Shown here: positions 1 to 64,000 of the stretch, one piece after another
Numbering within the stretch: the first letter of the stretch is position 1
How the letters are laid out: each line of letters starts with the position of its first letter
From: Candidatus Omnitrophota bacterium
GTDB taxonomy: Bacteria > Omnitrophota > Gorgyraeia > Gorgyraeales > Gorgyraeaceae
Assembly: GCA_043814965.1 (NCBI GenBank)
Contig: JBDRJN010000033.1
Coordinates: 1,379-65,378 of the forward strand
Length of the DNA stretch: 64,000 bases
Direction: 5' to 3'
Translations under genes and position numbers: made by a program
The notes under the pieces: generated by a model
The model's input: the letters and a program-made list of their open reading frames with translations, nothing else
Database searches by the model: none
What the model was told of the DNA's origin: nothing

Positions 1-503
1 AAGGCCTTGATATCTTAGATGAAGAACTCTTTCAATTAAGCGGAGCAGGGTCAGTAGGGCGCCTTCATATAGCGCATCTTTTGGTTAAAAAAGGATATGT
101 AAGCTCTATAACAAGGGCTTTTAGGGATTATATAGGGAATAATGGGCCATGTTATGTGAGTAAATTCAAGATGACTCCCAAAGAAGCTATAGATATGATA
201 AATAAATTTGGCGGGGTAAGCATCCTGGCCCACCCTGGAACAATAAATACTAAAAATAGGACGATTGAAGAGACAATGGAGTTCTTGATCAAAGATGGCA
301 TAAAGGGTATAGAGGTATACCACTCAGATCACAATAAGGCTAAAGAAACTAAATTTATGGATATAGCTAAAAGATATAGTTTGCTTATGGCAGGAGGGTC
401 GGATTGCCATGGCTTGGCAAAAAAAGATGTCTTGATAGGAAGAGTAAAGATCCCATACCATCTCGTAGAAGCAATAAAAGATGCAAGGCCTAAGAGGAAG
501 TAA
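1..503 (+). CDS. PHP-domain phosphoesterase (TrpH/YciV-like), 5'-truncated at window edge
   Basis: In-frame translation from nt 3 gives ...VGRLHIAHLLVKKGY...ILAHPG...HSDH...GGSDCHG, typical PHP metal-binding His/Asp motifs. The listed ORF start at 81 is internal and the frame is open to the window edge. Confidence 0.6.
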   Translation, partial: GLDILDEELFQLSGAGSVGRLHIAHLLVKKGYVSSITRAFRDYIGNNGPCYVSKFKMTPKEAIDMINKFGGVSILAHPGTINTKNRTIEETMEFLIKDGIKGIEVYHSDHNKAKETKFMDIAKRYSLLMAGGSDCHGLAKKDVLIGRVKIPYHLVEAIKDARPKRK

Positions 504-510
504 TCTTTAT

Positions 511-1620
511 ATGAAAAGTCAAATATATTTTATGAAAAGGGCTATAGAACTAGCAAAAAAAGGCATGTTCACTACTAGCCCCAATCCTATGGTAGGGGCT
601 ATTGTAGTAAAGAATGAAAAAGTCATCTCCGAAAGTTATCATAAAAGAGCTGGCAGTCTTCATGCAGAAGCGATGGCTATCAAAAAAGCTGGTAAGCGCG
701 CAAAAGGCGCTACATTGTATGTGACTCTTGAGCCATGCAGTCACATAGGCAGGACCCCGCCCTGTGTAGACAGTATCATTAAAAGCGGGATCAGTAAAGT
801 GATATGCGCTATGAAAGACCCAAATCCTTTAAATAATGGAAAAGGGATAGAGATATTACGCCGTAACAAGATAAAAGTGTCAGTAGGTTTATTAGAAAAA
901 GAAGCAAAAGAACTAAATCATATATTCATTAAATACATAACAGAAAAACTCCCGTTCGTGATATTAAAACTTGCTGAGAGCCTGGATGGCAAAATAGCTA
1001 CAAGAAAATATGATTCTAAATGGATAACGAGTGAATCCTCGAGAGAATATGCGCATAAACTGCGCAGTGAGGCGGATGCTGTTTTAGTAGGAGTAAATAC
1101 TATAATAAAAGATGACCCATTCCTTACATCCAGGAGCGCCAGGTCGCCTATAAAGGTCATACTTGATCCAACGTTAAGGATACCTGATAGGTCAAAGATA
1201 TTTTCTAAGGCCTCTCCGTCGCTCAATATAATAGCAGTGCTTAAAAAGACATTGATGGATAAAAAAAACCTGGAGAAAATAGTGAGATTAAATAAAAAAG
1301 GGGTTATGCTCATAGCCTGCCAAGGTAGAAAAGGCAAAATAGACTTAAAAAGATTTTTACACGAATTAGCTGAACTTGAGGTATCAACCCTATTGGTAGA
1401 GGGCGGAGGAGAGACCATAGCTGGCTTTCTGGAGCAAGGCCTTGTAGATAAGGCGCTGTTTTTTATAGCGCCCAAGATAATCGGCGGTAAAAATGCCATA
1501 GGTAGCGTAGGCGGCATAGGTATAGAAAAGATAAAAGACGCAATAGAGTTAAAGGGTATAAAAGTAGATATTATTGATAAGGATATACTGGTGAGCGGAT
1601 ATGTTTACAGGAATAATTGA
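511..1620 (+). CDS. ribD: bifunctional riboflavin biosynthesis deaminase/reductase RibD
   Basis: CMP/dCMP deaminase zinc motif HAEAMAI...LYVTLEPCSHIGRTPPC plus a C-terminal RibD reductase domain. ATG at 511 follows an AAGAGGAAG ribosome-binding site; the track start at 481 overlaps the previous gene. Confidence 0.85.
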   Translation: MKSQIYFMKRAIELAKKGMFTTSPNPMVGAIVVKNEKVISESYHKRAGSLHAEAMAIKKAGKRAKGATLYVTLEPCSHIGRTPPCVDSIIKSGISKVICAMKDPNPLNNGKGIEILRRNKIKVSVGLLEKEAKELNHIFIKYITEKLPFVILKLAESLDGKIATRKYDSKWITSESSREYAHKLRSEADAVLVGVNTIIKDDPFLTSRSARSPIKVILDPTLRIPDRSKIFSKASPSLNIIAVLKKTLMDKKNLEKIVRLNKKGVMLIACQGRKGKIDLKRFLHELAELEVSTLLVEGGGETIAGFLEQGLVDKALFFIAPKIIGGKNAIGSVGGIGIEKIKDAIELKGIKVDIIDKDILVSGYVYRNN

Positions 1621-2227
1621 AGAGATTGGAAGAGTCGAGCTTATTAAAAAAAACGTGTCAGGATCTTCTATATCAATAGAGACAAAGGCTATTTATTCTG
1701 ATGTTAAGATAGGTGATTCTATAGCTATCAATGGAATATGTCTTACAGTGACTAATATAGATAAAAAAGTATTATCTTTTGATGTGATGAAAGAGAGTTT
1801 TGACAGGACTGCATTGGATAGCCTAAAGACAGGAAGTCTTGTAAATCTTGAAAGAAGCCTTAAGCTGGATTCGAGGCTAGGCGGCCACTTTGTATCAGGC
1901 CATGTTGATTATAAGGGTAAGATAATATCGATAATCAAGGATAAGTCAGGCGTAACTTTCAGCATATCTTTACCTCTTGAGTTCTCAAAATTTGTAGCTC
2001 CCAAAGGCTCTATCACTCTAGATGGTATAAGCCTTACAGTAGGAGAAGTCGAGAGGGAGAGGTTTAACGTATATCTTATCCCGCATACTCTCAAGGCCAC
2101 TACATTAGGGATGAAGAAAAATGGGGACTTTCTTAATGTAGAAGTTGATCTTATCTCAAAATACCTCTCAAGGCATACCAAATCTCCCAGCCTGGAAGGC
2201 CTTCTAAAAAAATACGACTATATGTAA
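1601..2227 (+). CDS. ribE: riboflavin synthase alpha subunit
   Basis: N-terminus MFTGIIEEIGRV and duplicated lumazine-binding repeats. Directly downstream of and overlapping ribD. Confidence 0.85.
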   Translation: MFTGIIEEIGRVELIKKNVSGSSISIETKAIYSDVKIGDSIAINGICLTVTNIDKKVLSFDVMKESFDRTALDSLKTGSLVNLERSLKLDSRLGGHFVSGHVDYKGKIISIIKDKSGVTFSISLPLEFSKFVAPKGSITLDGISLTVGEVERERFNVYLIPHTLKATTLGMKKNGDFLNVEVDLISKYLSRHTKSPSLEGLLKKYDYM

Positions 2228-2274
2228 TATTTTATATATTTTAGCTTTTAAATATAGGTTAAACCTTATCTAAG

Positions 2275-2300
2275 GTAGGGGAGCTTTAAAGCTCCCCTAC
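2275..2300. repeat. REP-like 26-nt GC palindrome GTAGGGGAGCTTTAAAGCTCCCCTAC, copy 1 of 4
   Basis: Perfect 11-bp stem around a TTAA centre, just after the ribE stop. Near-identical copies at 32793, 56495 and 56572. Confidence 0.7.
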
Positions 2301-2519
2301 TACTAAAATGCCTAATAAAAGACTAAAATTTCAATTCGCTCACAATATCTCTTATCAACCTTAGGGTATGCTGTCCAAGCATTCAAGATAATACAGGTAT
2401 GTTATATATTTAAGTGCTGTTTTTTGTTACTCTTGACTAGGGAGGCTCATTAAAAAAGGCTTTTCAAGTAGTACTTTATTTGAACATATAGCCTCAGTTT
2501 TGACATTAACTAGTAATAA

Positions 2520-2770
2520 TAGTAGGACGTTCCATATAAGCGAATTTGAAAATTTAGATTATGAGCAGTTTGTCGGTTTTTAAAAGGCTGAAAACTGTAT
2601 GAGGTCGACACCATGCTTGTGTCGACCGAGTTTTTTCAGCCCCGACAAACTGTGATATAAAAGTCGACCCCCGATTAATATTATTATCTATTAATTAATA
2701 TTGCTACATTACAAGCAAAGAGAGGGGGAATTTTCAGTTGAGCTTATAGGGAACGTCCTACTATACCTCT
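2520..2770. mobile_element. MITE-like element bounded by ~23-bp inverted repeats (ATAGTAGGACGTTCC...); encloses a long nested hairpin
   Basis: Left end aatagtaggacgttccatataag versus right end cttatagggaacgtcctactat. Internal nested inverted repeats: cagtttgtcgg/ccgacaaactg, ggctgaaaac/gttttttcagcc and ggtcgacac/gtgtcgacc. No ORF inside. Confidence 0.45.
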
Positions 2771-2814
2771 ATAAGCATACAAGATTAAACTTAGGCCTAA
2801 GGCTTCTTTTCCAC

Positions 2815-2843
2815 TTCCCAAACCATATATATTTTAGTATAAT
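2815..2843 (+). promoter_or_regulatory. candidate sigma70-type promoter for rmuC (TTCCCA-N17-TATAAT)
   Basis: Perfect TATAAT at 2838-2843 with a -35-like hexamer 17 nt upstream. An AGGAGA ribosome-binding site precedes the ATG at 2868. Confidence 0.35.
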
Positions 2844-2867
2844 ACATTAAAGATAGGAGATATATAC

Positions 2868-3920
2868 ATGGCAATACTAATTACCAGTATGATATGGGTG
2901 TCTGTAGTCCTTGCGGTGGCTTTGGTCTTTTCAAGAAAGATCAAGGATAAATTAGTAAAAGACAACGAGGATAAGATCAATGTGCTTCGCTCAGAATGGA
3001 GTGATACTCTTTCTAGGAATACACAATTGATCCTGGACCAGATGAATGAGGCCAGGAAGCTTTCTCAAGATGTAAATAGCTCTATAAATAACAGGCTGGA
3101 TAATGCTACAAAGACTTTTGGCGATGTACAGAAGAGCCTTGGTTATCTCGGAGAGAGGGCCAAGGAGATATATGAGATAGGAAAGGATATATCCAGCTTA
3201 CAGGAGATCCTGAGGGCTCCAAAGATGAGAGGCGGGCTGGGGGAGCTCTTTTTGGAGAACCTATTAGGAGAGATATTGCCTCATAAAGACCTTTATGAGC
3301 TTCAGTATAATTTTAAAAGCGGGGAAAGGGTGGATGCGGTCATAAAGATAGGCAATAAGCTAGTAAGCGTTGATTCAAAGTTCCCTCTTGAGAGTTTCAG
3401 GAGGTTTATTGATGCAAAGGAAGAAGAGGATAAAAAGCGTTTTAAAAGGGAATTTGTAAAAGCAGTAAAGGACCATATAGATTCGATAGCTGCTAAATAT
3501 ATCCTTCCGGATGAAAATACCTATGATTTTGCATTGATGTATATACCTGCTGAAAATGTCTATTATGAGGCTATCATCAAAGATGATAATTTTGCAGATG
3601 GAAATTCTATTTTCTCGCAGGCTATATCCAAGAAAGTGATACCAGTCTCACCAAATAGTTTTTACGCGTATCTACAGGTCATAATCCTGGGTATCAGGGG
3701 CCTTCGCATAGAAAAAGATACTCAAGCTGTCATAAAGATGCTGGGGGCCTTAAAAGTGAACTTCTATAAATTCAGAGAGGAATTTAGTATACTAGGTTCG
3801 CATATAGAGAAGATAAAGTCCAGCTATGATAGGAGCGATAAGAGGCTGGATAGATTCGAGAACAAGCTATCCTCCATAGATTCTTTTGATAAAAAGAAAG
3901 AACCAAAAGAAATAGAATGA
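2868..3920 (+). CDS. rmuC: DNA recombination protein RmuC
   Basis: N-terminal transmembrane helix, coiled-coil region, and the conserved RmuC block KMRGGLGELFLENLLGEILP...VDAVIKIGNKLVSVDSKFPLESF. Confidence 0.75.
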   Translation: MAILITSMIWVSVVLAVALVFSRKIKDKLVKDNEDKINVLRSEWSDTLSRNTQLILDQMNEARKLSQDVNSSINNRLDNATKTFGDVQKSLGYLGERAKEIYEIGKDISSLQEILRAPKMRGGLGELFLENLLGEILPHKDLYELQYNFKSGERVDAVIKIGNKLVSVDSKFPLESFRRFIDAKEEEDKKRFKREFVKAVKDHIDSIAAKYILPDENTYDFALMYIPAENVYYEAIIKDDNFADGNSIFSQAISKKVIPVSPNSFYAYLQVIILGIRGLRIEKDTQAVIKMLGALKVNFYKFREEFSILGSHIEKIKSSYDRSDKRLDRFENKLSSIDSFDKKKEPKEIE

Positions 3921-3977
3921 TCCCGGAGAGCGGCTCAGTTTGGCTAGAGCGTCCGCCTTTAGGCGGAAGGCTCTGAG
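3921..3977 (+). pseudogene. tRNA-like 5' fragment: acceptor and D-arm resembling tRNA-Pro, with a short hairpin in place of the anticodon arm and no T-arm
   Basis: cggagagcggctcagtttggctagagcg matches 24 of 28 positions of the tRNA-Pro 5' half at 4234. It continues as tccgcctttaggcgga (5-bp stem, 6-nt loop), which cannot be a functional anticodon loop. No T-arm follows. Confidence 0.4.
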
Positions 3978-3979
3978 TT

Positions 3980-4231
3980 ATGTTTTATACTTATGTATTG
4001 AGAAGCAGAAAAAATAATAAGATATATAAAGGGCATACCAAAGATTTACAGAATAGATTGTCACAGCATAATACTGAGAATAGTAAAAAGAAATTTAGTT
4101 GTATAAATGGACCCTGGGAATTGATGTTTTTTGAAACTTTTAATACGAGGTCTGAAGCAATGAGGTATGAAAAGTTTTTAAAAACAGGCAAAGGCCGTGA
4201 ACATATAAGGGAAAAGATAGCTGAATTATAA
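3980..4231 (+). CDS. small GIY-YIG nuclease-domain protein (UPF0213/YhbQ-like)
   Basis: MFYTYVLRSRKNNKIYKGHTKDLQNRLSQHN...PWELMFFETFNTRSEAMRYEKFLKTGKGR contains the GIY-YIG signature: Y-x-Y-V-L, Y-K-G, R-L-x-Q-H-N and a downstream Glu. Wedged between the tRNA-like fragment and tRNA-Pro. Confidence 0.8.
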   Translation: MFYTYVLRSRKNNKIYKGHTKDLQNRLSQHNTENSKKKFSCINGPWELMFFETFNTRSEAMRYEKFLKTGKGREHIREKIAEL

Positions 4232-4233
4232 GG

Positions 4234-4311
4234 CGGGGAGTAGCTCAGTTTGGCTAGAGCGCTGCGTTCGGGACGCAGAGGCCGCTGGTTCAAGTCCAGT
4301 CTCCCCGACCA
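4234..4311 (+). tRNA. tRNA-Pro (anticodon CGG)
   Basis: Manual cloverleaf: acceptor CGGGGAG/CTCCCCG, D-arm GCTC-AGTTTGGCTA-GAGC, anticodon arm CTGCG-TTCGGGA-CGCAG, T-arm GCTGG-TTCAAGT-CCAGT, discriminator A, encoded CCA. Confidence 0.8.
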
Positions 4312-4324
4312 TAAGAATAGTTGT

Positions 4325-4402
4325 GGGGAGTGGACTTGTATTTTGTTAGAGCGTCCGCCTTGGGCGGAAGGCCGCTGGTTCAAGTCCAGTCTCCCCGACC
4401 AT
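4325..4402 (+). pseudogene. tRNA-like pseudo-copy: degenerate 5' part, hairpin in place of the anticodon arm, then an exact 33-nt copy of the tRNA-Pro 3' end
   Basis: 4369-4401 (aggccgctggttcaagtccagtctccccgacca) is identical to 4279-4311 of tRNA-Pro. No D-stem can be formed. The anticodon position holds tccgc-cttgg-gcgga (5-nt loop), the same hairpin type as at 3949. Confidence 0.5.
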
Positions 4403-4436
4403 GTCAGATTTAAACTTTATTTAAGGAGATAATATT

Positions 4437-4661
4437 ATGTTAAGATCTTTAATGTGTATTGCAAAAATATTTATCATTATATGTATATTTTATATTGTAT
4501 TTCCTAAAGCAAGTTATGCGTATATTGATCCAGGTTCGGGTAGTTTTGTGATCCAGTTAGTCATAGGGGCGCTATGTGGCTTGTCTTTTTTGGTCAAAGT
4601 CTACTGGAGAAAGATCATAAGTTTCTTTAGTAATATTTTTTCAAGGGACAAAAAAAAGTAA
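4437..4661 (+). CDS. small hydrophobic membrane protein (hypothetical)
   Basis: AAGGAG ribosome-binding site 8 nt upstream. Two predicted transmembrane helices. First gene of a tightly spaced three-gene operon. Confidence 0.5.
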   Translation: MLRSLMCIAKIFIIICIFYIVFPKASYAYIDPGSGSFVIQLVIGALCGLSFLVKVYWRKIISFFSNIFSRDKKK

Positions 4662-4665
4662 AAAT

Positions 4666-6051
4666 ATGAATATTAAGAATATCCCATGTTCTTTTCGAGA
4701 TCCAAGCGGTTTTTTATTTTTAGAAGACAATATTCTTTATAGACAGGTCAATGGTTCATATAAAGAAGATTATGACTACTTGATGTCATCGGGTCTCTAT
4801 AAGGCTCTTACAGATGCTGGATTATTAATACCTCATGAAGAAGCTGATAGGAAGCATATAGGATCTGATAAAGCTTATAAAGTAATAAGGCCAGAAAAAA
4901 TACCTTTTATATCATATCCTTATGAATGGTGTTTTAGCCAATTAAAAGAAGCTGCTCTAGCTACGCTCAAGATACAAAAGATAAGCCTTCAGTTCGGTAT
5001 GTCTTTAAAGGATTGCAGTGCTTATAACATGCAATTTATAGAGAATAAACCTGTTCTTATCGATACACTTTCTTTTGAGAAATACCGCGACAAAGAGCCT
5101 TGGGCTCCCTATAGGCAGTTCTGCCAGCATTTTCTTGCTCCTTTGGCTCTAATGAGTTATAAAGATGTCAGGCTAAATCAGTTGTTACGGATCTATATAG
5201 ATGGAGTCCCTTTGGACCTAGCAAGTTCGCTGCTTCCATTCTATACTTTTTTAAACTTCCCTATATTGTCCCATATACACCTACACTCAAAGAGTCAAAA
5301 ATATTTTTCTGATAAAACAATAAAGATGAAACAATATAGCATGAGCCGCTTATCTCTTTTGGGGCTTATTGATAGTTTGGAATCAATAGTTGGCAAGCTC
5401 AGATGGCAGGTCAAACAAAGCGAATGGATCGACTATTATGAGGATACTAATTATTCCTTAGAAGCCTTGGAGCAAAAAAAAGAGATCGTGTCTGCATTTT
5501 TAGATGAAGTCAAACCGGGTGTTGTTTGGGATCTGGGCGGGAATATAGGGTTATTCAGCAGGATCGCTGGCAATAAAGGGATATATAGCATTTCTTTTGA
5601 TATGGATCCATGCGTTATCGAAAAGAGCTATAAAGAGTGCCTTAAGAATAGAGAAAAAAATATACTTCCATTGATAATAGACCTGACTAATCCCAGCCCT
5701 AGCATTGGATGGGAGAACAAAGAAAGGATGTCTCTTATAGAGCGCGGTCCTGTAGATTTGGCTCTAGCCTTAGCTTTAGTGCATCATCTTGCCATAGGCA
5801 ACAACCTCCCATTTAGTAAAATTGCAGAATTTTTCAGCAATATCTGTAAGGCCCTTATTATAGAATTCATACCAAAAAGCGATTCACAGGTTCAAAGGCT
5901 CTTATCAAGCAGAGAGGATATCTTTTTAGATTACACAAAAGAGCATTTTGAAGGAGAGTTCAGGAAGTATTTTGATATAGAAAATTCAGTAAAGATCAAA
6001 AGTTCTGAGAGAGTCTTATATCTGATGACAAAATTAGGCCCTAAAACATGA
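4666..6051 (+). CDS. two-domain protein: N-terminal domain of unknown function fused to a C-terminal class I SAM-dependent methyltransferase
   Basis: C-terminal half VWDLGGNIGLFSRIAG...IIDLTNPSP...VDLALALALVHHL matches Rossmann methyltransferase motifs I-III. The N-terminal ~250 aa (CSFRDPSGF...YPYEW...) are not assignable from sequence alone. Confidence 0.6.
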   Translation: MNIKNIPCSFRDPSGFLFLEDNILYRQVNGSYKEDYDYLMSSGLYKALTDAGLLIPHEEADRKHIGSDKAYKVIRPEKIPFISYPYEWCFSQLKEAALATLKIQKISLQFGMSLKDCSAYNMQFIENKPVLIDTLSFEKYRDKEPWAPYRQFCQHFLAPLALMSYKDVRLNQLLRIYIDGVPLDLASSLLPFYTFLNFPILSHIHLHSKSQKYFSDKTIKMKQYSMSRLSLLGLIDSLESIVGKLRWQVKQSEWIDYYEDTNYSLEALEQKKEIVSAFLDEVKPGVVWDLGGNIGLFSRIAGNKGIYSISFDMDPCVIEKSYKECLKNREKNILPLIIDLTNPSPSIGWENKERMSLIERGPVDLALALALVHHLAIGNNLPFSKIAEFFSNICKALIIEFIPKSDSQVQRLLSSREDIFLDYTKEHFEGEFRKYFDIENSVKIKSSERVLYLMTKLGPKT

Positions 6052-7589
6052 AGAAACCTATTGTAATCCACCCATTTTTATTTACCGCGTTTCCGATCCT
6101 ATTTCTTTTTTATTATAATGTAGGAGAACTTGTTTTTTTTGATATCCTGGTCCCTCTAATCGTGTTACTGTTTTTTACATTTTTGTTGATACTGGTAATC
6201 CAGATATTTATTAGGGATAATTTAAAAACAGGTATTATAGTATCTATCTTTCTAACCTTATTTTTTTCTTATGGACATATATATGATATTTTAAATAAAT
6301 TTTTTCTAACCAGGCATAGATATATAATGCCGACATGGTGTATTGTTTTTAGCTATCTCTTATATATTGTTTTTAAGACAAAGAAAAAATTATTTAATAT
6401 TACAAAAGCGTTAAATATAGCATCTTTATCTTTAATTATAATTTTTCTTATAAATATTAGTATATATGAGATCAAATCAGCTTGCAGCATGAATGCTGAT
6501 ATAAAGTTAAAAGACATGAACTCAGGGAATGGGACATCTAGCAATATAAACGACTATAGAGATATTTATTATATTATTTTAGATGCGTATGCGAGTCAGG
6601 ATACCTTAAAAGAGGTCTATAATTACGATAATCAGGAGTTTATAGACTACCTGGTTAGTAAGGGTTTTTATGTAGCGACCAAGAGCTGTAGTAATTACCC
6701 ATTTACCTATTATTCGTTAGCCTCTTTTCTAAATATGTCTTATCTCGATGATTTAGCTTATCTATCCGGAAAATGGCCAAATGATTACAGGATTTTTTAT
6801 AATCTTATACAAGATAATAAAATAGTAAGATTTCTTAAGTCAAAAAAGTATAAATTTATATGTTTTCAATCAGGCGAAGGGGCTACGGATTATTATAAAA
6901 ATGCTGATTTAAATATAAGGAAAAATACATGGTGCGGCATAAAGAGGCCGGATTTTGTTATGATCTTGGCTAAAACCACAGCGATAGGGTATTTTATTAG
7001 GCCTTTAATGGCGGATTTTGCCAGAGAATTAAGGCTTTTTGTTCTTACTGAACTTGGAGAAATATATAAGATAAAAGGCCCAAAATTTATCTTTGCCCAC
7101 ATAATCTGCCCTCATTCTCCTTATGTATTTGGCGCGGATGGGCGATCTGTTTCAATATTAGAGCCAGAGATCACTATTAAAGATGTGGAGGAAGACAGAA
7201 AAGCGTATATAAACCAGCTAATATTCCTTAATAAAAAAGTTGAAAAACTTATTGAAGATATATTATCTAGATCAGAGACTCCCCCGGTCATTATACTGCA
7301 GGGAGACCATGGGACTAGATCAACGTTTCGTTCGTTAAAAAGATTAGATATGGATAATCTTACAGAGAAAAATCTTAAAGAAAGGATGCGTATACTTAAC
7401 GCATATTATTTACCGGGAGGTGGTAAGGATCTTTTGTATCCTTCTATAACGCCGGTCAATACCTTCAGGATAATATTTAATTTTTATTTTAGTTCAAGTT
7501 TTAAATTATTGGAAGACAGGAGTTATTTCTCTATTTATAAAGGCAGTTTTTATAAATTTATTGATGTGACTGATAAAGTTAAATATTAA
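6048..7589 (+). CDS. membrane-anchored sulfatase/LtaS-like (alkaline-phosphatase superfamily) protein
   Basis: About five N-terminal transmembrane helices, then an extracytoplasmic domain with YYIILDAYAS...HIICPHSPYVF...ILQGDHGTRS, typical of LTA synthase or phosphoglycerol/phosphoethanolamine transferase sulfatase folds. ATGA overlap with the upstream gene. Confidence 0.55.
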   Translation: MKKPIVIHPFLFTAFPILFLFYYNVGELVFFDILVPLIVLLFFTFLLILVIQIFIRDNLKTGIIVSIFLTLFFSYGHIYDILNKFFLTRHRYIMPTWCIVFSYLLYIVFKTKKKLFNITKALNIASLSLIIIFLINISIYEIKSACSMNADIKLKDMNSGNGTSSNINDYRDIYYIILDAYASQDTLKEVYNYDNQEFIDYLVSKGFYVATKSCSNYPFTYYSLASFLNMSYLDDLAYLSGKWPNDYRIFYNLIQDNKIVRFLKSKKYKFICFQSGEGATDYYKNADLNIRKNTWCGIKRPDFVMILAKTTAIGYFIRPLMADFARELRLFVLTELGEIYKIKGPKFIFAHIICPHSPYVFGADGRSVSILEPEITIKDVEEDRKAYINQLIFLNKKVEKLIEDILSRSETPPVIILQGDHGTRSTFRSLKRLDMDNLTEKNLKERMRILNAYYLPGGGKDLLYPSITPVNTFRIIFNFYFSSSFKLLEDRSYFSIYKGSFYKFIDVTDKVKY

Positions 7590-7618
7590 GTTAATAGAAA
7601 CAACTGAAAGGAGAGACA

Positions 7619-8098
7619 ATGTCAAATCTATTCAATGTAGCAGAGGTGATCGATATGGGTATTGAAAAGGAAAAGCGCAGGAGAGATTTTTATGCGCTGG
7701 TAGCCGAGAGGTTTACCAATAAGGACTTAAAAGAACTCTTTACAAAGCTAAAGAACTGGGAAGAAGGCCATATCAAAAAATTCAGCGGCATCAAAAAGAA
7801 CGTAGAAGAGATCGAGGCAACAGATAAATATCCAGGAGAGCTCAATGATTATATAAATGCTATGATAGACGATACATTATATGATCAGGTGCTTCCTGAT
7901 AAATTTGCAAAGGCTGTCGATACTCCCTTAAAGGCGATAGATTATGGTATAGGGTTTGAAAAAGATGCGATACTTTTCTTTACAGAGCTTTTAAGGTTCA
8001 CAGTCTCATCCTCATACAAGATAGAGATATCTAAGCTTATAGATGAAGAAAAAGAGCATATCATATATCTAACAACCCTAAAAAGAAAAATAAAGTAA
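7619..8098 (+). CDS. rubrerythrin/ferritin-like diiron domain protein
   Basis: Two E-x-x-H motifs (NWEEGHIKKF, EEKEHIIYL) in a predicted four-helix-bundle context. Confidence 0.5.
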   Translation: MSNLFNVAEVIDMGIEKEKRRRDFYALVAERFTNKDLKELFTKLKNWEEGHIKKFSGIKKNVEEIEATDKYPGELNDYINAMIDDTLYDQVLPDKFAKAVDTPLKAIDYGIGFEKDAILFFTELLRFTVSSSYKIEISKLIDEEKEHIIYLTTLKRKIK

Positions 8099-8103
8099 CT
8101 TTT

Positions 8104-8382
8104 ATGGGAGAGAAAAGGATACACGTCTTTTATACTGGCAGGGTGCAGGGTGTAGGGTTCAGGTATACTGTGCAGGATATAGCTGGTAAGCTGGGATTAA
8201 AAGGATGGGTAAAAAATCTTTTTGATGGCAGTGTCGAGGTGTTATGCGAAGGCGAAGAAAAAAAGATAGCTGCGCTCTTGGATAACATAAAAGAGGGCTT
8301 TTTAGGGCGCTATATCAAAGATGTTCAGCTAAGCTGGGAAGACGCAGATGGAGACCTGGATGAGTTTGAAATAAGGCCTTGA
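8104..8382 (+). CDS. acyP: acylphosphatase
   Basis: VQGVGFRY...GWVKNLFDGSVEV signature; 92 aa. Confidence 0.8.
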   Translation: MGEKRIHVFYTGRVQGVGFRYTVQDIAGKLGLKGWVKNLFDGSVEVLCEGEEKKIAALLDNIKEGFLGRYIKDVQLSWEDADGDLDEFEIRP

Positions 8383-8391
8383 TATTTTATT

Positions 8392-11138
<2,747 letters not shown>

Positions 11139-11153
11139 AAAAAGAGGGGTATT

Positions 11154-11660
11154 ATGATCAGAAATAGACATTTAAATATTTTTATTGTAGCAATGGCCCT
11201 AGTGTCTTTCTGCGGATGTGAAGCAGTCCAAAGAAAGTTCGTACGCAAGAAAAAGAAAGAAGAGATGATATCCGCTATAGTAAAGACAAAAGATTATAGC
11301 AAGGACCTCAGGGTGGATGAGCTATATAAAAAGCATTTCCTTTACTGGAAAGTTTGGCAGACAGAGCTCATAGACAGGCTGGACGCAACGCTTAAAAAAA
11401 GAGAAAGTTGTTATTTGTACACTCTTAGCAGCCTGGATGAGATGGTCAAATACCTGTCAGGGGCCAAAAAAGAGGAGCTAAAAGGTATAGTGAATGAGAT
11501 AAAGTCCATAGAAGGCCTTGTCTATAAAAAGAATCTTTTGGGCATGGAAAAGTATAAGATCAAGAATGTACTTGAGAAGACAAAAAGGACTATCTATAAG
11601 AACTTTTCTTTTGATGATGTAAAGGATTACTTAGAAGTCAAGGAAGTCTATGCTGATTAA
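11154..11660 (+). CDS. hypothetical lipoprotein
   Basis: Signal peptide with lipobox (VSFCGC); no recognisable domain. Confidence 0.45.
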   Translation: MIRNRHLNIFIVAMALVSFCGCEAVQRKFVRKKKKEEMISAIVKTKDYSKDLRVDELYKKHFLYWKVWQTELIDRLDATLKKRESCYLYTLSSLDEMVKYLSGAKKEELKGIVNEIKSIEGLVYKKNLLGMEKYKIKNVLEKTKRTIYKNFSFDDVKDYLEVKEVYAD

Positions 11661-12249
11661 AAAGATCGTAGTAGGCGCGATAGAGACAAATTGCTATATA
11701 GCAGGGGATGAAGACACAAAAGAAGTGTTTATCATAGATCCGGGAGGGGATTATAAAAAAATAAAAGAACTTATAGATAAGAACAGCCTTAAACCAAAAG
11801 CAATAATCAATACCCATGGCCATGGAGACCATATCCTGGCTAATAAAGATCTCAAGCTGCCGATATGGATACATAGAGATGATGCGGATTTTTTGAGTGA
11901 TCCTTCAAAGAATATGTCACTTATGATGGGTGGTTTTTTAAGCGCGGGCCATGCCTCAAGGCTTTTAGGAGAAGGAGATATCCTTAAAATAGGCAAGTAT
12001 TCCCTGGAAGTCATACATACGCCTGGCCATACACCTGGTTGTATCTGTCTAAAGGGCGACAAAGTGCTTTTTAGCGGTGATACGCTCTTTTGTAACGGCA
12101 TAGGGAGGACTGATTTTCCATATGGTTCTTATGAAGATATTGTAGCTTCGATCAAAAATAATCTTTTTAAACTAGACGATGATCTTGTAGTATATCCAGG
12201 GCATGGCCCAAGCACCACAATAGGAAGGGAAAAAGAGAATTTAAATTGA
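11650..12249 (+). CDS. MBL-fold metallo-hydrolase (glyoxalase II-like)
   Basis: HGHGDHI zinc motif and downstream His/Asp ligands. Confidence 0.8.
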   Translation: MLIKKIVVGAIETNCYIAGDEDTKEVFIIDPGGDYKKIKELIDKNSLKPKAIINTHGHGDHILANKDLKLPIWIHRDDADFLSDPSKNMSLMMGGFLSAGHASRLLGEGDILKIGKYSLEVIHTPGHTPGCICLKGDKVLFSGDTLFCNGIGRTDFPYGSYEDIVASIKNNLFKLDDDLVVYPGHGPSTTIGREKENLN

Positions 12250-12277
12250 TTTAACTAGACAAACTAAGGTATCTATT

Positions 12278-13165
12278 ATGAATGAACTAGTCGAAGAATT
12301 TTTAAGTTATCTATCCGTGGAGAGAGGGTTGTCAAATAATACCCTATCTTCCTACAAGATGGATCTTTTGAAGTTCCTGGGATTCTTAAAGGCCAAAAAG
12401 ATAGCTTCTATAGATAGCCTATCCAGGAAGGATATAACCAGTTTTATGCTGTCTGAAAAAGAAAGAGGGCTTTCGAGCAATTCTATCTCGAGAGAACTAG
12501 CCTGTTTAAAGAGTTTTTTTAAGTTTTTACTGAGGGAAAGCAGGATAAAAGAAGATATTACAAGTGTCATAGAGTCGCCTAAACTATGGAAAAAACTGCC
12601 GTCAGTGCTTTCTGTGGGTGAGGTCGAGAGAATATTGAAAGCCCCCAATATAAAAGATATACAGGGCGCCAGGGACAAGGCAGCGATCGAACTTATGTAT
12701 GCAACAGGCATGAGGGTATCTGAGCTGATAAACCTAAAGATGAACGACTTGAATATGGAAGTAGGGTTTTGTAAGTGTCTTGGAAAAGGCAGTAAAGAAA
12801 GGATAGTGCCTTTTGGTAAAAAAGCAAAAGAGGCTGTCAATGTATACCTGGATTTTTCAAGGCCCAGGCTTTTAAAAAAGAAGATCACCAACTCCCTTTT
12901 TCTTACAAGACTCGGGAGATCTATGTCTCGCCAGACGTTTTGGAAGCTCATAAAAAAGTATGCGAGTGAAGCAGGGATAGAAAAACACATCACCCCTCAT
13001 AGCTTGAGGCATTCTTTCGCAACTCATATACTTGAAAGAGGCGCTGACCTTAGGGTGGTCCAGGAGATGCTAGGGCATTCAGATATCTCTACTACTCAGA
13101 TCTATACGCATGTGAATAAGGACAGGCTTAAATCGATCCATCATAAGTTTCATCCCAGGCCATAG
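12278..13165 (+). CDS. site-specific tyrosine recombinase XerC/XerD family
   Basis: N-terminal SAM-like domain; C-terminus HSLRHSFATHILERGADLRVVQEMLGHSDISTTQIYTHV with the R..HxxR..Y catalytic residues. Confidence 0.85.
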   Translation: MNELVEEFLSYLSVERGLSNNTLSSYKMDLLKFLGFLKAKKIASIDSLSRKDITSFMLSEKERGLSSNSISRELACLKSFFKFLLRESRIKEDITSVIESPKLWKKLPSVLSVGEVERILKAPNIKDIQGARDKAAIELMYATGMRVSELINLKMNDLNMEVGFCKCLGKGSKERIVPFGKKAKEAVNVYLDFSRPRLLKKKITNSLFLTRLGRSMSRQTFWKLIKKYASEAGIEKHITPHSLRHSFATHILERGADLRVVQEMLGHSDISTTQIYTHVNKDRLKSIHHKFHPRP

Positions 13166-13249
13166 GGTCGGGTTACCCTCCTATGCTAAAGCTTCGGAGG
13201 GCAGGCGGGTAACGGGATGCGGGGTAAAGGTGGAAAAGGGAAGGTTTAG

Positions 13250-13894
13250 ATGATGCATAAAGAGATACTAGAAAAGATCAGAAGTTATTTTAATATGGAA
13301 AAAGAATCTGGTATAAAGGAGTATCTTTTTTTCAAAAAAGAAAAAAAAGACAGCTTAAGCTTATTTAAAAAAGAAATACTAGGGTGTATTAAGTGTGATC
13401 TATCAAAGACCAGAAAAAATGTTGTATTTGGAGATGGCTTTACAAAAGCAAGGCTTGTTTTTGTAGGAGAGGCGCCTGGGTATGAAGAGGATATACAAGG
13501 AAAACCATTCGTAGGGGATGCGGGAAAGCTCCTTACTAAAATAATAGAGTCGATGAAACTTAAAAGAGAAGATGTCTATATATGCAATGTCTTGAAATGC
13601 CGGCCCCCAAAGAATAGAAACCCTTTGCCTGAAGAGATAGCTCATTGTATGGACTATCTATATAGACAACTTGAGCTCATCAAGCCAGAGGTGATCTGCG
13701 GGCTGGGTAAATTTGCGTCCCAGACGCTTCTTAAGACAGATATACCTATCACTAAGTTGAGAGGAAAGTGGCATGATTTTAAGGGTATGAAGTTCATGCC
13801 TACTTATCACCCTGCATATCTTTTGCGCAATCCTAAAGATAAGAAACTTGTCTGGGAAGACATGAAAAAGATAATGGAAGTAATGTCATTATGA
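13250..13894 (+). CDS. uracil-DNA glycosylase, family 4
   Basis: GCIKCDL...VFVGEAPGYEEDIQGKPFVGDAGKLL and a Cys cluster for the 4Fe-4S centre. Confidence 0.8.
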   Translation: MMHKEILEKIRSYFNMEKESGIKEYLFFKKEKKDSLSLFKKEILGCIKCDLSKTRKNVVFGDGFTKARLVFVGEAPGYEEDIQGKPFVGDAGKLLTKIIESMKLKREDVYICNVLKCRPPKNRNPLPEEIAHCMDYLYRQLELIKPEVICGLGKFASQTLLKTDIPITKLRGKWHDFKGMKFMPTYHPAYLLRNPKDKKLVWEDMKKIMEVMSL

Positions 13895-15903
13895 GTAGAC
13901 CAAGACTGATAGACGTAGCTGTCAATTGTCCTGTGGAAGGGCTTTTTACATATTCTGTCCCGAAAGAATTAGAAAACGATATAAAAATAGGTTCTTTGGT
14001 AAAGGTGCCTTTTGGAAAAAAGAACCTGACTGGTTTTGCTGTTAAGTTCTCTTCAAATACCTATATAAAAAATATAAGGCCAATAACCGATATCATAAAT
14101 AAGGATATCACCTTGGACCCTATAATATTTGAGCTTTCCAAATGGATCTCGGAGTATTACTACTGTTCTTTGGGAGAGGCTATATCCGCTACTATGCCAG
14201 GAGTGCTTAAAAAACACTTATCCAAAAAAAGAGCCGGTAAGAAAAAAGGCAAAGAAGAGGAGTTTGAGTATAAAGACGGCTCGGATAAACACTTAGACCC
14301 TAATAAAGAACAAAGAGATGCCCTGGCTTCTATCAAAGATTGTATTGATAAAAAACTTCATAAAGTATTTCTCTTGCATGGTGTTACTGGAAGCGGTAAG
14401 ACAGAAGTATATTTGCAATCGATCCAGCATGCGTTGCACCTTGGTAGATCAAGCATTGTGCTTGTCCCTGAGATATCACTTACACCTCAGACCGTTGCCA
14501 GGTTCAAGGCAAGGTTTGGAGATAAGATCGCAGTGCTGCATTCGAGGCTCCTGGGTTCAGAGAGGCTTAGCGAGTGGCAGAGGATCAAAAAAGGAGAGGC
14601 CCGGATAGTGGTAGGCGCAAGGTCCGCTGTCTTTGCGCCGTTAACTGATCTTGGCTTGATAGTAGTAGATGAGGAACACGAGACATCTTATAAACAGGAG
14701 AGTGTTCCAAGATACAACGCAAGGGATGCTGCTATCAAGAGGTCAGAACTATCGAATGCGGTCACTATCCTTGGCAGCGCCACACCATCCCTTGAGACAT
14801 TCTATAAAGCCCAGAACAAACTTTATGTCTTGGTCGAACTGCCTGAAAGAATAGATTCGAGGCTGATGCCAAAAGTAGATATCATAGACATGCGCGATGA
14901 GGCAAACAGGAAAAAGACGCCCTCTATATTCAGTTATTCTTTGAAAAGCTGGATAGAAAAAGATATTGCTCAGGGAAAACAGGTCATGTTATTTTTAAAC
15001 AGGAGAGGTTTTTCTACTTTTATAAGTTGTAGAAAATGCGGGCATGTGATCACCTGCAAAAAGTGCAGCGTAAGCCTCACATATCATTTTTATAAGAAAA
15101 AGCTGATCTGCCATCATTGTAGTTATAATATAGACCCGCCTAACGTTTGCCCGGAATGTAATTCCAGTTATGTTAAATATTGGGGCATGGGCACTGAAAG
15201 AGTAGAAAGCGAACTCCATAGGTATTTTCCTAATATAAGGATAGCTCGCATGGACACGGATGCTACCAATAAAAGAGGGTCGCATGAAAAGGTCCTTTCG
15301 AAGTTCAAAGACCACAAGATAGATATACTTATTGGTACGCAGATGATAGCAAAGGGCCATGATTTTCCAAAAGTCACTTTAGTGGGGGTTGTCTCAGCTG
15401 ATACTGCGCTTAACCTGCCTGATTTTAGATCTGGCGAGAGGACGTTTAATCTCCTGACACAAGTCGCTGGCCGTGCTGGAAGAAGCGATCTCGGCGGAAG
15501 GGTTATTATACAAAGCTACACCCCGCATCATTATGCTATACAAGCAGCAAAAGACCATGACTATGGTACTTTTTATGCCAAGGAAATAGAACTGCGCAAG
15601 GAACTTATGCTCCCGCCTATCACTCATATGGTGAGTCTTACCTTGTGCTCAAGGAACGAGGAAAAGGTCTTAAAAATAGCTGAAGCATTGAGAAATAAAT
15701 TCAAGAAATTAGACAAGTCCAACAAGATAGATATTGTCGGGCCTGCGCCAGCCCCTATATCGCGCATGAAAGGCCAATATAGATGGAACCTATTCCTGAA
15801 GTCAAAGGCAGTCGAAGATATTATACCGCTATTAAAAAAGACCCTTTCTTTTCGTAAAAAAGAAAAGGGCGTTGCCGTGATAGTCGATGTGGACCCATAT
15901 TAA
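13891..15903 (+). CDS. priA: primosomal protein N' (PriA helicase)
   Basis: Walker [19 protein letters not shown] box, CxxC zinc-finger pairs, and a C-terminal helicase domain. Confidence 0.9.
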   Translation: MSRPRLIDVAVNCPVEGLFTYSVPKELENDIKIGSLVKVPFGKKNLTGFAVKFSSNTYIKNIRPITDIINKDITLDPIIFELSKWISEYYYCSLGEAISATMPGVLKKHLSKKRAGKKKGKEEEFEYKDGSDKHLDPNKEQRDALASIKDCIDKKLHKVFLLHGVTGSGKTEVYLQSIQHALHLGRSSIVLVPEISLTPQTVARFKARFGDKIAVLHSRLLGSERLSEWQRIKKGEARIVVGARSAVFAPLTDLGLIVVDEEHETSYKQESVPRYNARDAAIKRSELSNAVTILGSATPSLETFYKAQNKLYVLVELPERIDSRLMPKVDIIDMRDEANRKKTPSIFSYSLKSWIEKDIAQGKQVMLFLNRRGFSTFISCRKCGHVITCKKCSVSLTYHFYKKKLICHHCSYNIDPPNVCPECNSSYVKYWGMGTERVESELHRYFPNIRIARMDTDATNKRGSHEKVLSKFKDHKIDILIGTQMIAKGHDFPKVTLVGVVSADTALNLPDFRSGERTFNLLTQVAGRAGRSDLGGRVIIQSYTPHHYAIQAAKDHDYGTFYAKEIELRKELMLPPITHMVSLTLCSRNEEKVLKIAEALRNKFKKLDKSNKIDIVGPAPAPISRMKGQYRWNLFLKSKAVEDIIPLLKKTLSFRKKEKGVAVIVDVDPY

Positions 15904-15971
15904 AATAGGGACACATCCCCTTTTTTACCTATTTTTTAATTTTTTTAAAAAAAGGGGATGTGTCCCTATTT
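15903..15971 (+). terminator. 25-bp perfect inverted repeat hairpin after priA, flanked by T-runs
   Basis: aaaatagggacacatcccctttttt ... aaaaaaggggatgtgtccctatttt. Confidence 0.65.
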
Positions 15972-16042
15972 TAAAACTGTATTGTAACAGTTTGTGAAGT
16001 GTGCTAAAATAAAAAATACTCGCAGTTAATATAAGGAGATGC

Positions 16043-16549
16043 ATGGCGAAGTTAGATATAAAGAAGTATCCCGATAAGGCATTAAAGAAAAAAGCCTTAT
16101 CCATAGATAAGATCACGGAAGACTTAAAAGAACTTGCCAAGGATATGCTCGAGACTATGCATTTAGCCAATGGTGTAGGGCTCGCAGCTCCTCAAGTGGG
16201 TGTAAATAAGCGTATGATAGTGATCGACAGGGTCGAGAACATGTCAAATCATCTGGTTCTTGTAAATCCCAGGATACTGAGAAAAAAAGGCAGGTCTAGT
16301 TTTTGTGAAGGCTGCCTCAGTATACCAGAAGTGACAAGCGATGTTGTGAGGCCCAGGGAAGTTACAGTAGAGACCTTGGATATAGATGGTAAAGAATTAA
16401 GGATAGAGGCAGGAGGGCTTTTAGCAAGGGTCCTTCAGCATGAGATCGACCATCTGGACGGAGTGCTTTTTATAGACCGTATAGGATTTTTAAAAAGAAA
16501 AAAGATATCAAAGCTCATCTCTTCAAAAAAAGTCTGTATAGAATTGTGA
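16043..16549 (+). CDS. def: peptide deformylase
   Basis: GVGLAAPQ, EGCLS and QHEIDHL motifs. Confidence 0.9.
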   Translation: MAKLDIKKYPDKALKKKALSIDKITEDLKELAKDMLETMHLANGVGLAAPQVGVNKRMIVIDRVENMSNHLVLVNPRILRKKGRSSFCEGCLSIPEVTSDVVRPREVTVETLDIDGKELRIEAGGLLARVLQHEIDHLDGVLFIDRIGFLKRKKISKLISSKKVCIEL

Positions 16550-16569
16550 TATAGCTTAAAACCTAAACT

Positions 16570-17511
16570 ATGAAAATAATATTTTTTGGAAGTTCTGATT
16601 TTGCCCTTCCTTCCTTAGAGAGGATATGTAAAGCCGAGGAAGTATCTCTTGTAGTGACTCAGCCTGACAGGAAAAAGGGAAGGTCTCTAAAAGTCGCTCC
16701 TACGCCTATTAAGGAATCAGCGCAACATCTCGGTATCAAGGTATTTCAGCCGGAGGATGTGAATCTGCCTGAAGCAATAGAGTACCTAAAGGGTTTTAAG
16801 AGTGATATATTCATTGTCGTAAGTTTTGGACAGATCTTAAAAAAAGATGTTTTAGATATACCTAGACTTTATTCAGTCAATATACATTCATCGCTGCTTC
16901 CTAAATACCGCGGCGCAGCGCCTATGAATTGGGCTATTGCGAATGGTGATACTGAGACAGGGGTCACCATTATAAAGATGAATGAAAAGATGGATGAGGG
17001 AGACATGTTATTAAAAGAGAGGATCCCTATGACGCCTTTGGAAGACGCAATAGACCTATCAAAGAAGCTTTCAAAGGCAGCCAGCCAGCTTATAATGGAT
17101 GCGATAGAAAATATTAAAGATAGCAGTGTAGTATTTGAAAAACAGGACAGCAGCCTAGCAACTTACGCGCCTAAATTAAAAAAAGAGGACGGCCTCATAG
17201 ACTGGAAATGGGCCTCAGCTAAGATCTATAATAGAGCCAGGGCATTTTTGCCATGGCCTGGTTGTTTTACTGTGTGGAACGGGAAAATACTTAAAGTTTG
17301 GAACCCGGAGACAGTAGATACAGGTTCTAAATACAGTGGGGCTAAACCTGGAACAATACTTGAGATCGCCAAGGACCGTATGGTAGTAGCAGGAGGAGAA
17401 AGCACTAGTATAGCTATTAAAGAACTGCAGGTCGAGGGTTCACGAAGGATGAGCGTAGATGAATTTGTAAGAGGACACAGGGATCTGGAAGTAGGCGTAG
17501 TTTTAGGTTGA
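16570..17511 (+). CDS. fmt: methionyl-tRNA formyltransferase
   Basis: Formyl-transferase N-domain (HSSLLPKYRGAAP) and a C-terminal domain; def-fmt synteny. Confidence 0.9.
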   Translation: MKIIFFGSSDFALPSLERICKAEEVSLVVTQPDRKKGRSLKVAPTPIKESAQHLGIKVFQPEDVNLPEAIEYLKGFKSDIFIVVSFGQILKKDVLDIPRLYSVNIHSSLLPKYRGAAPMNWAIANGDTETGVTIIKMNEKMDEGDMLLKERIPMTPLEDAIDLSKKLSKAASQLIMDAIENIKDSSVVFEKQDSSLATYAPKLKKEDGLIDWKWASAKIYNRARAFLPWPGCFTVWNGKILKVWNPETVDTGSKYSGAKPGTILEIAKDRMVVAGGESTSIAIKELQVEGSRRMSVDEFVRGHRDLEVGVVLG

Positions 17512-17546
17512 ATCACTAACTTTTTATGATATAATCACTTCTCAAT

Positions 17547-18569
17547 ATGCCAGAATTAAGAAAAGATCCAGTTATAGGCAGATGGGTTATAATCTCAGTC
17601 GAGAGGGCTAAGAGGCCGAGTGACTTTAAGGTACTTCATCCTGATGATGAAGGGTCTTATTGTCCATTTTGCGAAGGCCATGAGAAGGATACTAGCCCAG
17701 AGGTCTTTGCAATAAGAAAGCCAGGCACAAAGAAAGACGGCCCTGGCTGGGATGTGAGGATAATCCCCAGTATATTTCCGAGATTGGATATCAAGGGAGG
17801 CCTTGATAGAAGAGGTGTCGGTATGTATGATGTCATGAACCCTGTAGGAGTCCATGAGATAATACTGGAATCACCGGACCATGTTACTGATATATATCAA
17901 TTGCCTACAGATAAGATAGAACTCATAGTAGATGCGAATGTCAGCAGGATCATTGAGCTCGAAAAAGACCCCAGACTTAAATATTGCCTTCTTTTCAAGA
18001 ACCATGGACTTCGCGCGGGAGGAAGTAAAGTCACAAAACATCTTCGCTCACAACTCATAGCCACGCCTGTTACGCCTACTCGCGTAAAGGAAGAGCTCAA
18101 GGGAGCCAGGTTTTATTATAAATACAAGGATAGGTGTATATTTTGTGATATCATAGACCAGGAATTAAATAAGGAAGACAGGGTCATAGTCGATACGGAT
18201 AATATCATTGCCATAGCTCCTTTTGCTTCACGGTTTCCATTTGAGATATGGATACTTCCAAAAAAACATTCTTCGGATTTTATAAATATAAAAAGAGAAG
18301 AGACCAAAGACCTGGCAGTAGTGATACAAAAAGTATTTAGTAAGCTATCAAAGGCCCTTAATGACCCTCCCTATAATTATATGCTTCACACTGCTCCTTT
18401 CAGGAGGTCAAATAGGCCTGGATATTGGCATACGATAGAAGAAGATTATCACTGGCACATAGAAGTCATGCCAAGGATCACTCAGATAGCTGGCTTTGAA
18501 TGGGGCTCGGGTTTTTATATCAATCCGACCCCGCCGGAAGAAGCAGCAAAATATTTAAGGGAGATATAG
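17547..18569 (+). CDS. GalT-like HIT-family nucleotidyltransferase paralog 1 (HxHxQ altered to HxRxQ)
   Basis: CPFCEGHE zinc motif and conserved fold. The segment FKNHGLRAGGSKVTKHLRSQ has Arg where paralog 2 has the second His of HTHTQ. Confidence 0.6.
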   Translation: MPELRKDPVIGRWVIISVERAKRPSDFKVLHPDDEGSYCPFCEGHEKDTSPEVFAIRKPGTKKDGPGWDVRIIPSIFPRLDIKGGLDRRGVGMYDVMNPVGVHEIILESPDHVTDIYQLPTDKIELIVDANVSRIIELEKDPRLKYCLLFKNHGLRAGGSKVTKHLRSQLIATPVTPTRVKEELKGARFYYKYKDRCIFCDIIDQELNKEDRVIVDTDNIIAIAPFASRFPFEIWILPKKHSSDFINIKREETKDLAVVIQKVFSKLSKALNDPPYNYMLHTAPFRRSNRPGYWHTIEEDYHWHIEVMPRITQIAGFEWGSGFYINPTPPEEAAKYLREI

Positions 18570-20590
<2,021 letters not shown>

Positions 20591-20630
20591 TCGATATTGA
20601 CTGCATCTTAAATCTTTAGTACTGTATCAG

Positions 20631-20677
20631 GCTCCTCGCTATTTTCAAAAAAAATAGCGAGGAGCTCTTCTTTATTT
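20631..20677 (+). terminator. rho-independent terminator after gap
   Basis: gctcctcgctatttt / aaaatagcgaggagc stem followed by a T-rich run. Confidence 0.6.
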
Positions 20678-20710
20678 TGATAAAACCGCTGGCTTAAGAA
20701 AGGATATGAT

Positions 20711-22156
20711 TTGAATATATTATTTGCTTCATCAGAGGTAGTCCCTTTTGCTAAGACAGGAGGTTTGGCGGATGTGTTGGGGGCCCTCCCTGAAAGCCTT
20801 TCTAAAAAAGGGTGTAAATGCAATGTGATCCTGCCCCTTTATAGATGTGTAAGAGAACATGGTTACTCACCTAAGATATTCAAAAAAGGTTTGATCGTAA
20901 AGATAGACAATAAAGAATTGCCATTTGACCTCTCTATGCTAGAGCAAGGCAACGTAAGGGTGTATTTTGTAGAGAGAGATGATTATTATGATAGGGAATA
21001 TTTATACAATTCTCCTACAGAGGACTATCCAGATAATGCGCTGAGATTTGGTTTTTTCGCTAAAGCTATAATAGCATCCATACCTCACATAGGAAAGATA
21101 GACCTATTGCACCTCAATGACTGGCAGACAGCGCTGGTGCCTTTTTATATAAAACTCTTTCATAAGGATGACCAGTCATTAAATAGGATAAAAATACTGT
21201 TTACTATTCACAACATGGCTTACCAGGGCCTATTTGATAAAAAGTTCCTAGGGCCATTAGAGATACCTGAGAGCAAGTTTACTCCGGATACATTGGAGTT
21301 CTGGGGAAGGATCAATTTTATGAAAGCAGGTATTATATATTCAGATGCAGTAAGTACTGTCAGCGTGGGTTATAGCCGTGAGATATTGACAGAGGAGTTC
21401 GGGTGCGGACTGGATGGGCTTTTGAACACAAAAAAAGACGATCTATTCGGTATAGTGAATGGAGTAGATTATTCCGTATGGAACCCTGAGGCCGATGACA
21501 GTATAATAAAAAAATATAATATTGACACTATAGGCGGCAAAAAAGACTGCAAGGCTGACCTATTAAAAGAGTTCAATATGGAGCAGAACATCGATAGGCC
21601 TCTTATAGGCATGATCACCAGGCTTGCAGAGCAGAAGGGTATTGATCTGGTTGCAGGATCCATGGAAGAGATCTTAGATCTAGGGTTTAGTTTTATTATC
21701 CTGGGTTTTGGCGAAGAAAAATACAACTCTATGTTCAAGGCGCTTTCAAATAAACATAAAGGCCTTGTCGGAGCTAGGATAGGTTTTGATAATGCACTTG
21801 CGCACAAGATAGAAGCAGGCAGTGATATATTTTTAATGCCTTCAAGGTATGAACCTTGCGGCCTTAATCAGTTATATAGCATGAAATACGGGACCGTGCC
21901 TGTAGTAAGGGCAGTCGGTGGGCTGGATGATACAGTCGAGAGTTTCGACGCTGCTACAAAAAAAGGCAATGGGTTTAAGTTTAAAGAGGCTTCCGGGGAG
22001 GCCTTGATAAAGACATTAAAAAATACCATCACTATATATGACGATAAAAAAATCTGGGAGAGGCTTTTAAAAAATTGTCTTTTATGTGATTACTCATGGG
22101 ATGCATCTGCCCTGAAGTATAAGGGGCTATACGAAAAGATAGTCGATCGATCATGA
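20711..22156 (+). CDS. glgA: glycogen synthase GlgA
   Basis: N-terminal EVVPFAKTGGLADVLGALP motif; GT5 family architecture. Confidence 0.85.
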   Translation: MNILFASSEVVPFAKTGGLADVLGALPESLSKKGCKCNVILPLYRCVREHGYSPKIFKKGLIVKIDNKELPFDLSMLEQGNVRVYFVERDDYYDREYLYNSPTEDYPDNALRFGFFAKAIIASIPHIGKIDLLHLNDWQTALVPFYIKLFHKDDQSLNRIKILFTIHNMAYQGLFDKKFLGPLEIPESKFTPDTLEFWGRINFMKAGIIYSDAVSTVSVGYSREILTEEFGCGLDGLLNTKKDDLFGIVNGVDYSVWNPEADDSIIKKYNIDTIGGKKDCKADLLKEFNMEQNIDRPLIGMITRLAEQKGIDLVAGSMEEILDLGFSFIILGFGEEKYNSMFKALSNKHKGLVGARIGFDNALAHKIEAGSDIFLMPSRYEPCGLNQLYSMKYGTVPVVRAVGGLDDTVESFDAATKKGNGFKFKEASGEALIKTLKNTITIYDDKKIWERLLKNCLLCDYSWDASALKYKGLYEKIVDRS

Positions 22157-24156
22157 ACAATGCTTATCTTGCGATGGGGCTGCATTTTCACCAGCCTGTT
22201 GGAAACTTTGAAAAGATCATAGATAGGGCATACAATAATTGCTATAGGCCATTTCTGGAAGCAGTTTCAAGCTATCCTGATATCAAGATGTCCTTCCATA
22301 TATCAGGTAATCTCCTTGATTATTTTGAAGAAAACAAACCCGAATTCTTGGATAAGGTAAAGCTCCTTGTAGACAGAAAACAAGTAGAGATCATAGGCGG
22401 AGGATATTTTGAGCCTATATTCCAGGCTATACCAGGAGTGGACAGGATAGAGCAGTTAAACATGCTTAGAGATCATTCTTTGTCCCGTTTTGATACCAAG
22501 CCTAATGGCGCGTGGATACCTGAAAGGGTCTGGTCTCCTGAGATCGCTAAAGAACTCTTGGATGCTGATATAAGATATATTATCCTGGATGATACACATC
22601 TAGTAAAGTCAGGCATTAAAAAGAAGGATCTATTCGGTTATTTCAGGCACAAGGACAATGGAAGAAGCCTCGCGATATTCCCGTCCGATAAAAGACTTCG
22701 CTATCTTATACCTTTCCAGGAACCCAAAAAGACGATCGAATACATGAAACTCCACCTGGATCCTAAAGATGAGGTTATTTTTACCTATGGGGATGATGTT
22801 GAAAAATTCGGCGAATGGCCTTATACGCATGACCTGGTCTATGATAAAGGCTGGCTCAAGAACTTTTTTGAACTTTTGATCGGATCCAGTGATTGGCTCC
22901 GCACTGTTACGTTTTCAGAGTGCATGGATATAGTTCCTTCAAAAAAGACGATCAAGGTAAAAGAGGCATCATACGAAGAGATGGCAGAGTGGTCCGGGGG
23001 TTCGTGGATGAATTTTTTGGATAAGTATAGCGAATCAAACCAGATGCATAAAAGAATGCTTTATATGAGCGAAAAGATAAATAAGATAAAGACGGATCCT
23101 CTAGGGCCTTCTCAGCTGCTCCAAAAAGCCAAGACAGAACTTTATAAATCCCAGTGCAATTGCGGATATTGGCACGGGGTCTTTGGAGGGATATACCTTA
23201 ACCATCTAAGGACCGCTATATATGAACATCTTATAAAGTCTGACACTATATGCGATGAGATCATCTATAAAAATGATCCCAGAAAGATCGATATTAAAAA
23301 GGTAGATTTTTATAAAAATAAAAAGGACGTTGCTATACTAGAAGATAATGATTTTTTTATCGTAGTGGACCCTGAAAAGGGAGGCGTGGTAAGGGAATTG
23401 GATTACAAGAAGAGATCAGTAAATCTCATAAATACCATGTCAAGATACAAAGAACCTTATCATAAAAAGATATTAAAAAGGCTTGGTAAGAGTAAAAGCG
23501 ATCCCTCTAATGCAAAAATGATAGATAAGGACATAAAAGATATTGTCTATGATAGATATAAGAGAGTGAGCTTTCTGGATCATTTTATAAAAGAGGATGC
23601 TACTCTGGATGATATTATAAGCCTTGATTACAAAGATATATCGGATCTACCGAACAAGGCTTATAGGTGCGCTATTGAAAAAGATAGACTCGTCTTAACA
23701 AGAAATTCAAAGATAGGCAGAGGGTCTATAGAGCTTGTAAAGTCCATAACTATTGAATCCAGCTTGTCCATCAAAGTATCTTATACACTGAAGAACACAG
23801 GAAGATATCCTATAAAAAGCTTATTTGGTGTAGAGATGAATGTATGCCTGCCTTATGCGGATTCTAACTGGTATAGCTATAGAGCGGGAGATGACTATAT
23901 AGGCAGCTTGAATAAAAAAGGTATAGTTGAAAAAAATAATATTTTTTCAATAGATGATTCTACCAATGAATTGGGCCTGGAATTTAGGTTCCAAAAGTCC
24001 CCATCCAAGATGTATTACTTTCCTATAAAGACTGTTTCCCAGTCAGAGTCTTCTTATGACCTGAACTATCAGGGCTCATGCATATTCCCAGTCTGGGAAT
24101 TAGGCCTGAGATCAGGCGAGGCATTGGGCCTTGATATAAGTTGGGTAATAATCTAA
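22153..24156 (+). CDS. glycoside hydrolase family 57 protein (alpha-glucan branching / 4-alpha-glucanotransferase type)
   Basis: N-terminal LHFHQPVGNF motif typical of GH57. Translationally coupled to glgA. Confidence 0.7.
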   Translation: MNNAYLAMGLHFHQPVGNFEKIIDRAYNNCYRPFLEAVSSYPDIKMSFHISGNLLDYFEENKPEFLDKVKLLVDRKQVEIIGGGYFEPIFQAIPGVDRIEQLNMLRDHSLSRFDTKPNGAWIPERVWSPEIAKELLDADIRYIILDDTHLVKSGIKKKDLFGYFRHKDNGRSLAIFPSDKRLRYLIPFQEPKKTIEYMKLHLDPKDEVIFTYGDDVEKFGEWPYTHDLVYDKGWLKNFFELLIGSSDWLRTVTFSECMDIVPSKKTIKVKEASYEEMAEWSGGSWMNFLDKYSESNQMHKRMLYMSEKINKIKTDPLGPSQLLQKAKTELYKSQCNCGYWHGVFGGIYLNHLRTAIYEHLIKSDTICDEIIYKNDPRKIDIKKVDFYKNKKDVAILEDNDFFIVVDPEKGGVVRELDYKKRSVNLINTMSRYKEPYHKKILKRLGKSKSDPSNAKMIDKDIKDIVYDRYKRVSFLDHFIKEDATLDDIISLDYKDISDLPNKAYRCAIEKDRLVLTRNSKIGRGSIELVKSITIESSLSIKVSYTLKNTGRYPIKSLFGVEMNVCLPYADSNWYSYRAGDDYIGSLNKKGIVEKNNIFSIDDSTNELGLEFRFQKSPSKMYYFPIKTVSQSESSYDLNYQGSCIFPVWELGLRSGEALGLDISWVII

Positions 24157-24226
24157 GTGTATATTTATAGAATTATACAAGTTAGTTGTTAGTTTGTATT
24201 GTACCTAGTTGGGTAGGTTTTTTAAC

Positions 24227-24447
24227 CATAGCAAGGTCCTTCCTAGTAAGCTCAGGTGAAATTTTTCCCTCATCTCGAAACTTCGGAACTCGGGGTCGTC
24301 TTTTAAGGGAGCATTTTATATAGGGCTAAAAAAACTCGGCAGATTCTCTATGTATGGCCTTAAACAGTTTTTAGCCTATATTTAAAAGCTAAAATACCCA
24401 GTAAAAGACTAAAATTTCAATTTGCTTACTAGGAAGGACCTTGCTAT
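24227..24447. mobile_element. MITE-like ~220-bp element with 24-bp perfect terminal inverted repeats ATAGCAAGGTCCTTCCTAGTAAGC
   Basis: Left repeat at 24228-24251 is the reverse complement of 24424-24447. No ORF inside. The interior carries motifs (gctcaggtgaaattttt; aaaagactaaaatttcaattYgctYac) found again at 2318 and 56436. Confidence 0.55.
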
Positions 24448-24643
24448 TGTTATGGCTAACTAGAGTTCTGTCTTCAGTTATGTAGGTTAACGCGAGGTGT
24501 TTGATGATAGGTGGCGCAATATGATGTGTCACCTAAATGTTCAAATATTATAATAAGAATATATTTTTTAGTTGATTTGAGGGGGGTAGTATGTTATATA
24601 ATAGTAGCCTATAGATCATATAAGATATATGGAGGTTAGATAT

Positions 24644-25828
24644 ATGAACAAGAAGACCATAAGAGATATTGATATAAAAGGCAAGCGCGTATTAATGAGG
24701 GTAGATTTTAATATACCTTTAGATAAAGACCTGGCTATAGATGATGATACCAGGATAATGGCAGCCCTGCCTACAATAAAATACGCTATAGATAATGGCG
24801 CTAGGCTTATACTGATGAGCCACTTAGGCAGGCCAAAAGGCAAGGTCGATGAATCCATGAGGCTTACGCCTGCAGCAGATAGGCTGTCAGAGCTTTTGGG
24901 TAAAAAAGTGATAAAGCTGGACGATTGCATAGGGGATAAGGTCAAAAATACCATAGCTGACCTAAAAGATGGGGATGTGGTATTACTTGAGAACCTAAGG
25001 TTTTACAAAGAAGAGACTGCTAATGATGTTAATTTTTCTAAGAAACTAGCGTCTCTTGGAGATGTATATGTGAACGACGCGTTTGGTACTGCTCATCGCG
25101 CTCATGCTTCTACCGAAGGGGTCACTAAATTCATAAAGACATGTGTAGCAGGATTTTTGCTTGCAAAAGAGATAGAGTATTTTGAAAAAGCCCTTTCTGA
25201 ACCTCCAAGACCTTTTGTCGCTATCTTAGGAGGAGCAAAAGTATCAGATAAGATAATGGTGATAGAGAATCTCCTGGATAAGGTCAATGCTATACTGATA
25301 GGCGGTGGTATGGCTTATACGTTTATAAAAGCAGAAGGAAAAGAGATCGGCAGCTCAAAACTTGAGAGCGACAAGATCGATACAGCAAAAGATCTCATGA
25401 GAAAGGCAAAAGAAAAAGGCGTAAAGATAGTTTTGCCTGTAGACCACTTGATAGCTGACAAGATAGACCCTCATAGCACCACAAGAGTTGTGGATGAAGC
25501 TATACCAGTGAACTGGATGGCTGTAGATATAGGCCCTAAGACAGTGGATGAATTTAAAAAAGAATTGAGACTAGCAAAGATGGTCATATGGAATGGCCCA
25601 TTGGGAATATTTGAGATAACTAAATTTGCCAGAGGCACAGAGGATATAGCAAGATTTGTAGCAGGCCTTAAGGCGACTACTATTATAGGCGGAGGAGATA
25701 CTGCCAGCGCTATTTCAAAATTTGGATTAGAAGGTTCGATGTCGCATATATCAACAGGAGGAGGCGCTTCTTTGGAATACATGGAAGGCAAGGTCCTGCC
25801 TGGGATAGCTGCGTTAAATGATAAATAA
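24644..25828 (+). CDS. pgk: phosphoglycerate kinase
   Basis: RVDFNVPL N-terminus and hinge/ATP motifs. ATG at 24644 has a GGAGG ribosome-binding site; the track start at 24629 is less likely. Confidence 0.9.
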   Translation: MNKKTIRDIDIKGKRVLMRVDFNIPLDKDLAIDDDTRIMAALPTIKYAIDNGARLILMSHLGRPKGKVDESMRLTPAADRLSELLGKKVIKLDDCIGDKVKNTIADLKDGDVVLLENLRFYKEETANDVNFSKKLASLGDVYVNDAFGTAHRAHASTEGVTKFIKTCVAGFLLAKEIEYFEKALSEPPRPFVAILGGAKVSDKIMVIENLLDKVNAILIGGGMAYTFIKAEGKEIGSSKLESDKIDTAKDLMRKAKEKGVKIVLPVDHLIADKIDPHSTTRVVDEAIPVNWMAVDIGPKTVDEFKKELRLAKMVIWNGPLGIFEITKFARGTEDIARFVAGLKATTIIGGGDTASAISKFGLEGSMSHISTGGGASLEYMEGKVLPGIAALNDK

Positions 25829-25900
25829 CTAATGATAAAGGCATCAATTTAGGTAAGGGTAATGGTACGATGCCCGTTTCGTTTATCGGCCACGGTTACG

Positions 25901-25920
25901 CCTGCCTGCCGGCAGGCAGG
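25901..25920. repeat. 20-bp perfect GC palindrome CCTGCCTGCCGGCAGGCAGG in the pgk-tpiA spacer
   Basis: Self-complementary; flanked by imperfect extended inverted repeats. The half-site CCGGCAGGCAGG recurs at 41735. Confidence 0.6.
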
Positions 25921-25993
25921 TTACCTTTACCGATACGGGCTTCTTTACCGTAGCCGTTACCGAGAAAATAATTTATAAATACAAGGAGGTATT

Positions 25994-26752
25994 TTGCGTA
26001 GACCGATCATTGCTGGAAACTGGAAGATGTTCAAGACAATAGATGATGCCTTATCAATAGCTGTAGGCCTAAAAAGGAAATTTTATACTTTTGGAGAAGC
26101 AGATATAGTCATCTGTCCTCCATTCACAGCTCTTAGTAAAGTAAATGATGAGATATTGGATTCTAGTATCATGTTAGGCGCGCAGGATATATATTGGGAA
26201 GAAGAGGGCGCATTTACAGGAGAGGTCTCCCCTAATATGCTTAAAGATGCCGGGTGTAAGTATATTATAGTGGGGCATTCTGAGAGAAGGGCGTATTTTG
26301 GAGAGACAGACGAGACTGTCAATAAAAAGGTAAAGATAGTACTGAAGCATGGCATGGTCCCTATAATGTGTATAGGAGAAAAACTCGAGGAAAGAGATAG
26401 CGATCTGACTTTTGATGTGATACAGCGTCAGCTTGCAAATGGGCTTAGCGGGTTAAAAAAAGATGAAGTTGTGCGTATGGTCATAGCATATGAACCTATA
26501 TGGGCTATAGGGACAGGAAGGACTGCTACACCTGGCCAAGCGCAGGAAGCGCATAGTTTTATAAGGGAAGAGATACAAAAACTTTATGACACAGATGTCT
26601 CTACTAAGATCAGGATACAATATGGCGGGAGCGTAAAGCCTGATAATATAGCAAAATTAATGACACAAGAAGATGTTGATGGCGCGCTTGTCGGAGGGGC
26701 GAGCCTAGATCTTAATTCTTTTACTGAGATAGTCCAGAATGCAGTTTTGTAG
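25994..26752 (+). CDS. tpiA: triosephosphate isomerase
   Basis: AGNWKM and catalytic motifs. TTG start 7 nt after an AAGGAGG ribosome-binding site. Confidence 0.9.
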   Translation: MRRPIIAGNWKMFKTIDDALSIAVGLKRKFYTFGEADIVICPPFTALSKVNDEILDSSIMLGAQDIYWEEEGAFTGEVSPNMLKDAGCKYIIVGHSERRAYFGETDETVNKKVKIVLKHGMVPIMCIGEKLEERDSDLTFDVIQRQLANGLSGLKKDEVVRMVIAYEPIWAIGTGRTATPGQAQEAHSFIREEIQKLYDTDVSTKIRIQYGGSVKPDNIAKLMTQEDVDGALVGGASLDLNSFTEIVQNAVL

Positions 26753-26770
26753 AAAGGTAAGGTAACGATC

Positions 26771-27220
26771 ATGTATGCATCACTAATCATAGTACACATA
26801 ATAGCCAGTATATTTCTGATAGCAGTGATACTTTTACAGGCAGGCAGGGGCGGAGGATTGTCTGAATCATTTGGTAGTTCACAGATGCAGAATATCTTTG
26901 GCACAAAGAGCGCGACTGTCATGGCCAAGGTCACTACGATATCCGCTGCGCTATTTATCATCACGTCATTGAGCCTGGCAATAATATCCAGCCATATGTC
27001 AAAGTCTGTTATAGATAAAAGCCTTATTCCTCAAGTCCCGATCGTAGATATCGAGAAAACCATGGATAAAGATATCGAAGAACCTGCTCAAGGAATGGAA
27101 GAGGCGCTAGATACAGCTCAAGAAGCAGTAGATATGACTTCTGGACCAGCAGCGCCTAGTTCTGAAGAGGCCGAAGCGCCTATCAGTGATCTACAAGGAG
27201 GAACTAGCGAGGAAAAATAA
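26771..27220 (+). CDS. secG: preprotein translocase subunit SecG (acidic C-terminal extension)
   Basis: LLQAGRGGGLSESFG signature. Confidence 0.8.
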   Translation: MYASLIIVHIIASIFLIAVILLQAGRGGGLSESFGSSQMQNIFGTKSATVMAKVTTISAALFIITSLSLAIISSHMSKSVIDKSLIPQVPIVDIEKTMDKDIEEPAQGMEEALDTAQEAVDMTSGPAAPSSEEAEAPISDLQGGTSEEK

Positions 27221-27221
27221 T

Positions 27222-28844
27222 ATGTATTATCATTTATCATGGCTTAAAAAAATAAAAACCGTCTTTTTAAAGGCGGTTTTTTTATTTACTCTTATTTTTC
27301 AATTCATTGTGTATGGTAATAGCATGGATCACGGTGATACTCTTATCTATGGATCAGGCGCTGACGCAAGGACTCTTGTACCTATCTTAGCCTCTGACAG
27401 CGCATCCGGCGCTATATGCGGCCTGGTCTTTAATGGCATTGTAAAATATGATAAAGACCTGAATCTGGTCGGGGACTTAGCTAAAGACTGGGAAATATCA
27501 GAAGATGGCATGGAGATAACTTTTCATTTAAGAGATGATGTTTTTTGGCATGATGGTATGCAGTTTACATCAAAAGATGTTGAGTTTACATATAAGAGTC
27601 TTATAGACCCAAAAGTAAGGACTCCTTATGGCGGAGATTTTGAGAGGGTCGAGAGTTTCGAAGTCATAGATGACTACACGTTCAAGGTAAGGTATAAAGA
27701 GATCTTTTCCCCAGGACTTTCTAGCTGGGGTATGAATATCATGCCAAAACACATTCTAGAAAAAGAGGACCTTAATAATACGAGATTTTCAAGGTCTCCT
27801 GTAGGCACTGGGCCTTATAAGTTCGTAAGATGGAAGACAGCGGAATATATAGAGTTAGACTCCAATAAAGAATATTTTGAAGGATGCCCCTATATTGATA
27901 AATATATATATAGAATTATCCCTGACCAGGCTACGCTGTTCCTGGAATTAAGAGGAGGAGAAGTTGATTTCACATCTTTAACCCCGCTTCAGTTCAAAAG
28001 ACAGACTGCCAGTTTATTTTTTAACAAGAATTTTAGAAAATTCAGGTACCCGAGTTTTGGGTATACTTATATGGGCTATAATCTAGATGACAAAAGATTT
28101 AAAGATATAAGGGTCAGGCAAGCGATCAACTATGCCGTGGATAAAGAAGAGATCATTAAAGGTGTGCTTTTAGGGCTCGGCAGTATCTCTACAGGCCCAT
28201 TCATACCTAAGTCCTGGGCGTATAATAAAGATGTAAAACCTTGTAGGTATGATCCGGAAAAGGCGAGGGCTCTTCTTAAGGATGCTGGCTGGATAGACCT
28301 GGATGGCGACGGGATCTTAGAAAAAGACGGCTTGAAATTTTCCTTTACACTTATCACTAATCAGGAAAATGGCCAGCGTAAACTCACGGCAGAGATATTG
28401 CAGCGCCGGCTTAAAGAAGCAGGCATAGAAGTAAAAATAAAGATAATAGAGTGGAGCGCTTTTGTAAGCGAGTATATAAATAAAAAAAGGTTCGATGCTG
28501 TGCTTCTGGGCTGGGGATTATCACCTGATCCTGATATGTATGATATATGGCATTCTTCAAAGACGAGGGAGGGTGAATTTAATTTCATAGGTTATTCCAA
28601 TCAAGAGGTGGATGATCTTCTTGTAAAGGGGCGCAGGACATTTGACCAGGAAGAAAGAAAAAGGATATACAATAGAATACATGAGATACTTTATGAAGAA
28701 GAGCCTTATTTATTTTTATATGTAGCGGATTCTTTGCCTATAGTCGATTCCCGATTTAAAGGCATAGAAGAAAGCATCTCTGGTATAGGCCATAATTTTA
28801 TAAAGTGGTATGTGCCTAGAAATGAACAAAAATACATTAGATAA
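27222..28844 (+). CDS. ABC transporter substrate-binding protein, family 5 (peptide/nickel, OppA/DppA-like)
   Basis: Signal peptide plus an SBP_bac_5 domain. Start moved to the ATG at 27222 after secG. Confidence 0.75.
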   Translation: MYYHLSWLKKIKTVFLKAVFLFTLIFQFIVYGNSMDHGDTLIYGSGADARTLVPILASDSASGAICGLVFNGIVKYDKDLNLVGDLAKDWEISEDGMEITFHLRDDVFWHDGMQFTSKDVEFTYKSLIDPKVRTPYGGDFERVESFEVIDDYTFKVRYKEIFSPGLSSWGMNIMPKHILEKEDLNNTRFSRSPVGTGPYKFVRWKTAEYIELDSNKEYFEGCPYIDKYIYRIIPDQATLFLELRGGEVDFTSLTPLQFKRQTASLFFNKNFRKFRYPSFGYTYMGYNLDDKRFKDIRVRQAINYAVDKEEIIKGVLLGLGSISTGPFIPKSWAYNKDVKPCRYDPEKARALLKDAGWIDLDGDGILEKDGLKFSFTLITNQENGQRKLTAEILQRRLKEAGIEVKIKIIEWSAFVSEYINKKRFDAVLLGWGLSPDPDMYDIWHSSKTREGEFNFIGYSNQEVDDLLVKGRRTFDQEERKRIYNRIHEILYEEEPYLFLYVADSLPIVDSRFKGIEESISGIGHNFIKWYVPRNEQKYIR

Positions 28845-28890
28845 TGCAGTATATAGTATGTAGTATTTAGTATGTAATGGAAAAAAATCC

Positions 28891-29862
28891 ATGGTTAAAT
28901 ATATTATAAAAAGAATAATACATCTTATACCTCTTTTAATAGGGATAACTATTATTACATTTTTCGTAATACACCTTGCCCCGGGCAGGCCTACTGACCT
29001 TGAGGGGCAGTTCAATCCAAAGGTGTCGCTTGAAGCAAGGGAAAGGCTTGAGCATCTCTATGGGCTGGATAAGCCTATCCCTATACAGTACATTGATTGG
29101 TTGAAGAGGCTTATAAAGTTTGACTTTGGCGTGAGTTTTATTGACTCCAGGCCTGTAGTGGATAAGATATTTGAACGCATTCCAGTCACGCTTACTATAA
29201 ATTTCTTTTCAATGTTCTTTATACTGCTTATAGGCATACCTATAGGTGTAAGTTCTGCCTTGAAAGAAGGAAGCGCGTATGATAGGTTGATGACATTGTT
29301 CGTCTTTATAGGATTTTCCGTGCCTACGTTTTGGCTTAGCCTTATACTCATGGATATTATAGGTGTAAGGTGGGGGGTACTTCCTATATCAGGAATAAAA
29401 TCATTCGAATTCGACAAGTTTAATTATATTGAAAAGGTGATTGATATGGCAAGGCATATGATACTGCCTGTATTTGTCTCAGCTTTTGGAGGCTTAGCAG
29501 GCATATCCCGTTATATGAGAAGCAATATGGTAAGCGTATTAAAGGAAGACTATATACGTACTGCCAGGGCAAAAGGCTTAAGTGAAAAAGATGTATTGTA
29601 TAAGCATGCTTTAAAAAATGCATTACTTCCGATAGTGACTATATTGGGGCTTTCTATACCGGGCCTGATCGGAGGAAGCGTCATATTTGAATCTATATTT
29701 GGTATCCCGGGGATGGGGAGGCTTTTTTATGAATCAGTGATGTCAAGGGATTACCCTGTCATCATGGGTGTGCTTTTTATAGGCGCAAACCTGACCCTCA
29801 TAGGAAATCTCCTGGCTGATATAATGTACGCATTTGTGGACCCGCGTATAAAGCTGGAATAA
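28891..29862 (+). CDS. ABC transporter permease (OppB/DppB-like)
   Basis: Six transmembrane helices and the EAA permease loop. Confidence 0.8.
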
Positions 29863-29991
29863 GAGTAGGTTGTAAGCAGTATATGCAGTTTGATCTTTGT
29901 AATGCATTAGATAGTGGATAACGCTGATCAGTTTAACTGTGTAGTTGTCAAGCCTAAAGAAAAGCGTTGCTGGTTCGAGCGGGCACGGTGT

Positions 29992-30157
29992 CTTTCTGCT
30001 GGTGAGGGGCCTTCAAAAAGACGCTTCGCCAGCATTAGTGATTTGTAAAGTTGGGCTTCGCTCCGTTTTGTTTTGACAGGCTAACTTTATAGTAGTGCAG
30101 TATCTATTGGTTACGCAAAACAAAAAGGCTTTTTTCATGCCCCTCACCAGCAGAAAG
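29992..30157 (+). ncRNA. conserved structured repeat, copy 1 (candidate small RNA or MITE): ~125-nt core closed by inverted repeats tctttctgctggtgaggggc / gcccctcaccagcagaaaga
   Basis: Core cttcaaaaagacgctYcgcc...ggcttcgctccgttttgttttgacagg...gcaaaacaaaaaggcttttttca is ~85% identical to 54273-54393. It has an internal stem cgttttgttttg / caaaacaaaaag followed by a T-tract. The closing stem differs between the two copies but stays complementary. Confidence 0.45.
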
Positions 30158-30273
30158 ACGAACGAGAAACGGCACTGAGCGAAGAAGAGCCACGCTGGGG
30201 CAATCAAGCGTCTTTTTGTAGGCTTGACAGATACAGTTGCAGTATTATTTTTACCAGAGATAAACATTAGAAT

Positions 30274-31065
30274 ATGAATAAGCTAATATTTTTTGGAATA
30301 GTCATAGTGGGTTTTTTCGTAATGGTGGCTATCTTTGCGCCATTTTTAACCCCCTGTGATCCTGGAGAGATAGATATTGATAATATATTGGTAGGCCCTT
30401 CAAGAGCGCATATCTTTGGTACAGATAGCCTGGGAAGGGACTTATTTGCGAGGATGCTTTATGGTTCAAGGATATCTCTTTTAGTGGGGTTGATAGCAGT
30501 CGGCATAGCTAGCTTTATAGGTATAATACTTGGTTCATTGGCCGGATATTATGGCGGGTGGGTAGATAGATCTATTATGAGGCTTGTAGATATCATGCTT
30601 TGTTTCCCGACATTTTTCCTGATACTTTCTGTGATAGCATTGATGGAGCCGAGTATTATTAATATCATGGTAGTAATAGGTGTTACTAGCTGGATGGGGG
30701 TTTCAAGGCTGATAAGGGCCGAGATATTGAGCTTAAAAGAGAGGAATTTTATATACGCTGAAAAAGCAATAGGCGCAAGTGACTTCAGGATAATAACCAG
30801 GCACCTTATCCCCAATGCAATAGCGCCGGTCCTGGTAAGTATTACTCTGGGTGTGGCAGCAGCGATACTTGTAGAGTCGAGCTTAAGTTTTCTTGGTATA
30901 GGCGTGCAGCCCCCTACTCCTAGCTGGGGAAATATACTTAGCGAAGGAAAATCAGTCATGGGAGCTGCGTGGTGGATGATGCTTTTTCCTGGAATGGCTA
31001 TATTTATAACAGTACTTGGATATAATCTATTGGGAGAGGGCCTGAGAGAAAGATTTTTAAAATAA
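30274..31065 (+). CDS. ABC transporter permease (OppC/DppC-like)
   Basis: Permease fold with the EAA motif region. Confidence 0.8.
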   Translation: MNKLIFFGIVIVGFFVMVAIFAPFLTPCDPGEIDIDNILVGPSRAHIFGTDSLGRDLFARMLYGSRISLLVGLIAVGIASFIGIILGSLAGYYGGWVDRSIMRLVDIMLCFPTFFLILSVIALMEPSIINIMVVIGVTSWMGVSRLIRAEILSLKERNFIYAEKAIGASDFRIITRHLIPNAIAPVLVSITLGVAAAILVESSLSFLGIGVQPPTPSWGNILSEGKSVMGAAWWMMLFPGMAIFITVLGYNLLGEGLRERFLK

Positions 31066-31068
31066 TCT

Positions 31069-32019
31069 ATGCTTCTTAAAATAAGAGATCTAAAAATAGA
31101 ATATTCTAGCGATAAAGATATAGAAGTCATAAGAGGCCTTGACTTGGATATTAAAAAGGGAGAGTGTGTCGGCTTGGTAGGAGAGTCAGGCTGTGGTAAG
31201 ACTACTGTGGGCCTTTCAATAACTAGATTGATACCGGAGAGGGCTGGAAAGATCAGGTCTGGTTCTATATTATTTGAAGGCAGGGATATATTAGGATTGA
31301 ATAAAGATGAATTAAGGTCTATCAGAGGAAAAAAGATCTCATATGTCTTTCAAGAGCCATTCAGCTCATTAAACCCAGTTTTTACGATATATGACCAGCT
31401 TAAAGAAGCAGTGCCTTTACATCTTGATACAAAGGGATACATAGATTCTCTCTTGGAAAGCGTGGGGTTATCTGAGCTGTGTGGTAAAAAAAATATATAC
31501 CCTCATGAACTTTCCGGAGGCATGCAGCAAAGAATTGCGATAGCCATGGCTATCGCCTCAAAGCCTGACTTATTGGTCCTGGATGAGCCTACAACAGCCC
31601 TGGATGTCACTGTACAAAAAAAGATCATCCTTCTTATAAAGCAGCTGAAGGAAAAGATGGACCTGTCAGTATTGTTTATATCTCATGACCTGGGCATCAT
31701 ATTCAATCTAGCTGATACGATAAATGTGATGTACGGAGGCATGATAATAGAAAAAGGGTCAAGAGAAGATATTTTGCAAAGGCCAAACCACCCTTATACG
31801 AAAGCGCTTTTAAATTCAATACCAGGCCTAGGCCATAGAAAAAAAAGATTTGATGCGATAGTTGGCAAGGGGCCTTTATTTTCAGATCTGCCTAAAGGGT
31901 GTAAGTTCTATCCCAGGTGTAAATCAAGGATAGATAGTTGTAGGCTCAGTGAACCTGGTCTAATAGAGGTATCTATAGGGCATTTTTCTAGATGTATACG
32001 GTGGAAGGAAGATATATAG
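31069..32019 (+). CDS. ABC transporter ATP-binding protein (OppD-like)
   Basis: Walker A GESGCGKTT, LSGGMQQR signature, and a C-terminal oligopeptide-transporter extension. Confidence 0.85.
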   Translation: MLLKIRDLKIEYSSDKDIEVIRGLDLDIKKGECVGLVGESGCGKTTVGLSITRLIPERAGKIRSGSILFEGRDILGLNKDELRSIRGKKISYVFQEPFSSLNPVFTIYDQLKEAVPLHLDTKGYIDSLLESVGLSELCGKKNIYPHELSGGMQQRIAIAMAIASKPDLLVLDEPTTALDVTVQKKIILLIKQLKEKMDLSVLFISHDLGIIFNLADTINVMYGGMIIEKGSREDILQRPNHPYTKALLNSIPGLGHRKKRFDAIVGKGPLFSDLPKGCKFYPRCKSRIDSCRLSEPGLIEVSIGHFSRCIRWKEDI

Positions 32020-32789
32020 TGGAGCTTTTAAGAATAGAAAACCTCACAAAATCTTTTCCTAAGAAAAAGGGCCTTGTACTAAAAGATATTGATCTTTCTA
32101 TAATAGAAGGCGAGATCTTTGGATTGGTGGGAGAGTCAGGATGCGGCAAATCTACATTGGCTAGAGCTATCTTAAGGCTAATAGATATTGATAGAGGAAA
32201 GATATTCTATAATAAAGAAGATCTAGTGCCTTTATCAAATAAGAAGATGAAGGTTTTAAGAAAAGACCTGCAGGTGATATTTCAGGACCCGTATTCATCA
32301 TTGAATCCACGCATGAGGGTAGGGGATATATTAAAAGAAGTCTTTATGATCCACTCCAGCTATCTTAATAAAGAGCTAAGGTTTAAGGCCGTAGAACTGT
32401 TAGAATCGGTCGGCTTAGGAGAAAGTCATATCAATAGGCTTCCCAGGGAATTATCTGGTGGAGAAAAGCAGAGAGTAGTCATAGCCAGGACACTAGCAAC
32501 TGACCCTAGATTTATAGTATGCGATGAACCTGTATCAAGCCTTGATATATCTATCCAGGCTCAGATCCTTAATCTTTTGATGGACCTACAAAAGAAAAAA
32601 AACCTTACATATTTATTTATAAGCCATGATATAAATGTAATAGCTTCTATATGTGACAGAGTGGGTGTGATGTGTAAGGGAGAGATTGTTGAGATAGGAG
32701 CAGTAGAAGAGGTATTCAAAAACCCTAACCATATATATACCAAAGAGTTATTGGATTCCTCAAGCTTTACAGCCTTGCGGAGTATATAA
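32019..32789 (+). CDS. ABC transporter ATP-binding protein (OppF-like)
   Basis: Walker A GESGCGKST and LSGGEKQR. Start is probably the GTG at 32019 overlapping the upstream stop; the track ATG at 31992 is also possible. Confidence 0.8.
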   Translation: MELLRIENLTKSFPKKKGLVLKDIDLSIIEGEIFGLVGESGCGKSTLARAILRLIDIDRGKIFYNKEDLVPLSNKKMKVLRKDLQVIFQDPYSSLNPRMRVGDILKEVFMIHSSYLNKELRFKAVELLESVGLGESHINRLPRELSGGEKQRVVIARTLATDPRFIVCDEPVSSLDISIQAQILNLLMDLQKKKNLTYLFISHDINVIASICDRVGVMCKGEIVEIGAVEEVFKNPNHIYTKELLDSSSFTALRSI

Positions 32790-32792
32790 TAT

Positions 32793-32818
32793 GTAGGGGA
32801 GCCTTAAGGCTCCCCTAC
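32793..32818. repeat. REP-like GC palindrome GTAGGGGAGCCTTAAGGCTCCCCTAC, copy 2
   Basis: Immediately after the oppF-like stop. Confidence 0.7.
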
Positions 32819-32978
32819 ATTGTGGATAACTTCTAACCTGGTTAGCACCCAAGTAGAACGTCTACCTATATACAGTCTTGCCTTGACAAACCCCCTAAAA
32901 TCAGTAAACTTTTTATACGTCTATATAAATATATATAGTTACTATATATAATACATATGAGAAAGGAGAATTTTTGGC

Positions 32979-33347
32979 ATGCACAAGATACTGATCATCG
33001 ATGATGAAGAGACATTGCTTGCTAATATAGGAGATTTTTTAAAGGCAAGGGGTTATGAGGTATTGATATCCGGCAATGGAAAAGATGGAGTAGAGATAAT
33101 AAAATCAGAGAACCCGGAGCTCTTGTTATTGGACCTACACCTTAAAGAAGGGCCTACGGGCATACAGATATTAAGAGTTGCAAAGACAATAAACCCGGAT
33201 CTAAAGGTAATAGTGCTTACAGGATTTGGTGAAGAAGAGGACGCAAGAAAAGAGTGCATCTCTTTAGGCGCGAGTAATTTTATGAGTAAACCTGCATCTT
33301 TACGAGAATTAATAGAGATCATAGAGAATCTCTTCAAGGAGGCGTAA
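32979..33347 (+). CDS. single-domain response regulator (CheY-like receiver)
   Basis: DD...D phospho-acceptor pocket (IIDDEE...LLLLDLHL), conserved Thr, and Lys (FMSKP). Confidence 0.8.
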   Translation: MHKILIIDDEETLLANIGDFLKARGYEVLISGNGKDGVEIIKSENPELLLLDLHLKEGPTGIQILRVAKTINPDLKVIVLTGFGEEEDARKECISLGASNFMSKPASLRELIEIIENLFKEA

Positions 33348-33595
33348 TGACCAAAGACAACGATACGACAAAAGAAGATTTTCACGCTGTAAACAATTGG
33401 CTTAATAAGATAACGACCCAATCTGGTATGACTAGGTATAATCTGGAGAAAAATGGATTTGATCCTAGCAGGCTGGAAGAGGAAAAAGAAAATATCATAA
33501 AACTCTTGGATGATGTAGAAGGTTATGCGCTTGAGGTAGGCAGGATACTAAAAGGCATAAGACAATCTATTGCAAAATCAAAGAGTATAGTTTAA
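33347..33595 (+). CDS. hypothetical small protein
   Basis: TAATG overlap with the upstream gene; no recognisable domain. Confidence 0.35.
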   Translation: MTKDNDTTKEDFHAVNNWLNKITTQSGMTRYNLEKNGFDPSRLEEEKENIIKLLDDVEGYALEVGRILKGIRQSIAKSKSIV

Positions 33596-33599
33596 ATCT

Positions 33600-34424
33600 A
33601 TGGGCAAAAGTATACTTATAGTAGAAGATGAGAGAAATATTGCGCTGGTCCTAAGGGACCTCTTTGTATCTCAAGGTTACGATGTAGATGTCGCTTTTAC
33701 TGGAAAAGATGCAAAGATGTATCTGGAGAACAAGGCATTTGACCTGGTCTCTTTGGATATCGAGATCCCGCAGGTAAACGGCATAGAGCTTCTAAAGTTC
33801 GCAAAGAGTAGATTCCCGCACATAAAGACAGTGGTCCTTAGCGGTTTTCTGGAAGAATATAAAAGTGAACTGGACAAGATAGGGTATGACGCTTTCTTGA
33901 GTAAACCTTTTTCTATCAATACGCTTGTAAAGGTGGTCAATGACACTCTCCTAGGGAAAGAAAAAGACAAGAAGAATCCATCGGTACTCATAAATAATAA
34001 AGATATATTTGCAAAAGCAAAGTTACTTTTTATAGAGCCTAATGAAATAATGTACGGCCCTAAGGCAGAATATTTTAGCGACGAAAAACGTTCGAGAGGA
34101 AGCTATGAGATCAGGGCCTCTTATACAGACAAAGAGGTATTAGAAGCGCTGGAAAGCTTTAAGCCGGATATCGTATTAAGCAATACCAGCATGTACAGGC
34201 TCTATAATTTTTCAGAGAAGTTTTCAAAGTCACCTTATCCGCCTAAAGATGTGATACTGTATGGCCTTTCCGGGTCTATGAGCCTGACAGGGCTCAAGAA
34301 CACATCTTTTTTGGATGGTTTTTTTGACCCTATAACAGCTGTAGTTATGCCAAAAGAGATGGATAAACTCGGGAAACTGGTACGTAGTACTGCGATAGTA
34401 CATGACCTGTACATAAAGATTTGA
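33600..34424 (+). CDS. response regulator receiver domain fused to an uncharacterised ~150-aa C-terminal domain
   Basis: N-terminal receiver ILIVEDE...LDIEIPQVNG...SGF...SKPF. The C-terminal region has no recognisable motif. Confidence 0.65.
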   Translation: MGKSILIVEDERNIALVLRDLFVSQGYDVDVAFTGKDAKMYLENKAFDLVSLDIEIPQVNGIELLKFAKSRFPHIKTVVLSGFLEEYKSELDKIGYDAFLSKPFSINTLVKVVNDTLLGKEKDKKNPSVLINNKDIFAKAKLLFIEPNEIMYGPKAEYFSDEKRSRGSYEIRASYTDKEVLEALESFKPDIVLSNTSMYRLYNFSEKFSKSPYPPKDVILYGLSGSMSLTGLKNTSFLDGFFDPITAVVMPKEMDKLGKLVRSTAIVHDLYIKI

Positions 34425-35563
34425 GGAACATGGGTAAAATTAAGATAAAAAATAGAAGAGATAAAAAGATCCCTTATGAAGACATATTGACCAAGGCTAG
34501 CAGGGGTATGGTGCTTATCAAGGATATGGATAGGCTCTTAAACCTTATTGCCAGGATAGTAAAGATGCATGTAAAGGTGAGGAGCGTTGCTATATTCCAG
34601 CATGATCACGCAAGAGACGAGTTCGTATTAAAATCCCGCAGGGGAGAAAACAAGGATCTGGCATATTGTAATATAGTAAACGACGATACGTTAGTGAGGT
34701 TTTTAAAAAAGACAAAAAAAGGGTTCCTGGCAGATAAAGTATCTTCCAAAGAGATCTCAATGGATAGATTGAAAGAACTTAAATGCTCTCTTTGTATACC
34801 TAGCTTTTGGAGGAAAGACCTCCTGGCATTTTTAATATTGGGAGAAAAACTTTCCGGAGAAACATATTCCCTGAAAGAAGTAAGGCTTTTGACCGCGCTT
34901 TCAGATGAGGTTGCTATTGCTATAGAGAATGCCAGGAATGTTACAGAGCTTGAGCGATTGAGAGAGAGGGAAAGAAGGAACTATTTTGAGACAGTCCTGG
35001 CTCTTGCAAGGACTGTGGATGAAAAGGATTCTTATACAAGAGGCCATCTTGATACTGTCGCTAAGTATGGCATAGAGCTGGCAAAAGAACTGGTAGCCAT
35101 AGGCAAGATAGAGCTAGATATGGAAGAACTCAAGATATCACTTCTCTTACACGATATAGGCAAGATCGGGATACCCGACGCTCTTTTAAATAAGAACGGA
35201 AAACTTACCGATGAGGAATATTCTGTCATGAAACAACACTCCGAGATAGGTGAAAGGATCGTCAAACCCATCTCAAGATTAAAAAATGTCAGTAAGATCA
35301 TAAGGCATCACCAGGAACGATATGATGGATTGGGATATCCTGATGGCCTGAAAGGCGATGATATACCTCTTTCTTCCAGGATAATCGCAGTAGTGGATTC
35401 TTTCCATGCTATGATATCAGACAGGCCTTATAGGAAGGCTTTGCCGAATGAGGCTGCTTTGAAGGAATTGATAGATAATAAAGATAAGCAGTTCGATCCT
35501 ATAGTCGTAGATGCATTTATGAGGGCTTGGGAAAAGGGCAAAATAGTAAACAGTAATCAGTAA
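34421..35563 (+). CDS. GAF-domain HD-GYP phosphodiesterase (c-di-GMP)
   Basis: HDIGKIGIPD and HHQERYDGLGYPDGL (HD-GYP signature) preceded by a GAF-like domain. Confidence 0.8.
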   Translation: MRNMGKIKIKNRRDKKIPYEDILTKASRGMVLIKDMDRLLNLIARIVKMHVKVRSVAIFQHDHARDEFVLKSRRGENKDLAYCNIVNDDTLVRFLKKTKKGFLADKVSSKEISMDRLKELKCSLCIPSFWRKDLLAFLILGEKLSGETYSLKEVRLLTALSDEVAIAIENARNVTELERLRERERRNYFETVLALARTVDEKDSYTRGHLDTVAKYGIELAKELVAIGKIELDMEELKISLLLHDIGKIGIPDALLNKNGKLTDEEYSVMKQHSEIGERIVKPISRLKNVSKIIRHHQERYDGLGYPDGLKGDDIPLSSRIIAVVDSFHAMISDRPYRKALPNEAALKELIDNKDKQFDPIVVDAFMRAWEKGKIVNSNQ

Positions 35564-35583
35564 TCAGGGACAGGAGATAATAT

Positions 35584-36795
35584 ATGAAATATATAGTCTT
35601 AGTAGGAGACGGGATGGTAGATAGGCCGATAAATGAACTTGATGGTAAGACTCCTTTGGAAGTAGCCAAGACACCCAATATGAATTTTATTGCAGAAAAA
35701 GGCAGGATAGGCCTTACCAATATGATCCCGAGGCGATTAGCTCCTGCGAGTGATGTTGCAAATCTTTCTATCCTGGGCTACAACCCTCATAAATACTATA
35801 CTGGAAGAGGCCCTTTGGAGGCTGCAAATATGGGTATAGATATTAGGGGCGATGATATAGCCTTTAGATGCAATCTTGTCACTGTCTCCGATGATAAGAT
35901 GGTAGATTACAGCGCTGGCCATATATCTACGAAAGAAGCACATTCTATAATCAATGAATTAAATAAAAAACTAGGTACCAGGGATATGAGATTTTACGGG
36001 GGTGTCAGCTATAGGCATTTGGCGGTCTTTAACCAGAAAGATGAAGGCCTGTTAAAGGAACTTTCAAAGGTCAAATGCACTCCTCCGCATGATATAGCGG
36101 GAAAAAAGATCAATAGGTATCTGCCTAAAAAAGGTGACCAGGCAGATTTTTTAACTAACCTGATGTATAGGTCGAGAGATATACTTTTAAATCATGAAGT
36201 AAACAGGGTCAGGGTTGACTTAAGGGAGAACCCGGCAAATATGATCTGGCTTTGGGGCCAAGGCGTAAAGCCTTCTATGCCTAAATTCAAGGAACTCTAT
36301 AAAGTAGAAGGGTCTATCATATCAGCAGTGGACCTGATAAAAGGTATTGGAAAGATCATAGGCCTAGAGGTCATAGATGTGCCAGGGGCTACGGGATATT
36401 ATGATACTAATTACCTGGGCAAGGCTGAATATGCTATCAGGTCTTTAAAGGAAAGGGATTTTGTATTTGTGCATGTAGAAGCGCCTGATGAAGCAGGGCA
36501 TAACGGAGACTTAAAAGAAAAGATAAGGGCAATAGAGAACTTTGATAAGTTTGTAGTCGGCACAATGCTTGAACATTTTAAATCTAGCAAAGAGGAATTC
36601 AGGATGCTTGTCCTCTCGGATCATGCTACGCCATTAGCTTTGAGGACGCACTCCAGGGATTATGTGTGTTTTGAGATGTACGGCACTGATATAGAGCCTG
36701 ATGATTCAATGTATTTTAATGAGAATGAAGCCCGCCAGTCGAAATTTAAGATAGATAAGGGTTATGAATTGATGGAATTTTTTATAGGCGGTTAA
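35584..36795 (+). CDS. apgM: 2,3-bisphosphoglycerate-independent phosphoglycerate mutase, archaeal type (ApgM)
   Basis: N-terminal IVLVGDGMVDRP and metal-binding Asp/His motifs of the ApgM family (TIGR00306-like). Confidence 0.7.
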   Translation: MKYIVLVGDGMVDRPINELDGKTPLEVAKTPNMNFIAEKGRIGLTNMIPRRLAPASDVANLSILGYNPHKYYTGRGPLEAANMGIDIRGDDIAFRCNLVTVSDDKMVDYSAGHISTKEAHSIINELNKKLGTRDMRFYGGVSYRHLAVFNQKDEGLLKELSKVKCTPPHDIAGKKINRYLPKKGDQADFLTNLMYRSRDILLNHEVNRVRVDLRENPANMIWLWGQGVKPSMPKFKELYKVEGSIISAVDLIKGIGKIIGLEVIDVPGATGYYDTNYLGKAEYAIRSLKERDFVFVHVEAPDEAGHNGDLKEKIRAIENFDKFVVGTMLEHFKSSKEEFRMLVLSDHATPLALRTHSRDYVCFEMYGTDIEPDDSMYFNENEARQSKFKIDKGYELMEFFIGG

Positions 36796-36847
36796 AAGGC
36801 CAGGCATAGGCATCAAGGCATGTTAGTCTTAGAGAGAGTCACAAAAA

Positions 36848-38773
36848 ATGGTTAATTTTTTTAAAAAATATCCCGGAATATCCGTAATATCTATTATTTA
36901 CGCTATTGCATTCCTCTTGATCCAGAAGATCCCGGATATCCTTATCAATGATTCATGGGCCTATGCCAAGATCGCAAAATATTTTTTAGAGACTGGCACG
37001 ATCAGATTTATAGGGCTAGGAGCCATGAGCCTATTGTCACATATATTATGCGGGGCATTTTTCTGTAAGATACTCGGGTTTTCTTTTATGGCCCTTAATT
37101 TGTCCACATTTATATTGAGCATGTTGGCAAATATTATTTTTTATTTGATCATAAAAGAACTGGATTTTTCTGAACCAAAGGCGAGCCTTTCGAGCCTTTT
37201 ATTGATAGTAAACCCAATATTTTTTGTAACTTCATTTACATACATGACTGATGTGCCGTTTATATGCTGGATGCTTCTGGGAGTTTTTTTCTATTTACGG
37301 TCTTTGAGAGAGGAAGGGAGCATAGATCTATTTTTAGGAAGCCTATTTTGTGTTTTTGCGTCTTTGGTAAGGCAGAATGGAGTGCTTGTACCATTAGGGG
37401 TACTTGTGTTCTACTTGTTGGATCCGAAACACAGAAAACGCTTGAGCCTTTCAAAGATATTTATATTGGCAGTGTTCCCTATAGCTATTATGGGGATATA
37501 TATATATTGGCAAAGTCAAAAGCCAAACGTCGACAAACTGCACCTTTCTCTTAATTCACCTCAAGACTTAATATTTATCTTAAACTACGCAGCGCTTTTT
37601 TGCGCTCCTTTAATATTGGCTTATTTAATTGATATAAAAGAGATCTATAAGAACATATTCAAGAGGTATCCTGGTATTTGTAGTGTTTCTGCAACTGTAG
37701 TTTTCCTTAGCGCTATTACAGCTGTCGGCATTGCTACAGGCAAAAAAATGATGCCTTATTATGGTATGTGGGTCACTAAATATGGAGTATTCTTCGATTC
37801 TATGCTCGCCGGCAGCCGCAGGATAATTATCTCTGATCTTGCCTGGGCATGTATAACCGCGATCACTGCAATTTGTTCCGCGGTATTTTTAATCTTTATA
37901 GTCTTAAGGATCAAAGGGATATTGGATGGTTTTAAAGGTAAGGCAAAAGGCATATTTTTATATATAGGTATATTTTCCATATTAGCTTCATTCTTATTGA
38001 TAATCGGGAGGAAATGGATATTTAGTATATATACACTTTGGTATGGCTATCTATATGATGCCGGGCATGTAAAAAGAAGTTTTGACCTGAATTTTTTTAG
38101 GATCCTTAATATACATAATGCTTTATTATCCTGGCTTTTAATAACAGGATGTGTTTTGTTGATCTACTTTCTATGGTTACGGATGCCCTTAGATAAAAAG
38201 TCTACTACACCGGAAAATACCAGTAAATCAATTCCTCCTTATGTGCTAGTATGTTTAGTAACACTTTTTCAGCTTGGATTTATTCTTGTCATGAGGGGGA
38301 TCACAGATAGATATTTAATAATATTTATCCCAGGCGCAGTTATCTTTATCTTAGAAGTTACAAGAAACCTTAGATTTTCAAAACCTATATTTATAATAGG
38401 GCTCTTAATATTTTTTTTATACTCAGTTATAATCAGCGAGGATACATTTAAATGGAATAAAGCCAGCTGGGATATGGGGGAGTCATTGTTAAATAAAAAT
38501 GTGCCTATTAATAAAATTGATAGCGGTTATGCATGGAATGGATGGCATTACAGTAAGCTTATTATCAACGAACCTTATGAATACCTTACTCCAAGATCGC
38601 ACAAACCCCTCCCTTTTTATTTAAGAAGCATGTTTTATGATATAGACAATGAATATGTCGTGTCTTTTTCTCCTTTGGAAGGTTATAGTAATATAGAGAT
38701 ATCGGAGTATGAGAGTATTCTATCGCATCTTACGCGCAAGAAAAATATTATTTATCTATTGCGGAGAATTTAA
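36848..38773 (+). CDS. polytopic membrane protein, ArnT/PMT-like (GT39/GT83-type) glycosyltransferase candidate
   Basis: More than 12 predicted transmembrane helices. First loop DSWAYAKIAKYF resembles PMT_2 family loop motifs. Confidence 0.4.
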   Translation: MVNFFKKYPGISVISIIYAIAFLLIQKIPDILINDSWAYAKIAKYFLETGTIRFIGLGAMSLLSHILCGAFFCKILGFSFMALNLSTFILSMLANIIFYLIIKELDFSEPKASLSSLLLIVNPIFFVTSFTYMTDVPFICWMLLGVFFYLRSLREEGSIDLFLGSLFCVFASLVRQNGVLVPLGVLVFYLLDPKHRKRLSLSKIFILAVFPIAIMGIYIYWQSQKPNVDKLHLSLNSPQDLIFILNYAALFCAPLILAYLIDIKEIYKNIFKRYPGICSVSATVVFLSAITAVGIATGKKMMPYYGMWVTKYGVFFDSMLAGSRRIIISDLAWACITAITAICSAVFLIFIVLRIKGILDGFKGKAKGIFLYIGIFSILASFLLIIGRKWIFSIYTLWYGYLYDAGHVKRSFDLNFFRILNIHNALLSWLLITGCVLLIYFLWLRMPLDKKSTTPENTSKSIPPYVLVCLVTLFQLGFILVMRGITDRYLIIFIPGAVIFILEVTRNLRFSKPIFIIGLLIFFLYSVIISEDTFKWNKASWDMGESLLNKNVPINKIDSGYAWNGWHYSKLIINEPYEYLTPRSHKPLPFYLRSMFYDIDNEYVVSFSPLEGYSNIEISEYESILSHLTRKKNIIYLLRRI

Positions 38774-38845
38774 GCATCAGGAAGACGCTTAAATTCTTAT
38801 TTTGCTCTTAAAACCGGGTACTCGTAGCAAAATTGGGAAGAAGTA

Positions 38846-40456
38846 ATGAATTCGTTAGTCATCATCTTAATCTCAGCTTTATTTTTGGTCATGGGATATG
38901 TGTTTTATGCCAGGATCATAGAAAGATTATTCGATATAGATCCTGGCAGAGAGACGCCCGCGCATACTTATTATGACGGGATAGATTATGTGCCGTGTAA
39001 AAATTGGCTGATACTTTTTAGCCATCATTTCGCAAGTATTGCCGGAGCAGGCCCGATAGTAGGCCCGATAATAGCAGTGGGTATATGGGGATGGTACCCT
39101 GCTTTATTATGGATAATATTCGGGACCATATTTATAGGGGGTGTCCATGATTTTGCATCTATTATCATATCTGTCAGGTATAGGTCCCGCTCAATAGCTG
39201 ATATAGCAGAAAGTGTGATATCAAAAAGATCTAAATTGATATTTTTAGGGTTTGTCTGGCTTGCGCTTATACTTGTAATAGCCGTGTTTACGTCTATATC
39301 TGCAAAGACGCTTACTGCTGAACCGACTACCGTGATCCCGTCCTTTGGGCTTATAGCCATCGCTTTAATATTCGGATTTTTACTCCATAAGCTTAAGTTG
39401 AATATCTTGATATCTACACTTATTAGTTTAGCGCTCTTGGTATTCTCGATCGTATTGGGAGGGATAAATCCTATTACATTCGGGAACGACCCTTATTTAT
39501 TATGGTGTGTTGTGCTTTTAGTGTATGCATTCTTTGCGTCAACTACTCCCGTACATATCTTGCTTCAGCCAAGAGATTATATATCTAGTTTTTTGCTTTA
39601 TTTTGGTATCATCGTAGGGGTGTTAGGCATCATTATTACCAGGCCGGATATTAACACTGCTTCTTATGCGGGCTGGAATCCTGGCAACTCAGGGTGGTTA
39701 TGGCCAATGCTTTTTGTGACAATAGCTTGCGGGGCGAACTCAGGGTTTCATTCACTGGTCGCAAGCGGCACTACCTCAAAACAGCTCAGTAATGAAATAT
39801 TTGCAAAGCGCATCGGATACGGGGGTATGGCATTGGAAGCATTTTTAGCAGTATTAGCGCTTATCGCAGTTACAGCAGGCCTTTCTCAAGGGGCTTTAAA
39901 GGGTATGCTTTCAAAAGGAGGGGATGGCCCTATAAGCGCGTTTGGCGTTGGGTTCGGAGTATTGACCTATCCGATCCTAGGGGGAAAGGGCCAGGTAGTA
40001 GCAATAATGATATTGAATGCTTTTGTCTTGACTACCTTGGATACAGCTACTAGAATATGCAGGTATTTATCAGAAGAACTTTTTAAAATAAAGAATAGAT
40101 TCTTTTCGACGTTTGTGGTAATATTTACAAGTGGATTATTGGCCTTGAGCGGCAAGTGGAGTAGTATCTGGCCTATATTCGGCGCTAGCAACCAATTGGT
40201 AGCGGCGTTTACTTTTATAGTAATATCAAGCTGGCTATTGTGTAAAGGTAAGACCATAAGATATACATTATTACCAGTTGTGTTTATGCTCATAACATCT
40301 TTGGGCGCATTGGCATACAAACTAGCCAGTTTTATAAAAACGCACAATATCATTCTTAGTATATTATCAGTCGTACTTATAATAATGTCGATCTTGATGG
40401 TCTTGGATGTCTTTGATTCAGTTAAAAAGAGGAAAATATCATGCCCAAGTCTTTGA
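38846..40456 (+). CDS. cstA: carbon starvation protein CstA (peptide/pyruvate transporter family)
   Basis: Conserved CstA N-terminus ...YVPCKNWLILFSHHFASIAGAGPIVGPI... Confidence 0.85.
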   Translation: MNSLVIILISALFLVMGYVFYARIIERLFDIDPGRETPAHTYYDGIDYVPCKNWLILFSHHFASIAGAGPIVGPIIAVGIWGWYPALLWIIFGTIFIGGVHDFASIIISVRYRSRSIADIAESVISKRSKLIFLGFVWLALILVIAVFTSISAKTLTAEPTTVIPSFGLIAIALIFGFLLHKLKLNILISTLISLALLVFSIVLGGINPITFGNDPYLLWCVVLLVYAFFASTTPVHILLQPRDYISSFLLYFGIIVGVLGIIITRPDINTASYAGWNPGNSGWLWPMLFVTIACGANSGFHSLVASGTTSKQLSNEIFAKRIGYGGMALEAFLAVLALIAVTAGLSQGALKGMLSKGGDGPISAFGVGFGVLTYPILGGKGQVVAIMILNAFVLTTLDTATRICRYLSEELFKIKNRFFSTFVVIFTSGLLALSGKWSSIWPIFGASNQLVAAFTFIVISSWLLCKGKTIRYTLLPVVFMLITSLGALAYKLASFIKTHNIILSILSVVLIIMSILMVLDVFDSVKKRKISCPSL

Positions 40457-41670
40457 TAGTGCAAAAATACGGCGGCAGCTCAGTAGCAAACATAGATAAG
40501 ATAAAAAATGTAGCCAATAGAGTCGCTAGATATCATAAAAAAGGCCATTCTCTTGTAGTCGTGGTATCTGCGTTGGGGGATACCACTGATGAACTTCTGG
40601 AATTAGCCAGCGGTATAACGGAGACTCCTAGCGATAGAGAACTTGATATGCTTATATCTACTGGGGAGCAAGTATCTGTAGCGCTCTTAGCAATGGCTAT
40701 GCATAAATTAAATATAGATGCTATATCTTTTACAGGGGCCCAGGTCGGGATAATGACCGATGGGACCTATACAAAAGCTAGGATCGTAGGAATAAGCGCT
40801 GATAAGATCAAGAGAGAATTAAAAAGAGGAAAAGTAGTTATAGTAGCTGGATTCCAGGGGATCAACCTGGACCAGGAGATCACCACGCTTGGAAGAGGCG
40901 GAAGCGATATTACGGCTGTTGCGCTTGCAAAGACACTTGATGCAGAGATGTGCGAGATATATACTGATGTCGAAGGGGTGTATACAGCTGATCCAAGGCT
41001 GGTCAAAGACGCCAGAAAGCTTTCTTGTATAAGTTATGAAGAGATGCTGGAGTTGGCTTCTTTGGGGGCTCAGGTCATGCAGGCGAGATCCATGGAGGTA
41101 GCCAAAAAATTTTCAATACCATTACATATAAGGTCTAGTTTTAGTAATAAAAATGGAACTATTATCTCTAAGGAGGTCAAGGCCATGGAAGAAGTCTTAG
41201 TCAGCGGCGTTACAATGAATAAAGGAGAAGCAAAGGTCACTATATGCGATGTACCTGATAAACCTGGTATTGCAGCATTAATATTCAAAGAGATATCAAA
41301 GAAGGGCATAAATGTAGATATGATCATACAGAATATCTCAAGGACAGGTTGTACAGACCTTTCTTTTACAGTGCCTTTATCGGATCTTTTTAAGACAAAA
41401 GATGCTGCGGATAATATACAAAAGCAGGTCAAGGCCAAGGGTGTTATATATAATCGCGATATTGCCAAGATCTCTATAGTAGGAGTGGGCATGAAGTCCC
41501 ATTCAGGCGTAGCAGCAAGGATGTTTGATTGCCTTGCAGCTAACAAGATAAATATAGATATGATCTCTACATCAGAGATAAAGATATCATGCGTGATCAA
41601 CAAGATCCACGCTGAGAAGGCTGTAAAGGCTATACATAAGGCATTTAAGTTAGGAAAGAAAAGTAAATGA
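40441..41670 (+). CDS. lysC: aspartate kinase
   Basis: IVQKYGGSS...VVVVSALGDTTDEL kinase motif and two C-terminal ACT domains. Confidence 0.85.
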   Translation: MPKSLIVQKYGGSSVANIDKIKNVANRVARYHKKGHSLVVVVSALGDTTDELLELASGITETPSDRELDMLISTGEQVSVALLAMAMHKLNIDAISFTGAQVGIMTDGTYTKARIVGISADKIKRELKRGKVVIVAGFQGINLDQEITTLGRGGSDITAVALAKTLDAEMCEIYTDVEGVYTADPRLVKDARKLSCISYEEMLELASLGAQVMQARSMEVAKKFSIPLHIRSSFSNKNGTIISKEVKAMEEVLVSGVTMNKGEAKVTICDVPDKPGIAALIFKEISKKGINVDMIIQNISRTGCTDLSFTVPLSDLFKTKDAADNIQKQVKAKGVIYNRDIAKISIVGVGMKSHSGVAARMFDCLAANKINIDMISTSEIKISCVINKIHAEKAVKAIHKAFKLGKKSK

Positions 41671-41832
41671 TAAATCCGAAATTCAAAGCATCAAGTTTAA
41701 AACATTAGAATTTCGAATTTGTTTAGCTTGTCTACCGGCAGGCAGGGATTTCGGGTTTCGTATTTCGAATTTGATCAGTTTGTACCTTGTTTCTTAGTTA
41801 TCGGTTATTTCATAAGAAGAATGGAGTGAGAT

Positions 41833-43401
41833 ATGCGTGATGTTAAATTATATGACACTACATTAAGGGATGGTTCTCAGGGCGAGGGTATTTCCTTATC
41901 TGTAAATGATAAAATAAGGATAGCCAAAAGGCTGGATTCTCTAGGGGTGCATTATATAGAAGGCGGCTGGCCGGGTTCAAATCCTAAAGATGCGGAGTTT
42001 TTTAAAGAGATCAAGAACACTAAGTTTAGGAATTCCGAGATAGTGGCCTTTGGCAGCACTCGCCGCGCTAAGATATCCCCCTCTAATGACCAGAATATAA
42101 AGGCGTTCTTAAAGTCAGGCGTAAAGACAGTCGCGATATTTGGCAAGACGTGGGACTTGCATGTCAGCGAAGTATTGAATGTATCTCTCGAGGAAAACCT
42201 TAGCATGATCAAGGATTCAGTAGAGCATCTTAAATCAAAGAAGATGACTGTGTTCTATGACGCGGAGCATTTTTTCGATGCTTATATAAGCAATAAAGAA
42301 TATGCTATGGAGACCTTGCATGCTGCTAAAAATGGAGGGTGCGATGCCATAATATTGTGCGATACAAATGGCGGCATGGTCACATACGAACTGGGTATTA
42401 TCACTAGAAGCATATGCAATGAGTTTGATGTACCTATAGGCATACATACCCATAATGACAGCGGTATGGCTGTTGCCAATAGCGTTGCAGCTGTAGAATC
42501 AGGCGTTAACATGGTGCAGGGTACTATAAATGGATATGGTGAGAGGTGCGGAAACGCTGACCTATGTGTCATTATCCCGAATCTTCAGCTAAAGATGGGT
42601 TACAAGTGCCTGAAGGATTCTAAATTAAAAGAACTTACAGAGGTCTCAAGATATGTAAGCGAGATATCCAATATGAAACAACAGGATAATCAGCCTTTTG
42701 TAGGTAGATCCGCTTTTGCCCACAAGGGTGGGGTACATGTAAATGCAGTCATGAAAAATCCCAGGACATATGAGCATATAGAACCAGCTATAGTGGGTAA
42801 CCATAGAAGGATATTGATATCCGAACTGTCCGGAAAGACAAGTATCATATTAAGGGCAAAAGAGATGGAACTGGACCTTTCCAAGGACGACCCAAAGACC
42901 AGGAAGATACTAAAACTCATCCAGAACCTGGAGAATCAGGGTTATTATTTTGAGGCTGCAGACGGGTCATTCGAGGTCCTGATGAAAAGGGCTTTGAAGA
43001 AATATAAGCCATATTTTACATTTCAGGGTTTTAATGTGAATATTGAAAAGAGGCTGGATAATATGCTGATCTCAGAAGCTACTATAAAATTAAAGGTTAA
43101 TAAAAAGATCGAACATACTGTAGCTGAAGGCGATGGCCCTGTAAATGCGCTTGATAATGCGTTAAGGAAAGCGCTTAATAAATTCTATCCTACCTTGAGC
43201 CAGATGCATCTATCTGATTTTAAAGTAAGAGTGCTTGATGAAAAAGCAGGTACTGCAGCAAAGGTAAGGGTGCTCATACAATCGCAGGATGAAAGATCAT
43301 CCTGGGGCACTGTAGGGGTATCTGAAAATATCATAGAAGCCAGCTGGCAGGCGCTTGTAGATAGCGTAGAGTATAAACTTTTAAAAGATAAGGCAAAATA
43401 G
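41833..43401 (+). CDS. cimA: citramalate synthase / 2-isopropylmalate synthase family (CimA-like)
   Basis: LYDTTLRDGSQ HMGL-like TIM barrel plus a LeuA-type C-terminal regulatory domain; ~520 aa, typical of CimA. Confidence 0.6.
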   Translation: MRDVKLYDTTLRDGSQGEGISLSVNDKIRIAKRLDSLGVHYIEGGWPGSNPKDAEFFKEIKNTKFRNSEIVAFGSTRRAKISPSNDQNIKAFLKSGVKTVAIFGKTWDLHVSEVLNVSLEENLSMIKDSVEHLKSKKMTVFYDAEHFFDAYISNKEYAMETLHAAKNGGCDAIILCDTNGGMVTYELGIITRSICNEFDVPIGIHTHNDSGMAVANSVAAVESGVNMVQGTINGYGERCGNADLCVIIPNLQLKMGYKCLKDSKLKELTEVSRYVSEISNMKQQDNQPFVGRSAFAHKGGVHVNAVMKNPRTYEHIEPAIVGNHRRILISELSGKTSIILRAKEMELDLSKDDPKTRKILKLIQNLENQGYYFEAADGSFEVLMKRALKKYKPYFTFQGFNVNIEKRLDNMLISEATIKLKVNKKIEHTVAEGDGPVNALDNALRKALNKFYPTLSQMHLSDFKVRVLDEKAGTAAKVRVLIQSQDERSSWGTVGVSENIIEASWQALVDSVEYKLLKDKAK

Positions 43402-43411
43402 GTCTCCCGCC

Positions 43412-46087
43412 ATGAAGGATATCCCAACAAGATGTAATCCTAAAGAGATAGAGGCCTCTGTATACAAGAGGTGGTTGGACGAAGGGCTTTTTAATGCGTT
43501 ACCTTCTAAAAAAGACCCTTTCACTATATCTATTCCTCCGCCTAATGTAACAGGTATCTTGCATATGGGGCACGCGCTTAATAACACTATCCAGGATATA
43601 CTTATACGCTGGAAGAGGATGGAAGGCTTTGAAGCATTGTGGATGCCGGGGACTGACCATGCTGGTATCGCAACGCAGAATGTCGTCGAGAAGAAACTTT
43701 CGAAGGATGGCAAAGGGAGAGATGACCTCGGAAGGGATGAGTTTTTAAAAGAGGTCTGGAAATGGCGTGACGAACATGGCTCTACTATAGTGAATCAGCT
43801 TAAAAGGCTGGGCTCTTCTTGTGACTGGGATAAAGTGCGCTTTACGATGGATGAGGGATACTCAGAATCAGTCCTGGAGGTATTTGTAAGGCTGTGGGAT
43901 AAAGGCCTTATATATCAGGGTAATTATATTATAAACTGGTGCCCAAGATGTCATACTGCGCTTTCAGATGAAGAGGCGCCTCATCATGATAAGGAAGGAT
44001 TTTTATACTATATAAAATATCCCATAAAAGATTCAAAGGAATATATAACTGTTGCGACTACCAGGCCTGAGACCATGCTGGGAGATGCCGCAGTTGCGAT
44101 CAATCCAAAAGACAAGAGATATAGATCATTATTGGATAAAAAGATAATCCTGCCATTAATAGAAAGAGAGCTCAAGGTAATAAAAGATGATTTTGTCGAC
44201 CCTAAATTCGGTACAGGCATAGTCAAGGTCACTCCTGCGCATGACCCGAATGATTTTGAGATGGGCCTAAGGCATGGATTGAAGCCGATACTTGTAATGA
44301 AGCCTGATGGTACTATGAATGAAAACGCAGGGGACTTCTCCGGGATGGACAGGTTTGAGGCGAGAGAAGCAGTATTAGAAGCATTGAAAGAAAGAAAATT
44401 GATAGTAAAGGCCGTTCCGCATCAGCATGCAGTAGGACATTGTTATAGATGCAATACTATCGTGGAGCCTTATCTATCCAAACAGTGGTTCGTAAGGATG
44501 AAGGAACTTGCAAGGCCTGCTATAGATGTGGTAAAAAAAGGCAAGATAAAGTTCTATCCTAAAAGATGGACAAAGGTTTATCTAAACTGGATGGAGAATA
44601 TAAGAGACTGGTGTATATCAAGGCAGATATGGTGGGGACATCGTTTGCCTGTTTATTACTGTCGGGAATGTATGAAACAGGTAGATAAGGCCACAAGCCA
44701 CAAGCCACAAGCCACAAGTAAAGGCGTTATAGTATCAAAAGTGCAGCCCGGGAAGTGTCCTAAATGCAGCTCGACTGATATCGTGCAGGATGAGGATGTG
44801 CTGGATACATGGTTTTCTTCATGGCTATGGCCTTTTGCGACTTTAGGATGGCCTAAAGGATCAAAGGAACTGGACTTTTTCTATCCGACATCAGTTCTCG
44901 TGACAGCGCCTGAGATATTGTTTTTTTGGGTTGCCAGGATGATCATGTCTGGCATGGAGTTCATGAAAGACATACCTTTCAGCGGCGTGTATATACATGG
45001 CACTGTCAGGGATGCTGCAGGAAAAAAGATGTCAAAATCCCTTGGTAATACTATAGACCCTATAGAGATAATAGATGAGTTTGGCGCGGATGCCTTGAGG
45101 TATTCTCTCATAGCTATTACTGCTACAGGGCAGGATGTGTTTTTGTCAAAAGAGAAATTTCATATAGGTAGGAACTTTGTAAACAAGATATGGAATGCAT
45201 CAAGGTTTGTCCTTATGAATATATCCGAAGACACAGGGACTGATTTTAATGTCAAGGAATTGAGCCTGGCTGATAGATGGATATTGAGCCTTTTACAAAA
45301 GGCCATTGGTGAGGCCAAGAAGGCATTGAATCAATATAGATTCAATGAAGTGGAGTCTATTATATATGAATTTTTCTGGCATGAGTTCTGCGATTGGTAT
45401 ATCGAGATAGTAAAGCCTATACTGATGGAGCAGGAGCCATCTATTAAAAAGAAGAATGTGGAAAAGGTCCTTGTATATACACTAGAGAGTTCTTTAAAGT
45501 TGATGCATCCTTTTATGCCTTTTGTCACAGAAGAGATATGGCAGAATATAAAAAAGAGAAATAGTATCATGATAGAGAAATGGCCTTTAGTAGATAAGTC
45601 ATTGGCCAATAAAGATAGTGAATCAAAGATAAATCTTATAAAAGACATAACTATAAGCATAAGGAATATACGCTCGACGATGAATATACCTTATTCGAAG
45701 CTTCTTTCAGTAAAACTCGTTCCCTTAAAAAAGGGAGTCGAATCAAAGATAAACGAAGGGGCCCCGTACATAACCAACCTTGCCAAGTTGGAGGGTTTGA
45801 CAATAGACCATAAGATCAAAAAACCAAGGCATGCAGCTAGCGCGATACTCGAGGATTGCAATATCTTTATTCCTTTGGAAGGCGTTATCGATATAGACAG
45901 TGAAAGAAATAGATTAAATAAAAAGATGGAGGGATCCCTCGTATCTTTATCTTTCAGCGAAAAGAAGATAAAGGACAAGAACTTTATAAATAAGGCGCCA
46001 GAGAACATAGTTAACATGGAAAAAGAAAAAGTTCAAAGGTTTAAAGACGAGATCAAGAGGATAAAGGATACATTAAAGAGCCTATGA
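43412..46087 (+). CDS. valS: valyl-tRNA synthetase
   Basis: HMGH and KMSKS motifs, editing domain, C-terminal coiled coil. Contains a Cys4 insertion (CRECMK...CPKCSS) that encloses a 7-nt x4 tandem repeat. Confidence 0.9.
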   Translation: MKDIPTRCNPKEIEASVYKRWLDEGLFNALPSKKDPFTISIPPPNVTGILHMGHALNNTIQDILIRWKRMEGFEALWMPGTDHAGIATQNVVEKKLSKDGKGRDDLGRDEFLKEVWKWRDEHGSTIVNQLKRLGSSCDWDKVRFTMDEGYSESVLEVFVRLWDKGLIYQGNYIINWCPRCHTALSDEEAPHHDKEGFLYYIKYPIKDSKEYITVATTRPETMLGDAAVAINPKDKRYRSLLDKKIILPLIERELKVIKDDFVDPKFGTGIVKVTPAHDPNDFEMGLRHGLKPILVMKPDGTMNENAGDFSGMDRFEAREAVLEALKERKLIVKAVPHQHAVGHCYRCNTIVEPYLSKQWFVRMKELARPAIDVVKKGKIKFYPKRWTKVYLNWMENIRDWCISRQIWWGHRLPVYYCRECMKQVDKATSHKPQATSKGVIVSKVQPGKCPKCSSTDIVQDEDVLDTWFSSWLWPFATLGWPKGSKELDFFYPTSVLVTAPEILFFWVARMIMSGMEFMKDIPFSGVYIHGTVRDAAGKKMSKSLGNTIDPIEIIDEFGADALRYSLIAITATGQDVFLSKEKFHIGRNFVNKIWNASRFVLMNISEDTGTDFNVKELSLADRWILSLLQKAIGEAKKALNQYRFNEVESIIYEFFWHEFCDWYIEIVKPILMEQEPSIKKKNVEKVLVYTLESSLKLMHPFMPFVTEEIWQNIKKRNSIMIEKWPLVDKSLANKDSESKINLIKDITISIRNIRSTMNIPYSKLLSVKLVPLKKGVESKINEGAPYITNLAKLEGLTIDHKIKKPRHAASAILEDCNIFIPLEGVIDIDSERNRLNKKMEGSLVSLSFSEKKIKDKNFINKAPENIVNMEKEKVQRFKDEIKRIKDTLKSL
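44691..44718 (+). repeat. heptanucleotide tandem repeat (CCACAAG)x4 inside valS
   Basis: ccacaag ccacaag ccacaag ccacaag, encoding ...KATSHKPQATSK... Confidence 0.9.
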
Positions 46088-46968
46088 CCACTAAACTTTT
46101 AAGTAAAGACGCGTTACCTATAATAATGACTGCCCTCAACGAGGACCTAGGGTCCGGGGATATAACCAATAAAGTCCTTTTTGAGAAAGATGAGATAGTT
46201 TTGGCAGATATAGTCGCTAAAGAGAGCTGTGTGCTTTGCGGCATTGATGTAGCTAGATGGGTGTTCAACGCGCTTGATGAAAATATAGTCACAAGGCCGT
46301 TATATAAAGATGGTTCAGCCGTAAAAAAAGACAAAAAGATCCTTTCTATAAAAGGCTCAGCAAAAAACATCCTTACAGCTGAGAGGACCGCGCTGAATTT
46401 TTTAAGCAGGCTTTCCGGGGTTGCTACCACTACCAGTGAATTCGTCAGGAAGATAAAAGGAAAAGACACAAGGCTTTTTAGCACCAGAAAGACCATGCCG
46501 GGGATGAGGGCGTTGGACAAATATGCTGTCAGGGTCGGGGAAGGGATAAACCACAGGACCAATCTGGGGGATGGTGTCTTGATAAAGGATAATCATCTCT
46601 TTAGCTTAAGAAATCGTTTTAATGCCAAAAAGATAGATGTGATAAAAAAAGCTATAGCTAGTTTCAAGGAAAAAGGTTTTAAGGACATTGAAGTAGAAGT
46701 GGATAACTTGAAAGAGTTCGAGGCAGCGCTTTATAACAACGCGGATATTATAATGCTCGATAACATGAAACTTGATGATATTAAAAAAGCAGTCAAGCTA
46801 AGAAATAAAGAATATAGCAAGACAGGAAAAAAGATCCTTATAGAGGTTTCAGGCGGAGTCAATCTAGAAAGCCTCTCAAAACTTGCAGCAACCGGGGTAG
46901 ATAGGATCTCAACGGGTTTTATTACCCATTCAGCCCGCTCAATAGACTTTTCGCTGGAGATCTGCTAG
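46084..46968 (+). CDS. nadC: nicotinate-nucleotide pyrophosphorylase (carboxylating), quinolinate phosphoribosyltransferase
   Basis: LNFLSRLSGVATTT and the conserved Arg/Lys residues of the QPRTase fold. Confidence 0.85.
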   Translation: MTTKLLSKDALPIIMTALNEDLGSGDITNKVLFEKDEIVLADIVAKESCVLCGIDVARWVFNALDENIVTRPLYKDGSAVKKDKKILSIKGSAKNILTAERTALNFLSRLSGVATTTSEFVRKIKGKDTRLFSTRKTMPGMRALDKYAVRVGEGINHRTNLGDGVLIKDNHLFSLRNRFNAKKIDVIKKAIASFKEKGFKDIEVEVDNLKEFEAALYNNADIIMLDNMKLDDIKKAVKLRNKEYSKTGKKILIEVSGGVNLESLSKLAATGVDRISTGFITHSARSIDFSLEIC

Positions 46969-47078
46969 AAGAAATCTGAACATCTTTTTGAAGCCCTCTA
47001 TTAGACAGATAGAAAATAGATCGAAAAAGAAAGATTTAACTTGAGCGGGTAGATTCTTTTAGCTTATCAGGAAGGATT

Positions 47079-49073
47079 ATGCCGAGATTTAAATTAGTCA
47101 GTTCATTTAGGCCAGAGGGCGACCAACCTAAGGCGATAAAGGAAATAGTCGAAGGCTTAAAAAAAGGCTGCAATGCCCAGACTCTATTGGGGGTCACTGG
47201 CAGCGGTAAGACTTTTACTATGGCCAATGTGATAGAGAGGGTCCAGAGGCCTACGCTTGTCATATCTCACAACAAGACGCTCGCAGCCCAGCTTTATAGT
47301 GAATTCAGGGAGTTCTTTCCTAATAATGCAGTAGAGTATTTTGTGAGTTATTACGACTATTACCAACCCGAGGCATATGTCCCGCATACTGATACTTATA
47401 TCGAAAAAGACGCCTCAATAAATGACAATATAGACAGGCTAAGGCTCAGGGCTACTAGCGCTCTGATGTCAAGGAGAGATGTGGTGATAGTCTCAAGCGT
47501 GTCGTGTATATATGGATTGGGTTCTCCAGAGGACTATAAAGAGCAATTATTATTTCTAAAAGAAGGGGACAGTATAAAGATCAAGGATCTATTGATAAGC
47601 CTTGTAAATATCCATTATACAAGGAATGACATTGATTTCAGGCGTGGATGTATGAGGGTCAGGGGAGATATAGTCGATATATTTCCAGCATATGAAGAGA
47701 CTTGTTTCAGGCTGTATTTTTTTGGGGACAAGGTCGAGAAGATAGATGAGATAGACCCATTGACAGGAAAGACTTTAAGCAATGTAGAAAAGATAGCCGT
47801 ATATCCTGCAAAGCATTTTGTCACAACAAAAGAGAGATTGGACAAGGCCATAGAGACCATAAGGATAGAGCTGGAAGAAAGAGTAAGAGATCTTAATGAC
47901 CAGAATAAGCTTCTTGAGGCGCAGCGTCTTTATTCCAGGACCAATTATGACATAGAGATGCTCAATGAGATAGGCTATTGTAATGGTATAGAGAATTATT
48001 CAAGACATATAAGCGCCAGGGCGCCTGGCTTGAGGCCTAACTGCCTTATTGATTATTTCCCGGAAGATTTTCTTACTATAATAGATGAGAGCCATGTCAC
48101 ACTTCCTCAGCTTAGGGGTATGTATAAGGGCGACAGGGCACGTAAGCAGGTATTGGTAGATTATGGGTTCAGGCTGCCTTCTGCGCTCGACAACAGGCCT
48201 TTAAGTTTCGAGGAATTTATGGATGTTGTAGGCCAAAAGACATATGTCTCAGCTACCCCATCGGATTATGAACTAGAGAATTCCAGTCAGGTGGTAGAAC
48301 AGCTGATAAGGCCAACAGGACTTATAGACCCTGAGATCATAGTAAGGCCTGTAAACGGACAGATAGATGACCTGGTCGAGGAAATAAAGTATAGGATCGA
48401 TAAAGATCAAAGGGTCCTTGTGACTACATTGACTAAAAGGATGTCAGAGGACCTGGCAAGCTATCTCTCGGGGCTTAAATTAAGAGTCAAGTATATTCAT
48501 TCTGAGATCAATACCATAGAGCGCACAGAGATACTCCAGGACCTTAGAAAGAAGAAATTCGATTGTCTGGTAGGTATAAATCTTTTAAGAGAAGGCCTGG
48601 ACTTGCCTGAAGTGACTTTGGTCGCAATATTGGATGCTGATAAAGAGGGTTTTTTAAGGTCATGGTCGTCTTTGATACAAGTCGCTGGCCGGGCTGCGAG
48701 ACATGTGGATGGAAAAGTAATAATGTACGCAGATACACTTACAAAATCCATGGAAAGGGCAATAAGAGAGACCAATAGGCGCAGGGTCAAACAGTTTGAA
48801 TTCAATAAAAAACATGGCATTACTCCGAGATCTATTGAAAAGGCGATAAAAGAAGGGATAGAAAGCGCTAAAAAGGCTGAGGAGATAGTCATGGATTCAT
48901 GCGGCCAGACAGAAGATGAATTTGAAAGAGAGTCATTGATATCCGAGTTACAGAAAGAGATGGAGCTCTGCGCAAGGAACTTGCAGTTTGAGCGCGCAGC
49001 AGAATTACGCGACAAGATAAAAGAACTAGAGACGTTTTCCAACCCAATAAGGAAACTGTCCCAAACCCAATAA
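47079..49073 (+). CDS. uvrB: excinuclease ABC subunit B
   Basis: Walker [11 protein letters not shown], helicase motifs, beta-hairpin, and C-terminal UvrC-interaction coiled coil. Confidence 0.9.
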
Positions 49074-49086
49074 GGAAACTGTCCCC
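49041..49086 (+). repeat. 23-bp tandem direct repeat x2 spanning the uvrB stop codon
   Basis: aacccaataaggaaactgtccca repeated; followed by a partial inverted copy (tttccttattg) and a second short tandem repeat tcggatgtctt x2 at 49151-49174. Confidence 0.7.
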
Positions 49087-49189
49087 TTTTATTTATATGA
49101 CATTTTCCTTATTGAGGAAAGGGCACTTTCCCGAACAGCTTGGAAAACGTCTCGGATGTCTTTCGGATGTCTTTATTAAAAAATAGGAC

Positions 49190-50152
49190 ATGATGGATAC
49201 TAAGATAATCAATTTTTTTAAGAAGAACAGTGGCAGCTATATATCAGGTGAAGAGATAAGCAACGCATTGGGTGTATCCCGTACAACCATATGGAAACAT
49301 ATTGAAAAACTCCGCGCAGAAGGTTACGAGATAACCGCATCTCCTCATCTAGGGTATCGCTTGGAGTCATTTCCGGATAGATTGACAGAACTGGAACTGG
49401 GCTTTGACTTAGGCACTGATATAGTAGGAAAAAAGATATATTCTTATAAAGAAATATCCTCTACCAATGATACTGCTTATAGTCTTGCTTTGTCAGGAGA
49501 AAAAAATGGGTCTATAGTCATTGCTGAATACCAGTCCAAAGGCAGGGGTAGGCTTGGTAGAAAATGGATCTCTCCTAGAGGTAAAGGCGCTTATTTTTCA
49601 GTGATACTAAGGCCTGATATCTTGCCTAGGGAGATATCGCTTATTACCCTTATCTCATCTTTGGCTATCGCAAAAAGCATAAGAGAATACGTGAACCTGC
49701 CGGCACTTATAAAATGGCCGAACGATATCCTGATAAATAATTCCAAGATATGCGGGATACTTACAGAAATGAACGGGGAGACAGATAAGATCAATTTTGT
49801 TATAATAGGAATAGGTATCAATATAAATACCAAAAAAGACCTTTTACCAGAAGGAGCTAGCTCTATATTAGAAGAAAAGGGTAATAGCGTATCCAGGGTA
49901 GAGCTTTTGAGAGTCATTTTAAGGAACCTTGATAGGTATTACAAGATGTTCTCGGAAGGCAAGAGAGAGGTTATCCTGAATGAATATAAAGTCCTTTCAG
50001 GAGTACTTGATAAAAGAGTGAAAGTAAGCTATCATGATCAGGTTATTCAGGGGCATGCCGTAGACATAGACAATGAAGGCGCCTTGATAATCAGGCTTGA
50101 TAGCGGGTTCAATGAAAGGGTGCTTGCGGGGGACGTAAGCATGTTAAGGTAA
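49190..50152 (+). CDS. birA: bifunctional biotin-protein ligase / bio operon repressor BirA
   Basis: N-terminal helix-turn-helix (GEEISNALGVSRTTIWKHIEKL) and ligase motif GRGRLGRKW. Confidence 0.85.
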   Translation: MMDTKIINFFKKNSGSYISGEEISNALGVSRTTIWKHIEKLRAEGYEITASPHLGYRLESFPDRLTELELGFDLGTDIVGKKIYSYKEISSTNDTAYSLALSGEKNGSIVIAEYQSKGRGRLGRKWISPRGKGAYFSVILRPDILPREISLITLISSLAIAKSIREYVNLPALIKWPNDILINNSKICGILTEMNGETDKINFVIIGIGININTKKDLLPEGASSILEEKGNSVSRVELLRVILRNLDRYYKMFSEGKREVILNEYKVLSGVLDKRVKVSYHDQVIQGHAVDIDNEGALIIRLDSGFNERVLAGDVSMLR

Positions 50153-50153
50153 G

Positions 50154-50900
50154 ATGTTATTAGCAGTAGACATAGGTAATAGCAACATCCATAGCGGGAT
50201 CTTCGAAGAGTCTTTTCTAAAAAAAGATTTTAAGATACCGACTTATACGGATGACCTGGGGGTAGAATATAGAAAAAAGCTGAGGCCTTATATAAGATCT
50301 ATCGATAAAGTGATCTTAGTAAGTGTTGTCCCAAAGATATCCATAGATGTAAAAAGGGTATTAAGATCTACTTTAGGTATAAGGATCCTGGTAGTCGGGG
50401 AAAACATAGATAGCGGAGTAAAGAACTGTTATAATAAGCCAAAACAGGTCGGACAGGACAGGCTTGTCAATGCGAGGGCAGGTTTTGATCTATACGGTGG
50501 AGAATCCATAATCGTTGATTTTGGAACAGCTATTACTATAGATATGGTGAATAGAAAAAAGGAATATCTGGGCGGGCTTATTGTCCCTGGGCTTGAGCTT
50601 TCGTTGAATGCATTATCAGGAAGGGCAGCTTTGCTTCCGAAAATAATCTTATCTAAACCAAGGTCTCTTTTGGGTAAGGAGACGAAGGACAGTATGATAA
50701 GCGGGGCAGTTTATGGGATCAGCAGCCTTTGCGACGGGGTAGTCAATAAACTTAAAAATAAATACTCGAAAGATGCAAAGGCCATCGCAACTGGAGGAGT
50801 AGCGGAATTTATCTCCCCATATTGTAAAAGCATAGAAAAGGTAGATAGGGCATTGACCCTTAAAGGATTACAACTTATAAGCGAGGAGAAAGATGTTTAA
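50154..50900 (+). CDS. coaX: type III pantothenate kinase
   Basis: LLAVDIGNSNIH ASKHA-fold N-terminus. Confidence 0.85.
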   Translation: MLLAVDIGNSNIHSGIFEESFLKKDFKIPTYTDDLGVEYRKKLRPYIRSIDKVILVSVVPKISIDVKRVLRSTLGIRILVVGENIDSGVKNCYNKPKQVGQDRLVNARAGFDLYGGESIIVDFGTAITIDMVNRKKEYLGGLIVPGLELSLNALSGRAALLPKIILSKPRSLLGKETKDSMISGAVYGISSLCDGVVNKLKNKYSKDAKAIATGGVAEFISPYCKSIEKVDRALTLKGLQLISEEKDV

Positions 50901-51714
50901 GATCATATCAAACGAAAACATAGGGCCGAGCATTTTTAAAATGGAGTTTATCGCGCCTTTTATAGCTAAAAAAGCTGCGGCAGGGCAATTTATAATGGTA
51001 AGGATAGATGAATCAGGAGAGCGTATCCCGCTTACCATAGCAGATAACACGGAGACCACTATAACTATCATCTATCAAGCCGTAGGAGTCACTACATACA
51101 AGTTGACTCAATTAAAAAAGGGCGGGAGCCTGCTGGATGCTGTAGGGCCATTAGGCCATAAGACAGAACTTGTAAATATCGGGACAGTGTGCTGCGTAGG
51201 CGGAGGAGTGGGTATAGGAGAGTTGTATCCGGTTGCTAAGGCTTACAAGTCTTGCGGGAACAAAGTAATAATTATTATAGGCGCAAGATCAGAAAACCTT
51301 ATTATATATAAAGAAGAGTTAAAGAAAGTGAGCGACCAGCTGTATATTACTACTGACGATGGAACATCAGGAGAAAAAGGTTTTGTCTCAGGTGTCCTTA
51401 AAAGGTTAATAGATTCCGGAGAAAAAATAAACCTTGTCTATGCAGTTGGCCCTGCGATAATGATGAAGGTGACAGCAGACCTTACAAGGCCTTATAAAAT
51501 AAAGACACTGGTTTCTCTGAATACTGTGCTTGTTGATGGTACTGGCATGTGCGGTTCTTGCAGGATAGAAGTCGGAAACGAGACTAAATTCGCCTGTGTA
51601 GACGGGCCTGAGTTTGATGGGCATTTGGTTAATTTCAAGGAGATGATGTCCAGGCAAAGTCTTTTTAAGGAAGAAGAAAGACACGCATGCAAAATAAGAG
51701 GGATACTTCAATAA
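50893..51714 (+). CDS. ferredoxin-NADP+ reductase-like small subunit (NfnA/SudB/PyrK family) with C-terminal 2Fe-2S Cys cluster
   Basis: FAD/NAD-binding fold and CGSCRIEVGNETKFACVDGPEF. Confidence 0.7.
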   Translation: MFKIISNENIGPSIFKMEFIAPFIAKKAAAGQFIMVRIDESGERIPLTIADNTETTITIIYQAVGVTTYKLTQLKKGGSLLDAVGPLGHKTELVNIGTVCCVGGGVGIGELYPVAKAYKSCGNKVIIIIGARSENLIIYKEELKKVSDQLYITTDDGTSGEKGFVSGVLKRLIDSGEKINLVYAVGPAIMMKVTADLTRPYKIKTLVSLNTVLVDGTGMCGSCRIEVGNETKFACVDGPEFDGHLVNFKEMMSRQSLFKEEERHACKIRGILQ

Positions 51715-51745
51715 CAAAGGCTAGACAACAAAAGGGAGTTAAAGA

Positions 51746-53131
51746 ATGAAAAAGCAGGCTGCAAAAGAAAGGATCAAAAATTTTAAAGAAGTCGCGCTTG
51801 GCCTTGATGAGGCTGAAGCTATAAAAGAGGCGTCCAGGTGTCTATTTTGTAAAAAACCTTTCTGTTCTCTCAAGTGTCCTGTGGAGATAGATATCCCTGA
51901 CTTTATCAATGCTATAAAAAATAAAGACTTTCAAAAGGCTATCGAGGTAATAAAAAAGGACAATAACCTTCCGGGGATATGCGGAAGAGTCTGCCCTCAG
52001 GAAGACCAGTGCGAAGGCGCTTGCATACTTGGCAAGAAGGGGACTCCTATAAATATAGGCGCGCTTGAGAGATTTGCAGCTGATCGGGAGATGGAAAATG
52101 GGTCACGGGTCACGGGTCACGGGTCACGGTTAGAAAAAGAAAAGGTAGCGGTCATAGGTTCAGGGCCTGCAGGGCTTACATGCGCAGGAGATCTGGCTAA
52201 GCATGGATACAAGGTAACTATATTCGAGGCGCTTCATACCGCAGGAGGGGTCTTAGTATATGGTATCCCTGAATTTCGTTTGCCAAAAGAGATCGTGAAA
52301 AAGGAAGTAGATTTTTTAAAGTCTTTGGGCGTAGAGGTCATTACAAATTTTATTATAGGAAAGACCTCCACTCTAGAAGAGCTGTTCAATAAAGGGTATA
52401 AAGCTGTATTTGTAGGAACTGGCGCAGGACTGCCAAGTTTTATGAAAATACCAGGAGAAAACCTCAACAGGGTGTATTCATCAAATGAACTTTTAACAAG
52501 AGCTAACTTGATGAAGGCATATCTTTTTCCGGATTATGACACGCCTATAAATATAGGAAAGAATGTAGCTGTAATAGGCGGCGGGAATACTGCGATGGAT
52601 TCAGCTCGCGTATCTTTACGCCTCGGGGCTAGAAAAGTCTATATAGTTTATAGGAGGAGCGAAAAAGAGCTGCCAGCGCGTAAAGAAGAGATAGAGAACG
52701 CAAAGGAAGAAGGCATAGAATTTCATGTATTGACCCTACCCAAAGAGATACTGGGTGACGATAAGGGGTTTGTGAAAGGCATGAACTGTATAAAGATGGA
52801 CCTTGGAGAACCAGATTCATCGGGCAGGCGAAGGCCAGTGCCTATAGAAGGTTCAGATTTTTTTATGGATGTAGATACAGTGTGTGTTGCAATAGGACAG
52901 AGCCCAAATCCGGTTTTTTTGAGTGCAACGCCAGGGCTTGAATTGGACAGATGGAACAAGATAAAGGTCGACCTTAAGACGCAGGCTACTAATATAGAAG
53001 GTGTTTATTCAGGAGGCGATGCTGCATGCGGCGGAGATGATACTGTCATAGCTGCAATGGGCGCTGGCAAAAAAGCAGCCAGATCAATGGATAAATATTT
53101 AATAGGGTTAAGGGATAAGGGTAATGGGTAA
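51746..53131 (+). CDS. glutamate-synthase-small-subunit-like NAD(P)H oxidoreductase (NfnB/GltD family)
   Basis: Two 4Fe-4S Cys motifs (CLFCKKPFCSLKCP; CGRVCPQEDQCEGAC) and FAD/NADPH Rossmann motifs GSGPAGL and GGGNTAMD. Confidence 0.75.
   Translation: MKKQAAKERIKNFKEVALGLDEAEAIKEASRCLFCKKPFCSLKCPVEIDIPDFINAIKNKDFQKAIEVIKKDNNLPGICGRVCPQEDQCEGACILGKKGTPINIGALERFAADREMENGSRVTGHGSRLEKEKVAVIGSGPAGLTCAGDLAKHGYKVTIFEALHTAGGVLVYGIPEFRLPKEIVKKEVDFLKSLGVEVITNFIIGKTSTLEELFNKGYKAVFVGTGAGLPSFMKIPGENLNRVYSSNELLTRANLMKAYLFPDYDTPINIGKNVAVIGGGNTAMDSARVSLRLGARKVYIVYRRSEKELPARKEEIENAKEEGIEFHVLTLPKEILGDDKGFVKGMNCIKMDLGEPDSSGRRRPVPIEGSDFFMDVDTVCVAIGQSPNPVFLSATPGLELDRWNKIKVDLKTQATNIEGVYSGGDAACGGDDTVIAAMGAGKKAARSMDKYLIGLRDKGNG
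52100..52127 (+). repeat. heptanucleotide tandem repeat (GGGTCAC)x4 inside the nfnB-like gene
   Basis: gggtcac x4, encoding ...NGSRVTGHGSRLEK... Confidence 0.9.
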
Positions 53132-54194
53132 CGGAAAAAGAGTGTTAGTTGCGATGAGCGGAGGTGTGGATAGTTCTGTAGCAGCCGCTATCTTAAACGA
53201 AAAAGGCTATGAAGTAATCGGCGCCACGATGAAAATATGGCCCAAAGAGCATTGTACTAAAGTAAAGGAAAGATCCTGTTGTTCTTTGAAAGATATAGAA
53301 GATGCCAAAAAGGTCTGCTACTTATTAGATATACGACATTACGTCTTGAATTTCGAGAGCGTCTTTAAGAAAGAGGTCATAGATTATTTTAGTAGTGAAT
53401 ACCTTAAAGGCCGTACTCCCAATCCTTGCATAGTATGCAATGAAAAGGTAAAGTTCGGCGCATTGCTTAAAAAAGCCAAAGAGCTCGAGTGTATGTATGT
53501 AGCAACCGGGCACTATGCCAATATAGAGCATGATAGGGAGTATAGATTAAAAGAGAGCGCTGACAAGACAAAAGACCAGTCCTATGTCTTGTTCTCATTG
53601 CGATATAAAGACCTGAAACATATTCTCTTTCCTGTAGGAGATTTCAAGAAGAAAGAGATCAAAAAGAAGGCCGAGGAGTTAGGCCTCTCGCTTCATAATA
53701 AACTTGAGAGCCAGGAGATATGTTTTATCCCGGATAATGATTATTCTAGATTCCTGGAAGAATATTACAATGTAACTCCCAAAAAAGGGGATATAGTCAA
53801 TGCCTCGGGTAAAATATTGGGCAAGCATGACGGGTTCTGGAATTTTACAATAGGACAGCGTAAAGGCCTTGGGATAGGATATAAGGAGCCCCTTTATGTA
53901 GTCAATATAAACCCTGACAAAAATGAGGTAAAGGTAGGCACTATAAAAGAGACAAAGAGAAAGAGTTTTGTAGTAAATAATATAAATTGGTTATCAAAAG
54001 AAGATATCAGTGAAGCATATGTAAAGATAAGGTACAATCATCCGAAGAAAAGAGCCAAGATAACAACTATAGACAAGGATAAGCTAAGAGTTGATTTTAT
54101 AGAAGAAGAGAGCGCTATAACTCCTGGACAAGCAGCTGTTTTTTATGACTCTGAGTATGTCATAGGCGGCGGCTGGATAGAGAGGATAGTATGA
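53124..54194 (+). CDS. mnmA: tRNA-specific 2-thiouridylase MnmA
   Basis: PP-loop SGGVDSS and catalytic Cys residues. Confidence 0.85.
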   Translation: MGNGKRVLVAMSGGVDSSVAAAILNEKGYEVIGATMKIWPKEHCTKVKERSCCSLKDIEDAKKVCYLLDIRHYVLNFESVFKKEVIDYFSSEYLKGRTPNPCIVCNEKVKFGALLKKAKELECMYVATGHYANIEHDREYRLKESADKTKDQSYVLFSLRYKDLKHILFPVGDFKKKEIKKKAEELGLSLHNKLESQEICFIPDNDYSRFLEEYYNVTPKKGDIVNASGKILGKHDGFWNFTIGQRKGLGIGYKEPLYVVNINPDKNEVKVGTIKETKRKSFVVNNINWLSKEDISEAYVKIRYNHPKKRAKITTIDKDKLRVDFIEEESAITPGQAAVFYDSEYVIGGGWIERIV

Positions 54195-54258
54195 TATTCT
54201 TTCTGTTAGGCAAAGGCCTACTAAAAACAGTTCTAATCTGATTAATAAGTTGTTTTAG

Positions 54259-54407
54259 CTGGCAAGGTCTTCAAAAAGACGCTCCGCCAGAATTAGTGAT
54301 TTGTAAAGTTAGGCTTCGCTCCGTTTTGTTTTGACAGGCCAACTCTACAGTAATGCATGATCCGTCAGTTGCGCAAAACAAAAAGGCTTTTTTCAAGACC
54401 TTGCCAG
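54259..54407 (+). ncRNA. conserved structured repeat, copy 2: same core as 30011-30137, closed by ctggcaaggtcttcaaaa / ttttcaagaccttgccag
   Basis: Core ~85% identical to copy 1 with the same internal stem plus T-tract. The closing helix has a different sequence but still pairs. Confidence 0.45.
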
Positions 54408-54429
54408 CTAAAACAGCACTTATTATTAT

Positions 54430-55227
54430 ATGAACAAACTCGATAGATTAAAAAATGAATTAAAAAAACTTAAGAGCGTTGTAGTGGCATTCTCCGGAGG
54501 GGTTGATTCAAGCCTTTTATTAAAGGTTGCAAGTGATGTCTTGCCTAAGGACAAGACGCTCGCAGTCACCGCGGCATCTCCTACTTACACAAGTTCAGAA
54601 TTAAAACAGGCTAAGAGATTTGCAAGTTCCCTGGGCGTGAAACATCGGATAATCCGTACAGATGAATTGAAGGATGAGAAGTTCATAAAAAATCCTGTAG
54701 ATAGATGTTATTATTGCAAGAGAGAACTGTTCAAAAAGCTTACCCAGATCGCTAAAAAAGACAGGTTTTCCTCAGTCATAGATGCTACTAATTACGACGA
54801 TAGAGCGGATTATAGGCCTGGTAGTCTTGCCAAAAAAGAATTTAAAGTTGCAAGCCCTCTTGCGAAGGCGCGTTTTACTAAAAAAGATATACGTGATCAT
54901 TCCAGGAAAATGCGCCTTAAGACATGGGATATGCCTTCTATGGCGTGCCTGGCTTCGAGGTTTCCTTATGGGCAAAAAATAACATTTAAGAACCTGAGAA
55001 AGATATCTTTGGCTGAAGAAGCGATAAAAAAGCTTGGCATAAAACAGGTAAGGGTAAGGTTTCATGGCGATATAGCCAGGATCGAAATAGACAAAAAAGA
55101 CATAAAAAGATTTGTTAAAGATGGTTTTTATGATAGAATAATTAACCGTTTGAAATCCCTGGGGTTTCTCTATGTAGTGCTGGACCTTGAAGGATACAGG
55201 ACAGGAAGTTTGAACGAAGTGTTGTGA
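54430..55227 (+). CDS. PP-loop ATP pyrophosphatase, LarE-like sulfur transferase family
   Basis: SGGVDSS PP-loop; conserved Cys in CLASRFPYG; ~265 aa. Confidence 0.6.
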   Translation: MNKLDRLKNELKKLKSVVVAFSGGVDSSLLLKVASDVLPKDKTLAVTAASPTYTSSELKQAKRFASSLGVKHRIIRTDELKDEKFIKNPVDRCYYCKRELFKKLTQIAKKDRFSSVIDATNYDDRADYRPGSLAKKEFKVASPLAKARFTKKDIRDHSRKMRLKTWDMPSMACLASRFPYGQKITFKNLRKISLAEEAIKKLGIKQVRVRFHGDIARIEIDKKDIKRFVKDGFYDRIINRLKSLGFLYVVLDLEGYRTGSLNEVL

Positions 55228-55307
55228 AAGTTTTGTCCCTCGTGACAGGGTATAAAAAATAAGGCCGCTCGGGACGGATTTTCTAATAATAAAAGATCAA
55301 AAAATTC

Positions 55308-55384
55308 GGCGGCGTAGCTCAGCTGGTCAGAGCAGTCGGCTCATACCCGGCGCGTCAGTGGTTCGAATCCACTCGCCGCTACCA
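55308..55384 (+). tRNA. tRNA with anticodon CAT (elongator Met or, given tilS immediately downstream, candidate tRNA-Ile2 lysidine substrate)
   Basis: Cloverleaf: GGCGGCG/CGCCGCT acceptor (one G-U pair), D-arm GCTC...GAGC, anticodon arm GTCGG-CTCATAC-CCGGC, T-arm AGTGG-TTCGAAT-CCACT, encoded CCA. Lacks the three G-C pairs of an initiator tRNA. Confidence 0.75.
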
Positions 55385-55409
55385 GACCTAAGAATAGCAG
55401 AACAATCTA

Positions 55410-56425
55410 TGCCTTCCGCTTTAGTGGATCAAGTAAAATCAACTATAAAAAAGCATAATATGCTGGAGAAGCATGACAGGGTCCTTCTGGGCCTCTCGGG
55501 AGGAGCTGATTCTGTGGCGCTTCTCAATATTTTATCAGAGCTTAAAAAAGAGTACTCTTTGTACGTATATGTGGCGCACCTTGACCATAAATTCCGCGGA
55601 AAGGAATCAAGAGGAGACAGGATATTCTGCGAAGGGCTTGCAAAAGAGATGAACTTCGAGTTTTATTATGATGAAATAGATGTCCCTAAGATAGCTAAAG
55701 ATAAAGGCCTATCAAGCGAAGAAGCTGCAAGATCAGTCAGGTATGATTTTTTTAAAAATATCTGTAAAAGGCATGATATCAAAAAGATCGCAGTCGCCCA
55801 TACAAAGGATGACCAGGCTGAGACAGTCTTGATGAGGATGATAAGAGGGTCTGGTATGTCAGGGTTGGGAGGGATGAACCCTGTAAAAAAGATAGATAGC
55901 TTTTTTATCATAAGGCCTCTTATAGAGGCCTCGAGGGTCCAGGTAGAAGATTTCCTTGGAACCAATAAGCTAAGATACAGGCATGATTCTTCAAATGATT
56001 CAGTGGTCTTCACAAGGAATAAGATAAGAAAGGAACTGATCCCGTATCTAGAAAAGAACTTCAATTCCAATATCAAAGAAGTCCTTAGTAATATGGCTGA
56101 GAACTTACGAGTGGAAAATGAATTTTTCGAGAGGTATTCTACTAGAAAACGTAAGGGTATGTCTAAAAGGATAAGTGCTTCGGAGATACACATAGACATC
56201 AAGAAATTTCGCAGACAACCGGATGCCCTGAAAAAAAGAATATTGCGGAGCGCTCTCCAGGAGACAAAGGGCGACTTGCGAAGGTTTACATATCAGCACT
56301 GGAAGGAACTAGAGCTTTTGATAAATGAGAGGCCTACAAATTCTATCGTGGACCTCCCTGGCGGGATAGACGTGATTAAGAGTAAGAAAGAGATAATTAT
56401 TAAAAAAGAGCTAGGGAAAAAATAA
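55410..56425 (+). CDS. tilS: tRNA(Ile)-lysidine synthetase TilS
   Basis: PP-loop LSGGADS. Start placed at the ATG at 55410 after the tRNA; the track ORF start lies inside the tRNA. Confidence 0.85.
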
Positions 56426-56494
56426 GTCTCTTCGCTCAGGTGAAAATTTTTAACGTCTTTTATGAGCAGGCATGGTTCGCCATCGTAGATATCG

Positions 56495-56520
56495 GTAGGG
56501 GAGCCTTAAGGCTCCCCTAC
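56495..56520. repeat. REP-like GC palindrome, copy 3
   Basis: GTAGGGGAGCCTTAAGGCTCCCCTAC. Confidence 0.7.
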
Positions 56521-56571
56521 ATTATATAAGTCGGTAGTCGGTAAATAAGTCGGTAATCGGCAGGGGAGTCA

Positions 56572-56597
56572 GTAGGGGAGCTTTAAAGCTCCCCTAC
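56572..56597. repeat. REP-like GC palindrome, copy 4
   Basis: GTAGGGGAGCTTTAAAGCTCCCCTAC. Between copies 3 and 4 lies the tandem repeat taagtcggta(g/a)tcgg x2. Confidence 0.7.
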
Positions 56598-56719
56598 CTT
56601 AAATAAGGTTTAGGTGAGAGCGAGAAAAAACGAGAGTAAGATTTTCACGCTGGGAAAATTTTACGTCCTCGAAAACAGAACACACTGATAGATAGGGTGT
56701 AATAATATAAAAATAATTA

Positions 56720-56748
56720 TTGATTCTTATATTATTAGGTGATAATAT
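56720..56748 (+). promoter_or_regulatory. candidate sigma70 promoter for ftsH (TTGATT-N17-TAATAT with TG extension)
   Basis: Spacing and hexamers read directly; no experimental support. Confidence 0.35.
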
Positions 56749-56781
56749 CAATGTTTAAGATAAATATATTGGGGAGAAGAC

Positions 56782-58677
56782 ATGCAAAAGATCAAAAAAG
56801 TACCTAGCAAGAACAGAAAAAACAATAATAACAACAAGAACAAGCTCAATAAGAACCTCTTTTTTTGGATGGGGCTTTTTTTTATTTTTATATATATACT
56901 TAGAATGAGTTCTATGTCTTCTCCAGCAGTTCCGAGAGAGTTTACATATGGAGAGTTTTACAGGCTTTTGGCTAGCAATAAGGAAACCAACGCCATACAA
57001 TCTGTTGTAAAAGTCGAAGACAGGCTCAAAGGGGTCTTTTCTAATGGCACAAGTTTTAGTGTGTTTATACCGATAGAGGACAATGAACTTACGGCCCTTA
57101 TAAGGGATAATGTCGAAGATTTTGATGTAAAACCTCCGAAGACCTTATGGGCTAATATTTTTTATTCCCTTGGCCCCATGATCTTATTTATCGCGTTTTT
57201 ATGGTTTTTTATCTACAGGGGCGCTCAAGGCGGAGGAGGCGGCAGAATACTTTCTTTTGGAAAAAGCAGGGCCAGGCAGGTCAGTGGAGACAAGGCAAGG
57301 ATTACTTTCAATGATGTTGCTGGAGTTGACGAGGCTAAGGAGGAGTTGAAAGAGATAATAGAATTTTTAAAGGACCCAAAAAAGTTCCAGAAATTAGGAG
57401 GTAAGATCCCTAAGGGTGTGCTTCTCATGGGTCCTCCTGGCACAGGAAAGACGCTTCTTGCCAGGGCTGTCAGTGGAGAAGCCCGGGTACCATTTTTTAA
57501 TATAAGCGGTTCTGACTTTGTAGAGATGTTCGTCGGAGTAGGCGCTTCACGGGTAAGGGACCTATTCGATCAGGCAAAAAGAGCTGCAAAGGCAGAAGGA
57601 AAGGGTTGTATTATTTTTATAGATGAGATAGACGCTGTCGGTAGACAAAGATTTGCTGGGATAGGCGGAGGGCATGATGAAAGAGAACAGACCCTTAACG
57701 CGCTCCTTGTCGAGATGGACGGTTTTAATACGCAGGAGGGTGTTATACTTATAGCTGCTACCAATAGGCCCGACGTATTGGACCCTGCCTTACTTAGACC
57801 TGGTAGATTTGACAGGATAATAGTCATATCTAGGCCTGATATCATCGGGAGAGAAGCTATTCTTAAGGTCCACGTTAAAGATATAAGACTTGATAAGAGC
57901 GTGGAGCTCAATTCTATCGCAAGACAGACTCCTGGTTTTTCAGGGGCAGATCTGGCTAACCTGGTGAATGAAGCTGCGCTTTTAGCTGCCAGGAAAGATA
58001 AAGAGAGCGTGAGCATGAAAGAGATGCAGGAATCTATCGAAAGGGTCATTGCAGGGCCTGAGAGAAAGACGAGAGTGATAAGCCCTGAAGAGAAAAAAAT
58101 AGTCTCTTGCCATGAATCAGGGCATGCGCTTTTGGCCCTTCTTATACCAGGGGCGGACCCATTACATAAAGTATCTATCATACCCAGAGGCATTGCTCTG
58201 GGATATACGATGAGGCTTCCGATAGAGGATAGGTATATTGTCACGAGAAAAGAACTCTTAGGTAAGATCGTAGGCCTTTTAGGCGGAAGAGCCAGTGAAG
58301 AGATGATGTTTAATGAGCTTTCTACAGGCGCACAGGATGACTTAGAGAAGGCAACTGAGATATCAAGAGATATGGTTATGCGCTGGGGCATGAGCGATAA
58401 ATTAGGGCATATTACTTTTGGCAAAAGGGATAGCCAGGTCTTTTTAGGAAGAGATCTAACGGAAGAGAAAAATTATAGCGAGCAGACAGCCGTAGACATA
58501 GATAACGAAGTCCGAAAGATCATAGATGGATCCTATGAGGTCGCAAAAAAAGAACTCTCAAAGAACAAAGATAAATTGAAGGCACTATCTGATGCTTTAT
58601 TGGAGAAAGAGGTCATGGATTTTGAGGAAGTAAAGAAAATAGTCTTTCCTGAACCTAGTAAAGAAGAAATCAAATGA
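56782..58677 (+). CDS. ftsH: ATP-dependent zinc metalloprotease FtsH
   Basis: AAA Walker A GPPGTGKT, second-region-of-homology motif, and zinc-binding HESGH. Confidence 0.9.
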
Positions 58678-59510
58678 TAGATACTGGTTTTTCCGAACGT
58701 ACATATATAATGGGTGTCTTGAATATTACCCCTGATTCTTTCAGCGGAGACGGCATATATAAAAAAATCGGCCATGCCTTGGAAAAAGGGGAACTGCTGG
58801 TAAAGGAAGGGGCTGATATTATAGATGTAGGCGGGGAATCGACTCGTCCCGGGTCCAAGGCTGTGTCGCTGGAAGAAGAGATAGAAAGAGTCATACCAGT
58901 GATAGAAGGACTTAAAAAAAAGGTAGACGTACCTATATCAATTGATACAAAAAAATCAGAAGTAGCCAGGCTTGCATTAGAAAAAGGGGCTAGCATAGTA
59001 AATGATATAACAGGTTTAGAAGGTGACAGCGATATGGCTCGAATTGTAGCAAGTTTTGGAGCAAAAGTCGTTATAATGCATATAAAAGGCGAACCTTCCA
59101 CAATGCAACTTGATCCTATGTATGATAATTTAATAGAAGAGATCATCGCTAAGCTGCAGGAGCTTAGCGATAGAGCGCAGGCATCTGGTATAAAAAAAGA
59201 AAACATTATAATAGATCCTGGAATAGGGTTTGGAAAGACGCTTGAGCATAATCTAGAGATATTAAATGGCCTTTCCAGATTTAAGGTATTGGGGTACCCT
59301 GTCATGGTAGGTGTTTCCAGAAAATCATTCATAGGCCATATTTTGGAGAAAAGCCCGGAAGATAGGATATTTGGCACAGCCTCTAGCATAGCTATTGCAA
59401 TAAATAATGGAGCGGATATAATAAGAGTACACGATGTCCGTGAAATGGCCGAGGTAGCTAAAGTGGCTGATGCTATATTAAAAAGCGGAGAAAAAATAAA
59501 TGCTGGATAA
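58674..59510 (+). CDS. folP: dihydropteroate synthase
   Basis: MGVLNITPDSFSGDG pterin-binding N-terminus. Confidence 0.85.
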   Translation: MIDTGFSERTYIMGVLNITPDSFSGDGIYKKIGHALEKGELLVKEGADIIDVGGESTRPGSKAVSLEEEIERVIPVIEGLKKKVDVPISIDTKKSEVARLALEKGASIVNDITGLEGDSDMARIVASFGAKVVIMHIKGEPSTMQLDPMYDNLIEEIIAKLQELSDRAQASGIKKENIIIDPGIGFGKTLEHNLEILNGLSRFKVLGYPVMVGVSRKSFIGHILEKSPEDRIFGTASSIAIAINNGADIIRVHDVREMAEVAKVADAILKSGEKINAG

Positions 59511-60288
59511 TATTACATTGTTCAAGATATTGGTTGAGATAGGCATATTATGGTTCGTATTTTACGTGGTGCTTATTTTTGCCAGAGGCACCAGAGGAGT
59601 GCATGTCTTAAAAGGTATCGTACTTATAGTGTCGACTTTTATAATAACCCAGCAGTTGGGCCTGGATACGATAAATTGGATCTTTACTAAACTGTTTGCA
59701 ATATCTGTCGTGGCATTTTTGATAATATTTCAGCCGGAGCTTAGGAGAGGGCTTGCAAGCATAGGACAGCCTAGGTGGTCAGGTATATTTTTTAAAGAGG
59801 CAGAAGTCATCAATGAGGTAGTCAAGGCAGCATTGTCTCTTTCAAAGAAAAAGATAGGCGCATTGATAGCCATAGAAAGAGAAAGCAGGCTCAGGAATTA
59901 TGTTGAAAGCGGTATTGAGATAGATGCAAAGGTAAATACAGAACTTCTTATAACTATTTTTATGCCTAATACGCCTCTCCATGATGGAGGTGTTATAATA
60001 TCGGGAGATAGGATAATAGGCGCAAGCTGCCTATATCCTTTGACGCAAAATCCAAAGATATCCAGGACTCTTGGGACAAGGCATAGGGCAGGGCTTGGCC
60101 TTAGCGAAGAAACAGATGCTACGGTTATTATTGTATCGGAAGAGACGGGAGGGGTATCTATTGCTACCCAAGGAAAGCTTACTCATAATCTTGATGATGA
60201 GGCATTAAAGAGAGTGCTTAACAATCTATGCAAGCCTGACAAAAAGAAAAAAGGTATATTTTCAAAAGTACCCCCAAAGGTAACTTAA
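59500..60288 (+). CDS. cdaA: diadenylate cyclase CdaA (membrane-anchored DAC domain)
   Basis: Transmembrane N-terminus plus DAC motifs DGGVII...GTRHRAGLGLSEETDA. Confidence 0.85.
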   Translation: MLDNITLFKILVEIGILWFVFYVVLIFARGTRGVHVLKGIVLIVSTFIITQQLGLDTINWIFTKLFAISVVAFLIIFQPELRRGLASIGQPRWSGIFFKEAEVINEVVKAALSLSKKKIGALIAIERESRLRNYVESGIEIDAKVNTELLITIFMPNTPLHDGGVIISGDRIIGASCLYPLTQNPKISRTLGTRHRAGLGLSEETDATVIIVSEETGGVSIATQGKLTHNLDDEALKRVLNNLCKPDKKKKGIFSKVPPKVT

Positions 60289-60308
60289 CTAAAAATAAAA
60301 GGTCAGTT

Positions 60309-60530
60309 ATGAAAAATCTGATAGTTAATAATTTTTGGATAAAAATAGTATCATTGCTATTGGCTGTTATAACATGGTTTTATGTAAATGTAGAACTTAA
60401 TAAAGAAAGACGCCTTTCAGCTAGTTTTTATGAGTCTTCATATATGAGACACATCAGTCCATCCACAGTTCCCGCAGTAGATAAACAAGATAAAAAAATG
60501 AATAAAGGTTATATAGTGGAGAGCAGGTGA
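60309..60530 (+). CDS. short CdaR/YbbR-like N-terminal remnant (73 aa, one transmembrane helix); probably a truncated cdaR
   Basis: NNFWIKIVSLLLAVITWFYV resembles the YbbR N-terminal anchor. No YbbR repeats follow because pdxJ starts 2 nt later. Confidence 0.35.
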   Translation: MKNLIVNNFWIKIVSLLLAVITWFYVNVELNKERRLSASFYESSYMRHISPSTVPAVDKQDKKMNKGYIVESR

Positions 60531-60531
60531 C

Positions 60532-61245
60532 ATGCCTAAGCTTGGTGTCAACGTAGATCATGTGGCAACTTTGAGAGAGGCAAGAGGCGGTAAGGAACCT
60601 AGACTTGTCAATGCAGTTTCTATATGTGAAGCGGCAGGATGCGATAGTATAGTAGCTCATCTAAGGGAAGACAGGCGCCATATCAATGACCTAGATGTAA
60701 AGATGCTTAGAAAAAATATCACCACAAGGTTTAATCTTGAGATGTCTATCAATAAGGAGATCGTTGGGATAGCTAAAAAGATCAAGCCTGACCAAGCTAC
60801 TCTTGTCCCTGAGCGTAGACGTGAGTTGACAACCGAAGGTGGGCTCGATGTGTATAAAAATAGTAAAAAAATAGCTAAAGCCTCAGAAGAGCTGCTTAAA
60901 AATGGAATCGAAGTAAGCCTTTTTATTGATCCAGATAAGCGGCAGATAAGGGCAACAAGACAGATAGGTGTCAATGTCATAGAGATACATACGGGCATGT
61001 ATAGTTTAGCAGCTAAAAGGCCCTTGATAAAAAGAGAATACAATAAAATAAAGGATTCTATCAATTATGCATTGGATACGGGGCTTCTAGTAAATGCAGG
61101 CCATGGGCTTGACTATATCAACACAAAGATGATCGCTGGCATAAAAGGCATAAACGAGCTCAATATAGGCCATTCTATAATTTCTAGGAGTTTATTTGTA
61201 GGCCTTTACCAGGCAGTTAAAGAGATGAAGGGTCTAGCAAGATGA
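60532..61245 (+). CDS. pdxJ: pyridoxine 5'-phosphate synthase
   Basis: LGVNVDHVATLREARG N-terminus. Confidence 0.85.
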   Translation: MPKLGVNVDHVATLREARGGKEPRLVNAVSICEAAGCDSIVAHLREDRRHINDLDVKMLRKNITTRFNLEMSINKEIVGIAKKIKPDQATLVPERRRELTTEGGLDVYKNSKKIAKASEELLKNGIEVSLFIDPDKRQIRATRQIGVNVIEIHTGMYSLAAKRPLIKREYNKIKDSINYALDTGLLVNAGHGLDYINTKMIAGIKGINELNIGHSIISRSLFVGLYQAVKEMKGLAR

Positions 61246-61618
61246 TAGTGGGCACAGGTATAGATATAATAGAAGTATCCAGGATAAAAAATGCGCTGGA
61301 GATGTGGGGAGACAGGTTCCTGAAAAGGGTATTTACTGACAGGGAACTGGATTATGTAAATACAAAAAAGTTCTCACATGAAAATCTTGCTGCTAGATTT
61401 GCATGTAAAGAGTCAGTCCTTAAAGCGCTAGGGGATACCAGGATAGGCGCTAGTTTAAAACATATAGAAGTTATAAATAATAAAAAAGGTAAACCAGAAG
61501 TTATATTACATGGAGAGGCCAAGAAGTTTGCAGAGAAGAAAAAATTAGGCAATATCATAGTAAGTATGTCACACACCAGCAATTATGCTATAAGCAATGT
61601 CATACTCTGGAAAGACTG

Positions 61619-61619
<1 letters not shown>
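61242..61619 (+). CDS. acpS: holo-[acyl-carrier-protein] synthase
   Basis: GIDIIEVSRI...FACKESVLKALG motif; 125 aa. Confidence 0.85.
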
Positions 61620-62563
<944 letters not shown>

Positions 62564-62630
62564 TTTGATAGAGTTTAAGGTAGTGTAGGATTCGAATGGA
62601 GTCCGCTATATACGACGAATAGGAGTATAT

Positions 62631-62691
62631 GTTTAGCGGACGGATGGCCGACCCGCCCAAAGGCGGGCGCCGAATCCTCCTCTGCCCACCA
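62631..62691 (+). repeat. tRNA-Tyr-associated element: conserved module tttagcggacggatggccgacccgcccaaaggcgggcgc plus an exact 21-nt copy of the tRNA-Tyr 3' end (CGAATCCTCCTCTGCCCACCA)
   Basis: 62671-62691 is identical to 62539-62559. The preceding ~38 nt are near-identical to 62871-62908 downstream of tRNA-Thr. Confidence 0.7.
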
Positions 62692-62772
62692 AAAATTTTA
62701 TTATACAAAATTTTTGGTGAGGTCTCGTCCGTCAGTGAAACTGACGAGACGGACCCACCATGATTTTATTAA

Positions 62773-62848
62773 GCTGGCGTAGCTCAATAGGCAGAGCAAT
62801 TGATTTGTAATCAATAGGTTGGAGGTTCGATTCCTCTCGCCAGCTCCA
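62773..62848 (+). tRNA. tRNA-Thr (anticodon TGT)
   Basis: GCTGGCG/CGCCAGC acceptor, GCTC-AATAGGCA-GAGC D-arm, ATTGA-TTTGTAA-TCAAT anticodon arm, GGAGG-TTCGATT-CCTCT T-arm, encoded CCA. Confidence 0.85.
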
Positions 62849-62870
62849 TAATTTTAGAAGTAGAAGCTTA

Positions 62871-62929
62871 TATAGCGGACGGATGGCCGACCCGCCAAAG
62901 GCGGACGCCGATTCCTCTCGCCAGCTCCA
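62871..62929 (+). repeat. tRNA-Thr-associated element: the same conserved module plus an exact 21-nt copy of the tRNA-Thr 3' end (CGATTCCTCTCGCCAGCTCCA)
   Basis: 62909-62929 is identical to 62828-62848. Module tatatagcggacggatggccgacccgccaaaggcggacgc matches the Tyr-associated copy. Confidence 0.7.
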
Positions 62930-62978
62930 GATCTTTTTAAAAGCATAAGCTCCATAGTAAACTGTGTGCGAGGTTTTT

Positions 62979-63052
62979 GCGGGTGTAGCTCAATGGTAGA
63001 GCGCTAGCCTTCCAAGCTAGCTACGACGGTTCGATCCCGTTCACCCGCTCCA
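62979..63052 (+). tRNA. tRNA-Gly (anticodon TCC)
   Basis: GCGGGTG/CACCCGC acceptor, GCTC-AATGGTA-GAGC D-arm, CTAGC-CTTCCAA-GCTAG anticodon arm, GACGG-TTCGATC-CCGTT T-arm, encoded CCA. No downstream 3'-end duplicate seen. Confidence 0.85.
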
Positions 63053-63184
63053 GTTATTTTACAATTACTAGGATAGATCTATTGTCAACCGAATCGCAGG
63101 TATAACTAAGATGTCAACGGTAACCCGCCTCATTTTATGTTTGAACAAAAATTAATAGAAGAATTAAAAATTATTATTTCCAGG

Positions 63185-64000
63185 ATGATATGGAAAAAGA
63201 TAATTTTTATAATATTTATTTTAGGCATATTGATAGGAGCAGGCGCCTATTATATATATAACTCTATCAGAGGGGACGTTATAAGATTAATAGCCAGCCA
63301 ATTTGAAAAAGAAGATATCAAAGATCTTATAGATGAAGTAGCTTCTTCCGAAGCAAAGGATATATTAAAAGAGGGGATCTTACCTGAGATAGCTAATATC
63401 AAAAAGGATGTTCTAAGAGAGACCTCATCATTCAAAGATACCCTAGAGGACTATAAAATAAAATTTAGGGACGAATATAAGACCTTTGATGCAGAGATCA
63501 TTTTTTTGAAAAAATTAAACATGCTTAAGAAACTTTCAGATAAAGCTGTTGCTGACGGAAATCGCGATTCATTCAAGGCATTACAACAGATCATAGATAG
63601 TTTTCCAGAGCCGGACTTGATGAGTGCAGCCAAATCAGAACTACGTAATGTAAAGGCATTTTATGAAAATAAGTCTGCGGCCAAAGGAGTTCCTATATCG
63701 CACTTTGGTTCAGATGGCAAACAGGTCAAGGACGCTGATATGGCTACGCACTACCTTATTTTTGCCTTGAGAAACGATGGAGATTGGAAGATAAGGGCCA
63801 GGGCTGCGAACCTATTGGGAGACAGGAAAGAAAAGGGTGTGCCAGAGATACTTTTGGATGCTGCAGAAAAAGATATATCCCTAGATGTTTTGAAAGCATG
63901 TCTGCTGAGTTTTGAAAAGATCACTGGTTACGAGGGCAGCGAGGTGTTTGGCTACGAGCAGGCAAGGGATTGGTGGGCAAAGAACGATAGAAAGATAAAT
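63185..64000 (+). CDS. membrane-anchored HEAT/PBS-lyase-repeat protein, 3'-truncated at window edge
   Basis: Open frame from ATG 63185 to the window end, absent from the ORF track because it has no stop. N-terminal transmembrane helix, then HEAT-like repeats (ARAANLLGDRKEKGVPEILLDAAEKD). Confidence 0.5.
   Translation, partial: MIWKKIIFIIFILGILIGAGAYYIYNSIRGDVIRLIASQFEKEDIKDLIDEVASSEAKDILKEGILPEIANIKKDVLRETSSFKDTLEDYKIKFRDEYKTFDAEIIFLKKLNMLKKLSDKAVADGNRDSFKALQQIIDSFPEPDLMSAAKSELRNVKAFYENKSAAKGVPISHFGSDGKQVKDADMATHYLIFALRNDGDWKIRARAANLLGDRKEKGVPEILLDAAEKDISLDVLKACLLSFEKITGYEGSEVFGYEQARDWWAKNDRKIN

Follow-up and report, generated by a model that had tools for sequence, protein, structure and literature searches.

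What placed the gene for a small GIY-YIG nuclease between a truncated and an intact copy of tRNA-Pro, and why does a second, hairpin-bearing pseudo-copy follow downstream? The locus lies in a 64 kb stretch of DNA (hereafter, the window), in which the nuclease gene at 3980-4231 is the only GIY-YIG ORF. It consists of the following elements:

3924-3951, + strand: left pseudo-copy, covering tRNA-Pro positions 1-28 (acceptor 5' strand, D arm), 25/28 identical (89%) to 4234-4261
3952-3967, no strand assigned: left GC hairpin (palindrome) TCCGCC-TTTA-GGCGGA at the position of the anticodon arm, 6-bp stem and 4-nt loop
3968-3979, + strand: linker AGGCTCTGAGTT between the left hairpin and the ORF, aligned with L001 and L003 (AGGCC[G/A]CGAGTTT-ATG)
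3980-4231, + strand: gene for an 83-aa minimal GIY-YIG nuclease of the UPF0213/prokaryotic Slx1-like type (Pfam PF01541, 66.2 bits)
4234-4311, + strand: intact tRNA-Pro(CGG) (ARAGORN; Rfam, 64.7 bits)
4312-4353, + strand: spacer, then the degenerate 5' portion of the right pseudo-copy (GGGAGTGGACTTGTATTTTGTTAGAGCG), which matches the 5' end of the tRNA at 61% identity
4354-4368, no strand assigned: right GC hairpin TCCGCC-TTG-GGCGGA, 6-bp stem and 3-nt loop
4369-4402, + strand: second copy of tRNA-Pro from the variable loop through the T arm to the acceptor 3' strand and ACCA, with one flanking T, 34/34 identical to 4279-4312

The order is thus tRNA 5' fragment, hairpin, linker, nuclease gene, intact tRNA-Pro, spacer, degenerate 5' part, hairpin and tRNA 3' part. 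The left pseudo-copy begins 3 nt past the rmuC stop codon, and the intact tRNA begins 2 nt past the stop codon of the GIY-YIG ORF. The 5' fragment, GIY-YIG ORF, tRNA-Pro(CGG) and second pseudo-copy listed in the initial annotation of this DNA were each found at the coordinates it gave. The likeness it saw between the fragment and the tRNA-Pro 5' end was borne out over 3924-3951, and its exact copy of the 3' end proved to be 34 nt long, comprising 33 nt of tRNA (variable loop to CCA) and one flanking T; equivalent units are carried by the related loci L001, L010 and L039. It had described the hairpin as a 5-bp stem with a 6-nt loop, which needs correction to 6-bp stems with loops of 4 and 3 nt. 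With these loops in place of a 7-nt anticodon loop, neither pseudo-copy satisfies the criteria for a canonical tRNA, and a canonical score, which would have refuted the annotation, was not obtained from ARAGORN or Rfam for either one. The left pseudo-copy (3921-3977) gave no Rfam tRNA match and no ARAGORN call, while the right (4326-4395) scored 22.2 bits against the Rfam tRNA model, under the 29-bit threshold, and likewise gave no ARAGORN call. As RNA, the right pseudo-copy folds at -38.7 kcal/mol (z = -3.8), its 5' arm being able to pair with the duplicated 3' end in a long stem (inverted repeats I3 and I4), and region 4312-4353 can be aligned with its L001 counterpart. Judged by its sequence, the linker AGGCTCTGAGTT resembles a degenerate variable loop followed by the 5' strand of the T stem and the opening bases of the T loop. 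GGAAGG, formed by the hairpin end and linker start about 8-13 nt 5' of the ATG, is a possible Shine-Dalgarno site, a role that is inferred.

Two other candidate identities for these elements were rejected. A suppressor or otherwise odd tRNA was suggested by a 4-bp stem and 7-nt loop (CCUCAGG, anticodon UCA) in L001 and L003. The loops differ among copies (TTTA, TTG, TCA, GGA and others), position 33 would be C, the left copy of the window would have an 8-nt loop, and the copies pass neither ARAGORN nor Rfam. A group I intron or split tRNA gene is at odds with the intact tRNA after the ORF and with the Rfam search, which returned no group I intron match at the tRNA-Pro locus at E<=10.

The initial annotation also offered an integrase att-site scar as an alternative. 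On this view, integrative elements that target tRNAs were once inserted here and later lost, and the 3'-end duplicates are what is left of their attL/attR sites. A tRNA 3' end repeated in direct orientation is the classic signature of integrase insertion, tRNA genes often serve as integration hot spots, and the sequence 3' of tRNA-Pro does differ among relatives; as at such elements, direct repeats of tRNA ends flank inserted DNA here and the tRNA is intact. However, the neighbouring ORFs encode RmuC and proteins of 74 and 461 aa, neither of the latter with a match in the Pfam search, and no integrase was found among these neighbours in the ORF list or by Pfam search. A tyrosine or serine recombinase and a kb-scale insert between the tRNA 3'-end repeats would be expected, and neither is present; the repeats are 81-132 bp apart (90 bp at tRNA-Pro) and the inserts measure 60-420 bp. 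Furthermore, it is the 5' and not the 3' portion of the tRNA that recurs in the left pseudo-copy, one conserved hairpin stands at the junction before copies of three different tRNAs, and the architecture travels with the GIY-YIG gene through 80 loci at many tRNAs and in many phyla. The integrase explanation is already contradicted by these observations, and we regard its chance of being correct as very slight.

The GC hairpins are not confined to the tRNA-Pro locus. CCGCC-N3-6-GGCGG occurs four times in the 64 kb window against 0.01 expected, far more than chance, and all four occurrences adjoin tRNAs. The tRNA-Pro copy had been described as the third tRNA in the window with a downstream 3'-end duplicate after a GC hairpin, and the 21-nt copies after tRNA-Tyr and tRNA-Thr confirm this. 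The two ORF-less units are laid out as follows:

62560-62691, + strand: ORF-less hairpin unit after tRNA-Tyr, with homologous units in L098 and L104 (fold z = -4.6)
about 62579-62593: 5' arm of the Tyr unit, by eye from the fold of 62579-62692
about 62601-62640: hairpin 1 of the Tyr unit, then CGGATGGCCGA, by eye from the same fold
62652-62667: GC hairpin of the Tyr unit (CCGCC-loop-GGCGG), then CGC
62671-62691: tRNA-Tyr 3'-end copy, T-loop C56 to CCA, exact, 21 nt
62849-62929, + strand: ORF-less hairpin unit after tRNA-Thr, module as in the Tyr unit (TAGCGGACGGATGGCCGACCCGCC...), with a homologous Thr unit in L098
62892-62904: GC hairpin of the Thr unit (CCGCC-loop-GGCGG)
62909-62929: tRNA-Thr 3'-end copy, T-loop C56 to CCA, exact, 21 nt

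The Tyr and Thr units, 58 kb from the GIY-YIG ORF, have one module in common, each with the 3' end of its own tRNA, and their arms covary with that end (GGATTCG/CGAATCC in the Tyr unit, GGAATCG/CGATTCC in the Thr unit). Homologous units occur in three species (the window, L098 and L104), where their stems have changed in a compensatory way and their single-stranded motifs are conserved, and no unit is present in four relatives (L099, L100, L106 and L108). They are a conserved structured family, present or absent among relatives, and show that ORF-less derivatives exist. A known RNA family was sought for them in Rfam, which returned noise only, and promoter and terminator scans around both loci gave nothing exceeding shuffled expectation.

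A rival reading is a module that serves the host, in which the hairpin-bearing tRNA-like units would be structured RNAs (processing, stability or decoy elements of tRNA operons), the GIY-YIG protein a housekeeping enzyme of repair or RNA metabolism co-transcribed with the tRNAs, and nothing would be mobile. The window, L098 and L104 have their Tyr/Thr units in orthologous places, the long outer stem resembles an acceptor/T-arm helix with a free CCA, and hairpin stems and ORF are under purifying selection. In addition, prokaryotic Slx1-like proteins, as a stand-alone GIY-YIG family, have been viewed as repair enzymes that pass by vertical inheritance, and one is known fused to a tRNA methyltransferase (PMC1564403). 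Against this reading, close relatives differ in presence or absence at the same loci, the distribution across phyla is patchy with clades that follow the tRNA type and not the host, and tandem multi-copy arrays and decayed copies exist. The occupation of one rmuC-tRNA-Pro site by several GIY-YIG subtypes (L001, L089), the varying hairpin positions and the lack of an Rfam family match also argue against it, and a host-serving module appears improbable. The Tyr/Thr units do occupy orthologous sites in genomes with saturated divergence, which could mean host function rather than selfishness.

The 83-aa GIY-YIG protein matches PF01541 over residues 1-72 at 66.2 bits (cutoff 22.6), and the catalytic residues Y5, Y16, G18, R26, H30 and E64 are invariant in 19-21 homologues. 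Phmmer against PDB sequences retrieved 1zg2 (4e-5) and 1ywl (3.5e-4), both UPF0213/COG2827 prokaryotic Slx1-like proteins. A Foldseek search with the AF2 model (pLDDT 89) likewise returned 1zg2 (E 5e-4), with query TM-scores (TMq) of 0.64-0.69 for Slx1 chains, 0.56 for UvrC and 0.49 for I-TevI. In this predicted model, the fold, a three-stranded sheet with helices, is closest to Slx1/UPF0213 rather than to I-TevI or UvrC. The protein shares its fold, its catalytic residues and its best sequence and structure matches with this group and eukaryotic Slx1, and is on these predictions a minimal Slx1/UPF0213-type nuclease, for which metal-dependent endonuclease activity is inferred. No additional DNA-binding domain (NUMOD, HTH or Zn finger) is found, the GIY-YIG domain taking up residues 1-72 of the 83, and most family members are 79-100 aa long. 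An exact-protein look-up of the window protein gave no record. About 5,900 related clusters were found at E<=1e-10. The dN/dS of the gene is 0.07-0.35, and the nuclease gene is under purifying selection.

A nuclease gene beside repeated structured units also resembles a toxin-antitoxin or defence system, in which the nuclease would be a toxin, possibly acting on tRNA or DNA, and the tRNA mimics RNA decoys or antitoxins, comparable with type III systems that have repeat RNAs beside the toxin gene. Hairpin units do lie directly beside the gene, their tRNA-like shape could serve as a decoy, and overexpressed SegB, a phage GIY-YIG protein, is toxic (PMC13096335). PADLOC gave a weak match to PDC-S14 (E about 0.01), which would fit, but this and its other matches are not significant. 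Moreover, the units can lie to either side of the ORF or, as with Tyr and Thr, have no ORF nearby, and the pseudo-copies duplicate part of the adjoining gene together with flanks that do not look transcribed, which points to events at the DNA level. We consider a toxin-antitoxin function highly unlikely.

Comparison with relatives demonstrated empty and filled versions of the same site. A metagenome scan with a single RmuC protein found no relatives, but one with a 3-sequence alignment did. In L095, L090 and L088, a single intact tRNA-Pro comes after rmuC, and the GIY-YIG gene, hairpins and pseudo-copies are all absent, whereas L001 and L003 carry the nuclease cassette at this rmuC/tRNA-Pro site, as the window does; no relative had the three-unit arrangement without the GIY-YIG gene. 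Empty L095 is the closest relative of filled L003, with 94% rmuC nucleotide identity, and metagenome sample 3300013125 contains L095 together with filled L006. The resident flank of L003 (ttgacttaatgtg) and the first 27 nt of its tRNA are identical to L095, and directly after this segment come the hairpin, the ORF and a tRNA-Pro of different sequence. We conclude that the nuclease gene and its flanking units form an inserted cassette, which some close relatives have and others lack. This satisfies the criterion for a free-standing homing endonuclease of an ORF outside any intron or intein, between conserved genes and variably present among relatives, and the suggestion in the initial annotation that a homing-endonuclease-like GIY-YIG cassette had invaded or duplicated a tRNA-Pro gene gains support from these sites.

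In L004, L009, L012 and L013 the left 5' fragment matches the 5' end of the genome's own tRNA-Pro without a difference (27/27 to 29/29), and in L001 and L003 there is a single mismatch. In L001, the right pseudo-copy has a 3' part that agrees at 33/33 positions with the tRNA-Pro allele of L003, with about 8 differences (read by eye) from the intact tRNA of L001 itself. That intact tRNA, together with the 6 nt upstream of it, has the same sequence as in empty-site L095. Calling the left fragment of L001 and L003 a resident allele rests on one nucleotide and the flank. A general model of a split resident tRNA with a cargo tRNA was downgraded accordingly, and also given that a right pseudo-copy is found in only 3/33 loci with the tRNA downstream, plus L010. 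The stem of the left hairpin is identical in the window, L001 and L003 despite saturated synonymous sites in the ORF. From the hairpin end to the ATG there are 11-13 nt in the window, L001-L007 and L012 (and in L009 with a corrected start codon), a distance that varies at other Pro-clade loci.

The association with tRNA genes is family-wide. Among 91 related small GIY-YIG ORFs from 80 genomes of many phyla (MAG and metagenome contigs, in which some taxonomic labels may be binning errors), 71 have a tRNA on the same strand within about 100 nt (30 upstream only, 40 downstream only and 1 on both sides), and an adjoining tRNA on the opposite strand was found for none of the 91. The ORF stop codon often lies inside the tRNA, and on its far side the ORF is bordered by an incomplete version of the same tRNA that bears GC hairpins. 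Within 200 nt of the ORFs, hairpins show a 9.4-fold enrichment, with CCGCC/TCCGC cores dominating, and the hairpin motif of the left copy in the window recurs at cassettes across phyla. Cassettes in Flavobacterium (L076, L083, L014) are among those sampled. Protein clades track tRNA identity (Ser, Cys, Pro, Arg-ACG, Arg-TCG, Gly, Asn, Val/Ile, Met) and cross phyla, showing that nuclease lineages are tied to particular tRNA species and not to the host phylum. This tie could be mere co-inheritance of the ORF with its homology arms. Both the gene and the hairpin stems are conserved by selection. The size of the family, the hairpins as its conserved component, and a minimal Slx1/UPF0213 nuclease in place of a classical two-domain homing endonuclease were not visible from the window alone.

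The hairpins suggest a further explanation, a transposon with hairpin ends like those of IS200/IS605 or REP/RAYT. The hairpins would be its termini and the GIY-YIG protein a structure-specific single-stranded DNA transposase that cuts at hairpins and inserts into the folded strand of a tRNA gene, with the tRNA-like pieces derived from earlier targets. Hairpins stand at both ends of the elements in the window, L001 and L039, and many loci are flanked on both sides. Outer stem positions covary around a constant GCC/GGC core with a loop of 2 to 4 nt, which fits a hairpin better than a duplex binding site; the fold is nearest to Slx1, a cutter of branched and stem-loop DNA; and the ORF-less units have MITE-like inverted-repeat arms that covary with the tRNA end. 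However, part of the target is duplicated directly every time, over 20-110 nt and sometimes with flank (L104, L024, L037), and known hairpin transposons make no such duplication. The hairpin position varies within the pseudo-copies (D arm, anticodon arm or T arm) and some pseudo-copies have none, so the hairpin is not a simple fixed terminus of the element, and most loci with the tRNA downstream have a hairpin on one side only. The HUH (Y1) TnpA transposase that defines IS200/IS605 is lacking, the GIY-YIG gene being the element's only ORF, and no GIY-YIG transposase is known in prokaryotes. A transposon of this kind is unlikely, though less so than the other rivals considered here.

A CRISPR- or OMEGA-like guide, with the hairpin unit as scaffold and the 21 nt matching the tRNA as guide, was rejected. 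The supposed guide is duplicated flank, no RNA-guided nuclease gene is present, and 5' parts are duplicated elsewhere by the same architecture.

The best reading is that of a homing-type cassette that colonizes tRNA genes and leaves an intact tRNA in place. We judge it probable, at roughly 0.6, that the tRNA-Pro locus is one copy of a large family of selfish cassettes in or beside bacterial tRNA genes, for which both the cleavage target and the mechanism of transfer are inferred. Its core is the minimal Slx1/UPF0213-type GIY-YIG gene, on the tRNA strand and abutting the tRNA gene, and it is bounded by partial copies of the adjoining tRNA, where the conserved GC-rich hairpin takes the place of a few nucleotides (the anticodon arm in the present case). 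The nuclease would break DNA in or beside a tRNA gene, probably by reading a hairpin or branched structure as Slx1 does, and host recombination would repair the break through the tRNA-homologous arms of the cassette. Repair would copy the cassette into a naive tRNA gene, or amplify it in tandem, and so give rise to the directly repeated tRNA pieces. The near-universality of tRNA sequences would keep the homology arms usable after horizontal transfer, and because an intact tRNA is always retained beside the gene the host loses nothing. The outer tRNA pieces would derive from the target and the inner pieces with hairpins would be the ends of the element; in the right pseudo-copy, the 5' part would be old and degenerate and the 3' part fresh. 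Junctions fall in the T loop at positions 55/56 in the three units of the window and in L074 and L064.

It counts against homing that neither a site of cleavage nor a target or an intermediate of transfer has been observed. With only a catalytic domain of 83 aa and no DNA-binding domain, sequence-specific homing is hard to picture. The shifting hairpin positions, the pseudo-copies that have no hairpin and the scarcity of right pseudo-copies weigh against it as well. There is also an immunity paradox, as an intact, normal-looking tRNA lies beside the nuclease gene (that of L001 equals that of empty L095), and an enzyme cleaving intact tRNA genes would hit the element's own copy. Evidence of co-conversion is indirect only, namely the mosaic tRNA-Pro alleles of L001 and L003 and pseudo-copy 5' parts that match the genome's own tRNA.

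Known systems offer partial precedents for a homing cassette. SegB of phages T4/T6, a free-standing GIY-YIG homing endonuclease whose gene lies within the tRNA gene cluster (PMC2330249; PMC13096335), cuts inside tRNA genes at the T-loop reverse-complement motif RAWTSGAAC and drives recombination-dependent tandem amplification of the segment that holds the tRNA and segB (PMC13096335), and phage segB genes are statistically co-localized with tRNAs of many isotypes. The present family similarly places a GIY-YIG gene among tRNA genes and has T-loop junctions and tandem arrays. In contrast, the phage protein SegB has about 220 aa, includes a DNA-binding domain and belongs to the HEase/UvrC lineage, whereas the protein described here consists of nothing more than a catalytic domain of 83 aa, belongs to the Slx1/UPF0213 lineage and is encoded in bacterial chromosomes. 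Hairpin-capped partial tRNA copies and ORF-less derivatives are not described for SegB loci; Slx1, which cuts branched and stem-loop DNA, fits the hairpins of the cassette. In fungal mitochondria, mORFs (Allomyces atp6; Glomus atp6, atp9, cox2 and nad3) consist of a LAGLIDADG or GIY-YIG ORF inserted at the end of a conserved gene with a duplicated terminus, so that the gene stays functional and its native terminus is left as a remnant beside the ORF, and the duplicated parts can be foreign (PMC3630166). The right pseudo-copy and intact tRNA of L001 are likewise different alleles, although the targets here are tRNA genes and not protein genes, either the 5' or the 3' part is duplicated, the remnant is modified by a hairpin, and the hosts are bacteria. 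The ORF-less units are comparable with REP/RAYT elements and MITEs, being short, gene-less, palindromic structured units of conserved structure, related to the ends of a small-nuclease element. RAYTs, however, are HUH enzymes and REPs occur in hundreds across intergenic regions, while the ORF-less units are few and strictly follow tRNA genes, each ending in a copy of that tRNA's 3' end. For minimal GIY-YIG genes, no description of tRNA linkage, a hairpin partner or mobility was found in the open-access and bioRxiv literature, which is an absence of evidence; this kind of cassette is widespread and apparently undescribed.

More tentatively, and with somewhat less than even confidence, we propose that minimal Slx1-like GIY-YIG proteins and their cognate GC hairpins constitute a distinct class of mobile element, tRNA-gene homing cassettes, with autonomous copies (nuclease gene and hairpin-capped tRNA arms) and MITE-like non-autonomous ones (the Tyr/Thr units). 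The 80-aa nuclease would read a DNA hairpin or cloverleaf and not a sequence, near-universal tRNA would provide homology for integration in any phylum, and a large part of UPF0213/COG2827 would be selfish. If true, part of this family drives tRNA gene duplication and allele replacement.

The cassette at the tRNA-Pro locus suggests that many small bacterial "repair" nucleases are mobile elements. The about 5,900 clusters annotated generically as "GIY-YIG nuclease family protein", and assumed to act in repair, may power a selfish element tied to tRNA genes. This would explain annotation oddities in Omnitrophota, Patescibacteria, Bacteroidota, Acidobacteriota and others, such as short ORFs overlapping tRNA genes, tRNA fragments and "tRNA-like" hairpins, and it offers a mechanism for the duplication of tRNA genes and the horizontal replacement of tRNA alleles. 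The SegB finding, in which a GIY-YIG nuclease cuts tRNA genes and drives their amplification in tandem, would thereby reach beyond phages to the chromosomes of bacteria. As a very small structure-specific enzyme, a nuclease of 83 aa whose hairpin partner is short and defined could also be useful.

At the tRNA-Pro locus, the window carries an intact tRNA-Pro(CGG) next to a small GIY-YIG gene, and partial tRNA copies with GC hairpins on either side:

3924-3951: left tRNA-Pro 5' fragment, 25/28 positions identical to tRNA nucleotides 1-28
3952-3967: left GC palindrome TCCGCC-TTTA-GGCGGA, at the anticodon-arm position of the left pseudo-copy
3980-4231: GIY-YIG ORF, 83 aa (Pfam GIY-YIG, 66.2 bits; cutoff 22.6)
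4234-4311: intact tRNA-Pro(CGG) (ARAGORN and Rfam, 64.7 bits)
4354-4368: right GC palindrome TCCGCC-TTG-GGCGGA, at the anticodon-arm position of the right pseudo-copy
4369-4402: exact 34-nt 3' duplicate of 4279-4312 (variable loop through CCA, and one further base)

This layout is as the initial annotation described it. The two pseudo-copies are non-canonical: ARAGORN called a tRNA in neither; Rfam scored the right one at 22.2 bits (below 29) and did not match the left one. Left of its hairpin, the right pseudo-copy has only 61% identity to the tRNA, yet still aligns with the corresponding part of the related contig L001; its fold z-score is -3.8. Across the 64-kb window, four CCGCC-N3-6-GGCGG motifs were counted where 0.01 would be expected by chance. 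The two remaining sites follow tRNA-Tyr and tRNA-Thr, and the 3'-end duplicates annotated there were confirmed (21 nt, exact), making tRNA-Pro the third tRNA with such a copy after a GC hairpin. The window's tRNA-Met and tRNA-Gly lack a 3'-end copy of this kind, and no other GIY-YIG ORF is present in the window. A GGAAGG sequence lies at the hairpin 3' edge, 8-13 nt ahead of the ORF's ATG. Scans around the locus detected no separate promoter or terminator for the ORF, which is probably driven by the resident tRNA promoter.

Comparison of the syntenic rmuC region demonstrated both filled and empty sites. Two contigs reached via homologues of the window GIY-YIG protein, L001 and L003, share the order rmuC, tRNA-Pro 5' fragment, TCCGCC-TCA-GGCGGA, 13-nt linker, GIY-YIG gene and intact tRNA-Pro(CGG); L001 has an additional downstream pseudo-copy resembling that of the window. 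Three contigs returned by a metagenome scan with an RmuC alignment (L095, L090 and L088) carry one intact tRNA-Pro after rmuC and nothing more. The flank ttgacttaatgtg and the first 27 tRNA nucleotides are common to L095 and L003, beyond which L003 continues with hairpin, ORF and a tRNA-Pro differing in sequence. By rmuC nucleotide identity L003 is nearer to empty L095 (94%) than to filled L001 (91.5%), indicating that the cassette was gained or lost between close relatives. The proposal that a GIY-YIG cassette invaded or duplicated a tRNA-Pro gene is therefore supported, and it can be generalized beyond this locus. The alternative reading as an integrase att-site scar was rejected, since the locus does not meet the defining features of such sites.

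Different tRNA alleles have been combined at this site. The 3' part of the L001 downstream pseudo-copy is identical (33/33) to the tRNA-Pro allele intact in L003 and has about eight differences, read by eye, from L001's own intact tRNA, which in turn equals the tRNA of empty-site L095, with 6 nt of the upstream flank also identical. L001 and L089 also carry another GIY-YIG subtype with its own repeats, indicating that the site has been colonized by more than one cassette lineage. This more distant subtype (32% identical; repeats ggccgttcgccgatgttttagtggcgaac) lies between rmuC and the tRNA-Pro site:

L001 2651-2908 and 2909-2928: second GIY-YIG subtype
L089 2690-3048: second GIY-YIG subtype

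A further contig, L004, encodes the same cassette as L003 with an identical protein in a different upstream context (230-345). Homology between the two begins exactly at tRNA-like position 1. The L004 flank contains GGGGACGTGTC / GACACGTCCCC repeats in inverted orientation, pointing to a further element or to a rearrangement with its breakpoint at the tRNA fragment.

The GIY-YIG protein falls in the UPF0213 / prokaryotic Slx1-like branch, whose members have so far been regarded as repair enzymes passed on vertically (PMC1564403). A 100% identical NCBI protein identifies the source as a Candidatus Omnitrophota MAG. Among solved structures, sequence comparison places the protein nearest to BH0048 (1zg2) and EF2693 (1ywl), both UPF0213 proteins. 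An AlphaFold model (pLDDT 89) superposes best on 1zg2 and Slx1 nuclease domains (TM 0.64-0.69) and more poorly on UvrC (0.56) and I-TevI (0.49). Residues Y5, Y16, G18, R26, H30 and E64, expected to be catalytic, are invariant across homologues. The gene is maintained by selection, as indicated by dN/dS of 0.07-0.35 against relatives. A profile search returned 23,329 clusters (50% identity) at E<=1e-3 and 5,906 at E<=1e-10.

A one-genome-per-species scan with the protein alignment identified 384 relatives, and the best 80 of the 384 loci were examined; these are the best matches to one motif and not a random family sample, and their tRNAs were called by ARAGORN only. Among the 91 small GIY-YIG ORFs in these best 80 loci, 71 have a same-strand tRNA within about 100 nt (upstream only 30, downstream only 40, both sides 1) and none adjoins an opposite-strand tRNA. 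ORFs scored as lacking a tRNA have hairpin-bearing tRNA fragments or lie at contig ends. Upstream tRNAs are separated from the ORF by 0-113 nt (<=63 nt in 28/30), and with downstream tRNAs the ORF stop codon is often inside the tRNA. The far side of the ORF almost always holds a partial copy of the adjoining tRNA with one or two GC hairpins. With the tRNA downstream, the order is tRNA 5' part, hairpin(s), a linker of 9-41 nt (mostly 11-22), ORF and intact tRNA. With the tRNA upstream, it is intact tRNA, short gap, ORF, hairpin and tRNA 3' part, the ORF end overlapping a tRNA 5' part; about half of these loci have an extra ORF-less fragment (5' part plus hairpin) upstream of the intact tRNA. 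Tandem arrays also occur (L024, L037, L054, L025, L066), some with a tRNA flank or second ORF.

Protein clades track the identity of the adjacent tRNA, not the host. Two Ser clades span Patescibacteria, Gammaproteobacteria and Bdellovibrionales; a Pro clade joins Omnitrophota and Planctomycetia; Arg-ACG and Arg-TCG clades come from Acidobacteriota and Bacteroidota, respectively; and there are further Cys, Gly, Asn, Val/Ile and Met clades. Both arrangements are found inside single protein clades. The comparisons rest entirely on MAG or metagenome contigs, whose host labels may in some cases reflect binning errors. Recurrence of this architecture in independent NCBI, ENA and JGI assemblies speaks against its being an assembly artefact.

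Within 200 nt of the ORFs, short GC hairpins show a 9.4-fold enrichment (5.18 vs 0.55 per kb), in a search limited to perfect stems that under-counts imperfect hairpins. The hairpin replaces or interrupts the D arm of the pseudo-copy in L084 and L068, the anticodon arm at Pro, Arg-ACG and Gly loci, and T-loop positions 55-58 in L074, L079 and the window Tyr and Thr units. Cores are mostly CCGCC/TCCGC, with compensatory outer stem changes (TCCGCC/GGCGGA, GTCGCC/GGCGAC, CCCGCC/GGCGGG, TGCGCC/GGCGCA). Although synonymous ORF sites have reached saturation in comparisons of the window with L001 or L003 (dS 1.8-3.3), 12/12 hairpin stem positions and the following AAGGC are unchanged among the three. 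Left 5' fragments match their own tRNA at 27/27-29/29 positions in L004, L009, L012 and L013 and at 26/27 in L001 and L003, and the tRNAs so matched differ from genome to genome. Together with the right-copy identities, this indicates that the outer tRNA pieces are fresh and the inner ones old. On sequence evidence, we read the outer pieces as probable target DNA, or as matched to the target by gene conversion, and the inner pieces and hairpins as putative parts of the element. Assignment of the left fragments to the resident allele in L001 and L003 is based on one nucleotide plus flank.

Separately, the pgk-tpiA intergenic region (window 25838-25965) contains an imperfect palindrome of about 110 nt whose 18-nt perfect core, CTGCCTGCCGGCAGGCAG, is also that of Bacteroidota Arg-TCG cassette hairpins (L014, L044). 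No tRNA or GIY-YIG gene lies nearby, so the palindrome may be unrelated, either a REP-like element or a terminator.

Hairpin units without a nuclease gene were compared across seven relatives in the syntenic cluster (DAC, PdxJ, ACPS, NAD(P)HX dehydratase, tRNA-Tyr/Gly/Thr):

Window 62560-62691 and 62849-62929: ORF-less units
L098 2510-2655 and 3010-3155: homologous units of about 135 nt, after tRNA-Tyr and after tRNA-Thr
L104 about 2566-2700: homologous unit after tRNA-Tyr, with a canonical TCCGCC-GAA-GGCGGA hairpin and a 34-nt duplication of downstream flank

Both window units consist of a shared module (TAGCGGACGGATGGCCGACCCGCC...) followed by the 3' end of their own tRNA, from T-loop C56 to CCA. 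The units comprise a 5' arm, (A)GGATTCGAATGGAG; hairpin 1, with stems wholly different in three species (TCCGCTA/TAGCGGA, TCCCGCGCTG/CAGCGGGA, CTTTGC/GCAAAG); a conserved CGGATG(G/A)CCGA segment; hairpin 2 (CCCGCC/GGCGGG, CCCT/AGGG, CTTCATCC/GGATGAAG); CGC; and the tRNA 3' end. Pairing links the 5' arm to the copied tRNA end, and the two covary (Tyr GGATTCG with CGAATCC; L098 Thr GGAATCG with CGATTCC), and predicted folds place a long outer stem around the two hairpins (window Tyr unit z-score -4.6). No Rfam family matched the Tyr/Thr units. L102, an Omnitrophota contig, carries a copy of a Tyr-type 3' end downstream of tRNA-Thr, as well as a GIY-YIG gene that lies between tRNA-Gly and a second tRNA-Thr; no ORF-less unit is present in this cluster in L099, L100, L106 or L108. 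The units could be functional structured RNAs or non-autonomous relatives of the cassette, and the latter is favoured because close relatives differ in unit presence.

Several other features of this cluster were observed. The L102 GIY-YIG gene (3469-3723, 84 aa) is more YhbQ-like and has no obvious CCGCC-type hairpins. In Omnitrophota the units make up a conserved, structured family, with compensatory stem changes and a conserved ACGACGAAYAGGAGTA sub-loop. The stretch from the Tyr unit to tRNA-Thr holds two more hairpins (window 62686-62760); the first, caccaaaaatttt...aaaatttttggtg, takes in the duplicate's CCA end, and the second is ggtctcgtccgtcagtgaaactgacgagacggaccc. The window NAD(P)HX dehydratase ORF (61619-62563) has no stop before tRNA-Tyr (62474-62559) and runs about 90 nt into and beyond it, so that gene end and tRNA overlap. 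In L098, AT-rich repeats (gttgttag / aacaactaaaaactaa) surround tRNAs and units (2660-2770, 2845-2933, 3160-3250), forming long inverted repeats around tRNA-Gly.

The data establish that the cassette insertion is polymorphic and linked to same-strand tRNAs, that parts of the tRNA are directly duplicated around it, that the hairpins are conserved and the Slx1-like nuclease gene is under selection, that ORF-less derivatives exist, and that lineages are specific to tRNA type, with a distribution across phyla. The mechanism is only partly resolved. We infer that the nuclease would make its break where the DNA is structured, at the hairpin or in the tRNA gene, and that host recombination via the tRNA-homologous arms would then copy the cassette into a tRNA gene still free of it or multiply it as a tandem array, while the adjacent intact tRNA would keep the host viable. 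The main mechanistic rival, movement as a hairpin transposon, is compatible with the hairpin covariation and with the Slx1-like fold, whereas the long, variable target duplications do not fit it. For nuclease cutting followed by recombination, immunity is a problem: the intact neighbouring tRNA is ordinary (in L001 it is the empty-site allele), so if the nuclease cut intact tRNA genes, its own neighbour would be cut too. Cleavage may instead occur at the hairpin, or self-cutting may be tolerated and fuel amplification, as has been reported for SegB.

The closest functional analogue is phage SegB, the GIY-YIG enzyme of the T4/T6 tRNA cluster, which cleaves inside tRNA genes at a motif that is the reverse complement of the T loop, drives a UvsX/UvsY-dependent amplification in which tRNA and segB are repeated in tandem, and is co-localized with tRNAs across many phages (PMC2330249; PMC13096335). 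The closest structural analogues are fungal mitochondrial mobile ORFs, which arrive with a gene terminus, the native terminus persisting as a remnant (PMC3630166). Full-text searching, limited to open-access literature and bioRxiv, turned up no published account of minimal GIY-YIG genes on chromosomes with hairpin-capped tRNA fragments at their flanks. The locus fails defining features of classical homing endonucleases (it lacks a DNA-binding domain), of IS200/IS605 elements and of integrase att sites, and for this reason we file it as a variant of the free-standing GIY-YIG selfish nucleases and not as a member of those three families. The model is directly testable by simple biochemistry and is relevant to mobile-element, nuclease and tRNA-biology specialists: a very large family of "hypothetical repair nucleases" appears to be the engine of a tRNA-gene-colonizing element with a defined hairpin partner.

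Follow-up and report, generated by a model that had tools for sequence, protein, structure and literature searches.

Organization of the locus

As listed in Table 1, three co-directional genes lie downstream of a tRNA-Pro gene in the window, i.e. the whole 64-kb stretch of Candidatus Omnitrophota DNA that was analysed. The sequence-only reading had described them as tightly coupled, and this was confirmed: its coordinates were exact, with a 4-nt gap between genes 1 and 2 and an ATGA overlap between genes 2 and 3. Since database relatives are numerous (1153 for protein 1, more than 8000 for protein 2 and 3881 for protein 3) and the same gene order is found again in distant phyla, all three are true genes and none is a chance ORF. 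At NCBI the small protein is named ABIG92_07300 and the sulfatase-fold protein ABIG92_07310. The neighbouring ORFs code for RmuC, a GIY-YIG protein, a rubrerythrin-like protein and LigA; none of them is an integrase. It is close to certain that the three genes are the Candidatus Omnitrophota copy of the NoeA/NoeB-type cassette, which corresponds to Lani_1193-1194-1195 in Legionella.

Table 1. Features of the cassette and of its upstream border (positions in the window)
Feature	Position	Strand	Basis or remark
GIY-YIG ORF	3980-4231		neighbour upstream of cassette
tRNA-Pro(CGG)	4234-4311		neighbour upstream of cassette
34-nt tRNA 3' repeat, first copy	4279-4312		upstream of cassette
34-nt tRNA 3' repeat, second copy	4369-4402		upstream of cassette
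Ribosome-binding site AAGGAG	4423-4428	+	8 nt 5' of gene 1 ATG; sequence reading
Gene 1, 74-aa ORF, Lani_1193-type small membrane protein	4437-4661	+	ORF listing; family conservation
Gene 2, 461-aa ORF	4666-6051	+	ORF listing
Gene 2, atypical protein-kinase-like domain (~aa 1-180)	4666-5205	+	conserved residues; PMC9758233
Gene 2, helical linker/insert (~aa 181-262)	5206-5451	+	AF2 model; alignment
Gene 2, class I SAM-dependent methyltransferase domain (~aa 263-461)	5452-6051	+	Foldseek; motifs
Gene 3, 513-aa ORF, NoeB/Lani_1195-type protein	6048-7589	+	ORF listing
Gene 3, membrane domain	6048-6512	+	AF2 model, pLDDT 83
Gene 3, extracytoplasmic alkaline-phosphatase/sulfatase-fold catalytic domain (aa 170-513)	6555-7589	+	Foldseek; conservation

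The small membrane protein

The product of gene 1 begins with a signal-peptide-like segment (aa 1-28) ending in A-S-Y-A, followed by an invariant motif (aa 29-40, Y-[IL]-D-P-G-[ST]-G-S...Q), a single transmembrane helix (~aa 37-56) and a basic amphipathic tail, W-R-K-I..FF.N.FS..KKK. Conservation among 116 relatives is 96-100% for Y27, A28, Y29, D31, P32, G33, G35, S36, Q40, G48 and W57, reaching 100% for D31, G33 and S36, as it does for Thr or Ser at position 34; S69 is conserved at 91%. The protein had been read as a peptide with two transmembrane helices, a description that probably does not hold. The Anaerolineae versions start right at the motif and are devoid of the first hydrophobic segment, and the residues at -3 and -1 ahead of the motif are A/V and A, respectively; for both reasons a two-helix hairpin is disfavoured and the protein probably consists of a cleavable signal peptide and one transmembrane helix. 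Removal of the signal peptide would leave a mini membrane protein of ~46 aa, with the YLDPG(T/S)GS motif at the outer membrane face, one transmembrane helix and the basic tail in the cytoplasm. The most conserved part of the protein is thus the one predicted to face outward, something that a mere cytoplasmic anchor would not need.

The gene was present in the cassette at every locus having upstream DNA (73/73). The small protein is therefore an obligate partner of the kinase-like/methyltransferase protein, and the two together are the constant core of the cassette.

The kinase-like/methyltransferase protein

Thousands of full-length relatives of the 461-aa protein, at 54-69% identity, are found in bacteria and archaea. 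Its C-terminal half had been proposed to be a class I SAM methyltransferase, and the fold search bears this out: the 753 Foldseek matches of this domain in the PDB at E<=0.001 are all class I methyltransferases, the best being 1ve3, WbdD (4azt/4azs) and AzeJ. Motif I, W-D-L-G-G-N-I-G, is invariant (D289, G291, N293, G295), as is the acidic residue of motif II (D312), and motif IV, whose motif residues are invariant too, reads D339-L-T-N342-P-S-P...G348-W349.

The N-terminal part, which the sequence-only reading could not assign, is indeed without database matches: Pfam, NCBIfam and PDB sequence searches, a profile search included, gave none, the matches of the full-length model in a Foldseek search of the PDB were all methyltransferases with none to this domain, and an hhalign comparison with one APH sequence was negative. 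It is nevertheless covered by a published family. Krysinska et al. 2022 (PMC9758233) described on bioinformatic grounds the novel Lani_1194/NoeA family, in which ~190 N-terminal residues forming an atypical protein-kinase-like domain precede a class I methyltransferase; there, Arg replaces K72 of PKA and the equivalents of D166, N171 and D184 are conserved. Since the N-terminal domain belongs to that family, the enzyme is to be read as kinase-like plus methyltransferase, with no unknown appendage, and the protein is a new member of an already described family.

With the PKA numbering mapped through the same publication, R26 (the equivalent of K72), D116, N121 and D133 are proposed as candidate catalytic residues of the kinase-like domain. 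D116 and N121 are within the loop LKDCSAYN, the putative catalytic loop, and D133 is in IDTLSF, the putative DFG equivalent. The four residues are invariant in 59 close relatives and 26 divergent sequences. In NoeA the three acidic or amide positions align exactly and the equivalent Arg is one position off R26 in an ungapped BLAST alignment. The AF2 model shows a helix (aa 90-109), a short strand, the D116/N121 loop and a beta-hairpin (aa 122-131), so that the residues of the D-x4-N-x11-D spacing lie beyond a long helix and on either side of the hairpin. Two canonical features, the HxD-loop His and the alpha-C Glu, are missing, which counts against the kinase reading. In the linker, aa 176-220 are modelled with low confidence, and H203, H207 and Q211 are invariant. 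Judged from its sequence, the 461-aa protein is a soluble two-enzyme protein, kinase-like and class I SAM methyltransferase, in which both putative catalytic residue sets are invariant.

The EptA-like membrane protein

The five transmembrane helices and the sulfatase-fold domain previously attributed to the third protein were both recovered with AF2 and Foldseek (helices at aa 8-23, 30-55, 58-86, 90-110 and 116-155), but its supposed closeness to LtaS was not, EptA and MCR-1 being nearer. In the Foldseek search, EptA, MCR-1 and EptC lead, with EptA 5fgn and MCR-1 9nww as top matches at full length (542-568 columns); choline sulfatases come next. The LtaS-type label was discarded: the architecture is common, and LtaP (4uop) appears only at rank 50, after EptA, MCR-1, EptC and many sulfatases. 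A Singulisphaera homologue carries the RefSeq label 'LTA synthase family protein'. Sequence profiles were less telling, with 17.8 bits for Pfam Sulfatase (PF00884) against a cutoff of 25, no EptA_N domain in the Pfam search and a choline-sulfatase match at chance level only in NCBIfam.

Among 53 sequences, D179, H351, H356 and D420 are conserved at 100% and H421 at 98%, while position 220, the candidate nucleophile, is Thr or Ser in all 53; these catalytic roles were assigned from position and spacing, without superposition. The protein shares with EptA, MCR-1 and EptC the five-helix membrane domain, the periplasmic alkaline-phosphatase-fold domain and the Asp, Thr, His..His and Asp-His residues, although identity is just 10-13% and TM-scores are ~0.38-0.44. 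It is therefore predicted to be an EptA/MCR-1-like enzyme, with five transmembrane helices and an outward-facing alkaline-phosphatase-fold domain bearing a Thr nucleophile and Asp/His ligands.

Relation to noeA-noeB, Lani_1193-1195 and WbdD

The 461-aa protein and NoeA of Sinorhizobium meliloti align at 34% identity over residues 6-456 of 461, i.e. 98% of the length (tblastn E=2e-63, BLASTP E=2e-81). The match came from a plasmid search; on pSymA the operon runs nodL, 71-aa ORF, noeA, noeB. The 71-aa ORF carries AYLDPGTGS...Q...YWNKI and matches the small-protein family with an hhalign probability of 97.5%. NoeB, a sulfatase-family membrane protein that passes the Pfam Sulfatase threshold with 40.9 bits, aligns with the gene 3 family profile (E=3.8e-5) over 248 columns spanning the D, T, H..H and DH motifs. 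With the order of the three genes the same and all three proteins related, sequence comparison identifies the cassette as homologous to the S. meliloti noeA-noeB host-range nodulation operon. The relation is distant, NoeB being detectable by profile only, and the settings differ: in S. meliloti the cassette is regulated through a nod box, lies beside nodL on a symbiosis megaplasmid and shows a host-range phenotype, whereas the window copy is part of an array of housekeeping-like genes in an Omnitrophota that is free-living or episymbiotic. According to the accounts of Ardourel 1995 given in PMC9048898 and PMC9758233, both noe genes affect the host range of nodulation and, together with nodL, belong to a nod-box operon. 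A natural truncation of noeA correlates with failed nodulation of some Medicago genotypes (PMC4053727).

The likeness to Lani_1193-1194-1195 of Legionella anisa (kinase-like plus methyltransferase architecture, two conserved neighbours) follows from the published description of Lani_1194 and from the NoeA alignment, the family tie being the NoeA link made in PMC9758233. In that study, which treated the Lani_1194 proteins as possible secreted effectors, 816 neighbourhoods contained Lani_1193 in 65% and Lani_1195 in 38% of cases; Lani_1195 was given an alkaline-phosphatase fold, with an HHpred match to EptA 5FGN at 3e-27 and further matches to MCR-1 and YejM. The clade of the window protein differs from that survey in being environmental, in its far stronger conservation (54-69% identity across phyla) and in the constancy of the small protein (73/73 loci versus 65%). 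In the searchable literature, a demonstrated activity or substrate was found for no member of the NoeA/Lani_1194 family.

WbdD of E. coli O9a likewise combines a kinase-like and a class I methyltransferase domain in one polypeptide, and acts on a lipid-linked glycan at the cytoplasmic membrane face. Its structures 4azs/4azt stand high in the fold search (at ranks 2, 7 and 18; ~205 columns, 16% identity), for the methyltransferase domain only. A chain terminator of the WbdD type was rejected: in WbdD the domain order is reversed, a C-terminal coiled coil is present and the context is wzm/wzt/WbdA, whereas here the order is kinase-like then methyltransferase, the protein ends at aa 461 and the coiled coil is absent. 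No wzm/wzt genes are nearby in the window, nor are they recurrent neighbours in the other loci. In PMC9758233, two new Legionella kinase-methyltransferase families were placed apart from known kinases, with WbdD no more than a remote relative of one of the two, Lcin_0519.

Distribution, and the question of a tRNA-borne island

A gene 3 homologue lies directly downstream of the kinase-like/methyltransferase gene in 34 of 71 loci. Carriers of the family include Anaerolineae, Dehalococcoidia, methanogens, CPR and DPANN, and in other genomes the neighbours are mostly glycan synthesis genes (NAD-dependent sugar epimerase/dehydratase, GT2, GT4, Capsule_synth and nonulosonic-acid genes), together with PF01663 phosphodiesterases. 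Horizontal spread of the cassette family as a whole is well supported, since the tree mixes archaeal with bacterial sequences, the flanks of the window copy are shared with none of 86 loci (two other Omnitrophota among them) and plasmids, including those of Singulisphaera and S. meliloti, carry copies.

The sequence-only reading went further and saw in the cassette cargo acquired at a disturbed tRNA locus. That the family moves horizontally stands; a recent site-specific integration at the tRNA-Pro gene, of which the tRNA duplications and the GIY-YIG gene would be the traces, is distinctly unlikely. The cassette does adjoin a tRNA whose 3' end is perfectly repeated over 34 nt, but both copies are upstream of it and none is found downstream anywhere in the 64 kb, so that the cassette is unflanked; the repeats bracket only ~60 nt and are better explained by insertion of the GIY-YIG gene. 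The flanking repeats and the integrase expected of a tRNA-integrated island are thus lacking: there are only these two copies, and integrase or recombinase genes are absent. Composition is divided. Gene 3 has the lowest GC content (30.4%) and GC3 (0.284) of the 55 genes of the window and is the only unusually AT-rich one of the pair compared; its codon score is normal and its product has the amino-acid bias of a membrane protein. The methyltransferase gene, in contrast, is ordinary in both respects, with a GC content of 36.5%, less than 1.4 SD from the window mean (39.8 ± 2.4), and an ordinary codon score. The cassette is moreover tightly packed in a co-directional array of 54 plus-strand genes, 29 nt from the next one. 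No close relatives of the RmuC flank turned up in a search. On balance, the tRNA-island idea is weakly supported.

Proposed function

A role of the cassette in envelope (lipid or glycan) modification is predicted and plausible, given an EptA/MCR-1-like gene 3 product with intact catalytic residues and the mostly glycan-synthesis neighbours elsewhere. The best explanation as a whole, which we hold with moderate confidence, is that the kinase/methyltransferase, the small protein and the EptA-like enzyme decorate an envelope lipid or glycan; its chemistry and substrate are what we infer. The tail of the small protein would hold the kinase/methyltransferase at the inner membrane face, where the enzyme would phosphorylate and then methylate a membrane-bound substrate, e.g. 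a lipid head group or the end of a lipid-linked glycan, following the logic of the WbdD methyl-phosphate cap. The gene 3 enzyme would then take a phospho-substituent from a lipid donor and pass it to an outer-face acceptor, leaving an envelope lipid or glycan decorated. A soluble cytoplasmic protein, a tiny single-pass recruiter and an alkaline-phosphatase-fold phosphoethanolamine transferase are also encoded together in the E. coli cellulose system (BcsE-BcsF-BcsG); BcsE is a c-di-GMP-binding protein rather than a kinase/methyltransferase, and a sequence relationship to the cassette is not expected.

A sharper form of the head-group modification suggested earlier is a pathway to a methylated phospho-amine, which we regard as possible but unlikely. 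The kinase-like domain would be a lipid kinase or one of the ethanolamine/choline type, N-methylation of phosphoethanolamine or phosphatidylethanolamine would fall to the methyltransferase, and the EptA-like enzyme would move the (methylated) phospho-base from a lipid to an envelope acceptor, much as phosphoethanolamine or phosphocholine is transferred by PptA and EptA. Choline/ethanolamine kinases do have a kinase-like fold, and phosphoethanolamine transferases are the closest to gene 3. N342-P-S-P resembles the (D/N/S)PP(Y/F/W) signature of amino-group methyltransferases, yet it is without the aromatic residue of the canonical motif. The Phyre2 templates for the Lani_1194 methyltransferase domain include the phosphoethanolamine N-methyltransferase 4krh (PMC9758233), which is not specific since any class I methyltransferase template scores well. 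Against this pathway, cytidylyltransferase, LicD and PC-synthase genes co-occur in none of 82 loci, and the obligate small membrane protein would be left without a role in a pathway of soluble metabolites.

More doubtful is the idea that the small protein is itself the substrate of a dedicated protein-modification system, in which the EptA-like enzyme would attach a phospho-form to the invariant Thr/Ser of YLDPG(T/S)GS, like EptC acting on FlgG or PptA on pilin, or in which, alternatively or in addition, the kinase/methyltransferase would modify the cytoplasmic tail (S69, terminal lysines). Its 100% co-occurrence with the enzyme would fit, as would the fact that conservation is extreme exactly at the exposed motif; the succession of signal peptide, motif, transmembrane helix and basic tail also resembles the layout of C-terminal sorting/processing signals. 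However, the motif is just as invariant in the Anaerolineae clade, where the gene 3 homologue is not adjacent, it is hard to see what a modified 46-aa peptide would do downstream, and neither the 120 best relatives nor the loci showed a fusion of the motif to a passenger domain. Decoration of a secreted signal of the Nod-factor type rather than of the cell's own envelope, the classical proposal for NoeA/NoeB, is highly improbable: it accords with the host-range role of these genes and with the noeA truncation that tracks Medicago nodulation failure, but the window organism and most carriers have neither nod genes nor plant hosts, nodABC-like genes are found in 0/82 neighbourhoods, and an outward-facing membrane enzyme with a membrane mini-protein better fits envelope chemistry.

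Two observations speak against the preferred reading, envelope decoration, on the points of the substrate and the place of gene 3. Identity of this level across phyla is unusual for glycan-tailoring enzymes, which favours a universal substrate over a variable glycan. Roughly half of the loci lack gene 3 nearby, and the step catalysed by its product may thus be an optional one or have nothing to do with the core pair. A bolder version, to which we give little credence for now, is that the invariant pair of 46-aa peptide and kinase-like/methyltransferase, with the EptA-like protein as optional partner, would form a self-contained machine. Its product would be an as yet undescribed mark, methyl-phospho or N-methyl-phospho-amine, carried by a membrane component that bacteria and archaea share, and the peptide would be indispensable as a catalytic or translocating subunit instead of serving as a passive anchor. 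Targets for such a mark could be, for example, a polyprenyl-phosphate carrier or a phospholipid head group found in both. If true, this would explain, after 30 years, the role of NoeA and NoeB in nodulation.

Organization of the cassette and its surroundings

The three ORFs that the sequence-only reading had proposed as a tightly coupled operon were recovered at exactly the same coordinates (see the table). Genes 1 and 2, for a small membrane protein and a kinase-like/methyltransferase enzyme, are separated by 4 nt, gene 2 and the sulfatase-fold gene 3 share an ATGA stop/start overlap, and an AAGGAG site lies 8 nt 5' of the gene 1 ATG; a rubrerythrin-like gene starts 29 nt 3' of the cassette. 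Promoter and terminator scans gave nothing above chance level. Identical database proteins were found in a Candidatus Omnitrophota MAG, those of genes 1 and 3 being 'hypothetical' (ABIG92_07300 and ABIG92_07310); the identical copy of the gene 2 product is annotated 'SAM-dependent methyltransferase'. The interpretation attached to these ORFs, envelope modification by possibly acquired cargo beside a tRNA-Pro gene, is on the whole partly supported.

Features of the cassette locus, in window positions
Feature	Position	Strand	Remark
RmuC	2868-3920		upstream of cassette
5' tRNA fragment	3924-3978		precedes GIY-YIG ORF
GIY-YIG ORF	3980-4231		upstream of cassette
tRNA-Pro(CGG)	4234-4311		upstream of cassette
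Degenerate tRNA-like copy	4326-4395		Rfam 22 bits, below threshold of 29
Gene 1, 74-aa small protein	4437-4661	+	ORF call
Gene 2, 461-aa enzyme	4666-6051	+	ORF call
Gene 3, 513-aa sulfatase-fold protein	6048-7589	+	ORF call

Of the 55 ORF-derived genes in the 64 kb, 54 are + strand genes, an extreme co-orientation, and the GC skew is positive across the whole first 16 kb of the window. In the 640 nt between a riboflavin synthase-like gene and rmuC (2228-2867), neither strand has an ORF of at least 50 aa, and no Rfam family reaches the gathering threshold; this stretch could be a decayed gene (one would expect ribBA there) or an unrecognised RNA.

The kinase-like/methyltransferase enzyme

Pfam, NCBIfam and PDB sequence searches with the 461-aa protein returned nothing at E<=0.1, methyltransferase half included, and neither a 26-sequence profile run against PDB nor Pfam run on each member gave a match. 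The methyltransferase was revealed by structure: with an AlphaFold2 model built from 59 sequences (pLDDT 76, pTM 0.79), Foldseek gave 753 PDB hits at E<=0.001, all of them class I SAM methyltransferases aligned on the C-terminal ~200 residues, among them the bifunctional WbdD (4azt, 4azs, 4ax8). Motif I (D289/G291/N293/G295), D312 and motif IV (N342-P-S-P) are invariant in the 59 sequences, which bears out the earlier assignment of this half.

For the N-terminal 262 residues no sequence relative was detectable outside the family, profile search included. In the model, a long helix (aa 90-109) is followed by a short strand, the loop L-K115-D116-x4-N121, a beta-hairpin (aa 122-131) and I-D133-T-L-S-F. 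From the model and the invariant residues we infer a putative kinase-type core in this region; the resulting D-x4-N-x11-D matches the spacing of protein-kinase-like catalytic/Mg-binding loops. An hhalign comparison of the N-domain profile with one APH(3')-IIa sequence gave no signal, but a single-sequence template is too weak for that to speak against the kinase fold; phmmer with PKA and APH seeds found no kinase-fold proteins for comparison in ~1 Mb of cassette loci. Krysinska et al. 2022 (PMC9758233) described a novel kinase family, Lani_1194 of Legionella, of which NoeA is a member. Its N-terminal atypical kinase-like domain has an Arg (R38) in place of PKA K72 and no identifiable alpha-C Glu, with the D166, N171 and D184 equivalents conserved, and is fused to a class I methyltransferase in 94% of ~2000 homologues (PMC9758233). 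These residues agree with our independent mapping (R26/D116/N121/D133), which probably answers the question of what residues 1-250, left unassigned by the sequence-only reading, are. As judged from its sequence, the enzyme is a soluble kinase-like/methyltransferase protein with both predicted active sites intact. The literature search found no activity or substrate reported for the family.

The small protein

The 1153 relatives of the small protein are ~75 aa long. In 116 that were aligned, Y27-A28-Y29-[LI]-D31-P32-G33-[TS]-G35-S36-x3-Q40 is conserved at 96-100%, as are G48, K54, W57 and the tail pattern K-I-K..FF.N.FS, and the predicted transmembrane helix contains the invariant Gln and a near-invariant Lys. 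The variable, hydrophobic N-terminus closes with (A/V)-Y-A, which has the form of a signal-peptidase site. In one Anaerolineae clade (loci L032, L042, L072 and L078; e.g. L072 5826-6005) the N-terminal hydrophobic segment is missing and the tail is acidic: the protein begins MHFAPLPYLDPGSGS, only ~8 residues before the motif, so that the first segment is dispensable. Elsewhere it would most simply be a cleaved signal peptide; on Legionella homologues, SignalP was borderline to positive, with cleavage at 18-28 (PMC9758233). The mature product would then be a ~46-aa peptide, N-out/C-in, with one transmembrane helix. Of the two such helices proposed earlier, the first is thus probably a signal peptide. 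A Rosetta-stone search of the 120 best relatives and the fetched loci found no fusion of the small protein to another domain; the only long ORF with the motif, 478 aa in L077, proved to be a high-GC artefact that reads across a gene on the other strand.

The sulfatase-fold protein

The AlphaFold2 model of the gene 3 product (pLDDT 83) has five helices (aa 8-155), which a disordered linker joins to an alpha/beta domain. Its best fold matches in PDB are full-length EptA (5fgn, 542 columns) and MCR-1 (9nww, 568 columns), followed by EptC/MCR catalytic domains and, after these, by choline sulfatases and arylsulfatases; LtaP ranks 50th. Identity to the EptA/MCR-1-type structures is low, at 10-13%, and the Pfam Sulfatase score of 17.8 bits falls short of the threshold. 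Of the label 'LtaS/sulfatase-fold', the five N-terminal helices and the sulfatase-type fold therefore hold, while the model looks more EptA-like than LtaS-like. D179, T220, H351, H356, D420 and H421 are conserved, T220 being Thr or Ser in all 53 sequences. The distance of 41 residues from D179 to T220 is that which separates the first metal ligand from the nucleophile in both EptA and LtaS. With these residues at this spacing the enzyme looks catalytically competent, with an apparently complete EptA-like active site. Lani_1195 and NoeB have likewise been predicted to adopt an alkaline-phosphatase fold, with an HHpred match to EptA 5FGN at 3e-27 (PMC9758233).

Distribution and gene order

The gene 2 product has more than 8000 relatives in a 90%-clustered collection, the best 120 of which are all full length at 65-69% identity. 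An exhaustive HMMER search returned 6272 50%-identity clusters (1862 at E<1e-30), and a scan with one genome per species gave at least 589 carrier genomes at 54-69% identity. Among the matches listed are many Chloroflexota, together with Omnitrophota, Desulfobacterota, Planctomycetota, Aminicenantes, Chlamydiota and Clostridia, the CPR Parcubacteria and Woykebacteria, and, for the archaea, which take in methanogens and DPANN members, Methanomicrobia, Methanoregulaceae, Nitrosopumilaceae and Aenigmarchaeota.

Neighbourhoods were counted in 82 non-redundant loci, whose called ORFs were searched with the products of genes 1-3 as queries. Of the 73 loci having upstream DNA, 71 encode the small protein immediately 5' of the enzyme; the remaining two, ordered small, sulfatase-fold, enzyme, bring its presence to 73/73. 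A sulfatase-fold gene directly follows the enzyme gene in 34/71 loci (offset -3 to +18 nt in 33, +174 nt in one) and occurs anywhere in the locus in 41/82. In 816 published neighbourhoods, Lani_1193 was present in 65% and Lani_1195 in 38% (PMC9758233). Tandem arrays of 2-3 sulfatase-fold paralogues right after the kinase/methyltransferase gene (L060 5669-10391; L074 7367-10473), with a fourth, larger homologue upstream in L060, suggest a diversified outer-face step. The other neighbours in the 82 loci are not conserved but show a bias to glycan-synthesis functions: NAD-dependent sugar epimerases/dehydratases, GT2, GT4, Capsule_synth, nonulosonic-acid genes, PF01663 phosphodiesterases and GlmS. 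In the Anaerolineae clade, genes 1 and 2 have syntenic surroundings of housekeeping type in which no sulfatase-fold gene adjoins them, with DprA, a nucleotidyltransferase-like gene and TopA lying upstream and an unknown 334-aa transmembrane protein (no Pfam hit), GreA and a dGTPase downstream.

A few other recurrences were seen. At least three loci (L004 12324-13389; L050 11985-13307; L037) have PF01663 proteins (nucleotide pyrophosphatase/phosphodiesterase), soluble or lipoprotein-like and a second alkaline-phosphatase-superfamily type, close to the cassette, and four have B12-binding radical SAM genes. The ORFs of 182-190 aa that precede the cassette in WOR-3 and in Desulfobacterales show no homology to one another.

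Plasmid copies and noeA-noeB

A tblastn search of plasmids with the gene 2 protein gave 65 records, 57 from Sinorhizobium, where the match is noeA, 'nodulation protein NoeA' (34% identity over residues 6-456, pairwise E=2e-81). On S. meliloti pSymA the operon order is nodL, a 71-aa hypothetical ORF, noeA, noeB, the last three genes being homologous to those of the cassette. The 71-aa ORF (L087 4754-4969) reads AYLDPGTGS...Q...YWNKI and matches the small-protein profile at 97.5% probability; NoeB, 553 aa long, scores 40.9 bits with Pfam Sulfatase, enough to pass, and its alignments with the gene 3 protein and with that protein's family profile take in the D, T, FAHxxxPHSP and GDHG motifs. The classical description 'nodL, noeA, noeB' thus omits a conserved fourth gene, the YLDPGTGS ORF. 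On some Medicago genotypes, failure to nodulate correlates with a naturally truncated noeA (PMC4053727). Plasmid copies at 48-55% identity occur in the cultured Singulisphaera acidiphila, a cockroach-gut deltaproteobacterium and Gemmatirosa. On the Singulisphaera plasmid pSINAC01, the small ORF is present and unannotated (L088 4802-4984), and the gene following the enzyme, 'LTA synthase family protein', is 32% identical to the gene 3 protein. A phage origin was ruled out, as tblastn against 50,697 phage records gave no hit.

The tRNA locus and lateral transfer

The tRNA 3' end forms a perfect 34-nt repeat whose two copies (4279-4312 and 4369-4402) are both upstream of the cassette, with no third copy in the 64 kb. 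The 5' fragment, the intact tRNA and the degenerate copy bracket the GIY-YIG ORF, not the cassette. From its sequence, 3921-4402 has the appearance of a second tRNA gene that the insertion of a GIY-YIG homing endonuclease has split or rearranged. The 5' fragment and the degenerate copy have the same aberrant anticodon arm (GTCCGCCTT..GGCGGAAGG, with a loop of only 5-6 nt). No integrase is present near the cassette. On composition, gene 2 is ordinary (GC 36.5% versus 39.8 ± 2.4 for the window; codon score 0.101 versus 0.111 ± 0.038); gene 3 is the most AT-rich of the 55 window genes (GC 30.4% and GC3 0.284, both the lowest and about 3-4 SD below the mean) in spite of an average synonymous-codon score. 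On these data, recent insertion at tRNA-Pro is not supported.

Ancient or repeated lateral acquisition does find support. A neighbour-joining tree of the gene 2 family interleaves archaea, CPR and many phyla; the window sequence pairs with one from CPR Parcubacteria, in a group that also holds one actinomycetotal sequence, one from Nitrosopumilaceae and those of the two other Omnitrophota. The window flanks are shared with none of 86 loci, and a search of metagenome contigs for the rmuC-rubrerythrin site yielded no close RmuC relatives. With the interleaved tree, the lack of common flanks and the plasmid copies, horizontal transfer at the family level is clear from the sequences.

Proposed mechanism and significance

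The cassette brings together a kinase-like/methyltransferase enzyme, an obligate mini membrane protein and a frequent outward-facing EptA-like phosphotransferase, with glycan-related neighbours. In the mechanism that we propose as the most likely, the basic tail of the small protein would hold the cytoplasmic enzyme at the membrane, where it would phosphorylate, then methylate, a membrane-bound molecule, by analogy with the methyl-phosphate cap that WbdD places on a lipid-linked glycan; the gene 3 enzyme would transfer a phospho-group on the outer face. Three features do not fit it comfortably. The extreme conservation of gene 2, with 83 invariant columns in 59 sequences, suggests a universal substrate and not a variable glycan; the strongest conservation of the small protein is on the outside; and gene 3 is optional. 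Among the alternatives, a pathway to a methylated phospho-amine head-group is conceivable though unlikely, and it seems decidedly improbable that the small protein is itself the modified substrate. Decoration of a secreted signal is hardly credible.

To conclude, the family to which the cassette belongs, as a new and distant member, is known from bioinformatics (2022) and from genetics (noeA/noeB, 1995). To the published description we add that the small YLDPG(T/S)GS protein is its truly constant partner, with a dispensable first hydrophobic segment, and that the sulfatase-fold enzyme has what appears to be a complete EptA-like active site. For the window alone this refines an annotation and is no discovery; the interest lies in the breadth and conservation of the family, not in any peculiarity of the window. 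Beyond its very wide distribution, the cassette shows a conservation that is unusual among envelope-tailoring genes, and it takes in the rhizobial host-range genes noeA and noeB. An uncultivated Omnitrophota locus is thereby tied to culturable, tractable carriers (S. meliloti, Singulisphaera acidiphila, Thermincola), which makes its function testable.

Follow-up and report, generated by a model that had tools for sequence, protein, structure and literature searches.

A probable MITE-like family of structured, nested modules in Candidatus Omnitrophota, with one copy between oppB and oppC

In the window (the whole 64-kb stretch of DNA analysed in this study; coordinates refer to its plus strand unless stated otherwise), a structured repeat is flanked by two opp genes, one OppB-like (28891-29862) and the other OppC-like (30274-31065, ATG at 30274), which raises the question of what such a sequence is doing inside an opp operon. 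An initial annotation had offered three options: a small RNA gene, an intra-operon attenuator, or a non-autonomous mobile element family. The genomic setting that it described is borne out by Pfam, by which the genes around the repeat form an OppA-B-C-D-F set. The only open reading frame across the repeat (30013-30267, minus strand, 84 aa) gave no match in a Pfam search. The mobile element is the best supported of the three options, by multiple copies, sites that are empty in relatives, terminal inverted repeats (TIRs) and flanking direct repeats. It is probable that the repeat is a module of a small, non-autonomous, ORF-less, MITE-like family in Candidatus Omnitrophota, which was inserted between oppB and oppC. 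The family is a new one; it is neither an opp regulator nor a new RNA class.

Sequence and fold of the repeat

The two copies in the window had been described as ~85% identical. Copy 1 (30008-30142) and copy 2 (54266-54400) are 87% identical without gaps and 88.5% identical by blastn, and each of three core motifs, 23-27 nt in length, has exactly two occurrences in the window, with none expected. Neither nhmmer nor a covariance model detected a further full copy in the 64 kb. The closing arms are 90% complementary over 31 nt in copy 1 (29990-30020 / 30129-30159) and 96% complementary over 27 nt in copy 2 (54251-54277 / 54389-54415), and their sequences are unlike between the copies; an outer helix that is paired in both copies yet divergent in sequence had been proposed correctly. 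When folded, the two copies form uninterrupted runs of 21-23 pairs (z = -6.7 and -5.1 relative to shuffled sequences).

Exact-word scans of genome and metagenome collections returned true homologues from Candidatus Omnitrophota contigs only, several of them at contig ends, as expected for a dispersed repeat. With a covariance model, about 20 homologues were found (20 matches on the sense strand, scoring 89-200 bits, in 292 kb of Omnitrophota sequence). A search of Rfam matched no family: the window at gathering thresholds gave tRNAs only, copy 1 at E <= 10 gave noise hits only, and the loci of four relatives gave one tRNA only. A literature search on Omnitrophota non-coding RNAs or repeats found nothing relevant.

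The consensus of the conserved unit, termed module A, is a three-way junction with the helices P1, P1b, P2 and P3. P1 is the closing helix, formed in copy 1 by a 5' arm at 29989..30010 (TGTCTTTCTGCTGGTGAGGGGC, first letters TGT) and a 3' arm at 30139..30160 (GCCCCTCACCAGCAGAAAGACG). The conserved core between them (30011..30137) contains P1b, a short helix of the form RAAAAG / CUUUUY (30015-20 / 30129-34), P2 (about 30023-30061), which carries a variable loop, and P3 (30063-75 / 30116-28), which reads CCGUUUUGUUUUG...CAAAACAAAAAGG and has a loop of ~40 nt. In copy 1 this internal stem is CCGTTTTGTTTTG / CAAAACAAAAAGG, with one G.A mismatch.

The cttttttca following the internal stem had been called terminator-like, and this reading was abandoned. 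In the fold, the T-tract supplies the 3' strand of P1b; its CTTTTTT pairs with AAAAAG at 30015-20 instead of forming a free tail. The pairing covaries from G-C to A-U in other copies, the U-tract strand is 100% paired, and a terminator scan made no call at copy 1 or copy 2. An intrinsic terminator was rejected on these grounds. The SPRITE repeat of Streptococcus pneumoniae is likewise a dispersed repeat with a stem and then a T-run, and resembles a rho-independent terminator (PMC3184786). Module A shares this arrangement, but differs from SPRITE-type repeats in its covarying pairing of the T-run with an upstream A-run, its A/U-rich stem and its loop of ~40 nt.

The covariation that had been claimed from two copies was examined with 12-14 homologues. 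In a first alignment of 14 sequences and 41 pairs, 17 of the 41 pairs were changed on both sides and 94.5% of the cells were paired; no shuffle out of 500 scored as high, and slid controls reached only 6-11 pairs. The homologue searches used an 18-mer from P3, by which invariance of P3 was built in. A copy in L085, found independently through synteny, was therefore added to obtain an unbiased count. With this copy (13 sequences), 21/41 pairs were changed on both sides, again with 0/500 shuffles as high and slid controls far below, and all five helices had at least one compensated pair, including a G-C to A-U change in P3. Conserved pairing with divergent sequence is thus confirmed. The sequences at the junctions are kept even in the L085 copy, while loops and distal stems vary. 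The impression that the core exceeds coding genes in conservation was discarded as partly an artefact of exact 18-mer searches, since identity falls to ~68% in the unbiased L085 copy.

Insertion sites, termini and direct repeats

The oppB-oppC spacer of the window measures 412 nt (29864-30275). In four relatives (L021, L067, L070 and L071) the oppB stop and the oppC start overlap (ATGAATAA / TTGAATAA) and there is no spacer. L021 shares synteny with the window over 24.5-32.7 kb, where nucleotide identity is 70-72%, and its overlap reads cTTGAATAA; for L067 (Ca. Gorgyraea atricola) the overlap ATGAATAA was seen in the sequence, and for L070 and L071 it follows from gene calls. With four relatives lacking any spacer here, the whole 412-nt spacer is an insertion. 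This composite (29864..30275), in which module A is nested within a host element of a type termed X, has eroded outer ends, with boundaries approximate to within a few nt, and folds as one nested hairpin (-141 kcal/mol).

The composite is flanked by a duplicated target, GAATAAG, whose left copy (29857..29863) holds the oppB stop TAA at 29860-29862 and whose right copy (30276..30282) overlaps the oppC start. The duplication keeps the oppB stop on the left and the oppC start on the right. The composite probably landed in the overlapping stop and start codons, duplicating its target, so that both genes stayed intact. The direct repeat is perfect over 7 nt only, longer versions being degenerate or non-significant. 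A duplication of ~40-55 nt of the oppB 3' end within copy 1, for which a MAFFT alignment looked suggestive, was rejected (local score 9, shuffle mean 9.7). In another Omnitrophota lineage, the oppB-oppC junction of L068 (7287-7372; also L069) carries an 86-nt insert rich in CGCGAATA palindromes. Since this insert is unrelated to copy 1, the junction has been hit independently.

These empty sites bear directly on the possibility that copy 1 is an sRNA gene in its own right, or an attenuator of the opp operon that sets OppC expression relative to OppB. Its position on the coding strand between oppB and oppC, its strong predicted fold and the T-run after the internal stem would suit such a role. 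However, the overlap of oppB and oppC in four relatives contradicts this reading, and other copies occur in both orientations beside unrelated genes. Moreover, the T-run is paired and covarying, the terminator scan is negative, and the one promoter-like site (TTGACA-16-TATTTT, 30224..30251), 23 nt upstream of the oppC ATG, is at chance level (1 found, 1.1 expected). An opp-specific RNA is therefore very unlikely.

Copy 2 is a solo module-A unit (54251..54415, core 54269-54395) with perfect 19-nt TIRs, TGTTTTAGCTGGCAAGGTC...GACCTTGCCAGCTAAAACA (TGT...ACA), in the spacer between mnmA and larE. This spacer is absent in L086 and 55 nt long in L087, and both are empty of the unit. Only a weak direct repeat (9/16) flanks copy 2, whose palindrome runs beyond the TGT/ACA ends into the flanks, to 54243 / 54425, which is unpredicted by simple cut-and-paste insertion. 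A diverged solo module A, the ~68% identical copy mentioned above, lies at 9650-9810 in the mnmA-larE spacer of L085, whose LarE is only 67% identical. The closing helices of copy 2 and of this L085 copy both start with TGT and end with ACA.

In relatives, module A lies within ORF-less units of 300-480 nt, and the units overall range in length from 165 to 480 nt. The ends of the relatives' units, TGTAATACTTTCAATGTTAGGTAACAC / TGTACTATTTGAATAGTTAGGTAACAC (inverted orientation), again have the form TGT...ACA, with imperfect TIRs of ~26 nt. When direct repeats were scored with the element ends fixed at TGT / ACA, they peaked sharply at 15-16 nt: 12/15 in L019 and L025, 14/16 in L030, 11/16 in L057, and 13/16 with one gap in L022. 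None was seen at L037 or at the solo copy of L085. Because their sequences differ between loci, the direct repeats are taken as target duplications and not as an attachment site. The copies adjoin unrelated genes in both orientations, the majority being co-oriented with the flanking genes. The initial annotation had argued against a transposon from the variability of the inverted repeat, and had named target duplications as the sign of a MITE. The argument fails, since TGT...ACA ends and direct repeats of 15-16 nt are found on the units, and the sign that it had named is present around the units. The features of a MITE are thus found together: small non-coding units, TIRs, target duplication, and dispersed copies with orthologous presence and absence.

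The termini also suggest what may have moved the units. Members of the ISTde1 subgroup of the IS1202 family generate 15-17-bp direct repeats, and their inverted repeats start with 5'-TGT and have a second conserved block further in (bioRxiv 10.1101/2022.12.17.520857). The Omnitrophota elements resemble them in their TGT...ACA ends and 15-16-nt direct repeats, but differ in that none of the copies was found to have a transposase gene inside or nearby, so that the link is drawn from end and duplication signatures only. Among the Omnitrophota loci examined there was no autonomous element or transposase with matching ends and no IS1202-type transposase, the sole transposase-family gene being an unrelated Y1_Tnp in L086. 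Scans of viral contigs with the terminal repeat and the core gave chance matches only, or none. It is plausible that a DDE transposase acts in trans on these elements with 15-16-nt staggered cuts; the enzyme would be of IS1202 type (ISTde1 subgroup), with IS481- or IS3-type enzymes as alternatives.

An origin as a REP/REPIN or IS200/IS605-derived palindrome mobilised by a Y1/HUH transposase, or as an integron attC-like site, was also considered, as the element is rich in hairpins, L086 has the Y1_Tnp gene and REP-like hairpins of the GTAG...CTAC type occur elsewhere in the window. Y1 transposases, however, do not yield 15-16-nt direct repeats or TGT...ACA ends, module A lacks a GTAG/CGTC tag, and no attC R'/R'' boxes, cassette array or integrase are present, and such an origin is extremely improbable. 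Retron, attC, REPIN and IS200/605 candidates had been rejected on similar grounds (no RT or integrase nearby, no arrays, and direct repeats that are not of their kind). A 'guide' role, with the variable helix matching the flanking target or direct repeat, was dropped after no link was seen by eye in L019 and L030.

Nesting and reassortment of modules

A ~165-175-nt unit, consisting of the module A core and a long closing helix, is probably the building block of the MITE-like elements. Module A occurs solo, with the closing helix providing the TGT...ACA ends, nested in the hairpin element X, or beside the modules B and C. The modules A, B, C and X are nested and reassorted, and they exemplify modular nesting of structured units.

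Copy 1 illustrates the nested form. The outer helix of X has its 5' arm at 29947..29972 (GTCAAGCCTAAAGAAAAGCGTTGC), which pairs with 30200-30230 in the MFE fold, and its 3' arm at 30200..30230. The two arms are kept in L087 (4756-4796 and 5110-5152, respectively) around a different module. The cassette boundary CGAGCGGGCACGGT (29976..29989) is identical in L022, L037, L051, L055, L085 and L087 and is inverted in L025. A partial inverted third copy of the core 5' end had been reported within copy 1. The match does exist, as CTACAAAAAGACGCT on the minus strand of 30207-30221 is one mismatch from the core 5' end, but it is really part of the 3' arm of the enclosing X stem, which pairs with 29947-29972.

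The long-form copies (copy 1, L022, L037, L051 and L055) have common boundaries outside P1, namely CGAGCGGGCACGGT on the 5' side and, on the 3' side, GACGAGCGAGG... together with a stub of module B. L087 has the X flanks and boundaries of copy 1, but with module C inside, and in L085 the boundaries and outer stems of X are found without A inside, adjoining a solo A. In L025 (5887-6345), P1, P1b and P2 of module A are kept, P3 is re-sequenced yet paired, and module C lies in the P3 loop. L037 and L055 have identical P1 helices with P2 loops that match at 26/39 positions, whereas copies 1 and 2 have nearly identical P2 loops (21/23) and cores with very different P1. The units are therefore mosaics that arose through nesting or recombination.

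The same observations might suggest that only the 127-nt core is mobile and inserts into the middle of palindromes, such as terminators or hairpin elements, the closing stems being target DNA. In addition to the near-identical cores and different P1 of copies 1 and 2, the core lies within different hairpin hosts, and the empty copy 2 spacer of L087 contains a hairpin, AACAACTTGACA / TGTCAAGTTGTT. On the other hand, P1 of different copies is recognisably homologous (GCTCTGGCAGGSCC and variants), there is no palindrome at the empty oppB-oppC site, and the mosaics are accounted for just as well by gene conversion or by recombination among copies. Mobility of the core alone is distinctly improbable, and the MITE-like unit with its own closing helix is preferred.

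Further modules and small inserts were also seen. In L001 (3420-3470), L007 and L031, short repeats GAGCYTGTCGAAGGAC with small hairpins are inserted inside module A at one fixed position, after AAAAGACG; L031 has several repeats of this type in tandem, which may be another tiny mobile hairpin. The window holds a solo copy of module B (2519-2764), closed by 36-nt arms, in a 641-nt spacer (2228-2868). It is homologous to L019 630-870, L018, L030 and L085 4704-4846 and includes a canonical hairpin with a T-run, GGTCGACAC...GTGTCGACC GAGTTTTTT; this spacer gave no Rfam match. The spacer at 24157-24629 is 473 nt long in the window and 72-111 nt in L067, L068 and L070, and it contains a hairpin-closed element (24223-24452, 29-nt arms, 97% complementary) and an end resembling a terminal repeat (24521-24552). 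Since L021 has an A-bearing element in the matching spacer, the same spacers are colonised repeatedly.

Maintenance of the helices and related elements

The compensatory changes had been taken as the signature of a selected RNA structure. The changes themselves are well supported (21/41 pairs), but their attribution to RNA is not, as the mismatches in P1, which is almost purely Watson-Crick, comprise 4 G.U and 4 A.C (hand count on the duplexes). Strong covariation alone is no proof of RNA function, since palindromic DNA elements can give an equal signal. The recent copies in L001 and L007 carry single uncompensated changes of both kinds. Between close pairs of copies P1 is unchanged though the loops differ, and between distant pairs P1 and the loops have diverged to the same extent. 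A strand-neutral process (DNA hairpin or cruciform, quasi-palindrome correction) fits the helices at least as well as selection on RNA. The helix arms may have been kept complementary in such a manner, through the formation of DNA hairpins or cruciforms, through template-directed correction of quasi-palindromes, or because the ends are recognised symmetrically. Recognition of terminal repeats alone fails to explain the perfect complementarity of the variable mid-arms, or the conserved junctions.

Sense RNA folds are usually 10-27 kcal/mol stabler than antisense folds. This could reflect RNA-level selection or strand-biased mutation; as the G>C skew of the window is strong, mutation bias could explain the stabler sense folds. 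Module A may possibly have an RNA function. By analogy with known elements, a co-transcribed copy would form a long, near-perfect hairpin, with a possible effect on processing or mRNA stability.

The strongest form of this idea is a cis-acting structured RNA whose pairing is selected at the RNA level for processing, stability or insulation, for example as an RNase III substrate that uncouples the flanking mRNA, with transposition serving for spread only. It overlaps the MITE-like explanation and differs in how the helices are maintained and in whether the host benefits. Compensated pairs in all five helices, at a level matched by none of the 500 shuffles, conserved junctions beside variable loops and distal stems, the predominance of co-oriented copies, the stabler sense folds, and the presence of a diverged copy in the same mnmA-larE spacer of a genome with a LarE of only 67% identity are all in its favour, and Correia and ERIC elements act likewise. 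Against it, G.U is no commoner than A.C in P1, and a helix almost free of wobble pairs is unusual among RNA helices. Copies are found in both orientations, close relatives have empty sites, which speaks against a locus-specific requirement, and different modules colonise the same spacers, so that a shared location need not mean orthology. Selection at the RNA level is therefore conceivable but rather doubtful.

The modules A, B and C might also be functional RNAs carried by a DDE-type transposon, either as mobile non-coding RNA genes useful to the host or as an RNA or folded-DNA cofactor of transposition, for which the non-coding RNAs of IS200/605 and IS110 elements offer an analogy. Such a role would account for the conservation of the three-way-junction core, for the compensated helices of every domain and for the boundaries CGAGCGGGCACGGT / GACGAGCGAGG that recur around different modules, and it would provide an example of non-coding RNA domains dispersed by transposition; it is considered unlikely.

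Bacterial MITEs with hairpins at the RNA level include bcr1 of the Bacillus cereus group, Correia/NEMIS/CREE of Neisseria, ERIC/IRU of enterobacteria and YPAL/RU-2 of Yersinia; compensatory changes have been reported for bcr1, and RNase III and RNase E have been implicated for Correia/CREE and ERIC, respectively (PMC3184786, PMC2229807, PMC2649163). The family described here resembles them, as they are small (100-450 nt), ORF-less, multi-copy and intergenic with long predicted hairpins, are often located within operons and co-transcribed, and have inverted repeats, target duplications and filled or empty sites between relatives. It differs from them in its Omnitrophota host, its TGT...ACA ends and its direct repeats of 15-16 nt instead of 2-5 nt (TA in Correia and ERIC, 5 bp in bcr1). 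Furthermore, its core is a non-palindromic three-way junction, and several structured modules are nested and reassorted. If the MITE-like interpretation is right, this is the first description of such a family in Candidatus Omnitrophota, with 15-16-nt duplications that point to transposition of the IS1202/ISTde1 type, and it accounts for the excess length of several spacers in a genome that is otherwise compact. Such repeats should not be taken for operon-specific riboregulators.

Other repeats were noted in the window. Four REP-like palindromes GTAGGGGAGCCTTAAGGCTCCCCTAC (GTAG...CTAC) lie downstream of genes (2275-2303, 32793-32821, 56495-56523 and 56572-56600). They resemble GTAG-tagged REPs, which are linked to RAYT transposases (PMC3733652); the Y1_Tnp protein of L086 is encoded beside larE. 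The 3' portions of tRNAs are duplicated 80-130 nt downstream at 4279-4312 / 4369-4402 (100% identical), 62539-62569 / 62671-62701 (87%) and 62828-62855 / 62909-62936 (89%), and the pattern resembles what small insertions or integrations at the 3' ends of tRNA genes would leave behind. Two other palindromes are present: an imperfect inverted repeat of 55 nt at 49029-49153, within the 49.1-kb spacer, and one of 27 nt at 15900-15974 that is perfect, lies between A and T runs and looks like a bidirectional terminator.

Follow-up and report, generated by a model that had tools for sequence, protein, structure and literature searches.

Nested, hairpin-forming repeats in the operon spacers of two Omnitrophota genomes

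A folded repeat between mnmA and larE

The 64,000-nucleotide stretch of Omnitrophota DNA analysed here (the window) carries mnmA, which encodes the tRNA 2-thiouridine synthase (53124-54194, + strand; PRK00143, 442.6 bits), followed by larE, which encodes an ATP-dependent sacrificial sulfur transferase (54430-55227, + strand; TIGR00268, 329.7 bits against a cut-off of 150). The gene order around mnmA, namely mnmA, larE, tilS and ftsH, is kept in relatives. Between the mnmA stop (54194) and the larE start (54430) lies a 235-nt spacer, and within it a non-coding, strongly folded element of ~165-180 bases, copy 2, which forms a long hairpin at 54251-54415 on the + strand, or at 54243-54425 when an outer extension of the helix is included. 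The first-pass annotation of this DNA had described the segment 54259-54407 as the second copy of a structured repeat, and indeed repeat search and alignment within the window revealed a direct repeat of 135 nt, 87% identical, that links 54266-54400 to 30008-30142. The earlier boundaries identify the right element but omit about 8-16 nt at each end. The other copy, copy 1 (29990-30159, + strand, comprising the closing helix P1 and the core), sits between genes for OppB-like and OppC-like permeases, in a 411-nt oppB-oppC spacer (29863-30273, + strand) that folds as one long nested hairpin. The ORFs adjoining the window's repeats are housekeeping genes, and all genes of at least 120 aa that are plausibly real in the window are on the + strand. 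The repeats themselves contain stops in all six frames across copies, with no conserved open reading frame.

The layout of copy 2 was derived from a consensus fold of nine copies together with a covariance-model alignment. In the closing helix P1 a 5' arm of copy-specific sequence (54251-54271, + strand) pairs with the 3' arm at 54395-54415 (+ strand). In the MFE fold of the whole spacer this helix runs outward over a 2-nt bulge through the pairing of 54243-54250 (TAATAAGT, + strand) with 54418-54425 (ACTTATTA, + strand), and the latter arm ends 4 nt 5' of the larE start codon. Enclosed by P1 is the conserved structured core of ~123 nt that defines 'family A' (54272-54394, + strand), which is 87-88% identical between the two window copies. 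A small internal loop separates P1 from P2, where the 5' strand at 54273-54280 (AAAAAGAC, + strand) pairs with 54385-54392 (GGCTTTTT) and two pairs are compensated between genomes (GC<->AU and AU<->GC). The adjoining P3/P4 domain (54281-54319, + strand), which contains GGCTTCGCTCC, is formed by pairing of 54281-54288 with 54311-54319 around a small inner hairpin and holds a single compensated pair (UA<->CG); the same domain could also fold into a different local hairpin. The internal stem noted earlier in copy 2 corresponds to P5 (54321-54386, + strand; CCGTTTTGTTTTG / CAAAACAAAAAGG), the core pairs of which join 54325-54333 to 54374-54382; it includes one compensated pair (AU<->GC) and encloses the apical region (54334-54373), the most variable part of the copy.

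Viewed as inverted repeats, the arms of copy 2 (54251-54277 and 54389-54415) extend over 27 nt and are 96% complementary, and those of copy 1 (29990-30020 and 30129-30159) extend over 31 nt and are 90% complementary. The outer parts of the two closing helices have little common sequence and pair in both copies, in agreement with the earlier description of a closing helix that is different yet complementary. Both copies fold far more stably than shuffled sequences. The z-scores are -4.9 and -6.1 for the + strand and -5.8 and -6.2 for the - strand, and 0 of 200 shuffles folded as well as the native copies on either strand.

A stable stem accompanied by a T run (GGCTTTTTT) near its 3' side might suggest a terminator or attenuator, or else that the downstream gene has a riboswitch-type leader or an operator shared with other genes, and a single sigma-70-like match in the 3' arm (1 found, 0.6 expected) could be taken to point the same way. 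The T-tract reported at first pass is present at 54385-54392, but it is the paired strand of P2, lies inside P1 and trails no hairpin, and so does not constitute a terminator tail; a consensus scan of both copies returned 0 terminator-like sites. Matches resembling a promoter are no more frequent than expected by chance, and the -10 of the sigma-70-like match ends at the start codon. Furthermore, the same element precedes unrelated genes (larE, oppC, carB, a dTMP-kinase-like gene and others), and in relatives mnmA and larE overlap without a spacer. The unrelated neighbours of the two window copies, mnmA/larE and the OppB-like/OppC-like permeases, exclude a shared operator for one regulon, as the first-pass annotation had argued. 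When the whole window was searched against Rfam 15 at the gathering score, five tRNAs and nothing else were found, and at E<=10 the two copies gave only chance-level matches below 18 bits. The described RNA families considered (riboswitches, ribozymes, 6S, sRNAs and retron msr) were rejected, there being no covariance-model match in Rfam 15. A retron msr-msd was also discarded; no reverse transcriptase adjoins any of the nine copies, the flanks in the window being mnmA/larE and oppB/oppC. A terminator or leader function is thus highly improbable. In annotating the window, the element should not be recorded as regulating mnmA or larE.

Distribution and variation of family A

MnmA homologues place the window in Candidatus Omnitrophota, and an OppB with 100% identity is encoded on an Omnitrophota MAG contig at NCBI. 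Family A is known from two genomes, both MAGs, with 2 copies in the 64-kb window and at least 7 in GCA_043821705.1, the MAG that carries the closest MnmA homologue (71% identical). The nine copies occupy nine unrelated loci, the carA-carB junction among them, and one of the seven copies in GCA_043821705.1 sits, like copy 2, in the mnmA-larE spacer. An exact core 21-mer had 0 matches in GTDB genomes and 0 in JGI metagenomes. A degenerate 28-mer, designed from the window and GCA_043821705.1 sequences, gave 7 genome matches, all in that MAG, with 0 in metagenome contigs and 0 in IMG/VR. Nothing matched in a blastn search (distant mode) against plasmids and phages, and the covariance model R1, applied to all loci under its default filters and to the window unfiltered, detected no additional or degenerate copies. 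'Solo' P1 shells were not found in the sequence of GCA_043821705.1; at all loci examined both ends of family A were found only within ~165-nt units. No description of Omnitrophota repeats or structured RNAs was found in the literature. Family A is a real, non-random and previously undescribed repeat family.

The core is 92-98% identical among the copies of GCA_043821705.1 and 64-70% identical between the two genomes, a range that includes both the comparison of copy 2 with all seven copies and the same-locus pair at mnmA-larE. Within the relative ~100 nt of the core are almost invariant, and variation is concentrated in P1 and the apical hairpin (roughly 20% or more, and about 20-40% over all copies). 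P1 arm identity across copies ranges from 29 to 100%, the lowest value being that of copy 1 versus copy 2. The greater similarity of paralogs than of the same-locus pair implies either that family A has spread inside the two genomes since they separated or that its copies have undergone concerted evolution, both of which are DNA-level processes. In one copy of this set (L004) the 5' and 3' arms belong to different P1 types, a combination that fits recombination between copies and may equally be a chimera of MAG assembly.

Base pairing is maintained in spite of this variation. In the model-fitted alignment, which represents two lineages, standard pairs make up 96.4% of cells versus 87.4 +/- 0.8 in shuffles, and in the same alignment of two genomes 17 pairs are substituted at both positions, versus 6.2 +/- 1.9 in shuffles. 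Of these helices P1 has 12 of its 15 pairs doubly changed and only 2 wobble (single-sided) cells, and its mismatches are A-C as frequently as G-U. The inner helices hold four compensated pairs between the two genomes. The RNAalifold consensus energy is -39.7 kcal/mol for the - strand and -32.9 kcal/mol for the + strand. Since the - strand folds as well as or better than the + strand, and given the wobble pattern, structure alone does not reveal whether selection has acted on the RNA or the DNA form, or on which of the two strands.

These properties could reflect a structural or protein-binding DNA repeat, comparable to REP/BIME sites with their bound gyrase, IHF or Pol I. Such a repeat would act as duplex or cruciform in organizing the chromosome and be homogenized by gene conversion rather than by transposition. 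The equally good fold on both strands, the restriction of P1 variation to Watson-Crick changes and the homogeneity within genomes would all follow from such a site, and the mixed P1 arms of L004 would be expected from recombination between copies. If, however, the L004 chimera is an assembly artefact, the last point is lost, and a protein site in duplex DNA does not need the covariation seen in the inner multi-branched helices. A palindromic site, moreover, gives no reason for the strict orientation described below, and its arrival at new loci, evident from empty sites, is left unexplained. We therefore consider a DNA site of this type to be quite unlikely.

Empty sites, nesting and orientation

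The spacers that harbour family A are occupied very differently in related genomes. In two relatives (L002 and L010) the mnmA stop overlaps the larE start (…TAATG…), whereas in the closest relative (L001) the mnmA-larE spacer is 363 nt and holds a copy of family A with a repeat of another type after it, and in another (L011) a 201-nt spacer contains an unrelated hairpin-bounded element. Similarly, in the two closest OppB relatives (L012 and L013, OppB 83% and 82% identical) the oppB-oppC gap is 1-3 nt, compared with 411 nt in the window. Because mnmA and larE overlap and oppB and oppC lie 1-3 nt apart in relatives, both window spacers are insertions. The 235-nt spacer is bounded by direct repeats of TATGA on the + strand, the left of which (54190-54194) includes the mnmA stop codon and the right of which (54429-54433) includes the larE start codon. 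The sequence GAATA likewise occurs on the + strand at 29857-29861 and 30270-30274, around the oppB-oppC spacer. Removal of 54195-54433 yields …ATAGTATGAACAAAC…, in which stop and start overlap as ATGA, much as they overlap as TAATG in the relatives. These 5-bp repeats are suggestive of insertion; it should be noted that they are short and AT-rich and surround whole composite spacers rather than family A itself, and they could alternatively represent microhomology or arise simply because a stop and a start codon have to be present. The 64-kb window provides no reciprocal empty sites, since it contains none of the gene pairs that flank a copy in the relative.

Family A is embedded in other repeats. 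In the copy 1 spacer, outer helices of unique sequence (~29931-29966 / 30209-30241) enclose a shell of a second family, B (TTCGAGCGGGCACGGT ... CACGCTGGGGCAATC), at the tip of which family A is found. In the relative every family-A copy lies inside a collar of a third family, C (…GAGCGAATTTGAAAATT … AATTTTCAnnTGAGC…), and in five of the seven family B (TTCGAGCGGGCACGG … CGCTGGGGGAATCCGAGCGGTGCTG) comes next. At one and the same tip position, the insert carried by family B varies from copy to copy. Family C is also present in the window, in both orientations, at 2519-2764 (+ strand) and 24223-24452 (- strand), and the first of these, searched as 2480-2800, had no Rfam match at E<=1. A motif shared across the families (GAGCGAAG / TTCGAGCGG) was considered and dropped: GAGCGAAG shows marginal enrichment (6 observed vs 1.65 expected), and TTCGAGCGG, with 1 mismatch allowed, is not enriched. 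Such an arrangement might be produced by a new kind of element, built on a ~100-nt core recognized by its fold and inserting at hairpin tips to give onion-like nesting, in which the arms would be kept complementary by the copying process itself, for example by fold-back or template-switch synthesis; alternatively, the novelty might lie in a multi-copy structured RNA that is embedded in operons and processed from their mRNAs. We judge it unlikely that family A represents either novelty.

All nine copies of family A are located between co-directional genes and have the same orientation as these genes (two-sided p about 0.004). With all window genes on the + strand, orientation relative to transcription is inseparable from orientation relative to replication. 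A sense-only orientation is not expected for a neutral DNA insertion, and a role at the RNA level fits the data equally well. Since the same gene pairs overlap or abut in relatives and no terminator-like site was found, co-transcription is strongly implied, and judged from the sequence family A is most likely transcribed within the operon mRNA.

The element could, then, be a structured RNA module used by the host within its operons. P1 might serve as an RNase III-type processing or stability site, the module might tune or uncouple the flanking cistrons, or the core might be released as a stable small RNA of ~125 nt produced from several operons. The exclusively sense placement of the copies is in keeping with such a module, as are the operons uninterrupted by a terminator, the near invariance of the core in every copy beside the drift of P1 and the apical hairpin, the occurrence of compensating changes not just in the foldback stem but also in the multi-branched interior, and the retention of 64-70% core identity by two genomes that share only 71% identity in MnmA. 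Against it, the - strand folds at least as well as the + strand, and the exchanges in P1 are almost only Watson-Crick, with few G-U pairs and A-C mismatches as common, which looks more like a DNA-level pattern. In addition, close relatives have overlapping genes and do without the element, paralogs resemble each other more than the same-locus pair does, the host operons are functionally unrelated, and the bias in orientation is inseparable from one relative to replication. An RNA module is the main rival explanation of family A, possible if somewhat doubtful.

Palindromic mobile DNA as the favoured explanation

The explanation that we favour, with a probability of about 0.55, is that family A is lineage-specific, non-autonomous, palindromic mobile DNA of a MITE-, REPIN- or ERIC-like kind that is co-transcribed with the operon and tolerated through its compact folding. 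We infer both its mobility and the following mechanism. Copy 2, or a small composite carrying copy 2, would have inserted where the mnmA stop and the larE start once overlapped as ATGA, and copy 1 likewise at the oppB-oppC junction. As the core fold and the pairing of the closing helix are conserved and the sequence of that helix is not, the machinery that copies or keeps the element may read folded single-stranded DNA or RNA rather than terminal inverted repeats. In the operon mRNA the element would collapse into one long hairpin, bringing the upstream stop near the downstream start; in the MFE fold of the spacer the unpaired nucleotides from stop to start number about 24 for copy 2 and about 33 for copy 1. 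We infer from these modelled folds that such a short unpaired distance could preserve coupling, and that insertions between translationally coupled genes would be tolerated for this reason.

Family A is ordinary in kind, being an interspersed palindromic repeat, and unusual in design, with variable ends, a conserved folded core, nesting and, so far, a sense-only orientation. In common with MITEs it is short (~165 nt), non-coding, multi-copy and dispersed (9 loci in two genomes). A classical MITE, a deletion derivative of a DDE-transposase IS in which the terminal inverted repeats are retained and the interior drifts, was nevertheless rejected, as the terminal sequences are not conserved (P1 29-100%) compared with the core (88-98% within genomes) and no transposase adjoins the repeats; variable termini, a conserved core and the lack of a visible partner gene are the reasons why family A is not filed in that class. 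Indeed, no autonomous partner (transposase, RAYT or RT) was found in the 64-kb window and about 70 kb of the relative.

REPINs and REP/BIME repeats, which are mobilized by the IS200/IS605-like Y1 protein RAYT, resemble family A in several respects. Both they and family A are short, non-coding, extragenic, multi-copy sequences that form long hairpins, in which pairing is maintained by compensation (seen here in the standard pairs and doubly changed P1 positions given above) and which are more alike within than between genomes. REPINs are thought to be recognized as a folded single strand, and the same is proposed for family A. In contrast, REPINs consist of two inverted ~25-nt REPs separated by a short, unimportant spacer, whereas family A has variable arms around a conserved multi-helix core of ~120 nt. 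REPIN/REP-RAYT systems include a RAYT gene flanked by the repeats and reach tens to hundreds of copies per genome, whereas the copy number of family A appears low (2 per 64 kb, and at least 7 in the relative).

The 100-200-nt imperfect palindromes known as ERIC/IRU, Correia (NEMIS), RUP and BOX are comparable in that they occupy operon spacers and are co-transcribed. As RNA they form hairpins that can be cleaved by RNase III/E or can change how stable the mRNA is. Modular structure, as in BOX, and nested or mosaic copies occur in these families, and family A is also nested. Unlike family A, with its variable termini and sense-only placement so far, they keep their termini conserved, duplicate a defined target such as TA and are found in both orientations, and searches of Rfam, plasmids and phages revealed no sequence similarity between them and family A. 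The same Russian-doll stacking is produced by elements that target hairpins or palindromes, such as IS1397/ISKpn1 in REP loops, IS110/IS1111-family elements in REPs and class C group II introns at terminator stems; these, however, are autonomous and carry genes, whereas family A comprises ~165-nt non-coding modules for which the targeting of tips is suggested by their arrangement. Finally, integron attC sites, which are recognized as a folded single strand, are like family A in that structure is conserved over sequence and in their position between co-oriented genes, in the same orientation as these genes. The design of attC is the opposite of that of family A, its ends (the R and L boxes) being conserved and its centre variable, and attC is flanked by cassettes, whereas family A is flanked by syntenic housekeeping genes, with no integrase.

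Omnitrophota is an uncultivated phylum of very small cells. The data presented here point to the invasion of its tightly packed, translationally coupled operons by non-coding inserts in the form of stacked hairpins, and family A thus offers a natural experiment on the extent to which insertions between coupled genes are tolerated. If family A is mobile, the combination of a conserved core with free termini would imply a mode of recognition unlike that of ordinary MITEs; if the copies are instead RNA modules of the host, they would represent a new multi-copy structured RNA. In practical terms family A is useful for strain typing and is a hazard for MAG assembly.

A minor observation concerns the mnmA-proximal part of the 235-nt spacer, where a small hairpin without the core, CTGTTAGGC-aaag-GCCTA(ctaaa)AACAG (54203-54230, + strand), resembles the inner P1 arms of the GCA_043821705.1 copies. 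This likeness in sequence was noticed post hoc and is suggestive only; CTGTTAGGC occurs once in the window, with 0.30 occurrences expected per 64 kb.

Repeats enclosing or adjoining family A

Family C, a second hairpin-bounded repeat family, occurs in both orientations, with copies in the window at 2519-2764 (+ strand) and 24223-24452 (- strand), a fragment at 2303-2343, and a further copy at positions 6125-6348 of L001, the mnmA-larE locus of the relative MAG GCA_043821705.1. All plausible genes of the 64-kb window are carried on the + strand, and this extreme bias confounds tests of whether the orientation of the repeats follows transcription or replication. The collars of family C are GAGCGAATTTGAAAATT and AATTTTCAnnTGAGC, its outer helices span 29-36 nt and differ from copy to copy, and the family has its own structured, conserved interior (GTTTGTCGG…GGCTGAAAACT…GGTCGACAC/GTGTCGACC…AGTTTTTTCAGCC CCGACAAAC). 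An Rfam search with one copy (2480-2800, E<=1) returned no match. In the relative MAG every copy of family A, the ~165-nt hairpin repeat with a conserved core and a variable closing helix (P1), is enclosed by a family C collar.

Copy 1 of family A, in the oppB-oppC spacer of the window, is enclosed by a repeat of a third family, family B (29947-29989 and 30160-30228), the signature of which is TTCGAGCGGGCACGG … GAAGCGAAGGATTCCCACGCTGGGGGAATCCGAGCGGTGCTG. Further family B repeats are located in the relative MAG, in L001 at 11278-11430 and, on the - strand, at 5913-6081, in L004 at ~3490-3680, and in L008 and L009. As a shell, family B holds inserts that differ among its copies and occupy the same place at the tip, and it comes after family A at five of the seven family A loci of the relative. 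A fourth repeat type is present in the same MAG, in L006 (5890-6100), in L005 (~620-900 of the spacer) and in L007; it adjoins family A, for example in the carA/carB spacer, and it too is closed by long helices specific to each copy. The motifs …TTTAGAGCGAGATCGAGCCTAACTAAAGGCGAAAGC…GAGCTCTAAACCGTAGAACACGGCGCGGTGTTCCAGCGC… were observed in this repeat type.

The mnmA-larE junction

In another Omnitrophota MAG, GCA_018817035.1, the mnmA-larE spacer holds a hairpin-bounded element unlike family A (locus L011, 11078-11278). The presence of a different element in the same spacer suggests that this junction is a landing site that has been used repeatedly. The outer helix of the L011 element is formed by CCTAACTTCAC and GTGAAGTTAGG, and its interior contains many TTCGAGCGAAG-type motifs.

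Just upstream of family A copy 2, at 54203-54230, the sequence CTGTTAGGC-aaag-GCCTA(ctaaa)AACAG forms a small hairpin that is a match to the inner P1 arms in the relative's copies of family A but lacks the core. This is the sole occurrence of CTGTTAGGC in the window, and a search for similar solo hairpins in the loci of the relative found none. The hairpin could be the relic or footprint of another family A copy, or an empty landing hairpin.

Other intergenic hairpins

Two more long intergenic hairpins, at 15900-15974 and 49029-49153, display no sequence kinship with family A and score only marginally with the family A covariance model; one has perfect 27-nt arms and the other 55-nt arms with 75% complementarity. 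The palindrome GTAGGGGAGCYTTAARGCTCCCCTAC is found downstream of genes in four copies (2275-2303, 32793-32821, 56495-56523 and 56572-56600), two of which share an inverted 42-nt flank (2260-2301 and 56571-56612, 98%), and is probably a recurring terminator-like or REP-like hairpin.

Duplicated tRNA ends and a nuclease ORF

Downstream of each of the genes for tRNA-Tyr and tRNA-Thr (units at 62560-62700 and 62849-62930) and for tRNA-Pro (unit at 4325-4402), at a distance of ~60-130 nt, lies a unit with a copy of the 3' half of the T-arm, the acceptor 3' strand and the CCA of its own tRNA at its end. In the tRNA-Pro unit the 34 copied nt (4369-4402) are identical to 4279-4312. The units contain a CCGCC-loop-GGCGG hairpin, and the TAGCGGACGGATGGCCGA motif is conserved between the tRNA-Tyr and tRNA-Thr units and missing from the tRNA-Pro unit. 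Neither ARAGORN nor Rfam called any of the three, which have the appearance of att-type duplications or of mimics of tRNA ends. At the tRNA-Pro locus an 83-residue GIY-YIG nuclease ORF (3980-4231; PF01541, 66.2 bits) comes after a sequence resembling a tRNA 5' half (3924-3975) and directly before tRNA-Pro (4234-4311). The region 3924-4231 may represent a small mobile nuclease cassette within the tRNA locus.
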